Of a DNA stretch of 64,000 nucleotides, positions 1-64,000 are shown piece after piece. The stretch is taken from positions 3,223,479 to 3,287,478 of the forward strand of contig OY970200.1 in NCBI GenBank assembly GCA_963708235.1, written 5' to 3'. The translations under genes were made by a program, and so were the position numbers. Source of the DNA: an uncultured Acidimicrobiia bacterium. Lineage in GTDB: Bacteria; Actinomycetota; Acidimicrobiia; Spongiisociales; UBA5794. The notes beneath the pieces were generated by a model. It did no database searches. It saw nothing but the letters and a program-made list of their open reading frames with translations, and was not told the origin of the DNA. Every line of letters begins with the position of its first letter. The stretch's first letter is position 1.

Positions 1-679
1 CGCCGGTTTCGGCCTCGGCACGCATGGTCAGCTCGACATGGGCGCGGTGCATCGGGTTGCGGGTCTGGAACGCAACGACCTTGCTCCAGCCGTTGGCGGC
101 GAAGCCTTCACGGAGCTGGGCCGGGGTCTTGCGGAGATCGGCGTAGTCGTAGTGGAAGGGGGCCTGGAGCGCCTCGACCCGGCCACCGACGTAGACCGGA
201 TGACCGATGTTGAGCAGGTAGTTGACGGCGGGATGGCCGGTGTCGGTGGTCCCGAAGACCTGGGCGGCCTCCTTGTCCCGGTCGGGTCGCCACACGTCAT
301 CGACGTGAATGACGGCCAGCATGACCCCTTCGGGGTCGCGCAGCGCCAGCACCGAACCGGCGGCGAGACCCTCGGCGGCCTCCTCGGAGATGTCGAGGGT
401 GATCGGGATCGGCCACAGCGTTCCATCGGCGAGCCGCATGTCGGCACACACGGACTCGTAGTCCGCCTGACCGAGGAAGCCGTCGAGCGGGGAGAAGGCC
501 CCGTTGACCAGTAGTTCGAGGTCGCAGACCTGACGTTCGGTCAGATCCCACGAGGGGTAGTCGACGGAAAGGTTCTTCAGCTCGGCGGCACGCTCGGAGT
601 CGACCAGAAGATCGACCAGTGTGCCGCCGTGTGGCTCGATGAGCTCAGGCACGTCACGGCTCCAGGTTTCGATGGGCAT
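1..679 (-). CDS. sat: sulfate adenylyltransferase (ATP sulfurylase), N-terminal ~226 aa; gene continues beyond window start
   Basis: Minus-strand translation from the ATG at complement 677-679 gives MPIETWSRDVPELIEPHGGTLVDL...GFAANGWSKVVAFQTRNPMHRAHVELT. This includes the QTRNP/HRAH ATP-sulfurylase signature and has high GC3. It is absent from the ORF track because there is no stop codon inside the window. Confidence 0.8.
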   Translation of the reverse strand, partial: MPIETWSRDVPELIEPHGGTLVDLLVDSERAAELKNLSVDYPSWDLTERQVCDLELLVNGAFSPLDGFLGQADYESVCADMRLADGTLWPIPITLDISEEAAEGLAAGSVLALRDPEGVMLAVIHVDDVWRPDRDKEAAQVFGTTDTGHPAVNYLLNIGHPVYVGGRVEALQAPFHYDYADLRKTPAQLREGFAANGWSKVVAFQTRNPMHRAHVELTMRAEAETG

Positions 680-914
680 CACAAAGGAAGCAAGCCGGGT
701 TCAGCGGGCGCCTACGGCGCACCCGGCGCCCGGGAACTCTAGGAGTCCCAACGCCCGAAACGAAACCGGGACAAGCGACACGGTATGCGACGCCACCCTC
801 GAACCCTCGGGATCGTTCCTCTTCCAGGCCCTCCCCGCCCGATCGAGCCCTCTCTGGGCGCGGTGGCCCGGACACTTTAAGGGCCATGAACGGGCGGTGG
901 GCCGTTATGAAGCT

Positions 915-1835
915 CCCCGCCCAGCGGACGCAGACGGGCGGGGCGCGACGCCTACGTCGGAAGCCAGCCGTGCCAACCGACCCGCCGTCGCGACCGGGCC
1001 TTGCACCTCCACGACGCGAGCAACCCCGCACGGAGCTTGCTTTTCTGGCCCTCCCCTCCTCGGGAGGAGGGGTGGCTGCGGACGCTTAGCGGACGCAGAC
1101 GGGGCGGAGCGAGACCGCAAGATCCACCTCGCCAACAGCGTCACCGACGGACGCCCGACCAGCCAGACGAAACGAAACACGGCCCCTTCTGGCCCTCCCC
1201 TCCTCGGGAGGAGGGGAGGCTGCGGACGCTTAGCGGACGCAGACGGGGCGGAGCGAGACCGCAAGATCCACCTCGCCAACAGCGTCACCGACGGACGCCC
1301 GACCAGCCAGACGAAACGAAACACGGCCCCTTCTGGCCCTCCCCTCCTCGGGAGGAGGGGAGGCTGCGGACGCTTAGCGGACGCAGACGGGGCGGAGCGA
1401 GACCGCAAGATCCACCTCGCCAGCAGCGTCACCGACGGACGCCCGACCAGCCAGACGAAACGAAACACGGCCCCTTCTGGCCCTCCCCTCCTCGGGAGGA
1501 GGGGTGGCTGCGGACGCTTAGCGGACGCAGACGGGGCGGAGCGAGACCGCAAGATCCACCTCGCCAACAGCGTCACCGACGGACGCCCGACCAGCCAGAC
1601 GAAACGAAGCACGGCCCCTTCTGGCCCTCCCCTCCTCGGGAGGAGGGGTGGCTGCGGACGCAAACGGGGCGGAGCGCGACCGCAAGATCCACCTCGCCAG
1701 CAGCGTCACCGACGGACGCCCGACCAGCCAGACGAAACGAAACACGGCCCCTTCTGGCCCTCCCCTCCTCGGGAGGAGGGGTGGCTGCGGACGCTTAGCG
1801 GACGCAGACGGGGCGGAGCGCGACGCCAAAGTCTG
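915..1835. repeat. tandem array of a 144-bp unit (one degenerate leading copy, about five full copies, one short 132-bp copy and a partial last copy); each unit carries the palindrome CCCCTCCTCGGGAGGAGGGG
   Basis: The motif TTCTGGCCCTCCCCTCCTCGGGAGGAGGGG recurs at 1043, 1187, 1331, 1475, 1620 and 1752 (period 144, last period 132). Copies are nearly identical and contiguous with no spacers, and the region is intergenic between sat and the DivIVA gene. Confidence 0.9.
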
Positions 1836-1893
1836 ATACCCAGAACTGTCACCGACACCCACTCAAGCACGCGGCCCATCGGGGCACCCACAC

Positions 1894-2643
1894 TCAGCCC
1901 TCGGGGGAGTGATCCCGTCGGGTATCGGCCGCCGGCTCGTCGGTCTCGGCGAATCGCGCCACGAAACGGTCGGCGGTCTCCTGGGCTTCGGCGGCGATCT
2001 GTGCCGCTTCGGCACGGGCGGCGGCGAGTAGGGCGCCGGCCCGCCGCTCGGCGGCGGCGAGGATCTGGCCGGCCTGCTGTGTCGTCTCGTCCGCCTGGCG
2101 ATGCCGCTCCGAGACATCCGATGCCAGCTCGGAGTGGCGCTGCGCATCGGACTCGAGCCGGGAGGCCCTGCGGCGCCAGCCTTCGAGCTGGATCTCGAGA
2201 TCGGCGTGGCGCTGCTCGGCGGCGACAAGCTGAGCGCGCAGGTCGGCGATCCGTTCGTCGGGGTCGACCACCTCGACCGATTCGGCGATGGCGACCACAC
2301 GGCGTCGCGCCTCCTCCTCGATCTCCCAGGCCCGTTCCTCGGCTTGCAGCAGGATCCGGTCCTTGGCCTCGAAGGCCGCCAACATCGCATCGTCGATCAC
2401 CCCGCGCTCCGCCACCTTCGCCAGGCGGGCGTCGTTGCGGGCGTGCGAGATCCGCGCCTCGAGTTCGTGGGTGAACGCGGCGAAGTTCTTGATCAACTTC
2501 TCGAGCCGGGTCAGATAGGCGTCGACTTCGACCGGGTCGAGCCCGCCCTTCTTCAGGGTGCCAAACCCTGGACGTCGCAACTCACCCAGCTCGAAACGGG
2601 GATCGGCGACCCATTGCGGTTCTTCCGGAGGCGGGATGGTCAC
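1894..2643 (-). CDS. DivIVA-domain protein (coiled-coil cell-division/polar scaffold family)
   Basis: The N-terminus ...RPGFGTLKKGGLDPVEVDAYLTRLEKLIKNF matches the DivIVA N-terminal motif (RGYdpdEVDaFL). The rest is Ala/Glu/Arg-rich coiled coil. Confidence 0.75.
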   Translation of the reverse strand: MTIPPPEEPQWVADPRFELGELRRPGFGTLKKGGLDPVEVDAYLTRLEKLIKNFAAFTHELEARISHARNDARLAKVAERGVIDDAMLAAFEAKDRILLQAEERAWEIEEEARRRVVAIAESVEVVDPDERIADLRAQLVAAEQRHADLEIQLEGWRRRASRLESDAQRHSELASDVSERHRQADETTQQAGQILAAAERRAGALLAAARAEAAQIAAEAQETADRFVARFAETDEPAADTRRDHSPEG

Positions 2644-2828
2644 GGCGATGTCCTGTGGTCGGGGGGCGCCGGGCGGTCGCCGGTGCGGTCAGGCGGACGG
2701 GACCCGTTCCCGATCAGACCGGAACCGGGGTGGCGTCGAAGCGCAAACCGCAGACGAGCGACCATGGTGTCCTCAGCCTACGGTCGTCCGGCTGTCTTGC
2801 CGGACGACCGTGGCAAGGTGACCGCAGG

Positions 2829-4358
2829 TCAGATGGCGTCGACGATGCTCTGGTCGAGGCCGGGGAACCCGGCGAGGTACTCACGGCGGGCGGTGATCAG
2901 CCCGGCGACGAACCGCTGGTACTCGTCGAGACGCCCCTGGCGCTCGTAGAGCTTGCGGGGCTGGAGCAGTTCCTCGTCGTCGAAGTCGGGGACCGAGGTG
3001 GCGATCTCGTACCCGAAGTCCGGGTCGGTCTCCCATTCGATGGTCCCGGACACGATCCCGGCGACCACTGCCGAGCTGTGGGGGATGGTGACCTTCTTCG
3101 AGCGGTCATCCTCGGGTCCGCCACCGACACGGCCGGTGCTCATGACGTAGACCTCGAGGTCGGGCATCGTCTCCAACAGTTCGAGGAAGCGGTTGCCCTG
3201 AAGGGCGTCGTTGTCGAAGAAGAACGGGTTGGTGCCCGGTACCCGCAGCGACTTGCCGGCTTCGGCGGCGCCACCTGCCGAGGTCCCTTTGGTCTCGCCG
3301 AGCATGAAGTAGGCGGCGGCCTGCTCCCGCTTGAGTCGTGCCACCGCCGGGATCAGGGTCTCGTTGCGGTTGAGCAGGAACAGGTAGTTGGCGACGGGCA
3401 GGTTGGACGGGTCGCGATGGCGGATGTTGGCCAGCGGGAATGTCGAGCGACCGTTGCGGGTGTACGAGTCGTTGAAGAAGTCGACTTTGCCGTCGGCGTC
3501 GACGTAGGTGTTCTCGAGCCAGGCGTCGGGGCGGGTGGTACCGCCGTGGATGCTGGGTTCGTCGATCGGATCGAGACCGTAGGTCTTGGCGAAACAACCG
3601 TTCTCGGACGAATACACCTTGCCACCGGGGAACAACGCCACGAAGTCGTCCTGGACCGGGAGCGAGTCGAGCTGCTGACGGAAGGTGGTGGTGGTCTTGC
3701 CGGTGCCGGAGAGACCGAGGATGAGGGCGGCCTTCTCCTCACCGTTCACATCAGGGAACGTCTTGAGACCGGAGTGCAGGGCAAGCCCGCCACGGTGGTA
3801 CACCAGGTAGTTCCACATCCGCAGCCCGCCCATCTTCGACTCACCGAAGTAGTCGGATCCGAAGACGCGGGTGACGTAGTTGTCGTGGTCGACGACGATC
3901 AACTTGTCCTCGGGCATGCCGGGCGCCGCCAGCGACGGCGTGTAGATGACCGTGAACTCGGGAGTCCACTGGTCGTCCGCCGGGAAGTAGAGCTGCTGCT
4001 GCATCGCCGGGATGTTCGCCTGGGTCCGCTCCATGTAGAGACGGGACCCGGTGCGGAACTCGGGATCGGGACCGATGTAGCCCTCGATCAGGATCATGTC
4101 CTGGTCGGCGATGTGCTCGTCCTGGAGACGGGCCCACTTGTCGTACTCGCTGCGGGGGAGCCAGTTCTTGTGGTTGTCCTCCTCGACGACGAAGAACGTC
4201 GACTTGGAGAGCCGGGAGACCACTTCGGCCTGGTAGTTGATGTTGTCGAACTCGGTGACGGTGACCCGGGGCATGTACTCCAGGACCCAGGACCGCATCT
4301 CTTGTTGCGTCGGATTGACAGCCACCGACTTGGCCGGCGGCAGCTCAAACGTCACAGT
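2829..4358 (-). CDS. pckA: phosphoenolpyruvate carboxykinase (ATP)
   Basis: The translation contains the GLSGTGKTT kinase-1a motif, HSGLKTFPDVNG and YFMLGETKGTSAGG, which are typical of ATP-PEPCK. The start is set at the GTG (VTFELPP...) preceded by AGGAGAGAG, because the upstream Met extension is Arg/Pro-rich junk. Confidence 0.85.
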   Translation of the reverse strand, partial: TVTFELPPAKSVAVNPTQQEMRSWVLEYMPRVTVTEFDNINYQAEVVSRLSKSTFFVVEEDNHKNWLPRSEYDKWARLQDEHIADQDMILIEGYIGPDPEFRTGSRLYMERTQANIPAMQQQLYFPADDQWTPEFTVIYTPSLAAPGMPEDKLIVVDHDNYVTRVFGSDYFGESKMGGLRMWNYLVYHRGGLALHSGLKTFPDVNGEEKAALILGLSGTGKTTTTFRQQLDSLPVQDDFVALFPGGKVYSSENGCFAKTYGLDPIDEPSIHGGTTRPDAWLENTYVDADGKVDFFNDSYTRNGRSTFPLANIRHRDPSNLPVANYLFLLNRNETLIPAVARLKREQAAAYFMLGETKGTSAGGAAEAGKSLRVPGTNPFFFDNDALQGNRFLELLETMPDLEVYVMSTGRVGGGPEDDRSKKVTIPHSSAVVAGIVSGTIEWETDPDFGYEIATSVPDFDDEELLQPRKLYERQGRLDEYQRFVAGLITARREYLAGFPGLDQSIVDAI

Positions 4359-4472
4359 CTCTCTCCTAAACGACGGGGTGGACACCGAGCTTAACGCGAC
4401 CGACAGTGCACCTGGATTCAGATGGCGCCGGGGTCGGCGGGCGTCACGTCGACACCCGCCGACCACCGCGGT

Positions 4473-5522
4473 TCAGGCGATCGTCACCGCATCGTCGAGG
4501 TATACATCCTGAATGGCGTTGAGCAGGGCGATCCCTTCGGCCTTGGGGCGCTGGAAAGCCTTCCGACCGCTGATCAGACCGGAGCCGCCGGCCCGCTTGT
4601 TGATCACCGCGGTCCGCACCGCTTCGGCCGTGTCGCTCTCTCCCGCCGAGGCGCCGCCCGAGTTGATCAGACCGATGCGACCCATGTAGCAGTTGGCGAC
4701 CTGCCACCTGGTGAGGTCGATCGGGTGATCGGTGGTCAGCTTGTCATACACCTGGGCATGGGTCTTGCCGTACCCGACGGCGGTGTAGCCGCCGTTGTTC
4801 TCGGGGAGCTTCTGCTTGATGATGTCGGCCTCGATGGTCACGCCGAGATGATTGGCCTGTCCGGTGAGGTCGGCAGATGCCTCGTAGTTGACGCCGTCGA
4901 TGGTGAACCCCGAGTTGCGGACGTAGCACCACAACACGGTGAACAGCCCGAGCTCGTGGGCACGGGCGAATGCCTCGCTGACCTCCTGGAGCTGCCGGGT
5001 GGATTCCTCGGATCCGAAGTAGATGGTCGCACCCACCCCTGCTGCGCCGAGGTCGTACGCCTGGTCGACGTTGCCGTACATCACCTGGTCGTGGCGGTTG
5101 GGGTACGAGAGCAGCTCGTTGTGGTTGAGCTTGACGATGAACGGGATGCGATGCGAGTAACGGCGGGACACCAGACCGAGGACGCCGAGGGTGGTGGCCA
5201 CCCCGTTGCACCCGGCCTCGACCGCCAGTTCGACGATGTTCTTCGGATCGAAGTAGGCGGGGCTGGGTGCGAACGACGCCGCCGCCGAGTGCTCGATGCC
5301 CTGGTCGACCGGCAGGATCGAGAGGTAGCCGGTGCCGCCGAGGCGACCGTGACCGTAGAGCGCCTGCAGGTTGCGGAGCACCTGGGGGCTGCGGTCGCTG
5401 TCGATGAAGACGCGCTCGACGAAGTCGGGGCCGGGGAGGGTGAGGTCGGTCTTCGGGATGCCCGTCGCTTCGTAGGCGAGCAGTTCATCGGCGTCGTCAC
5501 CCAAGAGTGTGGTCAGGTCCAT
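4473..5522 (-). CDS. fbaB: class I fructose-bisphosphate aldolase (DhnA/FbaB archaeal-type family)
   Basis: [27 protein letters not shown]...[15 protein letters not shown]...[13 protein letters not shown] is characteristic of the DhnA-family class I aldolase. GAGGAG lies 8 nt upstream of the ATG at complement 5522. Confidence 0.75.
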
Positions 5523-5656
5523 GCTGTTCGGTCTCCTCGGGAAGGCTCGGGGTTCCATTATGGCCGACCGAGGGTCAGCCGGCCCCGGGAAGGACGACGG
5601 GAACGCACCGAATCAGATTGCGCCGGCGCCGGCAGTCGGTGCCGGGTGCGGACCGG

Positions 5657-7384
5657 TCAGCCGAGACCCATGGCGCCGGCAAGGGCGGTGGCGATGCTCC
5701 GGGCCTTATCGGTGAGTTGACTGTCGAGGGCTCCGAGGTCCGCATCGCCGGTGACCGGGGCGGTGAGGTCGACGTAGATCTTCATCTTGGGTTCGGTGCC
5801 CGACGGGCGGACCAGCACCCGGCCGCGGTCGCCGAGATCGAACACCACGAGCGGCGTGGCACCGAGGTACCTGGGGCGCTCGTCGTCACCGGTGCGGTAG
5901 TCGGTCACCGCCACCACGGGGACACCGTCGATCTCGTCGGGTGGGTTGGCGGCAATGGTGTCGATGGCAGCGGTGATCTCGGTGGCGCCGTCGACGCCGG
6001 CCCGCACCACGCTGTGCTGGACCGACACCCACAGCCCGTGTCGCCGGTAGAGATCGGCGAGCAGATCCCACACCGTCCGGTTGTCCGCAGCGGCACCGGC
6101 CACGAGATCGGCGAAGATCACCGCCGCCGATATCCCGTCCTTGTCGCGCACGGCAGGCGTGACGCAGTATCCCAGCGCCTCCTCGTACCCGAACAGAAAA
6201 CGCCCGACCGAACCGGCCTCAAGGTCCAGGGCGGCATTCCAGATCCACTTGAACCCGGTGAGCGTGGCGGCATGGGCGGCACCGTGATGGGCGGCGATGG
6301 CGGCGAGCATCGGCGACGACACGATCGAGTTGAGCACGATGGGCGCATCGATCTTGGTGTGGGTGAGCAGGTACTCACCGAGAAGCACCCCGATCTGGTT
6401 GCCGGTGAGCGGGACCCAGTTCCCGGCGGCGTCGGGGGCGGCGGCGGCGAGCCGGTCGGTGTCGGGATCGTTGGCGAGGATCAGATCGGCGTTCGATTCC
6501 TGGGCCTGGGCGATGGCGAGGTCGAGCGCTCCCGGCTCCTCCGGGTTGGGGAACGCCACCGTGGGGAAGTGCCCGTCGGGGGCGAACTGTTCGGCGACGG
6601 GGTCGACCGAATGGTGCCCGAAGCGGTTCAGGGCGCTCACCACATACTCCCCGCCGACCCCGTGCATCGGGGTGAAAACGATCCGGATCTGGTGCGGAGG
6701 CTCCGCTGCGGTACGGATCTCGGAGAGTCGTTCCAGGTACCGCTCGAAGATGTCGATCGGGACCGCCTCCACCAGCGGGGCGTGCCACTCCCCGGCAAGC
6801 AGGCGAACCCCGGTGGCGGGTCCGACCCGCTCGATCGCACCGGCAATGAGGCGGTCGGTGGGTGGGACGATCTGGGCGCCGTTGGTGTCGTACACCTTGT
6901 AGCCGTTGTCGGCCGGGGGGTTGTGGCTGGCGGTGATCACGATGGCGGCCCGGGCCCCCAGCTCGAGGGCGGCAAAGGCAACGAGCGGGGTCGGGACCGG
7001 TTCGGGGAAGTAGCGGACCGGGATCCCGGCGGCACCGAGCACGTCGATGGTGTCGTCCATGAAACGGCGGCTGGAGAGGCGGGCGTCGTGACCGACGACG
7101 ATCGGCCCGTCACCGCCTCGCCCGGTGTAGTGGGCGGCAAGCCCCGCCGTGGTACGGATCACGACGGCGCGGTTCATCCGGTTCGAGCCTGCCTCGACCC
7201 TGCCGCGCAACCCGGCGGTTCCGAACTCGAGCGCCCCTGCCATCCGCTCCGCAAGCTCGCTGTGGTCGTGGCTGGCGACCAGCCGGCGCAGCTCGGCTCG
7301 GGTCTGCGGGTCGGGGTCTGCGGCGATCCATTGCTCGGCTGCGGTGGTGAGGTCGTCTGCCATGTGAGCGAGGCTAATGCCCAT
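5657..7384 (-). CDS. phosphoglucomutase/phosphomannomutase family protein (alpha-D-phosphohexomutase)
   Basis: The translation carries the active-site loop TASHNPPADNGYKVY, a GTEPKMKIY sugar-binding loop and an FTPMHGVGG metal-binding region. The long N-terminal extension of the track ORF is Arg/Gly-rich junk. The start is set at MGISLAHMADD, which abuts the stop codon of the next gene. Confidence 0.8.
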   Translation of the reverse strand: MGISLAHMADDLTTAAEQWIAADPDPQTRAELRRLVASHDHSELAERMAGALEFGTAGLRGRVEAGSNRMNRAVVIRTTAGLAAHYTGRGGDGPIVVGHDARLSSRRFMDDTIDVLGAAGIPVRYFPEPVPTPLVAFAALELGARAAIVITASHNPPADNGYKVYDTNGAQIVPPTDRLIAGAIERVGPATGVRLLAGEWHAPLVEAVPIDIFERYLERLSEIRTAAEPPHQIRIVFTPMHGVGGEYVVSALNRFGHHSVDPVAEQFAPDGHFPTVAFPNPEEPGALDLAIAQAQESNADLILANDPDTDRLAAAAPDAAGNWVPLTGNQIGVLLGEYLLTHTKIDAPIVLNSIVSSPMLAAIAAHHGAAHAATLTGFKWIWNAALDLEAGSVGRFLFGYEEALGYCVTPAVRDKDGISAAVIFADLVAGAAADNRTVWDLLADLYRRHGLWVSVQHSVVRAGVDGATEITAAIDTIAANPPDEIDGVPVVAVTDYRTGDDERPRYLGATPLVVFDLGDRGRVLVRPSGTEPKMKIYVDLTAPVTGDADLGALDSQLTDKARSIATALAGAMGLG

Positions 7385-7386
7385 CG

Positions 7387-8097
7387 TCACCCGCTGTCGC
7401 CCGACCCTTCCGGCTGCGTCGGATCCTGCGGTTCGGGCGGGCGCAACCTTCTTGGGGTGAGGTCGACCGGACCGGGGGTGACCCATCCCAGACGGAGCGA
7501 GAACAGCCGGATGGCGGCGACGGCGGCGACGACCAGAAGCCCGGCGGCGCCACCCGGCATGACGCCATACCCGGTGAGAGTGACGTAAGTGGCGGCGCCG
7601 AGAATGCTCAGGGTCGCATATGGCGCATCGCGTCGGAAGACCATCGGCGGCAGGGTTCCGGTGAACACATCCCGCAGGATCGAGCCACCCACACCGGTGA
7701 TCACACCGAGCATCACCGCCGAGATCGCCGGCAGCCCGAAGATGAGGCCGCGCTCGGTCCCGACAATGGTGAAAAAGCCCAGGGCGAGCGCATCGATTCC
7801 GACCAGCATCCACCCGACGCGTTTCACCACCGCACCGAACAGAAACCCGAGCAGCGCCGCCACCCCGACCGTCCACAGGTAGGCAGGCTCCCGCAGGGCG
7901 AGAGGAATGGTCCCGAGCAGCATGTCGCGGATCATGCCGCCACCCAACCCGGACACGACACCGATGGCGAGCACACCGATCACATCGAGGTGACGTCGGG
8001 CGGCGATGGCGGTTCCGGCAAGGGCGCCCGCCACGACCGCGGCCAGTTCCACCCACAGCGGAGGCGCCAACACCTGGGCATCGAGGAAACCGGGCAT
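7387..8097 (-). CDS. TRIC/UPF0126 (YadS-type, glycine-transporter-domain) trimeric intracellular cation channel family membrane protein
   Basis: Two internal repeats of a three-helix glycine-rich membrane domain are present (GVVSGLGGGMIRDMLLG...; GVITGVGGSILRDVF), which is the UPF0126 pattern. Confidence 0.65.
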   Translation of the reverse strand: MPGFLDAQVLAPPLWVELAAVVAGALAGTAIAARRHLDVIGVLAIGVVSGLGGGMIRDMLLGTIPLALREPAYLWTVGVAALLGFLFGAVVKRVGWMLVGIDALALGFFTIVGTERGLIFGLPAISAVMLGVITGVGGSILRDVFTGTLPPMVFRRDAPYATLSILGAATYVTLTGYGVMPGGAAGLLVVAAVAAIRLFSLRLGWVTPGPVDLTPRRLRPPEPQDPTQPEGSGDSG

Positions 8098-8264
8098 GCG
8101 ACCAAGCTACGGCGTTGATGCGGGAACCGCCAGCCTCAACCCTGCGGCAGGATCATGGTGGGTATTGCGAACAGGGAACCGCCGCCTCTCCAGACAATAT
8201 GCCGTTGTCTCTTGTCTTACACCGTCCTGCTTACCAAGTTACCTGACCTGAGTAAAAAAAGGCG

Positions 8265-8293
8265 TTGTCCTGGCGCCGGTAACAGGCGATACT
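8265..8293 (+). promoter_or_regulatory. sigma-70-like promoter TTGTCC-N17-GATACT upstream of the first S15 peptidase
   Basis: Hexamers sit at 8265-8270 and 8288-8293 with a 17-nt spacer, in an unusually AT-rich 250-bp intergenic region. The same -10 hexamer and geometry recur upstream of the paralog at 10415-10443. Confidence 0.4.
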
Positions 8294-8356
8294 CGTGCGT
8301 TCAGGGAGGGTGCTCGCATGGGGGCGCTCGATTGATCCGCTCTCTAGGAGGTTCCT

Positions 8357-10288
8357 TTGAAGCACACGGGGAAACGCGCGCTCGTGCTCGCCATCGCCGC
8401 ATTGATGGCACTGGCTCTGGTACCGGCTTCGGCCAGCGCCAGCTCTGCACTGGCCCAGGTTGAATATCCGGACGAGATCGTCATCGCCGACGGGGTCACC
8501 CAGCCGGTGTTCGGCTACAGCGATGCGATTCGCGAACGAGTGTGGGTCGAGGCCGACTTCGACAGCGACATGGACGGCGTCAAGGATCTCGTCGCCATGG
8601 ACATCATGCGTCCCGCCAAGTCGGCCGACGGACTCGAGGTCCCGGTCGTGATGGACGCCAGCCCGTACTACACGACCTCGTGTCGCGGCAACGAGAGCCA
8701 GTGCATCTCCGACACCAACGGTGACGGGATCAACGACCGCTGGCCGCTGTTCTACGACAACTACTTCGTGCCCCGCGGGTACGCCGTGGTGCTGCTGCAC
8801 ATGGCCGGCACCGCCTCGTCGACCGGTTGCCCGGTCACCGGCGGAACTCCCGACAACCTCAGCGCCGTCGCCGCCATCGACTGGCTCAACGGTCGTCGTC
8901 CCGGTATCAACGGGGCCGGAGAGTCGGTTGTCGCCGACTGGCACAACGGGCACACCGGAATGATCGGCAAGTCGTACGACGGCACGCTGGCCAACGCCGC
9001 CGCCGCCACCGGAGTCGAGGGTCTGTCGACCATCGTTCCGATCTCGGCGATCTCGAGCTGGTACGACTACAGCCGTTCCAACGGCATCCGCTTCAACACC
9101 AACTACCCGTCCAGCCTCTCCAACACGGTGACCAATGCGGCCCGCCGCGCCTACTGCGCTCCGATCCGCACCATCCTCAACGACACCGACGGTGACGAGA
9201 CCGGTGACTTCACCGACTTCTGGGTGGAGCGCGACTACCACAAGGACATCGACAACGTCGACACCCCGGTGTTCGTGATCCACGGTCTCCAGGACAACAA
9301 CGTCAAGACCGACCACGCCTCCAAGTGGTGGTACGGCCTCGCCGAGCGCGACGTCCCCCGCAAGATCTGGCTGAACCGCTCGGGTCACGAAGACCCGTTC
9401 GACTTCAACCGGGCCTACTGGGTCGAGACCATCCACCGTTGGTTCGACCATCACCTGCAGGGTGTCGAGAACGGGATCATGGACGAGCCGATGGCCGATG
9501 TGGAGTACGCCGCCAATGAGTGGGTCAAGTACGACACCTGGCCGGTGCCGAACTCGACCCAGACCAACCTGTACTTCAACCCGGTGGGCACCGGCTCCGC
9601 CGGAACCCTGGATCTGACGCAGCCGGCGATGGGGACCACCCAGAGCTATGTCGACCGCAGCAACCAGTCCGAGGCACAGGCGGTCAACACTCCCAACAAT
9701 GCCAACCCCAACCGCCTGGTGTATCTCTCCGAGCCGCTGACGGCGCCGCTGCACATCTCGGGCACACCCGAGTTGAAGCTGAAGGCGAAGGTCAACGACA
9801 CCTTCACCAACTTCGGTGTGGTGCTGATGGAGTACACCGGTGCCAGCCGCGCCCAGGTGACGACCACCAGCGACGGGGTCGCCAACGTTCCGGGCAGCCC
9901 GCGTGACTGTTGGGGCCCAGAGGTCGTCGGCGACTTCTCGTCCTGCTACATCCAGACCCAGACCAACACCACCAACCAGACGCAGTGGCGGGTGAGCAAG
10001 GGAATCGTGGATGGTCAGAACATCTACGACTACACCACCCAGACGCCGCTGCGGCCGAACAAGTGGTACAACTTCGACTACGTGCTCCTGCCCAATGACT
10101 ACGTCTTCCCGGTCGGCAGCCGGATCGGCGTGGTCCTGGTCGGCAGCTACTCGGGTTACTCCAGCGTGGCCGTGACCAATGCCGCCGAAGTGACCATCGA
10201 TCTCGGCAACAGCCGCATCTCCCTGCCCATCGTCGGCGGCAAGCGTGCCGCCTTCGATGCGGGGATCACCGACAGCAACCGGGGCTGA
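8357..10288 (+). CDS. secreted S15-family peptidase (Xaa-Pro dipeptidyl-peptidase / CocE-NonD hydrolase family), copy 1
   Basis: TTG start after AGGAGG; signal peptide MKHTGKRALVLAIAALMALALVPASASA. The nucleophile elbow is GKSYDG in an alpha/beta hydrolase core, with a C-terminal beta-sandwich region. It is 643 aa. Confidence 0.75.
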   Translation: MKHTGKRALVLAIAALMALALVPASASASSALAQVEYPDEIVIADGVTQPVFGYSDAIRERVWVEADFDSDMDGVKDLVAMDIMRPAKSADGLEVPVVMDASPYYTTSCRGNESQCISDTNGDGINDRWPLFYDNYFVPRGYAVVLLHMAGTASSTGCPVTGGTPDNLSAVAAIDWLNGRRPGINGAGESVVADWHNGHTGMIGKSYDGTLANAAAATGVEGLSTIVPISAISSWYDYSRSNGIRFNTNYPSSLSNTVTNAARRAYCAPIRTILNDTDGDETGDFTDFWVERDYHKDIDNVDTPVFVIHGLQDNNVKTDHASKWWYGLAERDVPRKIWLNRSGHEDPFDFNRAYWVETIHRWFDHHLQGVENGIMDEPMADVEYAANEWVKYDTWPVPNSTQTNLYFNPVGTGSAGTLDLTQPAMGTTQSYVDRSNQSEAQAVNTPNNANPNRLVYLSEPLTAPLHISGTPELKLKAKVNDTFTNFGVVLMEYTGASRAQVTTTSDGVANVPGSPRDCWGPEVVGDFSSCYIQTQTNTTNQTQWRVSKGIVDGQNIYDYTTQTPLRPNKWYNFDYVLLPNDYVFPVGSRIGVVLVGSYSGYSSVAVTNAAEVTIDLGNSRISLPIVGGKRAAFDAGITDSNRG

Positions 10289-10310
10289 GCGACCTCACCC
10301 CCCGACCGCA

Positions 10311-10339
10311 GCGACCCCCGGCCTCTTGCCGGGGGTCGC
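10311..10339 (+). terminator. GC-rich hairpin (12-bp stem GCGACCCCCGGC / GCCGGGGGTCGC, 5-nt loop) immediately after the peptidase stop
   Basis: A perfect inverted repeat sits 23 nt after the stop codon. There is no strong T-tract, which is common in high-GC actinobacteria. Confidence 0.5.
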
Positions 10340-10414
10340 TGTACGTCACGGGCAGTTCCAGTCCCACCACCGGCACCGGCGCACCCACCGCCGACCGGAG
10401 TAACTAGAAATACG

Positions 10415-10443
10415 TTGCCGTTTTGAAAGCGGGTGACGATACT
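10415..10443 (+). promoter_or_regulatory. sigma-70-like promoter TTGCCG-N17-GATACT upstream of the second S15 peptidase
   Basis: It has the same spacing and -10 hexamer as the copy-1 promoter. The downstream 5' UTR also ends in the same CTC(T/A)(A/C)GGAGGTTCC ribosome-binding sequence. Confidence 0.4.
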
Positions 10444-10505
10444 TACGTCCTCAAGGAGAGCTGCTTGCGAGAGCGCTCCGACGTCATCTGCTCTCAGGAG
10501 GTTCC

Positions 10506-12434
10506 ATGAGGAACGTGGGGAAACGTGCAGCCGTGCTCGCCATTGCGCTGTTGACCGCACTGGTGGTGGTACCGGCCACGGCATCGGCGGCCGCCGCCGC
10601 ACAGGTCGAGTATCCGGACGAGATCGTCATCGAGGACGGGGTCACGCAGCCGGTCTTCGGCTACACCGATGCGATCCGTCAGCGGGTGTGGGTCCAGGGT
10701 GACTTCGACACCGACATGGACGGCGAGAACGACATGATCGCCATGGACATCATCCGCCCGGCCAAGTCCGCCGACGGCCTGGATGTCCCCGTGGTCATGG
10801 ACGCCAGCCCGTACTTCACGACGCTCTGTCGCGGCAACGAGAGCCAGTGCATCGAGGACGTCGACGGTGACGGCCTCAACGACCGCTGGCCGCTGTTCTA
10901 CGACAACTACTTCGTGCCCCGTGGCTACGCCGTGATGCTGCTGCACATGGTCGGCACCGGGTTCTCCAACGGCTGCCCCGTCACCGGCGGGACCGGGGAC
11001 AATCTCAGCGCCGTGGCGGCCATCGACTGGCTCAACGGCCGTAAGCCCGGTGTCGACGCCGCCGGCAACCCCGTGGTCGCCGACTGGCACAACGGTCACA
11101 CCGGGATGATCGGTAAGTCGTATGACGGCACGCTGGCCAACGCCGCCGCCGCCACCGGAGTCGAGGGGCTGACCACGATCGTTCCGATCTCGGCGATCTC
11201 GAGCTGGTACGACTACAGCCGCTCCAACGGCATCCGGTTCAACACCAACTACCCGTCGAGCCTCTCCAACACCGTGACCAACCCGGCGCGCCGTGCCTAC
11301 TGCGCTCCGGTGCGGACCATCCTCAACGAGACCGACGGTGACGAGACCGGCGACTTCACCGACTTCTGGGTGGAGCGCGACTACCACAAGGACATCGACA
11401 ACGTCGAGGCCTCGGTGTTCGTCGTCCACGGCTGGCAGGACAACAACGTCAAGACCGACCACGCCTCCAAGTGGTGGTACGGCCTCGCCGAGCGGGACAT
11501 CCCCCGCAAGATCTGGTGGAACCGTTCCGGTCACGAGGAGGGCTTCGACTTCCGTCGAGCCGAGTGGGTCGACACCATCCACCGCTGGTTCGACTTCTGG
11601 CTGCACGAGGTCGACAACGACATCATGGACGAGCCGATGGCCGACGTGGAGTACGCCGCCAATGAGTGGGTGACCTACGACGACTGGCCGGTGCAGGGTG
11701 CGACGCAGACCAACCTGTACTTCAACCCGTCCGGTGAAGGGGAGGCGGGCACGCTCGACCTGACCCAGCCGGCGCAGGGGGTGACCGACAGTTACGTCGA
11801 CCGCAACAACCAGAGCGAGGCACAGGCGGTCAACAACCCGACGACGGCCAACCCGAACCGACTGGTCTACCTGTCGGACCCGCTGACCGAGCCGCTGCAC
11901 ATCTCCGGTACCGCCGAGCTGAAGCTGAAGGCGAAGGTCAATGACACCTTCACCAACTTCGGTGTAGTGGTGATGGAGTACACGGGAGCCACACGTCAGC
12001 AGGTGACGACATCGAGCGAAGGTGTCGCCAACGTTCCGGGCAACCCACGGGACTGTTGGGGTGAGAGCAGCGAGCATGACTCGGCCTGCTATATCCAGAC
12101 CCAGACCAACACCACCAACGCCTCGCAGTGGAGGGTGACCAAGGGGATCGTGGATGGTCAGAACATCTACGACTACACCACCCAGACCCCGCTGCGACCC
12201 AACAAGTACTACAACTTCGGGTACAACCTGTTGCCCATCGACTACATCTTCCCGGCAGGCAGCCGGATCGGTGTGGTGCTGGTCGGCAGCTACCCGAGCT
12301 ACTCGAGCGTGGCGGTGACCAACGCCGCCGAGGTGACCATCGACCTCGGCAACAGCCGCATCGCACTGCCCATCGTCGGTGGCAAGCGTGCCGCCTATGA
12401 CGCAGGGATCCTCGACAGCAACCGGGACGGCTGA
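10506..12434 (+). CDS. secreted S15-family peptidase (Xaa-Pro dipeptidyl-peptidase family), copy 2 (paralog of 8357-10288, about 85% identical)
   Basis: Signal peptide MRNVGKRAAVLAIALLTALVVVPATASA. It is collinear with copy 1 along the whole length and has the GKSYDG motif. Confidence 0.75.
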   Translation: MRNVGKRAAVLAIALLTALVVVPATASAAAAAQVEYPDEIVIEDGVTQPVFGYTDAIRQRVWVQGDFDTDMDGENDMIAMDIIRPAKSADGLDVPVVMDASPYFTTLCRGNESQCIEDVDGDGLNDRWPLFYDNYFVPRGYAVMLLHMVGTGFSNGCPVTGGTGDNLSAVAAIDWLNGRKPGVDAAGNPVVADWHNGHTGMIGKSYDGTLANAAAATGVEGLTTIVPISAISSWYDYSRSNGIRFNTNYPSSLSNTVTNPARRAYCAPVRTILNETDGDETGDFTDFWVERDYHKDIDNVEASVFVVHGWQDNNVKTDHASKWWYGLAERDIPRKIWWNRSGHEEGFDFRRAEWVDTIHRWFDFWLHEVDNDIMDEPMADVEYAANEWVTYDDWPVQGATQTNLYFNPSGEGEAGTLDLTQPAQGVTDSYVDRNNQSEAQAVNNPTTANPNRLVYLSDPLTEPLHISGTAELKLKAKVNDTFTNFGVVVMEYTGATRQQVTTSSEGVANVPGNPRDCWGESSEHDSACYIQTQTNTTNASQWRVTKGIVDGQNIYDYTTQTPLRPNKYYNFGYNLLPIDYIFPAGSRIGVVLVGSYPSYSSVAVTNAAEVTIDLGNSRIALPIVGGKRAAYDAGILDSNRDG

Positions 12435-12458
12435 CACCCCGCTGGATCGAGTCTGGAG

Positions 12459-12488
12459 AGTGGCCCCCGGCATCCGCCGGGGGCCACT
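12459..12488 (+). terminator. GC-rich hairpin (AGTGGCCCCCGGC-ATCC-GCCGGGGGCCACT) after the second peptidase
   Basis: A 13-bp perfect stem with a 4-nt loop is followed by TCTACGTCTGC. Confidence 0.5.
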
Positions 12489-12611
12489 TCTACGTCTGCA
12501 TTGGATTCTCCTGTGGTGTGTCCATCCGTTCCGGTCGGCGGCTTCGGATAGCGTGTGTCGTCCGGACGCCACCACCGACCTTTGCGCGTCCGGACCGGAG
12601 AAAGGCTGGGA

Positions 12612-13727
12612 ATGCTGCTCGCCACCAAAGACATCCTGCGATCGAAGCTGAAGTTCGGGCTGCTCGCCGGTGCCCTCGGTCTACTGGTGTTCCTGCTTCT
12701 GTTCCTCAACTCGATTTCGAACCAGCTCGTCCAGTCGCTGATCGGCGCCCTCGACAACTCCACCGCCGATGTCCTCGTGGTGGGGGACGAGTCTCAGGGC
12801 GCCCTCGCCGCCAGCCGGCTCGATGCCGCAACGGTCGAGACCGTCACCGAGATCGAGGGGGTGGCCGAGGCGGTCGGCATCGGGCTCTTCACCACCACCG
12901 CCGACGTCGGTGGAGAACAGCAGGAGCTGTCACTGTGGGGAGTGCCGGTGGGTGGGCCCGGATTCCCCGCCGATCTGATCGAGGGCCGCATGCCGGAGAC
13001 CGCCGGCGAGATCGTCGTCGATGTCGGGGCCCGTTCCGAGGGGTTCGCCGTCGGCGAGACCGTGGCCCTGCTCCCCTCCGGAGAGTCGCTCCAGGTGGTC
13101 GGGGTGGTCCGCAATGCCTCCTACTTCATCACCCCCACCGCCTACGCCGCTCTAGACGATTGGGAGGAAGCCTTCCTCGCCCAGTTCCCCGGTGCGCCTG
13201 AGGTGCCGCTCAACGCCGTCGGGGTCGCCATCGACGACGGGGTCGAGGCGACCGCCGTTGTGGGACGGGTGACGGATTCGATCGAGGGGGTGGAGGCGAT
13301 GACCCCCGCCGAGCTGGCGGCGATGACCCCCGGGATCGATTCGCTGACCCAGAGCTTCGGGCTGATCCTGGGGATCACCTTCCTCGTCGTGGTGCTGCTG
13401 GTCGGCTTCTTCTTCCTGATCCTCACCGTCCAGAAGCTGCGGCCGTTCACGGTGCTGCGGGCGGTGGGGGCGCCGACGGCGCTGCTGGGCAGATCGGTGG
13501 CTGCCCAGATCGTGGTGATCGTCCTGGCCGGGGTCGCCATCGGGACCGCCGGTCTGTGGCTGGTCAGCCTCGCCTCGACCGCCGAGTTCACCATCCGGTT
13601 CGATCCGTCACCGATCCTGGGGGTGACCGCCGCCATCCTGGTCTCGTCGCTTGCGGCCGGTCTGTTCTCGATCCGCCGCATCGCCCGCGAAGATCCCGCC
13701 GATGCGGCGTTCGGAGGTGGCCGATGA
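12612..13727 (+). CDS. ABC transporter permease, FtsX/MacB-like (N-terminal TM, large extracytoplasmic domain, C-terminal 3-TM FtsX domain)
   Basis: The start is set at MLLATKDILRSKLKFGLLAGALGLLVFLLL after GGAGAAAGG. The C-terminal TM bundle is LILGITFLVVVLLVGFFFLILTV... Confidence 0.7.
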   Translation: MLLATKDILRSKLKFGLLAGALGLLVFLLLFLNSISNQLVQSLIGALDNSTADVLVVGDESQGALAASRLDAATVETVTEIEGVAEAVGIGLFTTTADVGGEQQELSLWGVPVGGPGFPADLIEGRMPETAGEIVVDVGARSEGFAVGETVALLPSGESLQVVGVVRNASYFITPTAYAALDDWEEAFLAQFPGAPEVPLNAVGVAIDDGVEATAVVGRVTDSIEGVEAMTPAELAAMTPGIDSLTQSFGLILGITFLVVVLLVGFFFLILTVQKLRPFTVLRAVGAPTALLGRSVAAQIVVIVLAGVAIGTAGLWLVSLASTAEFTIRFDPSPILGVTAAILVSSLAAGLFSIRRIAREDPADAAFGGGR

Positions 13728-14848
13728 ACCTCGCCTTTGCCGAGCTCCGTCGCACCCGGTCCCGTTTTGCGGTGATCACGGTGGCGGTGGGGTTCATCGT
13801 GTTCCTGGCACTGATCCTCGCCGCCCTCGCCGATGGGCTCTACCTCTCCAACACCGGTGCGCTGCGCAACGCCGGAGCCGACGGATATGTCTTCGCCGCC
13901 GACAGCGAACGGTCGTTGAGCCGTTCCGAGCTGGCTCCCGAGGTCGCCGACGAGGTGGCGGCGGTCGATGGAGTCGAGCAGGCTGCCCCGGTGGCGTTCT
14001 TCGAGGTTCCGGTCTCGGTCGACGGTGAGCGTCTCAGCGTCGTGGTCGCCGGGTTCCAACCCGACGGCCCGGGGGGCCCGCAGGCGGCTTCCGACGGCGC
14101 CCTGCCCGAGGGGTCGACCGACCCGATCGAGGCGGTTGCCGACCGCACCCTCGCCGACGAGTACGACCTTGCGATCGGAGACGTCATCGACATGGGCGGG
14201 GACGTCACGGTGACCGTGACCGGTTTCGCCGACGACGTGAGCTATCTGGGCGGGTCGACCTTGTGGGTCCCGTTCGAGGAGTGGGTGGAGATCCGTGATG
14301 CGGTGCGCCCTGAGCTTTCGGGTCGCAACCCGGTGCAGGCGGTTGCCTTCACCCTCGCCACCGGTTCCGAACCGACCGCGGTCACCGCCGATATCGGGGA
14401 CGAGGTCGACGGTGTCGAGGCGGTCCCGGTCGACGACGCCGTGCTGGCGTTGCCGGCGGTGGCGCAGCAGGAGTCGGTCTTCGCCGCCATCGTCGGTGCC
14501 ACCTTTGTCGTGGTGGCGTTGGTGGTGGCGCTGTTCTTCGCATTGGTGACGATGGAGAAGCGGACCCAGTATGCCGTGCTCAAGGCGATCGGGGCCCGCA
14601 CCCGGACGCTCGCCCTCGGGGTGCTGATCCAGGCCACCGTGACCGCATTCCTCGGGTTCCTGCTCGGTCTGGGGTTGACCCGCCTCGTCGGAGCAGTACT
14701 GCCGGCGTCGGTGCCCGCCACCTTTGTCACCGGCACTGCGATCTCTCTGCTGGTCGCCACCATCGTGATGGGCGGGCTCGGCGCAGTCCTGTCCTTCCGC
14801 CGTATCGGACAAATCGATCCCGCATCCGCCCTTGGAGGTGCCGAATGA
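13724..14848 (+). CDS. ABC transporter permease, FtsX/MacB-like (second permease)
   Basis: The ATG at 13724 overlaps the upstream stop (ATGA). MNLAFAELRRTRSRFAVITVAVGFIVFLALIL... has the same architecture as the preceding gene. Confidence 0.7.
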   Translation: MNLAFAELRRTRSRFAVITVAVGFIVFLALILAALADGLYLSNTGALRNAGADGYVFAADSERSLSRSELAPEVADEVAAVDGVEQAAPVAFFEVPVSVDGERLSVVVAGFQPDGPGGPQAASDGALPEGSTDPIEAVADRTLADEYDLAIGDVIDMGGDVTVTVTGFADDVSYLGGSTLWVPFEEWVEIRDAVRPELSGRNPVQAVAFTLATGSEPTAVTADIGDEVDGVEAVPVDDAVLALPAVAQQESVFAAIVGATFVVVALVVALFFALVTMEKRTQYAVLKAIGARTRTLALGVLIQATVTAFLGFLLGLGLTRLVGAVLPASVPATFVTGTAISLLVATIVMGGLGAVLSFRRIGQIDPASALGGAE

Positions 14849-15534
14849 CCGCTGCCCTCACCGTCGAGTCCGTCACCAAGACGTACGGTTCGGGGCACAC
14901 CGCCGTGACCGCCGTCGACAGCGCCGAGTTCACCCTCGGCGAGAACGAGTTCATCGCCCTGGTCGGTCCGTCCGGCTCCGGCAAGACGACGCTGCTGTCG
15001 ATGGTCGGCGGGCTGCTCACCCCGTCGGAAGGCCGGATCGAGGTGGGCGGCACCGACATCACCGGGCTGTCCCGCAAGGCGCAGACCCGGTTCCGCGCCA
15101 ACCGCATCGGTTTCGTGTTCCAGTCGTTCAACCTGGTTCCGTTCCTCACGGCCAGGGAGAACCTGACCGTGATGGCCTCGATCGCCGACATCCCCAAGCG
15201 CGAGATCGAGGAACGCGCCGATCGCCTGCTCGAGGATCTGGGTCTCGCCGACCGCCGCCGCAACCTCCCCTCCGAGCTTTCCGGCGGTGAGCGTCAACGT
15301 GTCGCCATCGGCCGCGCCCTGGTCACGGACCCCGACCTGATCCTGGTCGACGAGCCCACCGCCAGCCTCGACACCGAGCTCGGCACCCAGGTGGTCAAGA
15401 TGCTCGCCGCCGAAGTCTCCGGTCGCGGCAAGGCCGGGATCATGGTCACCCACGACATGCGCATGGTCGACTTCACCGACCGCACCCTCCGCATCACCGA
15501 CGGCCGCCTCGAAGAAAGCTCCGACTCGGAGTAG
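14845..15534 (+). CDS. ABC transporter ATP-binding protein (MacB/LolD-like)
   Basis: ATGA overlap with the upstream gene. Walker A GPSGSGKTT, Q-loop, ABC signature LSGGERQRVAIGRAL, and Walker B ILVDEPT are all present. Confidence 0.9.
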   Translation: MTAALTVESVTKTYGSGHTAVTAVDSAEFTLGENEFIALVGPSGSGKTTLLSMVGGLLTPSEGRIEVGGTDITGLSRKAQTRFRANRIGFVFQSFNLVPFLTARENLTVMASIADIPKREIEERADRLLEDLGLADRRRNLPSELSGGERQRVAIGRALVTDPDLILVDEPTASLDTELGTQVVKMLAAEVSGRGKAGIMVTHDMRMVDFTDRTLRITDGRLEESSDSE

Positions 15535-15586
15535 ACGCCACCGTCGTGTCACCGGGCGGCGATCGCCGCTGTCTACGCTGCCCGCC

Positions 15587-15961
15587 ATGGCCACGAACAA
15601 GACCAGACGGGCCAGGTACGCACGGCGTCGCAAGAAGCGCATGGACCGGGTCGAACACGACCTGACCGACGAGCAGTGGGGTGCCCTGCAAGCCGCATGG
15701 GGAGGCTGCGCCTACTGCGGCGCCACCGACCGGCCGTTGCAGAAGGACTGTGTGTTGGCGCTGTCACGCGGCGGCCGGTACACCCTCGACAACATCGTCC
15801 CCGCCTGCCGATCCTGCAACGCCGGTAAGTGCAACACGGAGGTCACCAGCTGGATGCGCCGCCGCCGCCTCGACGAGCAGACCTTCCTCCTCCGCCATCT
15901 CGAGATCCGCACCGCCCTCGCCCCGGCCGAACCCGCAGCGGCCAGCGAATTCGTCGACTGA
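15587..15961 (+). CDS. HNH endonuclease family protein
   Basis: CAYCGATDRPLQKDCVLALSRGGRYTLDNIVPACRSCNAGK is an HNH/zinc-finger nuclease motif (two Cys pairs plus the conserved Asn and His-equivalent positions). It is a small basic 124-aa protein. Confidence 0.7.
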   Translation: MATNKTRRARYARRRKKRMDRVEHDLTDEQWGALQAAWGGCAYCGATDRPLQKDCVLALSRGGRYTLDNIVPACRSCNAGKCNTEVTSWMRRRRLDEQTFLLRHLEIRTALAPAEPAAASEFVD

Positions 15962-15974
15962 CTGCGCGACCTCC

Positions 15975-16135
15975 TTTCTGGCCCTCCCCACCCTGGCGAG
16001 GAGAAGCAACGGGCTCCCCAGAGACAGACCCGCCTTTCTGGCCCTCCCCGCCCTGAGAAAGAGAAGCAACGGGCTCCACAGAGACAGACCCGCCTTTCTG
16101 GCCCTCCCCGCCCTGGGGGGGGACGCTCCTATGGA
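15975..16135. repeat. 2.7 tandem copies of a 60-bp unit starting TTTCTGGCCCTCCCC, related to the 144-bp array at 915-1835
   Basis: TTTCTGGCCCTCCCC occurs at 15975, 16035 and 16095. The array abuts the stop of the IS110 transposase gene. Confidence 0.85.
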
Positions 16136-17460
16136 TGTCAAGTGGGGTTTTCGAGGAGGCGGTAGATGTGGCGGGCGATGTAGCGTTTGAGGCAGCGTCG
16201 GATCTCGGCTGGTTTTTTGCCTTCTGCGGCGCGGCGGGCGGCGTAGGCGCGGGTCTCGGGGTCGTAGCGGAGCCGGCAGAGGACAATGGTGTGGAGTGCC
16301 TGGTTGAGTTGCCGGTCGCCGTAGCGGTTGAGGCGGTGTCGGGTGATGAGCCCGGAGGACGCCTCGATGGGGGCGACCCCGGCAAGGTTCGCGAACGCGG
16401 CTTCGTTTCGGAATCTGCCTGGGTGGGACCAGGCGCACAGGATGATGGCGGCGACGATGGGTCCGACGCCTTGTTCGTTGAGGAGGTCGGGTCGCCACGC
16501 TTTGACGATCTGGTCGATGTGGTGTTGGTGGTTGGCGGCTTCGTTGTCGAGGGTGCGTGCCCGGCGGGCGAGCTGGCGAATGGTGTCGGCAACGATGCGG
16601 GTCTCGTGGCTCCAGGCGGTGCTGGTACGGAGCTTGGCAGCGGTCGTGATCATCCGGGTGGTGGACAGGCCCCGGAAACGGTCCCGGAGTGGTTCGGGGG
16701 CGCCGATGATGATGGCGTGGAGTTGCTGTTTAGCCGTCTTGGCGGCGTCTTTGGCGGAACTGCGGGCAGTGACAAGCACCGCCAACGATGCCCGGTCACC
16801 GTTCAGGTTGCGGGGCTCACCGGGATGTCGACGGGTCAGGGCCTCGCGACCGGAACGCACCGCGTCGATCTCATCGGACTTGGCGCCGTTACGCCGCTTG
16901 GGTCGGGTCGGGCGGTCAACTTCGACGATCCGCTCGCCGCGGGCGAGGAGGTGCCGAGCCAACCCGGCACCGTAACTCCCGGCGCCTTCAATCACCCACA
17001 CCCGTTGGGTGGTAGCGCCGTGACGGTCAGCAACGGTGATCAACTCGTTGTAGCCGCCCGGATCGGCCGGGACCTGCTCGATATCGATTGCTGCACCGGT
17101 ACCAGTGACGAGCACCGCAGCGGTATGGGTATCTCGATGCGTATCGACCGCCACGACGAACTCGTAGTTGTCTGCCAACATGGACATCAGCGTTCCTCCT
17201 CGCCTAGAGCTGGACGTATGGCTCTGGTCCGGTCACAGGGGATCGGCAAGGCTGTGATGAGACACGCCAGGCCAACACCGGGCGGTCAAGCTCCTAATCA
17301 GGCCAGTCACCCCTTGACCGGGCCAGCGCCGATGACACCAAGCGGACATGTCCCCCCAAAGGCACCCCCCAACAGGGAAGGCCAGCGGGGTAAGGGTCAC
17401 ACCCAACGTCATCGACACCAACCCAGTCTCCACCACCGAACCACGAACCGCATCCTCACA
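16136..17460 (-). mobile_element. IS110-family insertion sequence (boundaries approximate; this family lacks terminal inverted repeats)
   Basis: The transposase gene has about 270 bp of non-coding sequence on its 5' side. The element sits between two blocks of the same REP-like repeat family, which is the preferred target type for IS110 elements. Confidence 0.45.
16138..17187 (-). CDS. IS110-family transposase (DEDD recombinase)
   Basis: The 349-aa product has the N-terminal VAVDTHRDTHTAAV (DEDD RuvC-like) motif and the C-terminal GVGPIVAAIIL...FRNEAAFANLAGVAPIEASSG...RLNRYGDRQLNQALH block typical of IS110/IS1111 transposases. Confidence 0.9.
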   Translation of the reverse strand: MSMLADNYEFVVAVDTHRDTHTAAVLVTGTGAAIDIEQVPADPGGYNELITVADRHGATTQRVWVIEGAGSYGAGLARHLLARGERIVEVDRPTRPKRRNGAKSDEIDAVRSGREALTRRHPGEPRNLNGDRASLAVLVTARSSAKDAAKTAKQQLHAIIIGAPEPLRDRFRGLSTTRMITTAAKLRTSTAWSHETRIVADTIRQLARRARTLDNEAANHQHHIDQIVKAWRPDLLNEQGVGPIVAAIILCAWSHPGRFRNEAAFANLAGVAPIEASSGLITRHRLNRYGDRQLNQALHTIVLCRLRYDPETRAYAARRAAEGKKPAEIRRCLKRYIARHIYRLLENPT

Positions 17461-17700
17461 GCGGGGTGGCTGCGGACGCCTTGCGGACGCAGACGGGGCG
17501 GGGCGCGACGTCATCGTTCGGGGTCTGGCGTGTCACCGAACTGCCCTTCTTCAGCGTCGGAGCCCACGGCAGCTCGCACCGCACGCGACAGACCGACCTT
17601 CTGGGACTGCGACCTCGCGCCCCGCCCCACCTCCTCCCAGAACCTCGGAGGCACCCCGCCCCCCGGGGCGGGGAGGGCCAGAACAGCGCACTCTCAACCC
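17460..17700. repeat. dispersed copies of the same REP-like family (GGTGGCTGCGGACGC...GCGGACGCAGACGGGGCGG; GGGGAGGGCCAGAA in reverse orientation)
   Basis: The region shares segments of 20-35 nt with the 144-bp repeat unit, including the reverse-complemented TTCTGGCCCTCCCC core at about 17675. Confidence 0.6.
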
Positions 17701-17739
17701 AAGGTCCCTCGGCAGACGTGCAGTCAGTCTTCTGCCCAA

Positions 17740-18762
17740 TCAGGGCCGAGCAGCGAGAACACCCGCCTGCTCTGAAGTGAGATGGCCGGCCTTCGACATC
17801 CAGCGGATCGAGTCGGCAAGAGTCTCGTCGAACGAGGGCATCGGGCCGCCGATCTGGCGGGCGAGATGGTCGTCGGCGGATTGCCAGTTGGCGAGCACCC
17901 ACGGTCCCTCCGGTTCGATATCGAGATGACGACCGGTCCGCTGCGCCACCCATTGCACGGCCCTTGCGACGTGCACGGCGGCTCGGGCCGGAAGCGGCAC
18001 CACGAGAGGGCGGCGCCGTCCGGTCAGCCGATAGGCGGTGCGGAGGATCTGGCGATAGGCGACCACGGTGCCCGGGGCGACGATGCGCTGCCCACCGGGA
18101 TCGGGCGTGATCACCACCTCGGTCAGGAGGTGCGCCAGCCAGCGGACATCGACGATGCCGAACTCACCACCGAGCGCCACCGGCATCCGATCGGCGAGCA
18201 TCCCACGCAGGATGCCGACCATCTCCCCCGCTCCTGGGTCATCGGGGCCGAAGACCTGGGCCGGGTAGACGATGCTCACCGCGGCTCCGTGTTCCTGATG
18301 CCGTCTGGCGACCCGCTCCGCCCCGATCTTGGACCGGGCATACGGCAGGGTCCCCCGACCGATCGGAGGATCCGCCGGGATCGGGCCATCGCTCGGAAGC
18401 AGCGTGACCATCGACGAGACATGGACGATGTGGCGACAACCGGCGGCCACGGCGGCGTCGAGGACGTGGGCGGTCCCATCGACGTTGACCCGATACATCT
18501 CGTCGGCCCGCTGCGAGTCCAGGGTGTAGACGTTGGCAACGTGGAGCACGGCGTCGCACCCGTGGACCGCCGAAGCGACCGCAGCCGGATCGAGCACATC
18601 ACCCGCCATGACCTCGACCTCCGGTGAGCCATGGGGCTGGAGGGCGGTCGCCAACCTGTCCGGTGATCTGACCAGACACCGCACCCGGTGCCCGGCGGCG
18701 GCGAGGGCCGCCACCGCATGTGACCCGACGAATCCCGATGCACCGGTGACCAGAACGTCCAT
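17740..18762 (-). CDS. NAD(P)-dependent epimerase/dehydratase (extended SDR family)
   Basis: The N-terminal Rossmann motif is MDVLVTGASGFVGSHAV, with the catalytic YxxxK context (PYARSK) and overall SDR-e length (340 aa). Confidence 0.75.
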   Translation of the reverse strand: MDVLVTGASGFVGSHAVAALAAAGHRVRCLVRSPDRLATALQPHGSPEVEVMAGDVLDPAAVASAVHGCDAVLHVANVYTLDSQRADEMYRVNVDGTAHVLDAAVAAGCRHIVHVSSMVTLLPSDGPIPADPPIGRGTLPYARSKIGAERVARRHQEHGAAVSIVYPAQVFGPDDPGAGEMVGILRGMLADRMPVALGGEFGIVDVRWLAHLLTEVVITPDPGGQRIVAPGTVVAYRQILRTAYRLTGRRRPLVVPLPARAAVHVARAVQWVAQRTGRHLDIEPEGPWVLANWQSADDHLARQIGGPMPSFDETLADSIRWMSKAGHLTSEQAGVLAARP

Positions 18763-18849
18763 TGCCGACCCTTCGGTGGCGAGCGATGTCCCTGGTCAGG
18801 GTATGCGGACCCGTCCGGCCACCGGAAGTCAGGTACCCGAACGGCGAGG

Positions 18850-20806
<1,957 letters not shown>

Positions 20807-20870
20807 GTTCCCAGTCCTCCCGGATCGTCATCGATCGACATGGTCTCCGGTCATCGTATCGGTGCGGGGG

Positions 20871-21617
20871 TCATGTCGCAGCGGGTTTGCGACCCGACGC
20901 CGCATCGAGATGCGTCACCACCTCGGCGCCGAGCAGGTGGCGTTCGACGTCGAGGGTGGCGACGTGCCCGGAGTGCTCCAGCCAGAGGAGTCGCCTGGGG
21001 GCGGTGAGGGTGTCGTGGATGATCTGGCCGCTCTCGGGTCGCACGGTGCGGTCCCGCCGTGACTGCACCACCAGGGTGGGGGCGGTGATCCGGGGCAAGG
21101 CCCGGCGGGCGCCACGGATCAGGTCGCGCAGTTCGGCGACGGTGCCGACCGGAGTGTCGCCGTAGTCGTGGTGGTACTCGGTGGCGTACCCGACGGGGTG
21201 GACGGCAGGGTCGCCCCTTCGGATGTAGCTGCGGCCCCGTACCGCGCCGGAGATGCGGAACATGCGGTCGTGGACCTTGATCGGGGCGTTGATGCTGGTG
21301 AGTGATGCCACCTCACCGGTGGCGGCAATCAGGATGCCGATCAGGGCGCCCATGGAGAGCCCGGCGACGTGCAAGGTCCGGTCGTCGCCGACGTCGTTGA
21401 CCGCTTCGAGGGCGCTGCGCACCCAGTCGCGCCAGGTGGTGGTGAGGATGTCGTCGATGTGGGTGCCGTGTCCGGCGAGCAGCGGAGCCACCACCCCGTA
21501 CCCGGCGGCGGCGATGGCGTCGGCGAGTGGGCGGAGCTGTGCCGGGGTGCCGGTCCAGCCATGGAGGAGCAGCACCACCTGTTCACGTTCGGAGTGCAAC
21601 GCAAAGCCGTCGGCCAT
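20871..21617 (-). CDS. alpha/beta-hydrolase fold esterase/lipase
   Basis: The oxyanion region is VVLLLHGWTGT and the nucleophile elbow is GLSMGA, with a C-terminal His region. The first 157 codons of the 408-aa track ORF are antisense junk over the next gene, so the start is set at M161 (MADGFALHS). Confidence 0.65.
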   Translation of the reverse strand: MADGFALHSEREQVVLLLHGWTGTPAQLRPLADAIAAAGYGVVAPLLAGHGTHIDDILTTTWRDWVRSALEAVNDVGDDRTLHVAGLSMGALIGILIAATGEVASLTSINAPIKVHDRMFRISGAVRGRSYIRRGDPAVHPVGYATEYHHDYGDTPVGTVAELRDLIRGARRALPRITAPTLVVQSRRDRTVRPESGQIIHDTLTAPRRLLWLEHSGHVATLDVERHLLGAEVVTHLDAASGRKPAAT

Positions 21618-21777
21618 CGGGTGCATCAGCGGTGACGCGGTCACCGGCGGAGCGTACCGCTCGGAAACGACCGTCGATCCGCTGTGGTCATCTGGGACAG
21701 TGCTTGCAGAACGCACATCGGTAGGCTCGGCGCTAGTCCGCCACACGGAAATCCCGATCCATCGGAAGAGACCCACG

Positions 21778-22977
21778 GTGACTAGAACCGCCCTGATGTT
21801 GGCGTTGGCATTGGTGATGGTCGGCGCCTGTTCGGGTTCCGATGACGAGGTGGCTCCGCTGGGTCCGCCGGTCGACCGCCTGGTGGTGGTCGACGGTTCG
21901 GCGGTGGTCACCATGACCCCCGAGGGCGGTGACCGGGTCGTCATCCACGACGAGGCGGATGCGGTGTCGTTCCAGCCGATCTGGTCGTGGGACGGCGAGC
22001 GGATCGCCTTCTCGTCGATCACCGACGGGACCGACTTCTCGGTGACGGTCGCCGCCGCCGACGGCAGCGAGGTGATGTCCGACGAGGCGATCGCCAACGT
22101 CTTCTACCTGCAGTGGTCGCCAGCCGGTGACCGGCTGGGGACGCTGCGCAACCACGTCGAGGGCGGGGTCGCCCTGGATGTCGTCACCGTCGGCGAGGAC
22201 GGGGTGGAGACCGTCGAGGTCGACGACGGCGACTCGTACTACTTCGTGTGGAGCCCGGACGGCGCCGACATGGCGGTGCACGTCGGTTCGGGCAGGTTCG
22301 AGACCTGGGTCGATGGGGAGTTCGGATCGATCGAGGACACACCGGCGTCGTTCCAGGCCCCGATGTGGACCGACGACGGGATCTTCGGGGTCCGCAGCGC
22401 CGACGATTCGGTGGTGTTGACCCGGTACGACCCCGACGGCGACCCAGAGGATCTGGTCGAGGTCGCCGGCCCGACCTCGTTCCATGTGTCACCGGACGGC
22501 AGACGGATCGCCCTGCAGAGTCTGTCCTCGGCCGACGGGATCGAGGTGGCGTGGCGGACGCAGCCGGCGGTGGACCAGCGCCTTGCTGGCAACCGGGTCT
22601 ATGTGGTGGATGTCGAGTCGGGTGAGGTCACCGAGGTGATGAACCGGCTGGTGACCGGTTTCTGGTGGAGCCCCGACGGCGAGCGGCTGGCGATCCTGTA
22701 TCTCCCGGAGGGAAGCCGGTCGCGGATGATCTGGCGGTTCTGGGAGGACGGGGTGCTGACGGATGGTCCGGAGTTCGTTCCGCTGTCGACGTGGGTCACC
22801 GACCTGATCCCGTTCGTCGACCAGTACAACCGCTCGATGACCCCGTGGTCACCGGATTCGGGTTCGCTGGCGTTCCCCGGAACCATCGACGGCGACCCCG
22901 GGATCTGGGTCACCGAGATCGACGGCGAGGCCACCAAGGTCTCCGACGGCACCTGGGTGACATGGTCACGGAGCTGA
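21778..22977 (+). CDS. lipoprotein with PD40/TolB-like beta-propeller repeats
   Basis: GTG start after GGAAGAGACCCAC. The lipobox is ALALVMVGAC. Six repeats of the [FW]xWSPDG(x)R[IL]A motif are present (IWSWDGERIAF, LQWSPAGDRLG, FVWSPDGADMA, FHVSPDGRRIA, FWWSPDGERLA, TPWSPDSGSLA). Confidence 0.7.
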   Translation: MTRTALMLALALVMVGACSGSDDEVAPLGPPVDRLVVVDGSAVVTMTPEGGDRVVIHDEADAVSFQPIWSWDGERIAFSSITDGTDFSVTVAAADGSEVMSDEAIANVFYLQWSPAGDRLGTLRNHVEGGVALDVVTVGEDGVETVEVDDGDSYYFVWSPDGADMAVHVGSGRFETWVDGEFGSIEDTPASFQAPMWTDDGIFGVRSADDSVVLTRYDPDGDPEDLVEVAGPTSFHVSPDGRRIALQSLSSADGIEVAWRTQPAVDQRLAGNRVYVVDVESGEVTEVMNRLVTGFWWSPDGERLAILYLPEGSRSRMIWRFWEDGVLTDGPEFVPLSTWVTDLIPFVDQYNRSMTPWSPDSGSLAFPGTIDGDPGIWVTEIDGEATKVSDGTWVTWSRS

Positions 22978-23066
22978 CCCGACCGGGCCGACCCCTGGGA
23001 CCGCCGCAACCTGCCAAGGGCTATACTCGCCCATGCTCACCCGTCCGAAAGTCCGGGTGATCGGTT

Positions 23067-23144
23067 GGGGGCGTGGTGAAGTCTGGAGTTCACGCCGGCC
23101 TGTCAAGCCGGAGGTCGCGGGTTCGAATCCCGTCGCTCCCGCCA
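23067..23144 (+). tRNA. tRNA-Asp (anticodon GTC), CCA encoded
   Basis: The manual cloverleaf has acceptor GGGGGCG/CGCTCCC (one G-U), D-stem GTGA/TCAC, anticodon stem CCGGC/GCCGG with loop CTGTCAA, T-arm GCGGG-TTCGAAT-CCCGT, discriminator G, and CCA. Confidence 0.85.
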
Positions 23145-23199
23145 ACCCAACGCCCGGATCTCACGGTCCGGGCGTTGGTCGTACCGGCGAACAATCCCC

Positions 23200-23272
23200 G
23201 GTCAGGTAGCTCAGTTGGTAGAGCGCCGGTCTGAAAAACCGGAGGTCGGCGGTTCGAGACCGCCCCTGACCA
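23200..23272 (+). tRNA. tRNA-Phe (anticodon GAA)
   Basis: GGTCAGGTAGCTCAGTTGGTAGAGC... matches the canonical tRNA-Phe 5' half. The acceptor is GGTCAGG/CCTGACC, the anticodon stem is CCGGT/ACCGG with loop CTGAAAA, the T-arm is GGCGG-TTCGAGA-CCGCC, and the discriminator is A. Confidence 0.9.
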
Positions 23273-23278
23273 CCCCAA

Positions 23279-23315
23279 GAGCCCCAACGATTCCCACCGG
23301 AAACCGTTGGGGCTC
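23279..23315 (+). terminator. hairpin (11-bp stem GAGCCCCAACG / CGTTGGGGCTC, 15-nt loop) directly downstream of tRNA-Phe
   Basis: A perfect inverted repeat starts 7 nt after the tRNA. It could equally be part of an attachment site. Confidence 0.4.
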
Positions 23316-24015
23316 AACGATTTCCGATCCCCGCTGACATCTCACCCGGCTTCACCGGGTTTCGCGCTTTCTCACCCGATTTCACTGCTCTCCGCCGCGG
23401 AGCGCGCGCGGATCCGCTGCGCTACTCGGAATGCGTCGAGGCGTTCATGGCGCCTTAAACGCCGCGCGGATAGGGAGTGGTGATCCACCAGTCGGGGGGT
23501 TGTCTCGGGGATGATCCCGAGTGCACACAACCCCCGACCTGGTGGGGGCCACATCACGCGCGCTTGAAGCCCGGTGTCATGCAGGCGACGTAGGAGATGT
23601 TCGAGGCGGTGTTGCCGGAGCCGCCGGTGGATAACCAATCCGTTGGGTCGGCACCGCAGACGGATCCCGGATCGGGTGTGCTTTCAAGGGATCCTGCCCC
23701 GGCTCGTGACGTAGTCCTCGTGGGAGGACATCGAGTGGGTCCTCGGTTATGTCGTGTCCGACACGGTCCGGATGGCCGGTGTCATGTCGATCGCTCATCT
23801 TCAAGAGAAAGCTAGTGATCGGCCCGGGCGGTCGTCCACTCTGCTCATGCCTGGAGAAGTGTTGACGAAAAGTGTCGGCGAGAAGCTCGGGTCGTCCGAT
23901 CAGCGACTACTACTCCAAGGAAGCGCGCCTCAAGCTGACGAAATGTCGCGGAGGGTCTGTGCCCGGCGAACCTAGAATGCGGGTGTGGGTCGATAGCTCG
24001 TAGGAGTAGCACGCC

Positions 24016-24879
24016 ATGCCACCCGATGAAGTTGGGTCCGTCACCCCCTACCTGCACCGATGGGGAGTCGTCGTCGCCTTGGCAGGAGTCGTGATCGCAG
24101 CTGCTATCGGTATCGTACAGATCAACCGCAGCGCTGGGGCTGTCGGTCCCTCGTCGACCGCTCTCCAACCATCCGAGCAGACGACCTCGACGCTCGTCCC
24201 GACGACCTCGACGCTCGTCCCGACGACCTCAACAGCCGACGACACCACGGTCGCAGGTTCCGGTGCCTCGTCCGCCGAAGCAGCCCAGCGCGCCCTCGCC
24301 ATCGCGGAGGGCGCCGAGTCAGTATTGCCTGCCGACTACACCAGCTCGATCGAACAGGGCGAACCCGACTCCGTCGAGGGCGAAGACAACACTATGTTCG
24401 CTACCTGTCTCGACGGTGAGGAGTTCGCTATCGATGAGACGGCGTCCATCACCGCCGGGGTGGCGACGCTGACCGCAGACGGGCCGATGCAGGACTCCGG
24501 GCTGCCCGGACCGTCAGCCTCGATCGAGGTCCGGGTCTTCGACAATGCCAGTGCCGGCGACGAGGTCTTCGGCGTGCTCGAGCAGATCTTCGGCTCCGAC
24601 GCGGGACGCCAGTGTCTTGCCAACAGCGTTCAGGACTCGATGGGACCGATGATGGAGGACGCCGAGATCGACCTGTCGATCAATCGGCTCACCGTCGATG
24701 GCGCCGACATCGGTTCCCGCATCATGATGGATCTGGGCCTCGAAGGATTCGAGGCCCAGGTCGCCATCGACCTGCTTGCCTCCCTGGACGGCGACATCGG
24801 CACCTTCGGATCGTTCTTCAGCTTCGGCGACCCTTTCCCCGCCGACCTCCAGGCCGACATCATGACCGCGACCAGCTGA
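24016..24879 (+). CDS. hypothetical membrane-anchored acidic protein (one N-terminal TM, Thr/Ser-rich linker with direct repeat STLVPTT x2)
   Basis: ATG follows GTAGGAGTAGCAC. The TM is WGVVVALAGVVIAAAIGIV, and the extracytoplasmic part is very acidic. GC is lower than the surroundings. No recognisable family. Confidence 0.55.
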   Translation: MPPDEVGSVTPYLHRWGVVVALAGVVIAAAIGIVQINRSAGAVGPSSTALQPSEQTTSTLVPTTSTLVPTTSTADDTTVAGSGASSAEAAQRALAIAEGAESVLPADYTSSIEQGEPDSVEGEDNTMFATCLDGEEFAIDETASITAGVATLTADGPMQDSGLPGPSASIEVRVFDNASAGDEVFGVLEQIFGSDAGRQCLANSVQDSMGPMMEDAEIDLSINRLTVDGADIGSRIMMDLGLEGFEAQVAIDLLASLDGDIGTFGSFFSFGDPFPADLQADIMTATS

Positions 24880-25223
24880 GACCCTCCAAAGATCACCCCC
24901 ACAGGGCGCCCTCCTCGCCGGTGGGGTGCCTGTCTGGCAGGTGTGCTGGGACAGGTCCGGGCTGGTTAGGGAATCCTCAGCGCACCAAGGTCGTACCCAC
25001 AATGCGACAGCGACGTCTCAGTCGTGCTCAAAGCGCCATCGCACCTGCGTCAGCACCTACCGGCTCAGAGGAGGACTGGTGGTCCAAGCTCCGTGCCGTA
25101 GCTGTACATCAACCGCCACTGCGGCGAAGATCAACGTGCCATCATCGGAGGCCTGCGCTAGGCCCTGCGCATTACTTCTGAGACGGGGAGTCACGATGAC
25201 CACGGAATACCCAGGTTGAGCCG

Positions 25224-25952
25224 ATGGATCACGATCCGCGCTGGGCGGCCGTTGAGCAGAGTTCCTTGGCCGGCTTATATATCTATGAGGTGCGCTGGCT
25301 GTTGATCTCGTGTGTGGATGCGGCGGCGCGCTTGGCCGATCTCGCACCAGCCGACCTCGGTGACGTCATGAAGGTCGACGGGTCAATAGGCGTTAGTGCC
25401 ATTGAGGCGATTTCATCAGCGGCACGTCTGAATGCGCTCCTATTTGCTGCACCACGTCGAAAGGGCGAGTCCCTGAAGCGATTCGAGCTGCGCAAGCGCC
25501 GCGCTAGCTGGCTGAGGGACAGGGTCTTTGACGGAGTCGACGTGTCCGTGCTCAACGATCGAGGCGTCCGGAATAGCATCGAGCACTTCGATGACCGCCT
25601 AGATGAGGTCGCAGAGAAGGCTACCGACGGCGTGCACGAGTTCCCTCTCACGATCGTGAGCGACGTCGCACTCGGCCGACCGGGCTTGCTCGAATTCTTG
25701 GAGCGAGGAGAAGCGCCACCGAAGACGGTCCAGCATGTCCGTACATATGTGGCCTCCACCAACGAGTACCGCATCCTGCGCTGGAGCTTCGACGTCGGTG
25801 CCGTTGCCAGGTGCTGTAGGTCGATGCTGGACCACTTGGTCGATAGCGGGTATTTCGACGCTCGACTACCTGAAGAGCGAGCCGGATTGATGCTGTCCCA
25901 GCGTTCGCGGCCTCAGGCGAAGGGGATTCTGTCGGAGAACGAAGACGGCTGA
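25224..25952 (+). CDS. hypothetical protein with an Rx4H (HEPN-like) motif (VRNSIEHF)
   Basis: The 242-aa ORF is in the lowest-GC part of the window (about 60%). The only recognisable feature is the R-x4-H motif typical of HEPN RNase/abortive-infection domains. This is weak evidence. Confidence 0.45.
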   Translation: MDHDPRWAAVEQSSLAGLYIYEVRWLLISCVDAAARLADLAPADLGDVMKVDGSIGVSAIEAISSAARLNALLFAAPRRKGESLKRFELRKRRASWLRDRVFDGVDVSVLNDRGVRNSIEHFDDRLDEVAEKATDGVHEFPLTIVSDVALGRPGLLEFLERGEAPPKTVQHVRTYVASTNEYRILRWSFDVGAVARCCRSMLDHLVDSGYFDARLPEERAGLMLSQRSRPQAKGILSENEDG

Positions 25953-26297
25953 GCAGCATCGTGGAGCGTGAATGCAGATCTAGAGTGGTTCCGGCCCGCT
26001 GTACCTCGTGCTAGCCGGGCCAGCCGACAATCGCGGCAAGGTGTGGGCCGCTGGGAGGAGGGGACGAGGTTGGCTCCCTCCGAAGGCGGTGCGGCGCACC
26101 ACGTATTGCAGCCGCTCTTCTCGGGTGATTCGGCCGCGACCACGACCACCGAGAGGGGTGGCTGACTGTTGTCGGCGCTTCGCGGCAGCGGCCCGGGCGG
26201 TCGTGCTGGCGGTGTGTTTGGCGGTCACGTTGCCTGCCTGTCGCTGTCGTAGCGCTTTTGCCAGCCGATGGCGGGCGCGGGTAGCCCTGTGGTGTGA

Positions 26298-26513
26298 TCA
26301 GCGCGGGGCTGGCACGAGGTGAGCGAGTTGGGCTTCTCGTTCTTGGTCGAGGTATCGCTCGATGTCGTCGGGTCGGAACAGGATGCGTCGTCCGACCCGG
26401 ACACCGAGCGAGCCCGGTTGTTCACCTCGGTAGCGCTGTTGGTAGATAGCTCCGGGGGTGGCGCGGACGATCGTTGCGATCTCTTCGACCGTGAGGAGTT
26501 GAGGGATTGTCAT
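26298..26513 (-). CDS. excisionase/AlpA-family helix-turn-helix DNA-binding protein (Xis-like), 71 aa
   Basis: MTIPQLLTVEEIATIVRATPGAIYQQRYRGEQPGSLGVRVGRRILFRPDDIERYL fits the HTH_17/MerR-type excisionase fold. GGAGA lies 8 nt upstream. The longer Met-initiated ORF upstream is Pro/Ser/Thr junk. Confidence 0.65.
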   Translation of the reverse strand: MTIPQLLTVEEIATIVRATPGAIYQQRYRGEQPGSLGVRVGRRILFRPDDIERYLDQEREAQLAHLVPAPR

Positions 26514-26568
26514 CGGCTTCTCCAGTTGGACGGCGTGTGCACGGTCTGGGTGACCTCTCGGCAGTGGT

Positions 26569-28842
26569 TCATCGCTGAAGGGATCGGGCTGTCGATGGGT
26601 CGCCTGCTCGGCGTCCCTGGCTCGGTCGTCGGGTTTGGTCCATGTCGGTGAGGTGGTAGTTGATCCCGCGTTCGACGGCGGCGGGGTCCCAGTCGATGCG
26701 TTGGGAGATGAGCTCGGCTGCCTGGGCGCGTAGCTGTGGGTCGGTGAGGCCGACGACGATGACGGAGGCGTCGCGGAGGGCGTTCCAGTCGGCTTCGCGG
26801 TCGTTCGAGTCACGCTCGTTGAGGATGTGATCGATGACGTGGAGAGGAAGGGGTGTGGCCTCGGCGAGCGCCTTGCGCAACACGGGAAGCTGTCGGTTGG
26901 CGACGAGATCGGCGGGGTCGCTTCCCGCGGGGAGGGTGGCGACGCGGATGTTGAGGTCGGGGTCGACTTCCTCGGCGAGTTGGTGGACGCGGCGGGCGGC
27001 TTGGGTGCCGGCGTCGTCGCCGTCGAGGGTCAGTGTCACTCGGTGGGTGGTGCGGCGGAGGGTGGCGAGGTGGTGGGTGGTGATGGCGGTGCCGCCGGCA
27101 GCGACGGCGTTGGTGATGCCGGTTTGGTGGAGCGCGATGGCGTCGAGGTAGCCCTCGACGAGGATCGCCTCGCCGGTGTGGACGATGCCGGAGTGGGCGT
27201 GGTGGTGGCCGTAGAGGAGTTCGCTCTTGCGGTAGATGGCGGTGGCCGGCGTGTTGAGGTACTTGGGGCCGTCGCCTTCGATGAGTCTGCCGGCGAACCC
27301 TCTCGGGTGTCCTTGGCGGTCGTGGATGGGGAACACGAGCCGGCCGCGCATGGTGTCGTAGAGCCGTCCGGTTCGTGCCCGGGCGACGACACCGGCAGCG
27401 AGCAGGTCGCTGGGGGTGTACCCGTCGCGTTGGAGGGCATTCGTGATGGTCTGCCAGGAGGGCGGGGCGTAGCCGAGTTGGAATCGCCCGGTGATCTCGT
27501 CGGTGAAGTTCCGCCCTTCAAGATGTTGGCGGGCGGCCTCGCCCTTGGGTCCGCGTAGCCACGTTTGGTAGTGGGTGATGGCGCGGTCGAGGACCTGCTG
27601 GATACGAGCGGTGTCCTGTTGGCGGTCGGCGGTGCCTCGGGGTGGGATACCGCCGGGGATGACATCGGCGGGGTAGGCCATGGCGCCGCCACGGTGGGCG
27701 CGTTCGGCGTGGGTTCCGCAGGCGAGTTCGTAGTAGGCGTTGCCTTGCCTGCCGGGTTCGGCGGGGCCGTCGTAGACGGCGAGGTGGGTGGCGTCGTCGC
27801 CGCAGCTGGCGCAGCCGCCGTCGCGGGTCATGATGCCGGGGTGCCCGGGCGGGTAGATGCTGTACACCGCACCCCGCCGCTGCACCGTGCTCAGCTGGTC
27901 GGCGTCGATCTGTTCTCGCACCACGCCGTGGCCCACGGTCTCGCGTTCGGGGGCGGCGGGTGCGAGTTCGGGTGTGGGTGCTCGTTCGAGGGCGGGAAGA
28001 ATGCCCCGAGCGCAGGTGAGGACCCGCTGCGCGGTCTGGGCGATGAGGTTGGCGTTGCCGTCGGACCAGGTCGCAACGTAGGGGAGGCTGTAGCTGGCGG
28101 TGTCGATCCCGGCCGCGGCGGCAACGATGTAGGCGACGGATTCGGCTTCGACCTCGATGACGCCGCGGCATTCGGGGCGTTGCCCACCGTCCGGGTCGTG
28201 GAGGCGGATGTGGGCCAGTTCGTGGGCGGCGGTCTTGAACCGCTGTGCCCCCGACAGGTCGTCGCGGATGGCGACCTGGCGGCTGTCCCATGTGGTCATG
28301 CCGTTGGCGGTACCGAGACTCGCCGGGTGGACGAGGTCGAGGGTGAACCCTTCGGCGGCGATCAGGGCAGCGAGGGTGTCCCATTGTTGGGGGAGGTCCC
28401 CGACTGCGTGTTGAGGTCGGACTTCGGGGAGGGGTTCGCCGTCTGTCTGGGAGATGTCGAAGACGTGCACGACCCGGAACCCGACCACCCGCCGCTCACT
28501 CTCCTCCTTTGAGTCGGCTCTGGTAGCGGCGGGGGTGTGGTCGGGTTCGAGGTCGGGGGTCTTTCGAATGATCGGTGCCAGGATCGGGATGCCCTTTTCG
28601 CCCTTCCGGACTTGGCGGTCGAGTTCTTGCCATTTGCGGTACCCGGCGACTCGGCTGGGGGTGATGCCGCGGCGATGGGCTTCGATGGCGATGAGCTGGG
28701 CGTTGGCGAACGAGTAGTCGTGGAACTTCGACGCCACCTCGAGCGCGGCGAGCCAGTCCTCTGAGGTGACGAGGGCCCACAGGGATTCCTCGAGCTGGGC
28801 GTGGAGCTGAGCGGCGGCATCTGAACTCTGCATGAGCCGCAC
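26569..28842 (-). CDS. ArdC-like (N-terminal ssDNA-binding domain plus HEXXH metalloprotease) fused to a zinc-finger CHC2 and DnaG-type TOPRIM primase
   Basis: The N-terminus WLAALEVASKFHDYSFANAQLIAIEAHRRGITPSRVAGYRKWQELDRQVRKGEKGIPILAP matches the ArdC N-domain, and HELAHIRLH is an HEXXH motif. The C-terminal half has CASCG...H and GRLVFPIHDRQGHPRGFAGR...KYLNTP...ILVEGYLDAIAL (TOPRIM, EGYxD). Confidence 0.75.
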   Translation of the reverse strand: MRLMQSSDAAAQLHAQLEESLWALVTSEDWLAALEVASKFHDYSFANAQLIAIEAHRRGITPSRVAGYRKWQELDRQVRKGEKGIPILAPIIRKTPDLEPDHTPAATRADSKEESERRVVGFRVVHVFDISQTDGEPLPEVRPQHAVGDLPQQWDTLAALIAAEGFTLDLVHPASLGTANGMTTWDSRQVAIRDDLSGAQRFKTAAHELAHIRLHDPDGGQRPECRGVIEVEAESVAYIVAAAAGIDTASYSLPYVATWSDGNANLIAQTAQRVLTCARGILPALERAPTPELAPAAPERETVGHGVVREQIDADQLSTVQRRGAVYSIYPPGHPGIMTRDGGCASCGDDATHLAVYDGPAEPGRQGNAYYELACGTHAERAHRGGAMAYPADVIPGGIPPRGTADRQQDTARIQQVLDRAITHYQTWLRGPKGEAARQHLEGRNFTDEITGRFQLGYAPPSWQTITNALQRDGYTPSDLLAAGVVARARTGRLYDTMRGRLVFPIHDRQGHPRGFAGRLIEGDGPKYLNTPATAIYRKSELLYGHHHAHSGIVHTGEAILVEGYLDAIALHQTGITNAVAAGGTAITTHHLATLRRTTHRVTLTLDGDDAGTQAARRVHQLAEEVDPDLNIRVATLPAGSDPADLVANRQLPVLRKALAEATPLPLHVIDHILNERDSNDREADWNALRDASVIVVGLTDPQLRAQAAELISQRIDWDPAAVERGINYHLTDMDQTRRPSQGRRAGDPSTARSLQR

Positions 28843-28852
28843 CGTGCCGGAA

Positions 28853-28990
28853 CCCGTTCACCAACCATTGCCACACCTGTTCACCAACGACACACCAACC
28901 CCCATTGCCTCGACCGGGACCGGAAGCCGCCGTGGTGTGTCGTTGGTGTGTGTCTGGTGAGCGATCCGGGCAACGTTTGGTGAACGGCAT
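28853..28990. promoter_or_regulatory. divergent promoter region with four TGGTGAAC-type motifs (two in each orientation) and CGTTGGTGTGTG units; near-identical to the block at 54512-54590
   Basis: GTTCACCAACC occurs at 28855 and GTTCACCAACG at 28879. GTGGTGTGTCGTTGGTGTGTGTCTGGTGAGCG occurs at 28933-28964 and TTTGGTGAACG at 28976. About 30 nt of this is almost identical to CGTTGGTGTGTCGTTGGTGTGTGTTTGGTGAACGG upstream of the relaxase. Confidence 0.5.
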
Positions 28991-28995
28991 CGCTG

Positions 28996-29769
28996 ATGGT
29001 GCCCGCCATGGACGAGACACCCACGACCGAGCGGGCGGTGGACACCGAGCTGGTGCGCCGCATCCAGGCGGACTGGCGACTTCTGGTCGAATCGCGACGG
29101 TTCCGCACCCACCTGAACCGATGGGGTGTCGAGGACCCTCGCCTGGCGTTTCCTCATGGCGACGACCTGGTTGCTGCGGCGCGTCGCCGCGACACCGACG
29201 ATTGGCGCCACCGCGACCAGGCTCTCTCTGCGCTGTTGGCGAGGGTCGGGTCGGATGCGTTGGCGAGGCGGGTGGCGCTGCAGGTAGTGCTCCCCGGTGT
29301 CGTCACCCTCATCGACACGGTGCGGGGTTGGGACATCGAGGAGCGCGCCTCGCGTGTGGTGGCCGAAGCCGTCGAAGTGCTGGAACGGTGTTCCGGCGTC
29401 GAGGCGGGGACTGCTCCGAACTTCCGGGTGTTCGCCAATACCCGCCGTCGGGTCCTGCGGGCAGCGATTCGGGACCGGAACGAACCCGTCACACCTACCG
29501 GTGTCGCGGTCGAGTCGGTCGCTCACGCTGAGCCCGGGGACGGTGACCCGTCGCTGGGGGCTGAGGCGGAGTTGCGGGAGCTCGTCGAGTGGATCAGCAC
29601 CGAAGGCGGGGTGCGCCGTGACGTCGCCGGTGAGGTCGTATTGACCCGCTCCGGCGGGGTCGATGTCGATCACCTGGCGGAGATTCTGGGCGTCTCGGCT
29701 CAGACGCTGCGGCGCCGGCGGCTGCGCACCGAGCAGCGCCTCGCCCGAACTCTGAGCCTCGAACGATGA
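28996..29769 (+). CDS. putative transcriptional regulator with a C-terminal sigma-70 region-4-like HTH
   Basis: The C-terminus VDVDHLAEILGVSAQTLRRRRLRTEQRLARTL resembles sigma-70 region 4 / LuxR-type HTH. The gene is divergent from the primase and adjacent to the TGGTGAAC repeats. The family is not firmly identified. Confidence 0.5.
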   Translation: MVPAMDETPTTERAVDTELVRRIQADWRLLVESRRFRTHLNRWGVEDPRLAFPHGDDLVAAARRRDTDDWRHRDQALSALLARVGSDALARRVALQVVLPGVVTLIDTVRGWDIEERASRVVAEAVEVLERCSGVEAGTAPNFRVFANTRRRVLRAAIRDRNEPVTPTGVAVESVAHAEPGDGDPSLGAEAELRELVEWISTEGGVRRDVAGEVVLTRSGGVDVDHLAEILGVSAQTLRRRRLRTEQRLARTLSLER

Positions 29770-29882
29770 CATCCCAACCAACCCTTCCACCAACGGGTGT
29801 CGCGTGGCGACCGTCGTCGCCGCCCCTTAGAAGGGAAAGAGGGTCAACCACGAACCGATCGACCCAGCAACAGGAGGAGATC

Positions 29883-30197
29883 ATGGTGACGACAACGGCA
29901 ACCCCCCTCGGCGGATGGCCGGTCCTGGGGCCTGTCGAGGGCGAGGACATTCGGTGTGTCCCCTTGGACGAGTTGGACCGGCGGGTCCGTGCCGCTGCGG
30001 AGGTGTGGGAGACACTGGTCGATGAGTGCGCCTCGTCGGGGATGCTGCCGTCACCGCCGGTGGCGTCCCTGCTGACCTCGTTCTTGGAGCGGGACTACTG
30101 GATCGCCGAAGAAGCCCACATCGAAGGCCTCCGACGCCGCACCCACTCCGACCGCACCAGAACCCTGATCGACAACGCGGCGGATGCCCGTGGCTGA
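29883..30197 (+). CDS. hypothetical protein (104 aa)
   Basis: ATG follows AACAGGAGGAGATC. The frame has high GC3. The upstream in-frame Met at 29766 gives a Pro/Arg-rich extension overlapping the previous gene. Confidence 0.5.
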   Translation: MVTTTATPLGGWPVLGPVEGEDIRCVPLDELDRRVRAAAEVWETLVDECASSGMLPSPPVASLLTSFLERDYWIAEEAHIEGLRRRTHSDRTRTLIDNAADARG

Positions 30198-31074
30198 CCG
30201 CACCTTCACCCAACCCTCTACGGAAACGCAGACGACCATCGCCGGTGGTCGGCGGTGGAACCCGGCGTGGACGGTCCGTGTCCTGCATGTGGCGTTGTGG
30301 GTCGTGGTTGCGTCGGGTCCGGTGCTCGCTGTGGTGGCGCTCGCCGAGACGGCCGGGCTCCGCCAACACATCACCGCGGTGGCGGCGTCGGCCGGTCCGG
30401 CACCTGTCGACACGACCGAGCCGGAGGGCGTCGCCACGGTTGTGGTCGCCGACCATCTCGCCGCTGCGGGGTGGGATGTGGCGGGCACCGCCAGCCTCAG
30501 CGCCGAAGAGATCACTCCCGGCGTGTTCACGGTCACCGTCACCGCCCATGCAACGCCACCGACCACCGAAACCGGCCCCGAGACCGACAGCGGCACCGAC
30601 AGTGCCGTGCCGGTGCCGGTGCGGCTGTTCCTCACCGTTGCGGTGGCGGAGACCGGCGACGGGTGGGTGGCTCTCGGGTCGCCTTCGATCGTGGCGGGTC
30701 CCACCGTCGAGATCCTCACCGACAACCCGCGTGGGGGACGTCTCGACGCCACCGCTGGGTTGGAGGCGGCGGTGGCGGGGTTCCTCGCCGCCTACCTGAC
30801 CGGCGACGGGGACGTGGAGCGCTACACCGCACCCGACACCGCCCTCTCCCAAGTGACGCCGACGCCGTTCACCACCGTCGAGGTCACCCAAGCCGCCGTC
30901 ACCCGCACCGAGGACGGAGCGCTCGTCGTGTCCGTGACCGTTGACGGTGTCACCCCTGCCGGCGCAGTACTCGAGGTGGGGTATCGGCTGGTGGTGGGTG
31001 AGCGTGACGGCCGGTTCGAGATCACCGATCTCGGCCCTGCAATCCAATCGTTCGAACTTGGAGGTTCGTCGTGA
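30184..31074 (+). CDS. hypothetical bitopic membrane protein of the conjugation module (one TM, Thr/Pro-rich linker, extracytoplasmic domain)
   Basis: The TM is WTVRVLHVALWVVVASGPVLAVVALA. It is the first gene of the plus-strand T4SS-like block. Confidence 0.5.
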   Translation: MPVADRTFTQPSTETQTTIAGGRRWNPAWTVRVLHVALWVVVASGPVLAVVALAETAGLRQHITAVAASAGPAPVDTTEPEGVATVVVADHLAAAGWDVAGTASLSAEEITPGVFTVTVTAHATPPTTETGPETDSGTDSAVPVPVRLFLTVAVAETGDGWVALGSPSIVAGPTVEILTDNPRGGRLDATAGLEAAVAGFLAAYLTGDGDVERYTAPDTALSQVTPTPFTTVEVTQAAVTRTEDGALVVSVTVDGVTPAGAVLEVGYRLVVGERDGRFEITDLGPAIQSFELGGSS

Positions 31075-31334
31075 TCGAAACGGCACAATCGCTGGTCGGC
31101 AGGCTCACGTCGGTTGCGATCGGCGCTGCGGTGCTGCTCGCCATCGGGATGATCCTGTGGGTCTGGCTCGTGAAACGCACCGTGTCGGCCGTGGTCGGGG
31201 TCATCATCCTGGCCGCCATCGTCTTGTTCGCCATCAACGCCACCGACTGGCTCCAGGACAAGGTCGCCGAAGACGTCGGCGCCCACCCCGCCACACCCGT
31301 GGTTGTTGAGTTCGAGGTGGGGGTCGTGTCGTGA
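31071..31334 (+). CDS. small two-TM membrane protein (VirB2/TcpD-like by position)
   Basis: 87 aa with two hydrophobic helices. It is translationally coupled to both flanking genes and lies upstream of VirB3-like and VirB4 genes. Confidence 0.45.
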   Translation: MIETAQSLVGRLTSVAIGAAVLLAIGMILWVWLVKRTVSAVVGVIILAAIVLFAINATDWLQDKVAEDVGAHPATPVVVEFEVGVVS

Positions 31335-31768
31335 CCGCCCCCAACGAGCCCGGCACATCAGTGTTCTTGTCATATACCCATGCGTTGCGGCATCCGGTGA
31401 TCATCGGGAAGGTCGCTGGGTGGTCGTTGCCGTGGGCGATGTCCGCCACCCAACTCGGCACCATCGCCGCCACCGCCACCGCACTGCTGATCGCTCGTCC
31501 GGTGTGGGCACACCTCGGCGGGATCGGCAACCTCACCCTGTTCACTGTCGTGGTGGCGGGTTCGGGGTGGGCGGTGCGGCACTGGCGCATCGAGGGCCGC
31601 TCCCCGCTGCGGGTGGCGGCGTCGGTGGCGACGCTTTGGACCAGCCCGTCAGCCCGGTTCGGGGTCCGCAACGGGACACCTGCCGTTCCGCCACGGTCCC
31701 GCCGCAGCCACACCGCCCCGGTAGTGGTCGACGCCCGCTACGACCACCAGGGGGGCCACGGTGGGTAG
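31331..31768 (+). CDS. membrane protein (VirB3/TcpE-like by position immediately upstream of VirB4)
   Basis: 145 aa with two TM helices (LGTIAATATALLIARPVWAHLGG, LTLFTVVVAGSGWAV). Its stop overlaps the VirB4 start. Confidence 0.45.
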   Translation: MTAPNEPGTSVFLSYTHALRHPVIIGKVAGWSLPWAMSATQLGTIAATATALLIARPVWAHLGGIGNLTLFTVVVAGSGWAVRHWRIEGRSPLRVAASVATLWTSPSARFGVRNGTPAVPPRSRRSHTAPVVVDARYDHQGGHGG

Positions 31769-34337
31769 CGAACTGCCGGTGCGGGCACTCACGGGGCATC
31801 TGGTGTGGGCACCGGACGGGTCAGTGTGGGCGTGCTTCCAAGTGGAGCCGTTCGGGTTCCCGCACCGCTCGACACGCGACGCCACCGATATCCATGCCCG
31901 CACTCAAGCTGCGCTCCTGGCCCTACCCGCAGAGGCGCTGGTGCTGTCCATCGGCCGCCGCCTCTCCCCTGCTGAGATCACCGACCGCATCGCCACCGCC
32001 GGTGGAGGCCAGCCGGGGTGGGTGGCGTACGCCCGCCGCGCCGCTGCGACCCCCGCCTACACCCGCATGTGGGTCCTCGCCGTCCAACTCCCCGACCCCG
32101 ACGGGACGCAGGGCTGGATGGACCGGTTGCGTGCCGCCACCAGCGAGGTGGGGGCCGGGGTCGGTGCCGTCCACACGCCCCCCGGTGCACGTCGGGTCAA
32201 GACGGCGTTCGCGGCAGCCCGGGCTGTCGAGGAGGAACTGGCCCGCCACATCACCTTGCGGCCGCTACCGGCGTTGCGGGTGCGGTGGCTGTACGAGCAC
32301 GCCGTCACCCGCGGCCTGATCGACCCGCCCCTCCCCGACCCGACCCCACTCCACCCGACCGGTGACATGCGGCCGGTGGTGGTGCGGCGGTGGGACCGCG
32401 ACACCGTCTACATCGAGGGCGGGACGAAGACCGACCCGGGTCGGCCGCGGCACCGCCGCTACCTCACCGTTGAGCATCCCGACTACGGGACGGCGTACCA
32501 GACGTTCCTGTGCCTGGGCGAGTTGCCGGCAGCGTGGACATTCCCCTACGGATCGGGCGAATGGTTGTGGCACCTCGACGATCAGGTCTCGTTCCCGGTC
32601 GACTGGGCACTGCGCATCACCCGTGTCAGCAACGAAACAGCCCGCCGGCGGGTGCTGCGGGCCCGTCGCAACCTCACCGGGCAACTCGACGAACCCGGAG
32701 GCGACCCCGCCGGGCCGTCGACAACGATCGCCTCGGCAGCCGACGCCGTCGATCACCAACGGGCCCGGCTCGAAGCCAACCCGGCGCTCCCGGCGTTCAA
32801 GGCCACCACCATCGTCGCCGTGGCAGACCGTGACCTCCCGACGTTGGAGCGGAGGGCCTCGCTTGTAGAAACGACGTTCCGGCAGGCCGAATTCAACTTC
32901 TACCGCCCCACCGGTGGCCAGCACGCCGCACACCTGGCAATGTTGCCCGGCAGCCCGATCTCGTCGGTCGTCGGTGAGTATGCCCAGGATCTGTTGCCCG
33001 ACGGGTTGGCGTCGGCGATGCCGTTCGCCGGGTCCGGTGTCGGCGACCCCGACGGGATGCTGCTAGGTGCCTGTCTCGACACCTTGGTGCCGTCACCGGT
33101 GTTCATGGACCCCGCCCATGCGCCACGTGACCTGAACCGGTCCGGTTCCCTGGCAGCGATCGGTGAGCTCGGCGCCGGCAAGAGCTTCCTGGCCAAGACC
33201 CTCGCCTACCGCACCGTGGCGATGGGTGGCCGAGTCGTTGCGGTGGACCGCACCGAGCGCGGCGAGTACGCCGCCCTCGCCGACGTCGCTGCAGGCACAA
33301 GCCAGGTGGTTGAGGTCACCGCCGACGCGCAGGTGTGCCTCGACCCGTTCCAGGTATTCACCACTGACCAGTTGCGGCTCCGCTACGGCGTTGGTTTCCT
33401 CACCCTGCTGACCGCAACACCACCGGGGTCAACAGCCGGTGCCCTGTGTCACCGCGCCGCCCACAGGTGCCTCGAGCACGCCGCCGCCACCGGCGCCACC
33501 CCCCGACTCGTCGATGTCATCGACGCGCTCGCAGCCGAGGGTGCCGGTGGTGAGGAGCTGGCACGCAAGCTCCAAGCAATGTCAGGGATCGCCGAAGCCG
33601 GACTGGTGTTGGGCGACCCGGGACCACCGCTGGACCTGGACGCCGACTACGTGTGCTTCCACCTACCCGGCCTCCGGCTCCCCGCCCGGGGCACCGCACG
33701 CGACGAGCTGCTGCCCGAGGAACTCATCGGCCAAGCCGTGCTCTACCTGGTTGCGGCATTCTCACGCCGCGTCCTGTTCAGCGACCCGCACCGCTTCGCC
33801 GCCCTGCTGTTGGACGAGGCCCATGCCCTCACCACCAACCCCCAAGGTCGCGCCCTCGTGACCGAACTCATCAGAGACGGCCGCAAACACTTCGCAGCGG
33901 TGTGGGGCTTCTCCCAACTCCCCGCCGACTTCACCACCACCGGCGACAGCGGCGAACCCGGCGGGCTCGAAGCGCTCCTCGGATACAGGGTCGCGTTCCG
34001 CCAATCCCGCCACACCGCCGCCGCGGCGCTCACCTTCCTGGGCTCCGACGACCGGGAAGGGAACCTCGACACCGTCACCGGCCTCGGCACGGGTGAATGT
34101 CTGCTGCGCGACCCCACCGGCCGCCTCGGTGTCGTCCGTATCAGCCCACCCGACGACCCAGCCGTCCTTGCGGCGTTCTCCACCACCCCCACCGAGACAC
34201 CCGACGTCGACGCGGTGTGGGAGCCGTGGCCGTCGCTCACCCAACGCGCCGCCAACGGCGACAGACACACCACCAAAGATGGCAACGGCAACGGGCAGAC
34301 GTCGATCTTCGACCACGGACACGAGGTGGAACCATGA
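31761..34337 (+). CDS. VirB4/TrbE/CagE-family type IV secretion ATPase
   Basis: 858 aa. Walker A is GELGAGKSFLAKTL in the C-terminal half and Walker B is ALLLDEAHAL. The size and domain order match VirB4. The GTG start overlaps the upstream stop. Confidence 0.8.
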   Translation: MGSELPVRALTGHLVWAPDGSVWACFQVEPFGFPHRSTRDATDIHARTQAALLALPAEALVLSIGRRLSPAEITDRIATAGGGQPGWVAYARRAAATPAYTRMWVLAVQLPDPDGTQGWMDRLRAATSEVGAGVGAVHTPPGARRVKTAFAAARAVEEELARHITLRPLPALRVRWLYEHAVTRGLIDPPLPDPTPLHPTGDMRPVVVRRWDRDTVYIEGGTKTDPGRPRHRRYLTVEHPDYGTAYQTFLCLGELPAAWTFPYGSGEWLWHLDDQVSFPVDWALRITRVSNETARRRVLRARRNLTGQLDEPGGDPAGPSTTIASAADAVDHQRARLEANPALPAFKATTIVAVADRDLPTLERRASLVETTFRQAEFNFYRPTGGQHAAHLAMLPGSPISSVVGEYAQDLLPDGLASAMPFAGSGVGDPDGMLLGACLDTLVPSPVFMDPAHAPRDLNRSGSLAAIGELGAGKSFLAKTLAYRTVAMGGRVVAVDRTERGEYAALADVAAGTSQVVEVTADAQVCLDPFQVFTTDQLRLRYGVGFLTLLTATPPGSTAGALCHRAAHRCLEHAAATGATPRLVDVIDALAAEGAGGEELARKLQAMSGIAEAGLVLGDPGPPLDLDADYVCFHLPGLRLPARGTARDELLPEELIGQAVLYLVAAFSRRVLFSDPHRFAALLLDEAHALTTNPQGRALVTELIRDGRKHFAAVWGFSQLPADFTTTGDSGEPGGLEALLGYRVAFRQSRHTAAAALTFLGSDDREGNLDTVTGLGTGECLLRDPTGRLGVVRISPPDDPAVLAAFSTTPTETPDVDAVWEPWPSLTQRAANGDRHTTKDGNGNGQTSIFDHGHEVEP

Positions 34338-35823
34338 CCACGAACACCACACCGACAAGCCATCACCGGCAGCGACATCATCGGGGATGGGTGCTCGACG
34401 GGGCGGCGTGGATCGTGACCGCCACCCTCGCCGCGCTGATGGTCTTCGGGGGCGCCGCCTCACCGGCCCTGGCCGCGACCGAGGAACCAGATCCGGACAC
34501 GTCGGGCTTGGGGGGAGAGCTGTATCCGCCGGCGGCGTACACCGTTGACCCGGCTGCGGGGATCTTCCCCGTCGGGAACTACGACATCGGGTGCGCCAAC
34601 TCGGGGATGATCGGCAACGCGGGATGCATGGGCCTGGGGACCATCACCAACCTGGTGTTCTCCCTCGCCAAAGCCCTCGTCACCCTCGCCATCTGGCTCC
34701 TCGAAGCCGCCACCAGCTTCACCCTCGAAGACACCCTGGAAACCGCGGCGGCGTCGGTCGCTGACATCTTGGACACCCGAATCCTCGGACCCACAAGGTT
34801 GTCGCACCTCGGTCTCGTCGTTTCCGCGCTGTACATGGGGTGGCAGTTCCTCCGTGGCCGCTACGGCACCGGCGCCGGCGAATTCGTCGTCTCCCTCCTC
34901 GTGTTTGCGGTGCTGGTGACGGTGACCACGACGGGTGGGTTCGGGGCGGCCGTCAACGGGGCGATGCGTGGCGCCGGTGGCATCTCTGCCGAGATCGTGT
35001 CCCTCGCTGCCGACACGAGAGCCGGGGACACCGTGTCGGGACGGATTGGTGGGGCGTTGATGGCTGGGTTCGTCCGTGACCCGTACGACACCATCAACTG
35101 GGGGAGCTCCTCACGGGCACAGGATGCGAATCGGCTCGGAACCAGGCACTCGCCACAGGGCCTCACGGCACCTCCGACGAACCCCGCACCTTCATGCAGA
35201 ACACCGGGTGCACATCGCAGGCGGCGTTCAACGCCGAAGCCACCGGGAACCGCCTGTCGGGGACGATCCTCTACCTCATCGTCGCCGTCGCCGCGCTGGC
35301 GCTGTTCGTCATCACCGCGTTCACCCTCGTCGTCGCCAAAGGCATGGCCCTGTTCCTCGTCGCCCTCCTCCCCATTGCCCTATACGCCGGTCTCTTCCCC
35401 GGAGCAGGACGCAGCCTCCTGTGGCATTGGGTTTCGGCGCTCATCCGCATCCTCTCGCTCGTGATCGCCCTCGGAGTGTTCCTCGCCCTACTCGTCGCCG
35501 GCCTGTCCGGGCTGTTGGCGATGCCAGGTGGGTTGTGGCAACGGTTCTTGATGGTCGTGTTCTTCATGGCCGTCATGTGGGTCGGCCGCAAACAACTCGT
35601 CGACATGTCCGGCAAGTTCGCCGACTCCACATTCCAACGCCTCGACGCCGCCCGCCTCGGCGGCAGCCACGGCGCCCACTGGATCCGCCCCTATCAGTCC
35701 GGAGGCATCACCGGCCTCGGCGTCACCCACACCGCCCAAGAGACCGTTGCGGAACTCCCCCGACGCCACCACCTCACCGCCGCCGCGACCTGGCGGCGTC
35801 ACAAGACCCCCACCCCGTCATGA
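34334..35823 (+). CDS. polytopic membrane protein, TrbL/VirB6-like by context; frame broken near 35093-35098
   Basis: Frame 1 is clean (signal peptide and TM segments) up to DPYDTINWG at about 35105, then becomes Pro/Ser/Arg junk. A second frame opens at a TGA at about 35080 and reads LGELLTGTGCES...LSGTILYLIVAVAALALFVI... (polytopic) through to 35823. A G5 run (TGGGGGA) at the junction would join the two if it were G6. Confidence 0.5.
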
Positions 35824-37031
35824 CACCCGACCCCCTCACCAACACCATGCGGCACTTGACCGCCAACCGCAGCGACGGGCAGGCAGCGGTGTGGCTAGGG
35901 AGGTGGCGACGCTGGCGGCTCGTCGTCGCTGTCGTCTCCACGATTGGTGTCGGCTGGAGCGCCCTCCTCTTGTTCCTGCTTGTCGTGATCGCCTCGGTGA
36001 TGGCACCGGCCCCTACCCAGGCAACCGCGCACGCCGCTGGCATCCCACCCGTCGTCCTTGCCGCCTACGTCAACGCCGAACGTGAGTCGCCCACCGTCGC
36101 CGAGGGGTGTGAGGTGGCGTGGCCGATCATCGCCGGGATCTGGAGGGTCGAGTCGATCCACGCCACCTACGGTGGCCGCACCGTCACCGACAGCGGCGTC
36201 GTCACCCCACCGCTGTACGGGGTCACGCTGGACGGCTCCACACCCGGCACCCAGATCATTGCCGACACCGACAACGGCGAACTCGACGCCGACGCCTCGT
36301 GGGACCGCGCCGTCGGACCGGCACAGTTCCTGCCCTCGTCGTGGCGAGCCCTCGGCCAAGACGGAAACGGTGACGGAACCGCCGATCCGCAGAACGTGTA
36401 CGACGCCGCCCTCGCCACCGTCGCGCACCTGTGTGTCTGGGCGCCCGGTGACTACACCCACCGTCCCGACCTCGAACGTGCCCTGTTGCGGTACAACAAC
36501 CACCAGGAGTACGTCGACACGGTGATCGGGTGGATCGAGTTCTACGCCGCGTTCGCGGTCACCGACGGGGATGTCACCGCCGACGGCCAGTACGCCTTCC
36601 CGCTCCCCCGAAACTCGGTCACCGTTGACCAGATCCGCCGCAGCCACCACGACTACCCCGCCTGGGACGCCGGTATCCCCGAAGGCACCCCGATCTACGC
36701 CGCGCACCCCGGCACCGTCACCGGCCTTTCGGTTCCGTGCGCGACGTGCCGGTGCGGGTACGGCGTGCACATCGAAGGAGCCGACCGGCACCGCTACACC
36801 TACTGCCACGGCGTATCGATCCCCGACGGCATTGCCACCGGCACCACCGTGGTGGCAGGTCAGCTGATCATGTTGTCCGGGAACACCGGGAACTCCACCG
36901 GACCCCACCTCCACTTCCAGATCCGCAACCCCGCCGGTGACCTCGTCTGCCCTCAACCCCTGCTCGAAGCGTGGTGGAACGGCATCGGGCTCTCCCCCAT
37001 CGCCGCACCCACCAGCGGCTGCACCCACTGA
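35820..37031 (+). CDS. bifunctional cell-wall hydrolase: lytic transglycosylase (SLT) domain plus M23 metallopeptidase domain
   Basis: The SLT-like region is AGIWRVESIHATYGG...WDRAVGPAQFLPSSW. The M23 motifs are HxxxD (PAWDAGIPEGTPIYAAHPG) and GNTGNSTGPHLHFQI. There is an N-terminal TM. This is the typical T4SS peptidoglycan hydrolase. Confidence 0.75.
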   Translation: MTPDPLTNTMRHLTANRSDGQAAVWLGRWRRWRLVVAVVSTIGVGWSALLLFLLVVIASVMAPAPTQATAHAAGIPPVVLAAYVNAERESPTVAEGCEVAWPIIAGIWRVESIHATYGGRTVTDSGVVTPPLYGVTLDGSTPGTQIIADTDNGELDADASWDRAVGPAQFLPSSWRALGQDGNGDGTADPQNVYDAALATVAHLCVWAPGDYTHRPDLERALLRYNNHQEYVDTVIGWIEFYAAFAVTDGDVTADGQYAFPLPRNSVTVDQIRRSHHDYPAWDAGIPEGTPIYAAHPGTVTGLSVPCATCRCGYGVHIEGADRHRYTYCHGVSIPDGIATGTTVVAGQLIMLSGNTGNSTGPHLHFQIRNPAGDLVCPQPLLEAWWNGIGLSPIAAPTSGCTH

Positions 37032-37046
37032 AAGGAACCTCCGTAC

Positions 37047-37404
37047 ATGGCTGACCCCCCTGTCGATCCCAAGGAGCTGCCTCACCCGCGAACGGCTCCT
37101 CAAAGCGCTCGGCACCGCCCGCAGCAACCTGTTCACCCCGACGGATCGCCAATCGGTACGGCACCAGGCAGCGCACCCCGACCTGGCCCTCACCGACACC
37201 GAACGCGATGTCATCTCCCGCGCACTTGTCGCCTCACCCCGGCTCCTATCCGGGTTCGCCCACCGGACACTGGAACGCTACGACGACCTGTGCGCCGGGG
37301 ACCGGGCCGAAGCGCTCGACCTGTTCGCCGACATCGTCCACCACCCCCTCTTCTACGAACGCGGTCTCATCCTGCGCCCACCTCGACGCGAGATTGAACG
37401 ATGA
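37047..37404 (+). CDS. small hypothetical protein; apparent 1-nt frameshift in a C6 run at about 37055-37060
   Basis: An ATG with an AAAGGAA RBS lies at 37047, but from the C6 run onward the high-GC3 frame is the +1 frame (…LTPLSIPRSCLTRERLLKALGTARSNLF...YERGLILRPPRREIER), which ends with an ATGA overlap into the next gene. Five C's would give MADPLSIPRSC... in one frame. Confidence 0.45.
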
Positions 37405-37865
37405 GCACCTGTCGAGGCTGTGACGCTCGCTGGGCGACAACGCCGCAAGGATTCTGTGTCCCGTGCCAGGACGACCTGCGGTTCATCACCCGCCCCGTCG
37501 CGCACCGCGAACAGTGGCGGCGCGCCATCGCTGGCGGATCGTCGTTCTACCAGGAGATGGCTCAGCGCGGAGTGATCGTCGTCACCGACGCCCCCGCCGA
37601 CAACGCCGAGTGGATCTGCGACTTCTGCAACGACCAGATCCCCATCACAGCCGAACACACCCTGATCCCCCTGATCGGGAGCTACGCCCTCTGCACACCG
37701 TGTGTCACCCGGTTCGACTACTGGCCCGACGCCTGGACCCACCCCGCACCCCGAGCCTGCCTCTGCGACGCATGCCAACTCCCCCTCCAACGACTCGCCC
37801 TCCGCGACCGCATCCACCAACAAGAGCGCTACCAGTCTGAACGTGGTCAGGGACTGGAACGGTGA
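37401..37865 (+). CDS. Cys-rich zinc-ribbon-like hypothetical protein (CRGC, CVPC, CDFC, CTPC, CLCDAC)
   Basis: 154 aa with five CxxC-type pairs. It is translationally coupled between the preceding small gene and VirD4. Confidence 0.5.
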   Translation: MSTCRGCDARWATTPQGFCVPCQDDLRFITRPVAHREQWRRAIAGGSSFYQEMAQRGVIVVTDAPADNAEWICDFCNDQIPITAEHTLIPLIGSYALCTPCVTRFDYWPDAWTHPAPRACLCDACQLPLQRLALRDRIHQQERYQSERGQGLER

Positions 37866-39541
37866 CCGGACCCGCCGCGCCGGGCATCGACGCCGACAAG
37901 GCACTCACCATCGTCGCCGGTGTAGTTGCCGCAGCATGCCTGCTGGTGTGGGCCGCGACGCAGGTCACGGTCCGGTTCGCCAGCGGCGAATGGCATGACA
38001 CGCCGCTCGTCGAGGCACCACGCCTCGCCCTCCACGTCATCCTCTACCCGGACCAGCCCGCCGCCCATGATGTGGTCGAGCCGACCGTGTTCTACGCCAC
38101 GCTGGCGGTCCTCGCCGTCGTGACCTGCGCCGTCTGTGCCGTGGTGTGGCGTGCCGTACGCGACCGGGCACGAAACGACGACGGTGACGACGCCCGGTGG
38201 GCCAAGCCCCGCGACCTCAAACCCCTTCTGGTCCGGCGACCCCAGCCAGGGCGACTCACGCTCGGGACGGTCGAGCGCCGGTTGATCGCCACCGAACAGC
38301 AGCATTCGGTGTGCATCATCGGACCCACCGGCACCGGCAAGACCACCGGGTTCGCCATCCCCGCAATCTCCGAATGGGACGGACCGGTCGTCGCTACCAC
38401 CATCAAAGGCGACCTCCTCCAACCCACCATGGAGCGCCGCTCCCACCAGGGCAACGTGTGGGTCTACGACCCCACCGCAGTCACCGGCCGACCCGCCACA
38501 GGATGGTCACCCCTCGACGCCTGTCATGACTGGCAAGGAGCGCTCCGAATGGGAGCGTGGCTCGTGTCCACCGCCCGGGCCGGCGACCGCGGCGGGCTAC
38601 AAGACGCCGACTTCTGGTACGCCGTCGCTCAAAAACTTCTCGCCCCACTGTTGTACGGCGCCGCCGTGTCCGGCAAGACCATGCGCGACGTGGTCCGCTG
38701 GGTCGACCTCCAAGACGAAACGGAACCGCTCCAGGCGCTGTTCACCACCGGTGAAGCCGACCCGATCCAGGCGTTCAACGCCACCGAGAACCGCGAGGAA
38801 CGCACCCGATCCTCCGCCTACACCACCGCCGAGACGGTGTTGGCTGCGTTCGCTGACCCCGGTGTCCTCGACGCCACCACCAACCCCACCAGGATCACAC
38901 CCGCACAGCTCCTCGACGGCGGGAACCACACCCTCTACGTGTGCGGCCCGCTCGATGAGCAGGCCCGCCTCCGACCCCTCTACACCGCCCTCATCGAAGA
39001 GATGATCTCCGCCATCTACCGCCGCGCCGCACGCCCCGACACCATGCTCACCAAACCGCTCCTCTTGGTCCTCGACGAAGCCGCCAACATCGCACCCCTC
39101 CCCGACCTCGCCCAACTCGCCGCCACCGCCCGCGGCGTCGGAATCCAACTCGTCACCGTATGGCAAGACTTCGCACAGATCCAGGCTCGGTACGGGACGT
39201 TCGCCCCGACCGTGATCAACAACCACCGCGCCAAGGTCGTCCTCTCCGGTGTCTCCGACCCCCCAACTTTGGACTATGTCACACGCCTGATCGGAGACGA
39301 ACGCGTCACCGAGACCTCGATCGCACGGGAAGGCGGCGGCTCGGTGCGCTCCACCACCGAATCCACCCGGCAACGGCCACTCGCCTCCATCGGAGCACTA
39401 CGACAAGCCCCCATCGGAACCGGCGTGCTCGTGTACGGCAACCTCCACCCCGCCCGCATCAAGCTACGCCGACCCCGCCAGCGCATCCCACGACACACGG
39501 ATACCGCCAGACAGCCCGACCTGTTCACGAACCAGATCTAG
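37862..39541 (+). CDS. type IV secretion coupling protein (VirD4/TraG/TraD family)
   Basis: Two N-terminal TM helices, Walker A SVCIIGPTGTGKTT and Walker B LLLVLDEAANI. 559 aa. Confidence 0.8.
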   Translation: MTGPAAPGIDADKALTIVAGVVAAACLLVWAATQVTVRFASGEWHDTPLVEAPRLALHVILYPDQPAAHDVVEPTVFYATLAVLAVVTCAVCAVVWRAVRDRARNDDGDDARWAKPRDLKPLLVRRPQPGRLTLGTVERRLIATEQQHSVCIIGPTGTGKTTGFAIPAISEWDGPVVATTIKGDLLQPTMERRSHQGNVWVYDPTAVTGRPATGWSPLDACHDWQGALRMGAWLVSTARAGDRGGLQDADFWYAVAQKLLAPLLYGAAVSGKTMRDVVRWVDLQDETEPLQALFTTGEADPIQAFNATENREERTRSSAYTTAETVLAAFADPGVLDATTNPTRITPAQLLDGGNHTLYVCGPLDEQARLRPLYTALIEEMISAIYRRAARPDTMLTKPLLLVLDEAANIAPLPDLAQLAATARGVGIQLVTVWQDFAQIQARYGTFAPTVINNHRAKVVLSGVSDPPTLDYVTRLIGDERVTETSIAREGGGSVRSTTESTRQRPLASIGALRQAPIGTGVLVYGNLHPARIKLRRPRQRIPRHTDTARQPDLFTNQI

Positions 39542-39688
39542 AGCCGACGCTGGTGAAGCTGCACCTGGTGTTCAGCGACATCGACCCGCCACCCAGACCG
39601 GTGGAACGTCTACGACGACCTTCACCACCTCCTAGTCCCCCGCGGTCCCCCTGATCCGGTTTCATCCATGAGGCCCCGGGAGGCGGGG

Positions 39689-39714
39689 CTGACCGCGACC
39701 GGCGCGCCGGTCAG
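39689..39714. terminator. GC-rich palindrome (contains the perfect 14-nt palindrome ACCGGCGCGCCGGT) between the convergent VirD4 and defence operons
   Basis: CTGACCGCGACCGGCGCGCCGGTCAG lies in the 180-bp gap between the convergent genes and could act as a bidirectional terminator. Confidence 0.45.
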
Positions 39715-39720
39715 AAGGGC

Positions 39721-41034
39721 TCATTTCCGTCCCGGGGGGGACGACTCGTCCGCTCCCTCCCACGGCGACAGCCCCTCTACTGGCGGCGCGTCGTCCTCAC
39801 TCAGCTCCGCCGATTGTTCTGCGAGCGCGACGCTCCACTCGGCTCTGGCCAACAGCTCGTCGAATGTGATGATCTCGGGTTCGGCGAGCTGGCGTCGGTA
39901 GAGCTCAAACGATCGAACCTTGTCGACGTGATCTCCCCCGCCCTCGCCGATCAGCTGCTTGAGGTTGCCTACGACCAGATACGAGCGGGGCCGTACCAAG
40001 TAGGTGAACTGCCCGGGGATCTCGCTGCCGTCGTCTGCGACGGTGGCTATCCGCTCGCCGATGTGGTGCACGGCTCGATGAACGGTGCCGTGAACCTGTG
40101 CGACCGCTCCGGTCAGCTCGGCTGACGGCGCCCAGCACCCGGAGCGGTACTCCCCACCCGCGAGGAGGTCGGTTCGGTGAGTCTTGATCTCAGCGAGGAC
40201 CATGGACCGGATTCGACCAGTCGTCTGGAGGACCGCATCGGACCGCTTGCCGGCACCGGCAATTGAGGAACCGACAATCACCTGCTCGAGCTTCTGTTCG
40301 TCCCAACCGGTCAGGAACAGGGAGCCGAGGCTGTGGCCGAACACCCAGGGGTTCACCTCGAAGAACCGTTGCCACACGCTCTCCGGCCCGGAAGCTTGCC
40401 TAGCCCGCTCATCGAAGTAGGCATCGTCCTCAAGAAGACAGCGGAACTCGGCTACTGCGAGTCGCCGCGCCTGAAGAGCGATGACATCCCTGGCGTTCTC
40501 GTCGCCTTCGATGAGACGTCGGATCCGATTCTCGTCCGATCGGTAGACGCGCTGGAGGGCAGCCGGGTCGGAGAAGAAGTCCCGCAGGACATCATCATCG
40601 ACGTGCACCGTCTGGCCGCCTTCGACGGCGATCGAGTCGATTGACTTGAGGAGGTCGAGCAACTTGCCGACATCCGGCTGCTTGAGGTTGAGCAGGACTT
40701 GGACAGCTCCGCCCTTGCCGGATCCCGGCACGCGCTGGATCCAGAGTTCCTTGACGTTCCCCGGTTCGCGAGCGACCAGTAACTTGACCTGGTAGCGCCC
40801 GGCCGGCGTCGTACGAATGACCCATTCGGATCCATCATCTGATTGCACAACCTTTGACTCAGAATCCGGATCGAACACCTTGTAGATGAAACGCGCGGGA
40901 GTTCCGTCGTCGGCGGAATTGGTCCGCTTGAGATCGAAGGACCGCGACGCGTAGGTGCGGCTGGCGAGTCGACCCTGTGCGTACGTCGTCTCATCCGCAT
41001 CCTCCTTGGAGTCATCCCCCGACTCGGCAGCCAT
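39721..41034 (-). CDS. PD-(D/E)xK-motif nuclease-like protein, candidate Shedu (SduA/DUF4263)-like effector; last gene of the defence operon
   Basis: 437 aa. GKRSDAVLQTTGRIRSMVLAEIKTH gives D-x15-E-x-K, the spacing of a PD-(D/E)xK core. The N-terminal region is variable and charged. The start codon overlaps the hsdR stop (TGATG). The Shedu assignment is from recalled family architecture, not a search. Confidence 0.45.
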   Translation of the reverse strand: MAAESGDDSKEDADETTYAQGRLASRTYASRSFDLKRTNSADDGTPARFIYKVFDPDSESKVVQSDDGSEWVIRTTPAGRYQVKLLVAREPGNVKELWIQRVPGSGKGGAVQVLLNLKQPDVGKLLDLLKSIDSIAVEGGQTVHVDDDVLRDFFSDPAALQRVYRSDENRIRRLIEGDENARDVIALQARRLAVAEFRCLLEDDAYFDERARQASGPESVWQRFFEVNPWVFGHSLGSLFLTGWDEQKLEQVIVGSSIAGAGKRSDAVLQTTGRIRSMVLAEIKTHRTDLLAGGEYRSGCWAPSAELTGAVAQVHGTVHRAVHHIGERIATVADDGSEIPGQFTYLVRPRSYLVVGNLKQLIGEGGGDHVDKVRSFELYRRQLAEPEIITFDELLARAEWSVALAEQSAELSEDDAPPVEGLSPWEGADESSPPGRK

Positions 41035-44000
41035 CAGCTGAGCCCGAGGAAGCGGTCGAAGAAGTCGCCGAGCTTGGCCAGCACGGTTCCCTTCTTGGCG
41101 GCGTGGCCGCCAGCCTGTCCGAAGCGGGAGACCGGCGGGAGGACCTTGGTGATCGCGGTGCCAGCCGATTGGACTGCACCGTCCCGAAAGGCTGCATCTA
41201 CGAAGTCACGGGTGGCCTCCGGGTCAAGGCCCTCCTCGACGATGATGCGGTCGAGCTCTTCGGCGCGCTTCGCCGCGACGAACGCGGTCCACGCCGCGTC
41301 GACCTCGGCGCTGACGGACAGCGACTCCACGAACGCCTGAATGAGGTCCTTCTTGTTGCGGAGCGAGGGGCTCGAGTCGACGGCCCGATCGATGGCAGCG
41401 CGGATCTCCTTGTCCTCGCCGTCACCCCGCGCATCGCGGTAGCGCTCGACGAGCATCAAGATGTAGTCGACGTTGATCTCGACCTGCTTGATCAGCTCGA
41501 TCTCGAAGACGACCTCCTCGTGGATCGGCTCCTTCTCGGCGTCGCGCTCGGTGCGGAACTCCTGGTACAGGTTGAGGTAGACGCTCTGATAGTCCTGCAT
41601 CTCCCGGGGGGTGAGGATCTCGTTGCCGGCGAAGTCGTCGAAGGAACCGAGGATGTTCCGGAGCCGGAGGATGGCGCCGAACAGCGCGATGAATGCCTTC
41701 TGGGCTGCCTCCCCGACGATGCGCTGCCCGAGGGGGAACCCGGCCTGGAGCTCCGCGACCCGCTCGGCGTACTCGTTGTAGTACTCCGCATATGGCTCGA
41801 GGAGCACGATCCCGCGGGCATCCTCGTTGCCGAACAGCGAAATGGCATCGTTGGTCTCCTGCTCCAGGTCCCGGAAGCTGACAATGTTCCCGAACGTCTT
41901 CACAGAGTTGAGGATCCGGTTCGTCCGTGAGTAGGCCTGGACGAGGCCGTGGGCCCGCAGGTTCTTGTCGACCCAGAGCGTGTTGAGCGTCGTGGCGTCG
42001 AATCCGGTGAGGAACATGTTGACGACGATCACGAGGTCGATCTCGCGGCGCTTGATACGCAGCGACAAGTCCTTGTAGTAGTTCTGGAACTTGTCGGCGG
42101 TCGTGTCGAAGCTGGTGCCGAACAGATCGTTGTAGTCCTCGATGGCGTGATCGAGGAACTCTCGGGCGTCGGCGCCGAGGCCCTCGGTCTCGAACTCCTC
42201 CTCGGGCAGCAGGTCGTCCTCGGCCTCATTGGGGGCGAAGCTGTAGATGAGGCCGACCTTCAGGCGTTGGTCCGACGGGAGGTCCCGTTGCTGGAGGGAG
42301 AACTGGTTGTAGTAGCGTCGGGCAGCGTCGATCGACGCGGTGGCCAGAAGGGAGTTGAAGCCCCGCATGCGCTTGCCGGCAACGCTGTAATGCGAGGCGC
42401 GCTTCGTCTTCTGGTCGAAGTGCTCGCAGATATAGGCGACGATCTGCTCGATGCGCTCAGGCGCCAGCAATGCGCTTTCCCTGTCGATCGCACTGACCTG
42501 CTTGTCGGCGATCGACTCGGGCATCTTCACCGTGTTCACATAGTCGATACGGAACGGCAGCACGTTCTTGTCGGTGATGGCATCGACGATCGTGTAGGTG
42601 TGCAGCTTGTCGCCGAACGCCTGCTCAGTCGTCCGTAGCTGCGGGTTGCCCCCGCTCGCCGAGTTGGCGGCGAAGATCGGCGTGCCGGTGAACCCGAAGA
42701 GGTGGTAGCGGCGGAACGCCTTGGTGATCGCGGTGTGCATGTCGCCGAACTGTGATCGGTGGCACTCGTCGAAGATGATCACCACGTGGCCGTCGTAGAT
42801 CGCGTGGCCCTTGTTGGCGGCGATGAAGGTGCTGAGCTTCTGGATCGTGGTGACGATGATCCGGGCTGCCGGGTCCTCCAGCTGCTGCTTGAGGATACGG
42901 GTCGAGGTGTTGGAGGTGGCCGCTCCCTTCTGGAAGCGGTCGTACTCCTGCATGGTCTGGTAGTCGAGGTCCTTGCGGTCAACCACGAACAGCACCTTCT
43001 CGACCCCGGCGAGCTTGCTGGCGAGCTGGGCAGCCTTGAAGCTGGTGAGCGTCTTGCCGGATCCAGTGGTGTGCCAGACGTAACCGCCGCCGGCGACGGT
43101 GCCCCACCGCTTGTAGTTGGAGGCCACCTCGATGCGTCGCAGGATCTGCTCGCTCGCCACGATCTGGTACGGGCGCATCACCAGCAGCATCTGATCGGCG
43201 GTCAGCACGCAGTACCGGGTGAGGATGTTTAGCAGCGTGTGCTTGGCGAAGAACGTCTTGGCGAAGCCGCTCAGGTCCTCAATCGGCTTGTTCGTGGCGT
43301 CGGCCCACCAGCTCGTGAACGCGAAGCTGTTCGACGTCTTGCGCGCCCGCTTGGCGCCCGCCCGCTCACCGAGGTGCTGGGCCCGGACCGTGTTGCTGTA
43401 GTACTTGGTCAACGTGCCGTTGCTGATCACGAATAGCTGCACGTACTCGAACAGCCCCAACCCGGCCCAGAAGCTGTCGCGCTGGTACCGGTCGATCTGA
43501 TTGAACGCCTCGCGGATGTCGACACCGCGGCGCTTGAGCTCGACATGCACCATCGGTAGGCCGTTGACGAGGACGGTGACGTCGTAGCGGTTCGCGTAGT
43601 TGCCCTCGGTCTCGTACTGGTTGATGACTTGGAGCCGGTTGTTGTGGATGTTCGCCTTGTCGATCAGCACGACGTTCTTGGTCGACCCGTCGTCGCGCCG
43701 CAGGAGCTGGACGTGGTCCTCCTGGATGCGGATCGTCTTCTCGACGACGCCGTCTCTGTCTCCGGCAATCCGCTCACGGAAGAACCGCTCCCATTCGGCG
43801 TCTGAGAACGCGATGCCGTTCAGCGCTTCGAGCTGGACGCGCAGGTTGGTGACGAGACCCTCCTCGCTGGTGAGTGTCAGGTAGTCGTAGGCCTGCTCGC
43901 CGAGGATCTCGATCAGGGCGCGCTCTAGGGCGGCCTCCGACTGGTAGCCGCCTTCTTGCGACGGGTCGGCGACGAACTCGGCGACGACGGTGCTCTCGGA

Positions 44001-44045
44001 GCTGACTGCTATCGGCTCGTAACGAGGGACAGCCCCGTCGGTCAC
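41034..44045 (-). CDS. hsdR: type I restriction enzyme R subunit
   Basis: 1003 aa. The N-terminal nuclease region is followed by SF2 helicase motifs (TGSGKTLTSF, DECHR, FGFTGTPI) and the HsdR C-terminal domain. The stop overlaps the downstream start and the start overlaps the hsdS stop. Confidence 0.9.
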   Translation of the reverse strand: MTDGAVPRYEPIAVSSESTVVAEFVADPSQEGGYQSEAALERALIEILGEQAYDYLTLTSEEGLVTNLRVQLEALNGIAFSDAEWERFFRERIAGDRDGVVEKTIRIQEDHVQLLRRDDGSTKNVVLIDKANIHNNRLQVINQYETEGNYANRYDVTVLVNGLPMVHVELKRRGVDIREAFNQIDRYQRDSFWAGLGLFEYVQLFVISNGTLTKYYSNTVRAQHLGERAGAKRARKTSNSFAFTSWWADATNKPIEDLSGFAKTFFAKHTLLNILTRYCVLTADQMLLVMRPYQIVASEQILRRIEVASNYKRWGTVAGGGYVWHTTGSGKTLTSFKAAQLASKLAGVEKVLFVVDRKDLDYQTMQEYDRFQKGAATSNTSTRILKQQLEDPAARIIVTTIQKLSTFIAANKGHAIYDGHVVIIFDECHRSQFGDMHTAITKAFRRYHLFGFTGTPIFAANSASGGNPQLRTTEQAFGDKLHTYTIVDAITDKNVLPFRIDYVNTVKMPESIADKQVSAIDRESALLAPERIEQIVAYICEHFDQKTKRASHYSVAGKRMRGFNSLLATASIDAARRYYNQFSLQQRDLPSDQRLKVGLIYSFAPNEAEDDLLPEEEFETEGLGADAREFLDHAIEDYNDLFGTSFDTTADKFQNYYKDLSLRIKRREIDLVIVVNMFLTGFDATTLNTLWVDKNLRAHGLVQAYSRTNRILNSVKTFGNIVSFRDLEQETNDAISLFGNEDARGIVLLEPYAEYYNEYAERVAELQAGFPLGQRIVGEAAQKAFIALFGAILRLRNILGSFDDFAGNEILTPREMQDYQSVYLNLYQEFRTERDAEKEPIHEEVVFEIELIKQVEINVDYILMLVERYRDARGDGEDKEIRAAIDRAVDSSPSLRNKKDLIQAFVESLSVSAEVDAAWTAFVAAKRAEELDRIIVEEGLDPEATRDFVDAAFRDGAVQSAGTAITKVLPPVSRFGQAGGHAAKKGTVLAKLGDFFDRFLGLS

Positions 44046-45220
44046 CCAGCCTCCTCGAAGGCGAGCAGCCGGTCCCGGTAGTACTCGTACTGAGCCCGCC
44101 GAGCCTTCAGCTCTGCCGGCAGACCAACCGCCGGGTCATTCACCAAGGCGTCGAACTTGTCGAGGGTCGAGACGATTCGCTCCTGCTCGGACATGGACGG
44201 GACCGGAATGCGAACCTGTTTGATGCCGCTCAACGACAGTCGCTTCACCTTGGCCCGGGCGACATATCGACTCTTCTCGATGTGGAATGCAGCAGTCTGG
44301 AGCCAATACGCCACGAACACTGGATTCATCGAGTGTCGGAAGCCGTAGCAGCCATCGTGGATTGCCACTGGCGTTCCTCCGAGCCACGCGGTGGCCTTTC
44401 CGACATCCTCAACGGTCTCCCCGACCTCGGCGATCACGACGTCGCCCGGCTGTGCAAAGCGCAGATTTGGCTCCAGGTCGACGCGCACATGAGTCACGGC
44501 TTCGGTGGTCGAGGTGCCGTACTCGGTGTAGAGCTCTCCGTAGTGGATCGCGGGCAGGCCGTTGGCAACGTAGTCAGCCTTGACGAAGCGACGGCCACGA
44601 TAGATCTCACCCACCTCGCCCAAGGTCATCCACTTGACCTCCCCCCGCTCGTCAGGGAATGTCATCAGCGAGTCGCGGTAGTGCGCGTACTGGCGGCGTC
44701 GGGCTTCCAGCTCCGCATCCAGCTCCGCTTCCAGCTGCCGGAACAAGTCTAAAACTCGGACGATCTCATGCTGGACCTCGATCGGCGGCACGGGGATGCG
44801 GAAGTGGGAGTACGTCGAGATCCACTGTCTGGCGTGATCCTTAGGTGAGTAACGAATCAGCTGCATGGCGTACCAGACGAATCTCATCGTCGTCGGCGCC
44901 CCCGGGCGCAGGGTCAGCATCTTCATGGCTGAGGACTTCGCCTTGAACGGGAAGTAGACCCATTTGAAGGCTGTGGTGAAGTCGTCGAAGATTACAACTG
45001 GGCTGTTCGGCGTGGCCGCGTAGATCCCATCGACCTCGTTGGTGTGGCCCAGGACGAATGTTTGACCCGCCGTCAGCACCGGAGTCGAGTATTCATCGCG
45101 GTAAGCGGTCGAGGTCACGAGGTACTTCGTCGGCTGCTCATAGGCCAGCAGTTCCCCGAGGGTTTGGTACTCGACACCGTTCGGGCAGTGTTGGCGGATG
45201 AGGTCGTCGATGTGGCTCAC
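44042..45220 (-). CDS. hsdS: type I restriction-modification specificity subunit (two target-recognition domains)
   Basis: GTG start overlapping the Mrr stop (GTGA). Two TRDs are separated and followed by conserved coiled-coil repeats (LDLFRQLEAELDAELEARRRQYAHYRDSL; LDKFDALVNDPAVGLPAELKARRAQYEYYRDRLL). The first 191 codons of the track ORF are antisense junk. Confidence 0.85.
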   Translation of the reverse strand: MSHIDDLIRQHCPNGVEYQTLGELLAYEQPTKYLVTSTAYRDEYSTPVLTAGQTFVLGHTNEVDGIYAATPNSPVVIFDDFTTAFKWVYFPFKAKSSAMKMLTLRPGAPTTMRFVWYAMQLIRYSPKDHARQWISTYSHFRIPVPPIEVQHEIVRVLDLFRQLEAELDAELEARRRQYAHYRDSLMTFPDERGEVKWMTLGEVGEIYRGRRFVKADYVANGLPAIHYGELYTEYGTSTTEAVTHVRVDLEPNLRFAQPGDVVIAEVGETVEDVGKATAWLGGTPVAIHDGCYGFRHSMNPVFVAYWLQTAAFHIEKSRYVARAKVKRLSLSGIKQVRIPVPSMSEQERIVSTLDKFDALVNDPAVGLPAELKARRAQYEYYRDRLLAFEEAG

Positions 45221-46125
45221 GTGAAGAAGTCCTCGTCGATCTCGACGACGCGGTAGGTGCGCTCGACCTGGACGCCGACGCCGTACTCGATCATCAGCTC
45301 GGTGAGCCGCTGACCGTCGATAAGGATGACGCGGGTCGGCACCGATCGTGCGTACTCGACGGCGCCCGGACTGAAACGGCTGGTGGTGATGAACACGCCG
45401 CCGTCGGCCTTGCCGCTGAGTGCTCCGACGAAGCCCTGCACTTCCGGCCGCTGCACGTTGTTGGTCGTTGAGTAGCGCTTCGCCTGGACGTAGACCTTGC
45501 CGAGGCCCAGTACGTCCTGGTCGATCACACCGTCGATGCCGCCGTCGTTGTAGTCGGTGGTGACGCCCCGCCCGCCGGCACCGCCGTAGCCCATAGCGAG
45601 GAGCAGCTTGACCACAGCACTCTCGAAGAACGCTGGGTCCTGCTCGACCAGACGCGACAGCAGCTCGGACGCCACCTCTTCGTGAATGCGAGCAACGCCC
45701 TGCTCGACCTGCTCGGTGGGATCGAGGTTGGTGACCGCCGTGTCGAGTGGCTGGGGCTCCTCTCCGCTCGTCGACGACTTGGAGAGCCACCACTCGTCGC
45801 CTTCCTTGGCGATCGCCCTCAGGTCGTTCTCCGTGATACCGCCTTGGTGTTTCAGCAGCAGCTCCCGTCCGAGGTCGGTGATCACGTACTGGCCGCGACT
45901 CGGCCGGTGCAGCGCGTCGACCCGGTTCAGATACGAGGCAGCCCAGCCAATCCGGTTGTCAGCCCGGCTTTGACCGGAGGGCAGAGTGTCCGCTCGCTGA
46001 TCCGCGGTGAGCCCGACGACGTCGGCCACGTCGAGCCGAAGCTGGCGCAGTGCCCGAGTTGCGCCGTCCGTTAGTACGGTCAGGATCGGGACGGTGAACC
46101 CCTCCCAGGTCGGCATGTCGCTCAT
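45217..46125 (-). CDS. mrr: Mrr-like (type IV, modification-dependent) restriction endonuclease: Mrr_N winged helix plus Mrr catalytic domain
   Basis: The N-terminus WEGFTVPILTVLTDG...IGWAASYLNRVDAL is Mrr_N-like. The C-terminal core is GGIDGVIDQD...VYVQAKRY...VFITTSRFS (PD-(D/E)xK of the Mrr_cat family). ATGA overlap with hsdM. Confidence 0.75.
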   Translation of the reverse strand: MSDMPTWEGFTVPILTVLTDGATRALRQLRLDVADVVGLTADQRADTLPSGQSRADNRIGWAASYLNRVDALHRPSRGQYVITDLGRELLLKHQGGITENDLRAIAKEGDEWWLSKSSTSGEEPQPLDTAVTNLDPTEQVEQGVARIHEEVASELLSRLVEQDPAFFESAVVKLLLAMGYGGAGGRGVTTDYNDGGIDGVIDQDVLGLGKVYVQAKRYSTTNNVQRPEVQGFVGALSGKADGGVFITTSRFSPGAVEYARSVPTRVILIDGQRLTELMIEYGVGVQVERTYRVVEIDEDFFT

Positions 46126-47684
46126 CGGTCCGAGCTTTCCAGGTCGGCGACGATCTCGTCGATGGCGGTGCGTAGCTCGTGCTGGCGTTCAACGATTTGG
46201 GCGATCTCGGCGTTGAGCCCGACGATGTCGACCGCGACGCGGATGTCCTGCGCCTCGACGTAGGAGGCGACCGAGAGGTTGTAGTCGTTCGCCGCGATCT
46301 CGGAGTTGTCGACGAGCCGTGCGAAGTGGTCGGCGTCGTCTCGCGCGATGAAGGCGTCGAGGACCGCCTGCTGGTTGTCGTCGGTGAGCTTGTTCTTGTT
46401 GCCACCGCGGACGAACTGTGCGGACGCGTCGATGAAGAGCGTCGTGCTGTCGGCCTTCGACTTCTTGAGGATGATGACGCAGGTGGCGATCGTGGTGCCG
46501 AAGAAGAGGTCGGGCGGGAGCTGGATCACGGTGTCGACGTAGTTGTTGTCGATGAGGTACTTGCGAATCTTCTGTTCAGCGCCGCTGCGGTAGAGCACGC
46601 CGGGGAACTCGACGATCGCCGCTGTTCCGTTGACGGCGAGCCAGCTCAGTATGTGCATGGTGAAGGCCAGGTCGGCCTTGCTCTTCGGGGCAAGCACGCC
46701 GGCGGGGGCATAACGGGGGTCGTTGATGAGCAGCGGGTTGGCGTCGCCCTCCCATTTCGTGGAGTACGGCGGGTTGGAGACGATCGCCTCGAACGGTTCG
46801 TCGTCCCAGTGCGCCGGGTCGGTGAGCGTGTCGCCGTGCGCGATGTCGAACTTCTCGAAGTTGATGTCGTGGAGGAACATGTTGATCCGGCACAGGTTGT
46901 AGGTAGTGAGGTTGATCTCCTGGCCGAAGAAGCCCTGCCGCACGTTGTCGCGACCGAGCACCTTGGCGAACTTGAGCAGCAGCGAGCCGGAGCCGCATGC
47001 CGGGTCGTAGACCTTGTTCACCTCCGTCTTGCCGACCACGGTCATCCGGGCGAGCAGCTCCGACACCTCTTGGGGCGTAAAGAACTCGCCGCCGGACTTT
47101 CCGGCGCCCGAGGCGTACATCGTCATCAGGTACTCGTAGGCGTCGCCGAACGCGTCGATCGTGTTGTCGGCGAAGTCCCCGAGCGAGAGATCCCCGATCG
47201 CGTAGAGCAGCTTCGCGAGCTTCTCATTGCGCTTGGCGACAGTAGGCCCGAGCTTGGAGCTGTTGACGTCAAGGTCGTAGAACAGGCCCTTGAGGTCATC
47301 CTCGCTGTCACTGCCAACCGCCGAGCCCTCGATGTGGTGGAACACCCGCTCGAGGGTCTCATTCAGGTTCTCGTCGCCCTTGGCGCGGCGCCGCACGTTG
47401 ACGAAAAGCTCGCTGGGCAGGATGTAGAAGCCCTTCTCGCTGACGGTTTCGGTCCTGCCGAACTCGGCGTCGTCATCGGCGAGGCTCGCGTAGTCGAAGT
47501 CCGACGTGCCGGCCTTTCGTTCGTGGTCGTTGAGGTAGGCGGCGAGGTTCTCCGAGATGAACCGGTAGAAGAGCATTCCGAGCACGTACTGCTTGAAATC
47601 CCAGCCGTCGACGCTGCCGCGAAGGTCGTTGGCGATCCGCCAGATCGTCTTGTGCAACTCCGCGCGTTGCGCTTCTTTCGTCAT
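46122..47684 (-). CDS. hsdM: type I restriction-modification N6-adenine DNA methyltransferase subunit
   Basis: The start is set at MTKEAQRAELHKTIWRIANDLRG after GAGGTGGGGG. Motif I is YDPACGSGSLLL, motif IV is NPPYS, and the HsdM N-terminal helical domain is present. Confidence 0.9.
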   Translation of the reverse strand: MTKEAQRAELHKTIWRIANDLRGSVDGWDFKQYVLGMLFYRFISENLAAYLNDHERKAGTSDFDYASLADDDAEFGRTETVSEKGFYILPSELFVNVRRRAKGDENLNETLERVFHHIEGSAVGSDSEDDLKGLFYDLDVNSSKLGPTVAKRNEKLAKLLYAIGDLSLGDFADNTIDAFGDAYEYLMTMYASGAGKSGGEFFTPQEVSELLARMTVVGKTEVNKVYDPACGSGSLLLKFAKVLGRDNVRQGFFGQEINLTTYNLCRINMFLHDINFEKFDIAHGDTLTDPAHWDDEPFEAIVSNPPYSTKWEGDANPLLINDPRYAPAGVLAPKSKADLAFTMHILSWLAVNGTAAIVEFPGVLYRSGAEQKIRKYLIDNNYVDTVIQLPPDLFFGTTIATCVIILKKSKADSTTLFIDASAQFVRGGNKNKLTDDNQQAVLDAFIARDDADHFARLVDNSEIAANDYNLSVASYVEAQDIRVAVDIVGLNAEIAQIVERQHELRTAIDEIVADLESSDR

Positions 47685-47802
47685 CCCCCACCTCGTGACG
47701 AGCATCCGAGTCCGGCTGAGGGCAGGGTAGTCCCGGGTGCCGTTGGGCCAGGTGCTACCGAGCTCAAGGACTGAGGAACACGCTCCTTCGGAGCGGGGAG
47801 GC

Positions 47803-48390
47803 TCACTCTGGCCCCGCAGCATGCTGAGCGAAGAACAAGTCGATCTCGAGTGCTCGCAGTTCCGTCAAGTAGGCCTGCACCTGCCTCACCTTCAGGATGG
47901 CATCGTCAAATCCCTTGAGCATCGTCGCCGCATGTTGCTGACGACCGATCCCCGGAAGCGGGATCTCAAGGCTCGCCAACGCGCGGTAGCTGAGCCTGGG
48001 CATCGTCGTTCCCGACGTGTGGCGGTCGACCTGGTCGCGAAACTGAGTTGATTGAGTCCAGACGTAGATCCACGCACCTGCGATCTCGGGTCCGGGCCGA
48101 ATCAGAGCGCATTCGCGTCCGAGGAGTGCACCGGCGTGTTGTGACGTGACCAGAGCAGACCGCCCGATCTTGCTCATCAGGGCCACCACGACATCTCCCT
48201 CCGCCAGAAGGACAGGGTCGCCCGCCGCGAGGTCGGGCTCGACCAGCCGGGGAGCGACAGGCCCGTCAAGGGCGAGTTCAGCGAGTCCGAAGAACGGTAT
48301 CCCATCGTCAGTCTGGGTGGGCTTCGCCGGGACAGTCCCGCGACGGATCTCAGCGACATCCCCGAGGGTTCTACCTAAGATCGTGCTCAC
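47803..48390 (-). CDS. single-TRD (half) HsdS-like specificity protein
   Basis: 195 aa. LGDVAEIRRGTVPAKPTQTDDGIPFFGLAELA... is a TRD start, and the C-terminal conserved helix is LKVRQVQAYLTELRALEIDLF. Only one TRD is present. The GTG start overlaps the upstream methyltransferase stop (GTGA). Confidence 0.65.
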   Translation of the reverse strand: MSTILGRTLGDVAEIRRGTVPAKPTQTDDGIPFFGLAELALDGPVAPRLVEPDLAAGDPVLLAEGDVVVALMSKIGRSALVTSQHAGALLGRECALIRPGPEIAGAWIYVWTQSTQFRDQVDRHTSGTTMPRLSYRALASLEIPLPGIGRQQHAATMLKGFDDAILKVRQVQAYLTELRALEIDLFFAQHAAGPE

Positions 48391-49949
48391 TGGTCGCCTC
48401 CGGTATCCAGACGGGCGACTAGCCGCTCCACCGCGTCGCTGGCGGCCACCGACGCGGCCGGTATGAGGGACCGCAACTCGGCAGCACGTTGCCGGGTCCT
48501 CTCGACGTTCGTCACCGAGACCGGGCGATACCGCGGGGGCTCGATGATCGCATCATTGGCGAGAAGGTCGTCCGTGCTGACGACCCACGCGACCTCTGTG
48601 TCTTCCAGCTCTCCGTGCTCATACGTCCGCACGACATGAGCGATCCGCTCGATGTCTGCCTCCTCGAATGAGTGAAGGGAGCGCCCAGTAGTGCCGAGTC
48701 CTGAGGCGTCGACCAGCAGCACGTCGTGTTTCGGTGCGGGCGACCTCAGAATCCAGAGGACCAGCGCAATCGAGGTGTTGGGACGCAGGCGGGTTGGGAG
48801 CTGGATAACCGCGTCCACCACTCCCGCCTTCAGCATCGACCGCCGGACGTTGGCTTCGCTTCCGCCTCGGAATGTTGCTCCTGGCGTCGTCACCGCCACG
48901 GCACGACCTCCATCCCGCAGGCACCCGATGGCGACCTGCAACCAGGCGAGATCTCCACTTCGGCGAGGCGGCACCCCGAACCGCCAACGGGCATCGAGGT
49001 AGACGTCTGCATCACCCCAGTCCGACATGTTGAGCGGGGGGTCGAGCAGGACTACGTCTGCCTTCGGCAGTTCGTCTGCCGGGACTCGGAAGACGTCGCC
49101 TGGGCGAAGGTCGGCCGCAACGTCATAGAGAAAAAAGCGGGATCTAGCGATTCGGAGCACGCCCTGGTTGACCTCGTACCCGATCAGATCGGTGGCCGAG
49201 GACTGGTCCGGGTGGATGGCTGCTGACAGGAGGAGCCCACCTTCGCCGCTGGCGGGATCAAGGACGGTGCCACCACGGTGTCCTGCGAGTCGGACCATCA
49301 GCTCAGTGATGTCGCTGGGGGTAGAGGACTCACCCCTGAATCGATCGACGTCGCTCGCTCGCGAGACAACCTCCTCGAACAGGGCGAAGTAGGGCGTCTC
49401 GTCGTGGGCTGCCCGTTCCAGGCTGTCGATCAGACGAGGCAGCACCTGCCCACCGACGAGGGATGCCTTGGATAGCCCAGGGACCAAGAGACCTTCGAGT
49501 GGCGGGTTGGCACGTTCGATATCTTCTGCCGCATGGAGCAGGGCGTCGGCCAGAGCGTCCGGTGAGGTTCGGCGAACCTGGTGCCAGCGCGCCGCATCCG
49601 GGACGGTCAGTTCGGAGGCGCTGTGAGGCCGCAGGACCGACGGCTCCTCGGACGCCTGCAGATAGACGAGCACCGCTGTTAGGAAATCCGTGGTGTCTTC
49701 AGCGAAGAGCGTGTCCCGCAGGGTGTCGGCCAGGGACCAGAGCTCGTATGCCGCTGGCACATGGCCGTTGATCTTGCCCTTCTCGATCAGCCAGCGCTCG
49801 ACCTCTCGTAGGTCGAACTCGCCGCTGAAGTTGGGGACGGGAAAGTCGTCGTGGCGCTTCCGCCAATTCCCGACTGCGGATCGACTAACGCCAGCGATAT
49901 CGGCGATCTGTTGGATGTCGAGAGTCACCCGCGACGACACGTCGCTCAC
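48387..49949 (-). CDS. N6-adenine DNA methyltransferase (gamma-class, HsdM-like core) with an N-terminal excisionase/MerR-type HTH
   Basis: The N-terminus MSDVSSRVTLDIQQIADIAGVSRSAVGNWRKRH is an HTH. Motif I is VLDPASGEGGLLL. Motif IV is the variant LLDPPLNMSDW (DPPL instead of NPPY/F). 520 aa. ATGA overlap with the upstream NYN gene. Confidence 0.7.
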   Translation of the reverse strand: MSDVSSRVTLDIQQIADIAGVSRSAVGNWRKRHDDFPVPNFSGEFDLREVERWLIEKGKINGHVPAAYELWSLADTLRDTLFAEDTTDFLTAVLVYLQASEEPSVLRPHSASELTVPDAARWHQVRRTSPDALADALLHAAEDIERANPPLEGLLVPGLSKASLVGGQVLPRLIDSLERAAHDETPYFALFEEVVSRASDVDRFRGESSTPSDITELMVRLAGHRGGTVLDPASGEGGLLLSAAIHPDQSSATDLIGYEVNQGVLRIARSRFFLYDVAADLRPGDVFRVPADELPKADVVLLDPPLNMSDWGDADVYLDARWRFGVPPRRSGDLAWLQVAIGCLRDGGRAVAVTTPGATFRGGSEANVRRSMLKAGVVDAVIQLPTRLRPNTSIALVLWILRSPAPKHDVLLVDASGLGTTGRSLHSFEEADIERIAHVVRTYEHGELEDTEVAWVVSTDDLLANDAIIEPPRYRPVSVTNVERTRQRAAELRSLIPAASVAASDAVERLVARLDTGGDQ

Positions 49950-50419
49950 GCCGACTCCAGCGGCAGACGGACATCAGCGATGAGGGACGGCAGCAGTTCA
50001 TGGCGGTGAGATGCCAGCCGCAAGGCCGCGGACAGGCTCTCGGGCCGGGAAACCACTGTAACAGTGACGCCAGCAGCGCCGAGGGAGGCGACCGCACTGG
50101 CGAAGATCCCGTCGCCGGAAGCGACATGAACGAAGCCGAACCGCCGTGCTACGTCCTCCGAAGCGATGACCTCGAGAAGTGCAAGATCGGCTCCGTTGGC
50201 ACCCGAGCGGAGCAAGAGTCGGGCCTCGGGCCACTCCCACGCGACTGCGTGGACGGCATGGTGACTGCAGGCAACGACGACCAGGTCGCTAACGCCGACG
50301 AAGGCCGACTCATACAGATCCCTGCAATCCCTCACCTCCTCGGCTGTAGGACTGGCGGTGCCAGTCAGGTTCTCGATGTCGATGAGATGGAGCGTTCGCC
50401 CCCGATGTGGTCTAATCAT
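49946..50419 (-). CDS. NYN-domain (PIN-like) nuclease family protein; first gene of the defence operon
   Basis: LHLIDIENL (N-terminal Asp), GANGADLALLEVIAS and FVHVASGDGIFASAVASLGAAGVTVTVVS match the three conserved NYN/LabA blocks in order. Confidence 0.6.
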   Translation of the reverse strand: MIRPHRGRTLHLIDIENLTGTASPTAEEVRDCRDLYESAFVGVSDLVVVACSHHAVHAVAWEWPEARLLLRSGANGADLALLEVIASEDVARRFGFVHVASGDGIFASAVASLGAAGVTVTVVSRPESLSAALRLASHRHELLPSLIADVRLPLESA

Positions 50420-50446
50420 ACCTTTAGCTTACGTCACGACAGTTGT

Positions 50447-50473
50447 GATGTCAATGCACATTCAATGTGACAT
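50447..50473. promoter_or_regulatory. nested palindrome GATGTCA-N13-TGACATC (inner CACATT-C-AATGTG) about 30 bp upstream of the NYN gene start; candidate operator or promoter of the defence operon
   Basis: The dyad symmetry sits in a locally AT-rich stretch just 5' of the first gene of the 8-gene operon. Confidence 0.35.
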
Positions 50474-51156
50474 CTGGCACAGGAGTTGTGTTGGAATCCT
50501 ACACGACGCAGGCTCTGGGGGAACCGCCTCAGCCGATGTCTAGACCTGGCATTTCCCGCTGCGGGCCGCGGCGTTGCATCTCCTCGATCTCGCGAGTTGC
50601 TGGTCCGAGGTAGGCGACCCGCCTTGCGTCCTCCAGCTACTGCGCCGCTCGATCACGATCATCGAAGATGAGTTCGGCCACGTCGCTGCTGCATCGCGAA
50701 CCACCGTCCCCGACTCGATGGCAGGGTCGTCGGCTCCGTCGTTGGCAAGTACCTTCCGAGAACGTCGCGAGCCTCGTCGAGGTCGTCGGCGACGACGAGC
50801 ACCCGGTTCTCCTGCCGGAGGCCGGGCAGGTCGAGTTCGGCGGCACCCTCATCGCAGACGCAATCTCCGTGCTGCAGGTCTGCTGCTGCTCTGCCAGCGG
50901 CGCCGCGGACCGCTCCTGGACAAGCCGGCGGTCACATGCGACACGTTCACCGAGATCGAGATCAACCCCCAGCGCTCGATCAAACTGACAAGCGAACTCC
51001 TATGCTCTCGCCGTGTTGCTCACGGAGGTCGCGCAGCTGGCGGGCGAGATGTCGATCCGACGGTGCCGATCATGAAGCTTGACGAAACACCGCCGCTCTC
51101 CTTGTTGTCGTCACAGAGGACGTGCCAACCACTGGGCTCCACAGTTGTGAGGTGCG

Positions 51157-54063
51157 TCACCTGCCACGCGTCAACCCTGCCGCATGGTCGTGCGTCCCGA
51201 GTTCCAGGCGCCGCGCGGCAGCTCGCCCTGCGGCGATGCGCTTCGCTTCGTTCTCGCCAACAACATTGGTCAACGTCCCCGCTGCCGCCGGAGACGAGTC
51301 GGCAATCGCAGGAACCGGGTCTCGTCTACGTTCCGTCTCCTGTGGGCGCCGTGTAGAGACGTTCTTCAGAGGATCCGGACGGCGCGGCAGCTCGTGGCCA
51401 GTGAGTTGTGGTCGCCCACCGGTGTCGATCGCGGCGGTTTGGCGTTCTGTGCGATCGAGCGCGGTATCAAGACGCCGCGTCTCTCCTGGTCGGTTGTGGG
51501 TGATGTGACCACAGTCGTCGTCGACCGCAGGGCTGACAAGGTAGATAGTGGTCGCTTCGCGGCCACGGCTCATGGCCACGTAGCTCCACTCCCGGGTGAT
51601 TGCGTCGGACGCGACGACGAATGCCCGGTTGATGGTCAGGCCCTGGGCCTTGTGGCCGGTGATGGCGTAGCCGTGGTTGAGGTAGCCAGAAGCGATGTAC
51701 CAGGCGGGGAGATGGACTGTCTCGTCGTGGCGGTCGAGACTCACAGTGAGCGTGCGGTGATGTGAGTCGGCAGCGATGACTGTGCCGAGGTCGCCGTTGA
51801 GGACCCCGATCCTGGACTGGTTTTTGAGGCACATGATCCGGTCGCCGGGTTGGTAGACCCGACCACTCGCCTCGATGCCGGGGCCACCGATACTCCCGGC
51901 GGCGATGGTGAGGTCGCGGGCTCGGCGGTTGAGTTCATCGACGGTGGCGCTGTGGTGGGCGATGAGCAGTGCGCCGCGGGCGTCGCCGGTGATATCGACG
52001 TAGGTGCGCCAGTCGGCGACAGCCCGGTCGAGGGTGGCGGAAGACGTGGCCTCGATTACGACGCGGCTTCTCTGTAGGTAGTCAGCTACTGCACGCGCTA
52101 CGGAACCGTGGCGAAGTTCAGCGAGGGTACGGCGTTCCCATTCCTCGGCTTGGCGGATGTTCTCGGTGAGTTGGGTCGAGGGGAGCCGGTTGGCAAGCGC
52201 GGTGAACAGTCCCCCGGCGTCGATCTCGGCGAGCTGGTGGTCGTCGCCGGTCAAGATGAGCTTGCCTTCAGCTGCCTCTGTGAGTTTGGCGAGGCGGGCG
52301 AGTTGGCGCGTGCCGACCATGCCGGCTTCGTCGACGACGAGGACGGTGCCGTGTTGGAGGCCGCCCTCGCGTTGGCTCTCGCCGAGGAGTCGGGTGATGG
52401 TGTACGAGGGGATGCCGGAGTCGGTCTGGAGTTCGGCGGCGGCCCGGCCGGAGAGGGCGGTGCCGATGATGGGGGTGTTGGTGGCGTCGGAGAGTTCGCG
52501 GATGGCTTCCATGACAGTGGTCTTGCCGGAGCCGGCGACGCCGATGGCTACGTCGATGGCGTTGCCGGACGCGGTGAGGTGGTGCACCGCTCTGGTCTGG
52601 TCGTCGGTGAGGTGGGGTCGGTCGGCGACGGCTTGCTCGACGAGTCGCACGGGGGGTGTGAAGCGGCCGGCGCCGACGCCTTCGAGGGCGGTGGTGATGG
52701 TGGTGTGTTCTGTGATAAGGAGTTCGGCGGTGGTGTAGCGGCGTTCGTGGGCGAGTCCGGGGTGGAAGGTTCGGTCGCCGCGTCGCATCGGGGGTGTGCC
52801 GGCGTGCGGCTCTAGGTGTTGTTCGAGGATCTCACGTTGCTCGTCGGTGATGCCGTCGATGTCGCCGAGCCGGCGACGGTCGCTTCCGGTGGGCAGGATG
52901 GGCACGACATCGGGTGTGGTGAGGAACTGGCGGGCACGGTCTTCGATCTGTTGCCGGGTGCCGCCTTCGGGGAGGGCGCTGGCGATGTGCTCGACGACTT
53001 CTCCCTTGCCGAACGTGGAACGAGTCTTGGTGAGGCCTTCTGGTGCTGCCATGTCGGTGAACAGCTCCTCGATGTCGGGGAGCTGGATGTCGTGGCTGGG
53101 GCCGATGATGGAGGCGATGTGTTCGGGGGTGATCCCGACAGCGGCGGCTCGTCGCTGCCATTCGGGCATGAGGGTGTCGACGGGGTGGTCGGTCTTGGCG
53201 CGGCGGGTGGCGAGGGTGGCCGCTTCGTACGCCGCAGCAGATGGGGTGAGTCCCTCGGCCTCGACCCAGGCTTCGATTTGTTGGCGGCGGCGGGAGAACT
53301 CTTCGATCTGGCGGCGGGTGAATCCTGCGATGTCGGCCATGCCCTTGTGGACGGGTTGCCATTGGACGCCGAGGCGTTCGGTGAGCTGGCAGCGCAGTTC
53401 GGCTTCGTGGATGGCGCTGGTGTCCTTCTGGTGCCGGTACAGAAGCTGCCCGTCGACGGCCCGCCACTTCCCGTCGAGGCCCTTGACGCGGTTGGCGACG
53501 ACGACGTGGGTATGGAGCTGAGGGTCGTTCTCTCGGCTGGTGAACTCGGTGAACGACGCCGCCAGGTACCCGTGGGTGGGGATGGGCCACGTCTCGGTGC
53601 GCAGCTTCGGTTTCCCGTCCTCACCGAGCACCGGTTCGCCGTTGTCGTCGAGGACCGGTCGCCGTTCGGCGCCCCGGGTCGACGAGGCGACGGATTCGAG
53701 GTAGGCGAGAGCGGATTCGGTGGCGGCCGCGAACGCCTCCATGACCTGCTCGCGGATCTCGGGTGTGCCGAACGCCCACAGCAGCGACACGGATTTGTCA
53801 GCGGAGAAGGTGATGTCCCACGCGGCCACGCCATCCTTCCGGAGCCGCCTGCCGAGCTGTTGGCCTGTGGCGGGGTGGAGACCGTCGAAGAGGCGGACGA
53901 GGCCCTCGGTAGAGACGACGCCGTCAAGACCTACCTCGGCGGCTCCGCCTCCGCGCCACATGCCCGTGGCGGTGCCGCCGCGGAGGTAGTAGTCCTCCCG
54001 CGGTGACAGCTCGTGGAGCTTCTGGAGGTAGTAGTCCTTCGCCGCCTTCGCCAGGCTGATCAT
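51157..54063 (-). CDS. MobF-family conjugative relaxase (TrwC/TraA-like): N-terminal relaxase plus C-terminal RecD-like helicase
   Basis: The start is set at MISLAKAAKDYYLQKLHELSPREDYYLRGG (TrwC-like N-terminus), and the His triad is LHTHVVVANRV. The C-terminal half has Walker A GVAGSGKTT and Walker B VLVVDEAGMV. The 72 upstream codons in the track ORF are His/Pro/Arg junk. Confidence 0.85.
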   Translation of the reverse strand: MISLAKAAKDYYLQKLHELSPREDYYLRGGTATGMWRGGGAAEVGLDGVVSTEGLVRLFDGLHPATGQQLGRRLRKDGVAAWDITFSADKSVSLLWAFGTPEIREQVMEAFAAATESALAYLESVASSTRGAERRPVLDDNGEPVLGEDGKPKLRTETWPIPTHGYLAASFTEFTSRENDPQLHTHVVVANRVKGLDGKWRAVDGQLLYRHQKDTSAIHEAELRCQLTERLGVQWQPVHKGMADIAGFTRRQIEEFSRRRQQIEAWVEAEGLTPSAAAYEAATLATRRAKTDHPVDTLMPEWQRRAAAVGITPEHIASIIGPSHDIQLPDIEELFTDMAAPEGLTKTRSTFGKGEVVEHIASALPEGGTRQQIEDRARQFLTTPDVVPILPTGSDRRRLGDIDGITDEQREILEQHLEPHAGTPPMRRGDRTFHPGLAHERRYTTAELLITEHTTITTALEGVGAGRFTPPVRLVEQAVADRPHLTDDQTRAVHHLTASGNAIDVAIGVAGSGKTTVMEAIRELSDATNTPIIGTALSGRAAAELQTDSGIPSYTITRLLGESQREGGLQHGTVLVVDEAGMVGTRQLARLAKLTEAAEGKLILTGDDHQLAEIDAGGLFTALANRLPSTQLTENIRQAEEWERRTLAELRHGSVARAVADYLQRSRVVIEATSSATLDRAVADWRTYVDITGDARGALLIAHHSATVDELNRRARDLTIAAGSIGGPGIEASGRVYQPGDRIMCLKNQSRIGVLNGDLGTVIAADSHHRTLTVSLDRHDETVHLPAWYIASGYLNHGYAITGHKAQGLTINRAFVVASDAITREWSYVAMSRGREATTIYLVSPAVDDDCGHITHNRPGETRRLDTALDRTERQTAAIDTGGRPQLTGHELPRRPDPLKNVSTRRPQETERRRDPVPAIADSSPAAAGTLTNVVGENEAKRIAAGRAAARRLELGTHDHAAGLTRGR

Positions 54064-54119
54064 CGCCGACCACCCCACAGTCGCCGCGGCTCCCGGCCGG
54101 TTCCCATCGCTGCTGGTGT

Positions 54120-54590
54120 GTGGCTGGTGAACCGGTGCGCAACTTGTTGCAGGGGCGTGTGTGGAAAACGCCCTTGTGGTGCGTGGATGGTGAACGCGTC
54201 CGGGGGGTCTCCTCGGTGCACCGTGGTGATCGGGGTGGTGTGATCGGTCATGAGGGCGAGAATGCGGTGACGCGTTCACCAGATGCGCACCAGATCAGTG
54301 ATTCCTGGGAGAAATTCAGCCCACGGGGTCTGTATCTGGGCGGATTCGGCCGGTGATTGCTCCCCAGGCCCCCGCTGATCCCACCCCGGTCGATGGACGT
54401 CGAACCGATACCCGGCGGCGGACGCCTCGACCCCGCCTGGCCACCGCTCCGGCCCGGATCTCCCGGATCGTCTTGTGTGTCAACGGATTCGGCCCGACGA
54501 CCGGGCACCGTGGTGTGTGTTTGGTGAACGGTTGGTGCGTCGTTGGTGCGTCGTTGGTGTGTCGTTGGTGTGTGTTTGGTGAACGGCCCG
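54120..54590. promoter_or_regulatory. relaxase upstream region with four direct TGGTGAAC motifs and four tandem CGTTGGTG(C/T)GT units; candidate oriT and/or regulator binding array
   Basis: GGCTGGTGAACCGG occurs at about 54123, GGATGGTGAACGCG at about 54187, TTTGGTGAACGG at 54520, and CGTTGGTGCGTCGTTGGTGCGTCGTTGGTGTGTCGTTGGTGTGTGTTTGGTGAACGG at 54532-54588. The region lies between the divergent relaxase and lipoprotein genes. Confidence 0.5.
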
Positions 54591-54749
54591 GGCCACGGTG
54601 AACCCTGCTGCCGAGGCCGACAGGGGCCGGGGCGACCCAGGAGGGGCACGAGGATGAACGGATTTCGCGGATCGGACCTCTTCACCCGTAGGGCCGCGGG
54701 GCGTAGGGTGAGAGGTTCAGTGACGGACGCGGAATGCGAGGGGTACACC

Positions 54750-55796
54750 ATGAACCCCAATCGACACTCCAGGGGGGTCCGGGGGGACTGGTTCATCCGT
54801 GTGTTGTTCGTCGCCGTCACCGTTGCGCTAGTCGCCGCCTGCAACGGGTCCGTCCCCTCCACGACCTCGACCACGACCTCGTCGACGCCTCCAACCTCAA
54901 CGACCCCGGCCTCGACGACGACCAGGCTGCCGGCATCCACGACCACATCCATGGTTCCTGCGACGACCGAGCCGGTGCCTCCCGACGAGGCAGTCGAGGA
55001 GGCGTGGCTCGAGTTCTGGGATGCGTGGGTCGCAGTCCGAGCGAGCGACCCGCTCGATGCCGCACCCTTGGAAGCGGTCGCCTCTCCACAGGTGGTGGAC
55101 GCGGCCGTGACATTGTTCGAGCGGGACCGGGACTCGAACCCGACCGGTGTGGCGACCGACGTGTTCGCCAGCGCAACCGTGGTCGAGATGGCGGCCGACG
55201 CTGCGGCTGTCGAGGACTGCGTCGTGCTGGCACCGAGCTTCACCAACACCGGAGGCATCCGGTACGAGGCCGACCTCCGGCCCAGTGACGGTGGATGGGT
55301 GGTCACCGATCTCCGTATCCGCTCCGCCGGCGGCTGCGTTCCATCCGAGTTCGAGTCGGCAGCGATTGCCGGCTACGAGGCCTACTACGAGGCCGTCGCA
55401 GAGTTCTGGGATCCGCCGGATCCGTCGAGCCCGCTGATCGACGAGGTCCTCGTTGATCCTCGTCGCAGCAGCATCGTCGCCCTGCTGGAGGAGCATGCGG
55501 ATCGCGGCGTCGCCTTCCGCAGTGATCCCACTACCCACCCCGAAGTGATCGAGGTACGAAGCACGACCGAGGTCGTGATCCTCGACTGCTACGAACCTGC
55601 CGCAACAGATGGTGTCTTCGACCTCGAAACAGGAGAACGCCTCCCCGACGAACCCGCGATCCGAGACGGTCAACGCAACCTCAGGTCGGCCGTGATGATC
55701 TTGGATGAGGGACGGTGGAAGGCATCGGACTTCCAAGGACAAGTTGACTTCACATGCGAGTTCGCACCTACCAATCGAGGCTTGCCCTCCGTCTGA
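54750..55796 (+). CDS. lipoprotein (lipobox LVAAC) with a Thr/Ser/Pro-rich linker; first gene of the Tad-containing plus-strand block
   Basis: ATG after GCGAGGGGTACACC. The signal is MNPNRHSRGVRGDWFIRVLFVAVTVALVAAC, followed by TTSTTTSSTPPTSTTPASTTT and a globular domain with no recognised family. Confidence 0.6.
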   Translation: MNPNRHSRGVRGDWFIRVLFVAVTVALVAACNGSVPSTTSTTTSSTPPTSTTPASTTTRLPASTTTSMVPATTEPVPPDEAVEEAWLEFWDAWVAVRASDPLDAAPLEAVASPQVVDAAVTLFERDRDSNPTGVATDVFASATVVEMAADAAAVEDCVVLAPSFTNTGGIRYEADLRPSDGGWVVTDLRIRSAGGCVPSEFESAAIAGYEAYYEAVAEFWDPPDPSSPLIDEVLVDPRRSSIVALLEEHADRGVAFRSDPTTHPEVIEVRSTTEVVILDCYEPAATDGVFDLETGERLPDEPAIRDGQRNLRSAVMILDEGRWKASDFQGQVDFTCEFAPTNRGLPSV

Positions 55797-56652
55797 TCGT
55801 CGTCGGTGCGGTGGCGTTGACGATGGTGTGCACAGCCGCGATCCCCAGCCTTGCTCACCACTGCACAGGCGGCGGCTCGGTCGACGACGACGGCGGCGAT
55901 GTGATCGCGGAGTGTCATGGTGTGACGCCGGGTCGTCCTCCGAGGACTGGTTTCGCATTCGTCTCTGTGGGATCTGTATTGCTCGTCGCTGTATCCGTTC
56001 GAGGATGGGTTTCCGGGTGGATTTCAAGCTGGAAGGACCGGCCACTGAGGAGGAGGTGGCATTGTTCGGGTTCGATCCGACGGGTGAGTACGTCTGGTAT
56101 CTGGTGTTGTGCTGGACCGATGAGGGGGCGATCGATGTGGGGGCGATCGTGGTCGAGGAGACGGCGCCGGTCCCGCCGGAGGTACTGCGTGATCGGGCCC
56201 GGGCACGGATCAATCCGCCGCCGCCGTCGCCGGCGACTTCACCGTCGTTGGACGCGGTGACGTATGTGCAGTTGCCGACGTGGTTGTGGCTTGACGGGTC
56301 GGAATGGGGGCCGATCACCGAGTCGGAGACGCAGGGGTTCACGTCGGTGACCGTGACGGCAACACCGGTCGAGGCAACGTGGTCGATGGGGGACGGCAAC
56401 GAAGTGGTGTGTGCCGGGCCGGGTATTGCGTGGGTGCGTGGGTTGGCTGAGGACGCCACGGACTGCGTCCATGTGTACCGGTCGGCGACGTACGGGGAGC
56501 CGGGTGGCCGTTTCTCTGCCGGGGTGTCGGTGCGGTGGGTGTTCGAGTGGTGGATCAACGACCGACCCCAGGGCGAGTTCGGTGACCTGGGGCTGTCGAC
56601 CGGTTTCGAGATCGCAGTGGCAGAGATTCAAGCGGTGGAGAGCGGAGGCTGA
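55754..56652 (+). CDS. hypothetical TM-anchored protein, read in two frames (55754 to about 56000, then 56005-56652); probable frameshift
   Basis: The first frame gives MRVRTYQSRLALRLIVVGAVALTMVCTAAIPSLA...FAFVSVGSVLLVAVSV (signal or TM) and then degenerates with no stop until 56260. The second frame is clean from MGFRVDFKLEGPATEEE... to 56652. The overlap of more than 250 bp argues for one gene with an indel. Confidence 0.4.
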
Positions 56653-56654
56653 CG

Positions 56655-57320
56655 ATGACCACCACACCAACCACGTCGACGACTCAACGAACGAACGGTG
56701 ACGGTCGCCGGGACGGCGGATCGTTCCGACTGGCTTCAGCGACCCGGCCGACCCAGGTGCCACAGTTGGTGGTGGCGCTGTTGGTGATCGGGGTGTCGGC
56801 GCTGATTGCTGTGGTGGGGTTCTCGCAGGCGACGGGTCGTTCACCGGTGTTGGCACTCGCCGCTGACATCGGACGCGGCGAGGTGGTGGAGTCCGGGGAC
56901 CTGGTCGTGGTGCATGTGGCGTCCGACGACCAGGTCGTGACGGTGCCACCGGAAACGGCGGCGTCGTTGGTGGGTCGGGTGGCGGTGACGGACCTGTCGG
57001 CCGGGGTGTTGGTGGCCCCGGGCTTCTTCGTTGACCGTGCCGTGGTGGCCCCTGGCGAGGGGGTGGTGGGGTTGGCGCTGGCACCGGGCGAGTACCCGAC
57101 AGTGCAGCTGGCTCCGGGCGACGTAGTCGATGTCGTGTCAACCGACCCGGCAGCCGGGATGGTGGTGTCGGGGGCGGAGGTGTTCGACATCACCGAGTTG
57201 GGGACGCAGGGGAGCCGGTTCGTGTCGCTGCGGATGGCCGCTGTGGATGCGGCGGCGGTGACCGGTTTCGCTGAGGGTGGCGGGGTGCGCCTCGTGCTGG
57301 TGGCGGGGGACGGACCATGA
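56655..57320 (+). CDS. cpaB: Flp pilus assembly protein CpaB/RcpC-like (SAF domain)
   Basis: N-terminal TM LVVALLVIGVSALIAVVGF, then a SAF-type beta domain (GEVVESGDLVVVHVASDDQ...). Position immediately upstream of tadZ-cpaF. Confidence 0.6.
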   Translation: MTTTPTTSTTQRTNGDGRRDGGSFRLASATRPTQVPQLVVALLVIGVSALIAVVGFSQATGRSPVLALAADIGRGEVVESGDLVVVHVASDDQVVTVPPETAASLVGRVAVTDLSAGVLVAPGFFVDRAVVAPGEGVVGLALAPGEYPTVQLAPGDVVDVVSTDPAAGMVVSGAEVFDITELGTQGSRFVSLRMAAVDAAAVTGFAEGGGVRLVLVAGDGP

Positions 57321-58072
57321 GCCTTGTCGTGTTGTGTTCGGCGCATGCTTCGCCCGGTGTCACCACGGCAGCGTTGGTGCTGGCGGCGGCGTGGCCACCG
57401 GATCGGGGCGGCGCCGTGGTGGTGGAGGCTGACCCTTCCGGTGGGGTGATCGCGGCCCGGTTCGGGCTGGGTGACACTCCCGGTCTGGCGTCATTGGCGG
57501 TCACAGCCCGCACCGGCGTCCCTCACGACGTGTTGGCTGGTCATGTCCAAGAGTTGCCCGGTGGCCTGCCGGTGGTGGCTGGGCCGGCGACTCCGGAACA
57601 GGCCGCGATGGTGCTCCCCGATGTCACCCCGGTGGTGGTGTCGATGTCGGCGACGTTCGATGTCGTCGTTGATGCGGGACGGGTCCTCCCCGGGTCACCG
57701 GCGATGGGTTTGTTGCGGGCGGCGGACGTGGTGTTGGTTGTGGTGCGCCCTTCACCGGATCAGCTGCGACCGGCCGCTACCCGACTCGAGGCCCTCCAAC
57801 GCAGCGGCGTTCGTGTGGCGGTGTGTCTGATCGGTGACGGACCGTACGGGGCGGAGGAAGTCGCCGCCGTGCTCGGTGTCGAGGTTCTCGGGGTGTTGGC
57901 GTGGGATCCCCGTTCCGCCGATGCTCTCACCGGCACCGACACCCCGAGGCGTGGATTGCGGCACATGCCCCTTGCCCGATCGGCCGCCACCCTCGCCGAG
58001 CACCTCACCGTTCGTCTCACCACCACCGGACCGGTTGCCGAAGACCGGCAGATGACGGGAGGGATGCGATGA
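57317..58072 (+). CDS. tadZ: TadZ/CpaE-like pilus assembly protein (degenerate ParA/MinD ATPase fold)
   Basis: ATGA overlap. The deviant P-loop region is CSAHASPGVTTAALVLAAAW with a ParA-like fold length. It sits immediately upstream of cpaF. Confidence 0.55.
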   Translation: MSLVVLCSAHASPGVTTAALVLAAAWPPDRGGAVVVEADPSGGVIAARFGLGDTPGLASLAVTARTGVPHDVLAGHVQELPGGLPVVAGPATPEQAAMVLPDVTPVVVSMSATFDVVVDAGRVLPGSPAMGLLRAADVVLVVVRPSPDQLRPAATRLEALQRSGVRVAVCLIGDGPYGAEEVAAVLGVEVLGVLAWDPRSADALTGTDTPRRGLRHMPLARSAATLAEHLTVRLTTTGPVAEDRQMTGGMR

Positions 58073-59367
58073 CCCCGGACCCGGTGTTGGTGGCACAGGT
58101 ACGCCAAGCCGTCACCGATCGTCTCACCGACCAGCTGCAAGGCTCGGGACCGGTGTCGGTTGATGATGAGCGGGAGCTGACCCGGTCGGTGATCGCTGCC
58201 GAGTTGCGGCGTATCGCTGAGGACGCCTACCGCAACGGCGCCGCACCGCTCGCTGCGGAGATGGAGTCAGCGGTCGCCGATGCGGTGTTCGACCGGTTGT
58301 GGGGTCTGGGCAGGTTGCAGCCGCTGATCGACGACCCGGGTCTGGCCAACATCCACATCAACGGCTGCGACAACGTGTGGTTGGTGTACCGCGACGGCAA
58401 CAAAATCCCCGGCCCGCCGGTCGCTGACACCGACCGGGAACTCATCGACGTGATCTCCGCTGCGGCCCGACGGGTAGGACGGTCCGAGAAGCGCTGGGAC
58501 CAGGTGTCGTGGGAACTGCATTTGCAGCTCGCAGGCGGTGAGCGTCTCCACGCCGTGATGGGTCTCACCGGACGCCCCGCGGTCACGATCCGCCGCCACG
58601 ACTTCTCCATCTCCCGCATCAAGCACCTCATCGACCTTGGCGTCATCGACGACGGCTTGGGCGAGTTCCTCGCCGCCGCGGTCAGAGCGAAACTGAACGT
58701 GATCGTCGCCGGCGGCACCAACACCGGCAAGACCACCTTGTTGCGGTGCCTGCTCAACGAGGTCCCAGCGGAGGAGCGGGTGATCACCGTGGAGGACAAC
58801 CTCGAGCTCGGTCTCGAGCGGTTCGTTGATCTGCATCCGGATCAGGTGTGTTGGGAGCGGCGCACCGCCAACATGGAAGGTCACGGTGCCGCCACCCTGG
58901 CTGATTGTGTGAAGGCCACGTTGCGCCAGAACCCTGATCGGGTGATTGTTGGTGAGATCCGTGGTGTCGAGGTCCTCGACATGCTGCGCGCTATGTCCCA
59001 GGGCAACGACGGGTCAATGTCGAGCATTCACGCCGATTCCTCCAAAGGCGCGCTGGTGCGCCTGGCGATGTACACCGCTGAGGCCGGGCTCGATGAGGAA
59101 ACGTCCAACAAGTGGATCGCCAACGCCGTTGATCTGATCGTCCACCTCGGCTGGGTCGGCACCACCCGCAGGGTCACCTCGGTGCGGGAAGTCCTCGAAG
59201 CGGACGCACGCCAGATCGCCACCAACGAGATCTACCGGCCCGCACCGGACGGCCGCGCCGTTCCCGCACCGGGTCCCACCATCCGCAACGGCACCCTCGA
59301 ACGCCTCGCCGACGCCGGGTTCGACCCTCACCTGCTGGCCAACCCCGACGGGTGGTGGGGACCATGA
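58069..59367 (+). CDS. cpaF: Tad/Flp pilus assembly ATPase CpaF/TadA (secretion ATPase superfamily)
   Basis: The start is set at MTPDPVLVAQVRQ (ATGA overlap). Walker A VIVAGGTNTGKTTLL and Walker B RVIVGEIRG are present, with Asp and His boxes. The 56-codon upstream extension is junk. Confidence 0.85.
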   Translation: MTPDPVLVAQVRQAVTDRLTDQLQGSGPVSVDDERELTRSVIAAELRRIAEDAYRNGAAPLAAEMESAVADAVFDRLWGLGRLQPLIDDPGLANIHINGCDNVWLVYRDGNKIPGPPVADTDRELIDVISAAARRVGRSEKRWDQVSWELHLQLAGGERLHAVMGLTGRPAVTIRRHDFSISRIKHLIDLGVIDDGLGEFLAAAVRAKLNVIVAGGTNTGKTTLLRCLLNEVPAEERVITVEDNLELGLERFVDLHPDQVCWERRTANMEGHGAATLADCVKATLRQNPDRVIVGEIRGVEVLDMLRAMSQGNDGSMSSIHADSSKGALVRLAMYTAEAGLDEETSNKWIANAVDLIVHLGWVGTTRRVTSVREVLEADARQIATNEIYRPAPDGRAVPAPGPTIRNGTLERLADAGFDPHLLANPDGWWGP

Positions 59368-60227
59368 CCCCCCTCACCGCCGCCGGAATCGGCGCCGCCG
59401 CCGGGGTGGGGATCTGGCTCGCCATCTGCTCACTGCGAGGTATCCGGGTCATCCCCCACGCCCGGGACCTCGTTCCCGACACCATCGCCGCCGAACGAGC
59501 CGCCGTGTGGCTCACCGGAGCACTCGTCGGCGGGTTGCTGGTCGGGTTGGTGACCGGGTGGCCCGTCGCCGGGTTGATGACCACAGTCGGGGTGCTGCTC
59601 GGGCCGGCGGTCCTGGGAGGGAACCGACGCCGCCGCGACGACATTGCGGTGGCCGAAGCGGTTGCGACATGGACCGACATGATCCGAGACACCATGGCCG
59701 GCGCCTCCGGTCTCGAAGAAGCCCTCGTCCAAACCACCCGCGTTGCCCCCACCGCGATCAAGGCACCGCTGCGGGCGTTCGCCACCCGGTTGCGGCACCA
59801 GTCCCTCGACGACGCCCTCGCCTCGTTGGCCCACGACCTCGACCACCCATCGGCTGATCTGTTGGTGGCGGCGCTGGCGTCCGCCGGGCGACTCGAAGCC
59901 CGCGACCTCGGTGGTCTACTGGGCAGGCTGTCGGAAGCGATCCGTGGCGATGTGCGGATGCGGGTCCGTATCGACATCGGCCGGGCCAGGATCCGCACCT
60001 CAGCCAAAATCGCTGCCGGAACCACCGCCGCCACCATCACCTTCCTGTACCTCTTCGCCGGACACCTCCTCGCCCCCTACGACACCACCGCCGGGCAACT
60101 CTGGCTTCTGGTCGTCGCCGGCGTGTTTGTAGGGTCGGGGGTGTTGCTGCGTCACTACAGCAACGTCGACATCCCCGACCGGTTCACCCTCCGCACCACC
60201 ACCGACACCCCGGAGGTTCGGCGATGA
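59364..60227 (+). CDS. tadB: TadB (type II secretion system F-family inner-membrane platform protein)
   Basis: ATGA overlap. Three TM segments in a GspF-like domain arrangement. Position after cpaF. Confidence 0.7.
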   Translation: MTPLTAAGIGAAAGVGIWLAICSLRGIRVIPHARDLVPDTIAAERAAVWLTGALVGGLLVGLVTGWPVAGLMTTVGVLLGPAVLGGNRRRRDDIAVAEAVATWTDMIRDTMAGASGLEEALVQTTRVAPTAIKAPLRAFATRLRHQSLDDALASLAHDLDHPSADLLVAALASAGRLEARDLGGLLGRLSEAIRGDVRMRVRIDIGRARIRTSAKIAAGTTAATITFLYLFAGHLLAPYDTTAGQLWLLVVAGVFVGSGVLLRHYSNVDIPDRFTLRTTTDTPEVRR

Positions 60228-61132
60228 CGCTGTGGGTGGCGATCCTCGCCGGCGCCGGATTCGGACTCGGCCTCATCCTCCTCGCAAGGGCGCTACGGCC
60301 GAGGCCGGTCCCGCTCGCCGACGTGTTCGCCGACCTGCAACGCCCCCGCACCCCAACCACCACCACGCCTGCTCCTGGTAGGGGGTGGCGGGGTGTGATC
60401 GGGTTGGTGGAGAAGGTCGGGCTTGTCGACACCGAAACGCTCACCCGTCGGCTGCGGATCCTCGACACCACCCCCGAACAGCACGTCACCACCAAACTCA
60501 CTGTCGCCATAGCCGGAATGGGGATCCCAGTCCTGTTCGCCGCCGTGCTACGCCTCGGCGGCATCACCGTGCCGGTGGGGTTGGTGACAGTGGGTGCTGT
60601 TGTCCTGGGGACGGTTGGGTTCGTGTGGCCCGATGTGGGGTTGGCGGATCGGGTGGAGCAGCGACGGCGGGGGTTCCGTCACGCCCTTTCGGCCTACCTC
60701 GACCTGGTCACCGTGATCCTCGCCGGTGGAGGCGGCCTCGAAACGGCCCTCCATACTGCAGCGGAGGCCGGCGACGGCTGGGCGTTTGCGGAGATCCGCC
60801 ACGCCCTACACCGTGCCCGGTTCACCGGCCAGACCCCATGGGACGTCTTCGACAGCCTCGGCCGGGAACTCGGCATCGACGAACTGTCCGAACTGGCGGC
60901 ATCGGCGCACCTCGCCGGTGACCAGGGCGCCCGCATCCGCACCACCCTCGCCGCCAAAGCAGACACGATGCGCGCCCACCAAACCGCCGCCATCGAAGCC
61001 GCCGGCGAAGCAGCCACCGAAAAGATGCTGCTCCCCGTCGTCGGTCTCGTCGTCGGGATGATCCTGTTCATCGGATACGGCGTCGTCGAAGCCATCTCCA
61101 CCCCCGACCCGACCTCGCTCATCCAACCCTGA
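60224..61132 (+). CDS. tadC: TadC (type II secretion system F-family platform protein)
   Basis: ATGA overlap. GspF-like domain with TM segments (LTVAIAGMGIPVLFAAVL..., LLPVVGLVVGMILFIGYGVV). Confidence 0.7.
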   Translation: MTLWVAILAGAGFGLGLILLARALRPRPVPLADVFADLQRPRTPTTTTPAPGRGWRGVIGLVEKVGLVDTETLTRRLRILDTTPEQHVTTKLTVAIAGMGIPVLFAAVLRLGGITVPVGLVTVGAVVLGTVGFVWPDVGLADRVEQRRRGFRHALSAYLDLVTVILAGGGGLETALHTAAEAGDGWAFAEIRHALHRARFTGQTPWDVFDSLGRELGIDELSELAASAHLAGDQGARIRTTLAAKADTMRAHQTAAIEAAGEAATEKMLLPVVGLVVGMILFIGYGVVEAISTPDPTSLIQP

Positions 61133-61161
61133 CCCGTGTTCCCGGAAGGAGGAACCAACCC

Positions 61162-61383
61162 ATGACCGTCTACATCACCTACCTACAAGCCCTCACCGCA
61201 GACACGCTGCGGCGGATGGGCCGCGACGTGTACGACGAAGAGACCGGCGCCATGTCCACCGAAGCTGCGGTCATCACCGGTGTCCTCGTCGCGGTTGCGG
61301 TCGCTGCGGGGATCATCCTGATCGCCAAGATGCGATCCAACGCCGAAGCCATCCCCGACGTCGTCACCCCACCCGGCAGCTGA
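61162..61383 (+). CDS. flp: Flp-family type IVb prepilin
   Basis: 73 aa. DEETGAMSTEAAVITGVLVAVAVAAGIILIA fits the Flp G/xxxxE(Y) processing motif followed by a hydrophobic helix. GGAAGGAGG RBS upstream. Confidence 0.7.
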   Translation: MTVYITYLQALTADTLRRMGRDVYDEETGAMSTEAAVITGVLVAVAVAAGIILIAKMRSNAEAIPDVVTPPGS

Positions 61384-61385
61384 CC

Positions 61386-61778
61386 ATGCATCAACGGACG
61401 GTGCGCAACGGCGAGGCGGGGGTGACCGCCACCGAACTGGCAGTGCTCATGCCGGTGGTGATCGCCCTCGTCCTCGTCCCGTTCCAGGTCGGGTTGTGGT
61501 GGCACGCCACCCAGGTCGCCCACGCCGCCGCCCAAGAAGCCGTCGACGCCATCCAAGCCCTCGACGGCACCGAAGCCGACGGCATTGCCGTGGCGACCTG
61601 GTTCTTGGACCAAGCCGGGCACCTCACCCACAAGCATGTCACCGTGACCCGCAGCGACGAAACCGTCACCGCGGAGGTCACCGGTGTCGCCCCCAGGTTG
61701 CTGTTCGATTGGTCCGTCACCGCCACCGCCATCGGCCCTGTCGAACGATTCACGCCAACCATGGAGGCCGATCCGTGA
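61386..61778 (+). CDS. tadE: TadE-like pseudopilin/minor pilin
   Basis: The N-terminus RNGEAGVTATELAVLMPVVIALVLVPFQVGLWW is the TadE family motif. Confidence 0.7.
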   Translation: MHQRTVRNGEAGVTATELAVLMPVVIALVLVPFQVGLWWHATQVAHAAAQEAVDAIQALDGTEADGIAVATWFLDQAGHLTHKHVTVTRSDETVTAEVTGVAPRLLFDWSVTATAIGPVERFTPTMEADP

Positions 61779-62206
61779 CCGCTGGGAGGCGGGCGTTGGG
61801 TGAGGGGGGTGCGGTGTCGACCGAGCTGGCGGTCCTCACCCCGGTCCTGATCGGGTTCATGCTGTTCGCCGTGTACGCCGGGCGGGTGACACAGATGGAA
61901 GCAGACGTCGCCAACGCCGCACACGAAGCCGCCCGCGCCGCCACCCTCCACGCCACCCCCACCGGTGCCATTGACGCTGCCGAGGTCACCGCCGCAGCGA
62001 ACCTCACCCACCGGGGAGTGTCCTGCGGTGAGCTCGTCGTCGCAGTAGATATCGCCGCGTTCAATCCGGGTGGGCAGGTGGCGGTCACGGTCACCTGCCA
62101 CACCTCGATGGGGGACCTGGCCATGCTGGCCGTGCCCGGCGCCCGCACCTTCACCGCCTCAGCGGTCGAGGTCCTCGACACCCACATCGCCGGGGGTGAC
62201 ACATGA
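61775..62206 (+). CDS. TadE/TadG-like pseudopilin (second)
   Basis: GTG start overlapping the upstream stop. GEGGAVSTELAVLTPVLIGFMLFAVYAGR has the same N-terminal motif. Confidence 0.65.
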   Translation: MTAGRRALGEGGAVSTELAVLTPVLIGFMLFAVYAGRVTQMEADVANAAHEAARAATLHATPTGAIDAAEVTAAANLTHRGVSCGELVVAVDIAAFNPGGQVAVTVTCHTSMGDLAMLAVPGARTFTASAVEVLDTHIAGGDT

Positions 62207-62607
62207 TGCGTCTGCGGTTGGGTGAGTCGGGTGCGGTGTCGACGTTCCTGGCGGTGATCGCGGTGGCGTTGGTGATGGCCGGTGGGCTCGCCGTTGACGG
62301 TGGCCACAAGGTCGCAGCGTTGCGTGAGGTCACCCACATTGCGGACAACGCCGCCCGCGCCGCCGCTCAAGCCATCGACACCGACACCCTCCGGACCGAC
62401 GCCACCGTCGCATTGGACCCGGATCGGGCGGTCGCCGCCGCCGAGCAGTACCTGGCGTCGGTCGGTCACACCGGCACGGTCACCATCGAAGCCGATCGGG
62501 CGACCGTCACGGTGACTCTCACCGTGCACCCCCGGCTGCTACCGACCGGGCCGATGACCGTGACCGCCACTGAGACCGCCACCGCCCTCAGCGAGGACCC
62601 CTCATGA
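62203..62607 (+). CDS. TadE/TadG-like pseudopilin (third)
   Basis: ATGA overlap. GESGAVSTFLAVIAVALVMAGGLAVDGG. Confidence 0.6.
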   Translation: MMRLRLGESGAVSTFLAVIAVALVMAGGLAVDGGHKVAALREVTHIADNAARAAAQAIDTDTLRTDATVALDPDRAVAAAEQYLASVGHTGTVTIEADRATVTVTLTVHPRLLPTGPMTVTATETATALSEDPS

Positions 62608-64000
62608 CCCCCAACCCCCGACGTATCACCGACCTCGTCAAAGGCCTCGTCACGTTCGTTGCGGTCACCGGGTTCATGATCGCGATCCCGGTCGGGCTGA
62701 TCCGCTACATCGGATGGCCGGTCCCCACCGAGCTACCGACCCTCGACCAGGTGGCCATGGGGCTGCGGTCCAGCCTCGACCCGCAACTCGTCATCAAGAC
62801 CCTCGCCGTCCTCGTGTGGCTGGCATGGGCACAACTCGCCATTGCCCTCATCGTCGAGACCGTCGCCGCCATCCGCGGCCACGCCTCCCAACACGTCCCG
62901 CTCCTACCCGGCCTTCAACAACTCGCTGCACGGACCGTCGCAACGATCGCGGTCGTCGCCGCCACCCTCGGCCCGGCCCGCGCCCCCGCAGCGTTCGCCG
63001 AAACCAACCCGCCCATCGTCTACGAACACACCACCCCCGCCACCACCACGGGGCAGGCAAACATTTCTGGTGCGGTGCCGGCTGAAGCGGCGGTCGTCGC
63101 CCATCACGTCGGGTACACGGTGCAGCGGTTCGACACGCTGTGGGACATCGCCGAACGCACCCTCGGTGACCCCACCCGCTGGCGCGACATCCGCCAACTC
63201 AACACCGGCCGCACCATGGCTGACGGCACCCAGTTCACCGAACACACCGACCACCTCACCGCCGGATGGGAACTCCACCTCCCACCAGACGCCACCCTCC
63301 CACCAACCGACGACGACGCCGGGCCCGGCGAAACCGGCAGAACGGTGCTCGTGGAGAAGGGCGACCACTTCTGGAGCATCGCCGGAGACACCCTCAGCGA
63401 GGCATGGGGCCGGGAACCCGCCACCGACGAGGTCGCCCCGTACTGGCAGTCGCTCGTTGCCGAGAACCGGGACCAGCTCGCCCCGCCCCACCACCCCGAC
63501 CTCATCTACCCGGGCCAGACCTTCACTCTCCCGCCGACACCGCCCGACCCCGCCAACGGGCATCCACCGTCGGTCAGCGCCCCCGGGGAAGTGGTGGTCG
63601 AGCGCGGCGACCATTTCTGGGGCATCGCCGAAGACACCCTCGCCGAGGCGTGGGACCGGGAACCCGCCGCCGACGAGGTCGCCCCGTACTGGCGGTCACT
63701 CGTCGAGGCCAACGGCCACCGGCTCCGGGCATCGCGCGACGCCAACCTCATCCACCCCGGCCAGGTGTTCGAACTCCCCGCCATCCCCGACGACCCGACG
63801 AGCGAACACCCCAAGAGGCCGACCGACACCTCCCAGGACAACCCGGCGGCGCCGCCCGACGAGCCACAGGGCGGGCCACGCAGCGACTCACCCGATCCCG
63901 CCGACGAGGCCACCACCGGCACGGAAGATGAGAGCCACGTCGTCGACTCGACGGCGCCGGCGCCCCGCGCCACCACACGTGTCGACACGCACCAGGACAA
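62604..64000 (+). CDS. membrane-anchored protein with three LysM-like repeats (partial; continues beyond window end)
   Basis: ATGA overlap with the previous gene and a clean high-GC3 frame to the window end. It is absent from the ORF track because there is no stop in the window. Two N-terminal TM helices are followed by three repeats (YTVQRFDTLWDIAERTLGDPTRWRDIRQLN, VLVEKGDHFWSIAGDTLSEAW...YPGQTF, VVVERGDHFWGIAEDTLAEAW...HPGQVF). Confidence 0.65.
   Translation, partial: MTPNPRRITDLVKGLVTFVAVTGFMIAIPVGLIRYIGWPVPTELPTLDQVAMGLRSSLDPQLVIKTLAVLVWLAWAQLAIALIVETVAAIRGHASQHVPLLPGLQQLAARTVATIAVVAATLGPARAPAAFAETNPPIVYEHTTPATTTGQANISGAVPAEAAVVAHHVGYTVQRFDTLWDIAERTLGDPTRWRDIRQLNTGRTMADGTQFTEHTDHLTAGWELHLPPDATLPPTDDDAGPGETGRTVLVEKGDHFWSIAGDTLSEAWGREPATDEVAPYWQSLVAENRDQLAPPHHPDLIYPGQTFTLPPTPPDPANGHPPSVSAPGEVVVERGDHFWGIAEDTLAEAWDREPAADEVAPYWRSLVEANGHRLRASRDANLIHPGQVFELPAIPDDPTSEHPKRPTDTSQDNPAAPPDEPQGGPRSDSPDPADEATTGTEDESHVVDSTAPAPRATTRVDTHQD

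Follow-up and report, generated by a model that had tools for sequence, protein, structure and literature searches.

A recurrent cassette of a predicted NYN nuclease, an HTH-fused methylase and a half-size HsdS: a candidate self-regulated module beside Type I restriction operons

The genes for a predicted NYN nuclease, an HTH-fused HsdM-like methylase and a half-size HsdS, found side by side in an uncultured Acidimicrobiia bacterium, make up a recurrent cassette rather than a chance grouping. They lie in a 64,000-nt stretch of contig OY970200.1 (the whole of which is referred to as the window) that is a conjugative element with genes for a relaxase, a coupling protein, a VirB4-like ATPase and an ArdC-primase, and they are found there among defence genes, on the downstream side of the relaxase gene. 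The explanation that we prefer, and hold tentatively, is that the trio is an autonomous, self-regulated, methylation-based module with a putative nuclease effector, serving as a backup to Type I restriction; it resembles a hybrid of restriction and abortive infection that has so far gone unrecognised. Its genes are currently labelled only as 'N-6 DNA methylase' and 'NYN domain-containing protein', and no description of the cassette was found in the limited literature that could be searched, an absence that is not proof.

The trio had been proposed by a sequence-only reading of the window, and an ORF survey recovered it as three minus-strand ORFs of 157, 520 and 195 aa (Table 1). Stop and start codons overlap by 4 nt (GTGA) at both junctions, and the three genes are translationally coupled. 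The near-constant position immediately before a full hsdMSR operon, the promoter and operators, the fusions of methylase and half-S and a sibling cassette, all discussed below, were not part of that reading.

Table 1. Features of the cassette and of the defence genes that follow it (positions in the window; residues in the encoded protein)
Feature	Position (nt)	Strand	Residues (aa)	Basis or remark
NYN-fold (LabA/MARF1-like, PIN-like) nuclease, predicted, 157 aa, cassette gene 1	49946-50419	-		profile and fold searches
HTH-fused HsdM-like gamma-class N6-adenine methyltransferase, predicted, 520 aa	48387-49949	-		profiles and model
Methylase, winged HTH	49782-49925	-	9-56	model and weak profile matches
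Methylase, helical HsdM_N-like domain			66-197	model
Methylase, catalytic domain	49032-49043 (motif IV)		212-475	motif I DPASGEGG at residue 231; motif IV DPPL at residues 303-306
Methylase, long C-terminal helix			482-516	model
Half-size HsdS, one TRD and C-terminal conserved helix, 195 aa	47803-48390	-		single Methylase_S domain
Cassette promoter and candidate dyad operators	50420-50471	-		sequence comparison
Canonical Type I R-M operon, downstream of cassette	41034-47684	-		overlapping stop/start codons join all genes
hsdM (NPPY) of downstream operon	46122-47684	-
Mrr-family Type IV gene embedded in downstream operon	45217-46125	-
hsdS of downstream operon, two TRDs	44042-45220	-
hsdR (EcoR124_C type) of downstream operon	41034-44045	-
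Shedu SduA gene, last of the same-strand defence block	39721-41034	-		PF14082 E 2.9e-32; PADLOC SduA E 5e-133

The assignment of the first gene to the NYN family was upheld by a fold search, which returned a three-layer alpha/beta NYN/PIN-like fold and ruled out a mistaken call. The match to Pfam PF01936 is partial (residues 97-139) and, at 20.1 bits, below the gathering cut-off of 24.2, while many close homologues carry a precomputed match to the same family. Residues D14, E16, N17, D78, E88 and D103 are invariant in the homologues, and D78 and the SGD align with 2qip; in the SGDxD motif, the second Asp is lost and replaced by I or V. Characterised NYN/LabA/MARF1 proteins act on RNA. Methylase-linked NYNs form a separate clade within the wider family, about half of the NYN homologues (~50% identical) standing alone without a methylase, so that NYN is not necessarily a toxin and may carry out ordinary RNA processing. 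No fusion of NYN and methylase was seen among the homologue matches, and a phage origin of the cassette was rejected since no NYN relatives were found in viral contigs (IMG/VR).

The second protein matches N6_Mtase over residues 203-475 (E 1.5e-46) and HsdM_N weakly at residues 69-155. In its structure model (pLDDT 87), residues 9-56 form a strand-helix-helix-strand-helix module of their own, before the HsdM_N-like domain; this module is weakly matched by HTH_17, PADLOC mad1 (4.9e-5) and the MerR-type domain 2jml. The model and these weak profile matches bear out the proposal that an excisionase/MerR-type HTH is fused to an HsdM-like core, and the model together with the separate HsdM_N match rules out that the HTH is simply the normal HsdM_N domain. 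A fold search with the model gave PacII M1 as the top match, followed by other HsdM chains, and the protein is HsdM-like throughout, including its C-terminal helix. Against the hsdM equivalog TIGR00497, whose cut-off is 242.75 bits, it scores 76.6 bits, while the canonical HsdM next to it scores 738.8.

Motif I precedes motif IV in this methylase, which is the gamma order. Motif IV had been read as DPPL instead of NPP[YF], and DPPL indeed aligns with the NPPY of the window's canonical HsdM. Among 120 homologues the motif is DPPL in 57, DPPY in 28, DPPF in 5 and DPPM, DAPL, DTPL or NPPF in 2 each, so that DPPL is a trait of the clade and not a one-off. Among the homologues the SAM-binding motif I does not vary, and neither do the D and the second P of motif IV. 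The aromatic residue is absent here and is Y or F in many family members; a motif IV without it (DPPL here, DAPL or DTPL in some relatives) suggests that catalysis may be weak or lost.

The S protein was taken from the start to have a single TRD, and it does contain one Methylase_S domain (residues 7-167 of 195 aa) rather than the two TRDs of a Type I HsdS. It is the partner of the HTH-methylase, to which it is fused in many homologues as proteins of ~700-750 aa, and because of these fusions in many genomes the two can be regarded as one functional unit. Half-size (truncated) HsdS proteins are known to dimerise and to work, and a single TRD is thus no bar to a Type I-like function.

Genome neighbourhoods tie the three genes together. 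NYN precedes the methylase in all 21 genome loci with a methylase identity of 37% or more, and in 9 of 18 loci with a more distant one, the sampled loci being phylogenetically non-independent, a limit that applies to these counts and to the correlations below; the linked loci span Actinomycetota, Gemmatimonadota and Chloroflexota. The survey that had been suggested of the neighbourhoods of HTH-methylase homologues thus found a recurrent linkage to NYN and half-S genes, with methylase-S fusions common. The Spearman correlation of the methylase is 0.58 with NYN, 0.21 with HsdM and 0.18 with HsdR. NYN, HTH-methylase and half-S are inherited together and co-evolve. Cassettes are found on conjugative elements and plasmids, often by a relaxase gene (the window, L010, L011, L017, L032 and L065), and also at non-conjugative chromosomal sites, and cultured carriers are known (Dietzia kunjamensis pDK2035-69, Mycolicibacterium alvei pJCM12272 and a Rhodococcus qingshengii plasmid). 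In a sibling cassette, an AbiD/F-like protein (215-222 aa) occupies the position of NYN before HTH-methylase and S in all five loci examined. This protein matches PADLOC PD-T4-5 (E 4e-12 to 5e-11) and has an Rx4H motif, and PD-T4-5 confers abortive-infection defence (PMC9519451). A hairpin in the sibling loci had no match in Rfam.

Judging from sequence comparison, the cassette also has a conserved promoter of its own, which is leaderless and lies between dyad repeats that are candidate operators. On the minus strand it reads GTCACATTGAATGTGCA (a dyad abutting the -35), TTGACA (-35), TCACAACTGTCGTGACG (the 17-nt spacer, containing a TCAC-N7-GTGA dyad), TAAGCT (-10), AAAGGT and ATG, and the transcript is probably leaderless. 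This architecture is present in 24 of 43 methylase-linked NYN loci versus 1 of 59 unlinked ones (Fisher 1e-10), the spacer dyad in 16 versus none and the upstream dyad in 10 versus none of the same loci, against a random-window background of 0.3-0.7%. Across loci, the half-site of the operators and the recognition helix of the HTH covary. A promoter/terminator scan of 47500-51400 gave no site on the coding strand, TAAGCT having escaped its strict rule for the -10, and the same scan detected no promoter-like or terminator-like site on that strand in the 118-nt gap between the half-S gene and hsdM of the downstream Type I operon. Elsewhere in the window TCAC-N5-11-GTGA occurs at chance level, with none before hsdM. 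The 10-mer TCACAACTGT, present in two copies (50439-50448 and 51141-50), was discarded because, with one mismatch permitted, it does not reach significance at the scale of the window, and an Rfam search of the whole window gave two tRNAs only.

Downstream, the same strand continues with a canonical Type I operon, whose hsdR stop codon overlaps the start of SduA (TGATG). In 25 of 30 loci the genes that come next on the cassette's strand are a complete hsdM-hsdS-hsdR, an adjacency that could equally reflect a functional dependence on HsdR. The sequence-only reading had seen no second hsdR, and the gene at 41034-44045 is indeed the sole one in the ORF-surveyed part of the window (40000-60000), the rest having been gene-mapped and spot-checked. 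It had left the choice between an orphan methylase-S pair that shares this HsdR and a distinct module. The latter is supported by linkage across phyla, the cassette's own promoter and operators, NYN-methylase co-evolution and Type I-free copies; the former is not favoured, close cassettes preceding unrelated Type I families and some copies lacking a Type I system.

In full, the sharing scenario has the HTH-methylase and half-S recruit the downstream HsdR to a second specificity, with NYN as an accessory or regulatory RNase. The 25 loci, the single hsdR in the surveyed part of the window, a half-S/hsdM junction that sometimes overlaps (in L049 hsdM starts at 12264, ahead of the half-S end at 12267), the HsdM-like model down to its C-terminal helix and the existence of heteromeric M1M2S Type I enzymes (PacII, the top fold match) are all in its favour. 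However, no HsdR is encoded inside the cassette, and the downstream one tracks the methylase only weakly (Spearman 0.18), its family differing between close cassettes: the HsdR is of EcoR124_C type in the window and of EcoEI_R_C and T1R_D3 types elsewhere, and the methylases of L013/L014 and L021 are 64% identical, yet their HsdM are 26% and their HsdR 24-37% identical. Since the downstream hsdMSR operons come from at least three families, and subunit exchange among Type I enzymes normally stays within one family, a dedicated sharing of HsdR is unlikely. Cassettes without any Type I system (L050, L008 and the Rhodococcus plasmid), the lack of a Type I system near the AbiD/F-like sibling in the five loci examined and the strict coupling of NYN to the methylase, which sharing leaves unexplained, point the same way.

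The autonomous module that we prefer could work as follows. Two methylase-half-S units would dimerise, as truncated HsdS proteins do, and the dimer would m6A-methylate a symmetric bipartite target, marking the DNA of the host and of the conjugative element as self. Its two N-terminal winged HTHs would bind the dyads over the -35 and the spacer and repress the cassette, in a manner modelled on the N-terminal HTH of M.SsoII/M.Ecl18kI or on a C-protein, the HTH-methylase autoregulation having precedents (PMC3978073, PMC2760811). NYN would be the effector; like other NYN/LabA/MARF1 proteins, this nuclease most likely acts on RNA. It would be held inactive by the methylase-S complex or depend on it, and might be unleashed when the complex meets unmethylated incoming targets or is blocked by an anti-restriction protein, with growth arrest, abortive infection or post-segregational killing as the outcome. 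The location 5' to Type I operons would then provide a second layer to restriction, like PrrC with EcoprrI, and not a second HsdR specificity; PrrC-EcoprrI and R-M-linked RNases are precedents for such an effector (PMC3710099). Several observations run counter to this explanation, namely a DPPL motif without the aromatic residue, the lost second Asp of SGDxD, the many methylase-free NYNs and the null result for HEC-09, a NYN candidate embedded in a defence system that gave no phage protection (bioRxiv 10.1101/2024.01.29.577857).

Making NYN the restriction subunit itself, a PIN-like nuclease that is targeted by methylase and S and cuts unmethylated DNA in a compact Type I-like R-M system, strikes us as improbable: characterised NYN/LabA/MARF1 proteins work on RNA, and the methylase-free homologues would be dangerous as DNases. 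The position-equivalent protein in the sibling cassette is AbiD/F-like and HEPN-type, which is an RNase family (PMC3710099), and a PIN-fold restriction enzyme has never been demonstrated (PMC5499597). The R-M-operon-like gene order and coupling would nevertheless fit this idea, as would the stand-alone pairs of NYN and methylase-S that exist and the operons of PIN, HsdM and HsdS without an R candidate that were noted earlier (PMC5499597).

It is no more probable that the cassette is an addiction or epigenetic module, in which an autoregulated orphan methylase and a toxin-like or regulatory RNase stabilise the element in the manner of a toxin-antitoxin (TA) system, or tune the defence operon downstream, without acting against phages directly. 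The toxin-first order, the HTH-bearing partner and the dyads do recall type II TA autoregulation, the presence on conjugative elements and plasmids, often beside a relaxase gene, fits as well, and, as the window shows no promoter ahead of hsdM, transcription of the entire block may start from that of the cassette. However, a 520-aa methylase with a variable TRD subunit would be a costly antitoxin or regulator, TRD diversity suggests selection for DNA target specificity, and the relative of the sibling's AbiD/F-like protein is experimentally defensive (PMC9519451). Highly improbable, finally, is a protective methylase with which the element would pre-methylate the DNA that it transfers and so guard it from restriction in the recipient. 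Conjugative plasmids are known to carry orphan methylases, and the ICE context and the ArdC-primase gene elsewhere in the element would suit it, but one narrow, variable TRD cannot shield against diverse recipients, NYN and Type I linkage would be unexplained, the cassette also occurs at non-conjugative chromosomal sites, and its location downstream of the relaxase, among defence genes, together with the narrow specificity, makes a leading-region anti-restriction role a weak idea.

Going beyond the preferred explanation, the cassette and its AbiD/F-like sibling could represent a new class of compact methylation-gated immunity, in which methylase and S read self and non-self and an interchangeable NYN or HEPN nuclease replaces the HsdR motor; we consider this rather unlikely. 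In its most radical version NYN would be a restriction subunit, the first with a PIN fold, and would cut nucleic acid at unmethylated methylase-S targets or close to them. If the preferred explanation holds, Type I-like recognition cores could pair with small nuclease effectors other than HsdR, NYN and the AbiD/F-like protein would be a natural effector swap on a constant sensor, and a widespread unannotated layer would be added to the defence repertoire of Actinomycetota. The cassette methylase would be a Type I-like methylase with its own transcriptional control, of which no description was found in the literature searched. In practical terms, the cassette may hinder the transformation of Mycobacteriales, Rhodococcus and Dietzia strains, and the candidate promoter-operator pair could serve as a compact regulatory part.

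Among known systems, the cassette shares with the Type I methyltransferase core (M2S1) the HsdM-like gamma-class fold, the Methylase_S TRD with its conserved helix and the C-terminal helix of M. It differs in the extra winged HTH, in a motif IV that is DPP[L/Y/F/M] where Type I has NPP[F/Y], in an S with one TRD that is often fused to M, and in being without HsdR. With M.SsoII/M.Ecl18kI (PMC3978073, PMC2760811) it has in common an N-terminal DNA-binding region of ~60-70 aa on the methylase and palindromic operators, here candidate ones, in its own promoter. However, these Type II enzymes are C5-cytosine methylases whose R and M genes are divergent, whereas the cassette encodes a predicted Type I-like m6A enzyme that precedes no classical restriction-like gene and whose operator binding is inferred from sequence. 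An analogy is offered by type II TA systems (VapBC-like), in which a DNA-binding antitoxin neutralises a PIN-like toxin and autoregulates its operon; the cassette, too, combines a putative nuclease, an HTH-bearing partner and dyads, but here the partner is a 520-aa methylase.

The PADLOC models of MADS come close in three places (HTH to mad1, E 4.9e-5; methylase to mad2, E 9.5e-31; S to mad5, E 4e-15), while the scores against the NCBIfam equivalogs are far from the cut-offs (22.3 versus 720 for NF047738; 36.9 versus 400 for NF047740). Of the eight proteins from Shedu to NYN that were run against PADLOC, none matched a further mad family, and every gene in 39721-54279 (to the relaxase) is assigned. 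The cut-offs and the missing genes rule out membership of MADS, which moreover is without NYN.

Further comparisons concern nuclease and abortive-infection effectors. PD-lambda-5, a 'compacted RM+Abi' system from a functional selection in E. coli (PMC9519451), links a methylase to an abortive-infection effector, and its PADLOC models matched none of the window proteins scanned. PD-T4-5 from the same study, matched by the first gene of the sibling cassette, is a single-gene system, and the first gene in the window is NYN rather than AbiD/F-like. In EcoprrI, the gene for the latent RNase PrrC lies in a Type I hsd operon, the RNase has been proposed to come into play once restriction has been evaded, and it is, like other R-M-linked RNases, functionally tied to a methylase/specificity complex (PMC3710099). 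PrrC, however, combines ABC-ATPase and HEPN and is under the control of the resident HsdMSR itself, whereas the cassette has a bare 157-aa NYN, a dedicated HTH-methylase and half-S, its own promoter and Type I-free copies. HEC-09 of the Hma systems (bioRxiv 10.1101/2024.01.29.577857) is likewise a NYN/MARF1-like candidate attached to methylase-containing defence loci, but it has an extra N-terminal domain and no dedicated methylase, and it showed no defence. A PIN-like nuclease is also genetically attached to methylase-containing defence loci in PIN-HsdM-HsdS operons (PMC5499597), which were reported to be rare and not conserved, whereas the cassette described here is conserved across phyla.

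The three genes of interest, an NYN-like gene, an HTH-methylase gene (M) and a half-S gene (encoding an HsdS with one TRD), head a single minus-strand block of eight genes at window 39721-50419, delineated by an ORF survey and profile searches. Stop/start overlaps (GTGA, ATGA or TGATG) join all these genes except half-S and hsdM, which are separated by 118 nt. Since sduA starts on the hsdR stop codon (TGATG), the run from NYN to Shedu corresponds to two translationally coupled same-strand blocks. The Mrr-family gene, encoding a methylation-dependent nuclease, is nested within the methylating system, with ATGA and GTGA overlaps at its two ends. The block sits within a conjugative element (backbone at 23067-64000), outside which, upstream of the tRNA genes, lies an IS110-family transposase gene (16138-17187, minus strand). 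Third-position GC content revealed no convincing gene in the ~685 nt (50472-51156) that separate the cassette promoter from the relaxase stop; in several homologous loci from other genomes or metagenomes (L010, L017, L065) the relaxase end is <100 nt from NYN.

Features of the eight-gene block and of the surrounding conjugative element (window positions)
Feature	Position	Strand	Remark
tRNA-Asp and tRNA-Phe	23067-23274		possible integration site
ArdC-primase fusion	26569-28842		
VirB4-like ATPase	31761-34337		AAA_10 protein
Coupling protein	37862-39541		
Shedu sduA	39721-41034	-	
hsdR	41034-44045	-	EcoR124_C type
hsdS	44042-45220	-	
Mrr-family Type IV restriction gene	45217-46125	-	Mrr_N + Mrr_cat; PADLOC mREase_IV E 1e-70
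Canonical hsdM	46122-47684	-	
half-S	47803-48390	-	
HTH-methyltransferase	48387-49949	-	
NYN-like	49946-50419	-	
TrwC/MobF relaxase	51157-54279		
Tad/CpaF-like ATPase	57901-59367		

The sequence-only reading had described a methylase with an N-terminally fused HTH and a DPPL motif IV, paired with a single-TRD S protein, and all three features hold. The catalytic domain is an N6_Mtase (E 1.5e-46), preceded in the structural model (pLDDT 87) by a discrete winged HTH (residues 9-56) and a helical domain with a weak HsdM_N match (69-155), and followed by a long C-terminal helix. The HTH, placed ahead of the HsdM_N-like domain, is therefore extra to it and no misreading. DPPL aligns with NPPY of the adjoining HsdM, and one TRD was detected in the S protein. 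Among 120 homologues, motif IV is DPPL in 57, DPPY in 28, DPPF in 5 and more rarely DPPM, DAPL, DTPL or NPPF. Motif I is invariant, as are D and the second P in motif IV. The HTH is weakly similar to excisionase/MerR-type HTHs and PADLOC mad1. It is mainly a methylase appendage: among the top 150 out of 547 representative clusters, 85 are proteins of 481-760 aa that carry it at the extreme N-terminus. In a fold search, PacII M1 was the top match to the window methylase. NCBIfam cut-offs were reached neither by the methylase for canonical HsdM nor by the cassette for MADS. The NYN protein scores below the Pfam NYN threshold and found no convincing match in a PADLOC v2 scan; cassette genes carry generic annotations only, in databases and annotated plasmids.

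The cassette is conserved across phyla. A scan in which a single genome represented each species gave 45 loci. NYN is directly upstream of the methylase in 21/21 loci with a methylase of at least 37% identity and upstream DNA present, and in 9/18 more distant loci, with Gemmatimonadota and Chloroflexota among them; half-S is either 3' of the methylase or fused with it (proteins of ~630-790 aa). NYN and methylase have co-evolved, their pairwise identities being correlated (Spearman 0.58, n=861) far more strongly than those of methylase and downstream HsdM (0.21) or HsdR (0.18). A reverse survey seeded from NYN (80 metagenome loci) found the methylase directly downstream in 19 but not in at least 40 others with room for it, and the NYN family thus reaches beyond its cassette-linked members. 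Stand-alone NYN proteins form mainly one separate clade in a neighbour-joining tree, in mixed and mostly uninformative neighbourhoods. About 1 kb after one of them (L115:2003-10992), a kinase-DEAD helicase-MZB-REase protein and a SNF2 helicase are encoded (DISARM-like).

Of the 30 cassette loci whose downstream sequence extends for 7 kb or more, 26 continue with a same-strand HsdM-like gene and 25 with both HsdM and HsdR, usually right after half-S. On two annotated plasmids of cultured strains, Dietzia kunjamensis pDK2035-69 and Mycolicibacterium alvei pJCM12272, the order is likewise NYN, 'N-6 DNA methylase', hsdM, hsdS, hsdR. The Type I genes are interchangeable: HsdR is of EcoR124_C type in the window and EcoEI_R_C or T1R_D3 at other cassette loci, the order is R-S-M at L001, L017 and L027, and cassettes with methylases 64% identical precede HsdM and HsdR only 24-37% identical. 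Moreover, L050, L008, L022 and a Rhodococcus qingshengii plasmid (where no hsd remnants were found) have the cassette without a Type I system. Directly 3' of a stand-alone NYN and M-S fusion, a remnant matching ~7% of HsdM at 57% identity (L007/L050:12221-12370) suggests that a once-complete arrangement has lost its Type I genes. Interchangeable partners and solo cassettes argue for a portable module preferring the 5' end of Type I operons, without dedicated HsdR use. Of the two options originally proposed, a distinct module is thereby favoured; that HTH-M.S shares the neighbouring HsdR is unlikely, despite their frequent proximity. At L009, L011, L033 and the contig of P0074, two tandem HsdM-like genes between cassette and hsdS + hsdR recall non-canonical M1M2S Type I systems. 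A giant defence-type protein encoded 1.4 kb after the L008 cassette consists of an SF1 helicase fused to an MTES_1575 REase domain (13543-16968).

The cassette carries a clear regulatory signature. The minus strand directly upstream of the window NYN start reads GTCACATTGAATGTGCA-TTGACA-TCACAACTGTCGTGACG-TAAGCT-AAAGGT-ATG, and divergent loci share a layout of a dyad abutting the -35, TTGACA, a 16-19-nt spacer holding a TCAC...GTGA dyad, TAnnnT and, after 5-8 nt, the start codon, a distance pointing to a leaderless transcript. Methylase-linked and unlinked NYN loci differ in the promoter pattern (24/43 vs 1/59, Fisher p 1e-10), spacer dyad (16/43 vs 0/59, p 1.4e-7) and upstream dyad (10/43 vs 0/59, p 9e-5); random windows gave 0.3-0.7%. 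Clades with HTH helix NWRKR have TCACA/TGTGA-type half-sites, and the NWKSR clade has GTGTAC. Since the cassette has no conserved DNA-binding domain other than the nearly invariant HTH of the methylase, we infer that the methylase represses its own cassette via putative dyad operators, as do M.SsoII and M.Ecl18kI (PMC3978073, PMC2760811). The exact 10-mer TCACAACTGT, a putative operator half, occurs on the minus strand at 50439-50448 and again at 51141-51150, some 700 nt farther upstream and close to the relaxase gene's 3' end, a recurrence that is not significant across the whole window with one mismatch allowed.

The strongest clue to an effector role for NYN comes from a sibling cassette, seen in Kribbella and Actinokineospora (L035, L036), where a 217-220-aa protein with an RNRxMHxEP motif and a weak HEPN_Swt1 match takes the place of NYN. 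In a PADLOC scan of L035, L134 and L135, this protein matched PD-T4-5 at L035 (E 4.6e-11), as did its homologues at the other two loci (E 4e-12 to 3e-11). PD-T4-5 is an AbiF/D relative conferring abortive-infection defence (PMC9519451). This family has >700 homologues, and in Amycolatopsis, Actinoalloteichus and Streptomyces the gene precedes HTH-M-S or M + half-S (overlap or short gap), with no Type I system nearby in the loci sampled. Small RNase-type first genes are thus swapped on a constant HTH-M.S partner. Five genera share a nearly invariant ~45-nt element, GCCCCGGG-UGGCAUGCCGAAGCAGAGGCGAA-CCCGGGGC (L035:9215-9290, L036:3970-4040, L134:4925-4995, L135:5895-5960, L136:5883-5950), which lies ~60 nt 5' of this AbiD/F-like gene and is followed by a second dyad, GCAC...GUGC. 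The element found no match in Rfam and, being almost constant in sequence, offers little covariation; it may act as a leader RNA or as an operator.

A tentative model, to which we give somewhat less than even chances, is that (M.half-S)2 marks self DNA by methylation while its HTHs repress the cassette promoter, and that NYN, probably an RNase, is gated by the M.S complex and set free when the latter meets unmethylated foreign DNA or is inhibited. The whole cassette would back up Type I restriction as a further layer, as PrrC does with EcoprrI (PMC3710099). Weak points of this model are the non-aromatic motif IV, an NYN lacking one aspartate, the abundance of stand-alone relatives and HEC-09, another NYN candidate for which no defence was seen (bioRxiv 10.1101/2024.01.29.577857). 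That NYN is instead a true restriction DNase is improbable, no PIN-fold restriction module having been demonstrated according to a survey of PIN-like nucleases (PMC5499597). We likewise see little chance that the cassette is an addiction or regulatory module, and a protective methylase for transfer of the element is highly improbable. The effector role is a prediction, and the cassette is experimentally tractable.

All the parts of the cassette are of known kinds (Type I-like methylase, half-S, NYN domain and putative HTH autoregulator), and PrrC, PD-lambda-5 ('RM+Abi') and MADS are precedents for its logic. PIN-HsdM-HsdS operons were described as rare and non-conserved in the PIN-like nuclease survey (PMC5499597).
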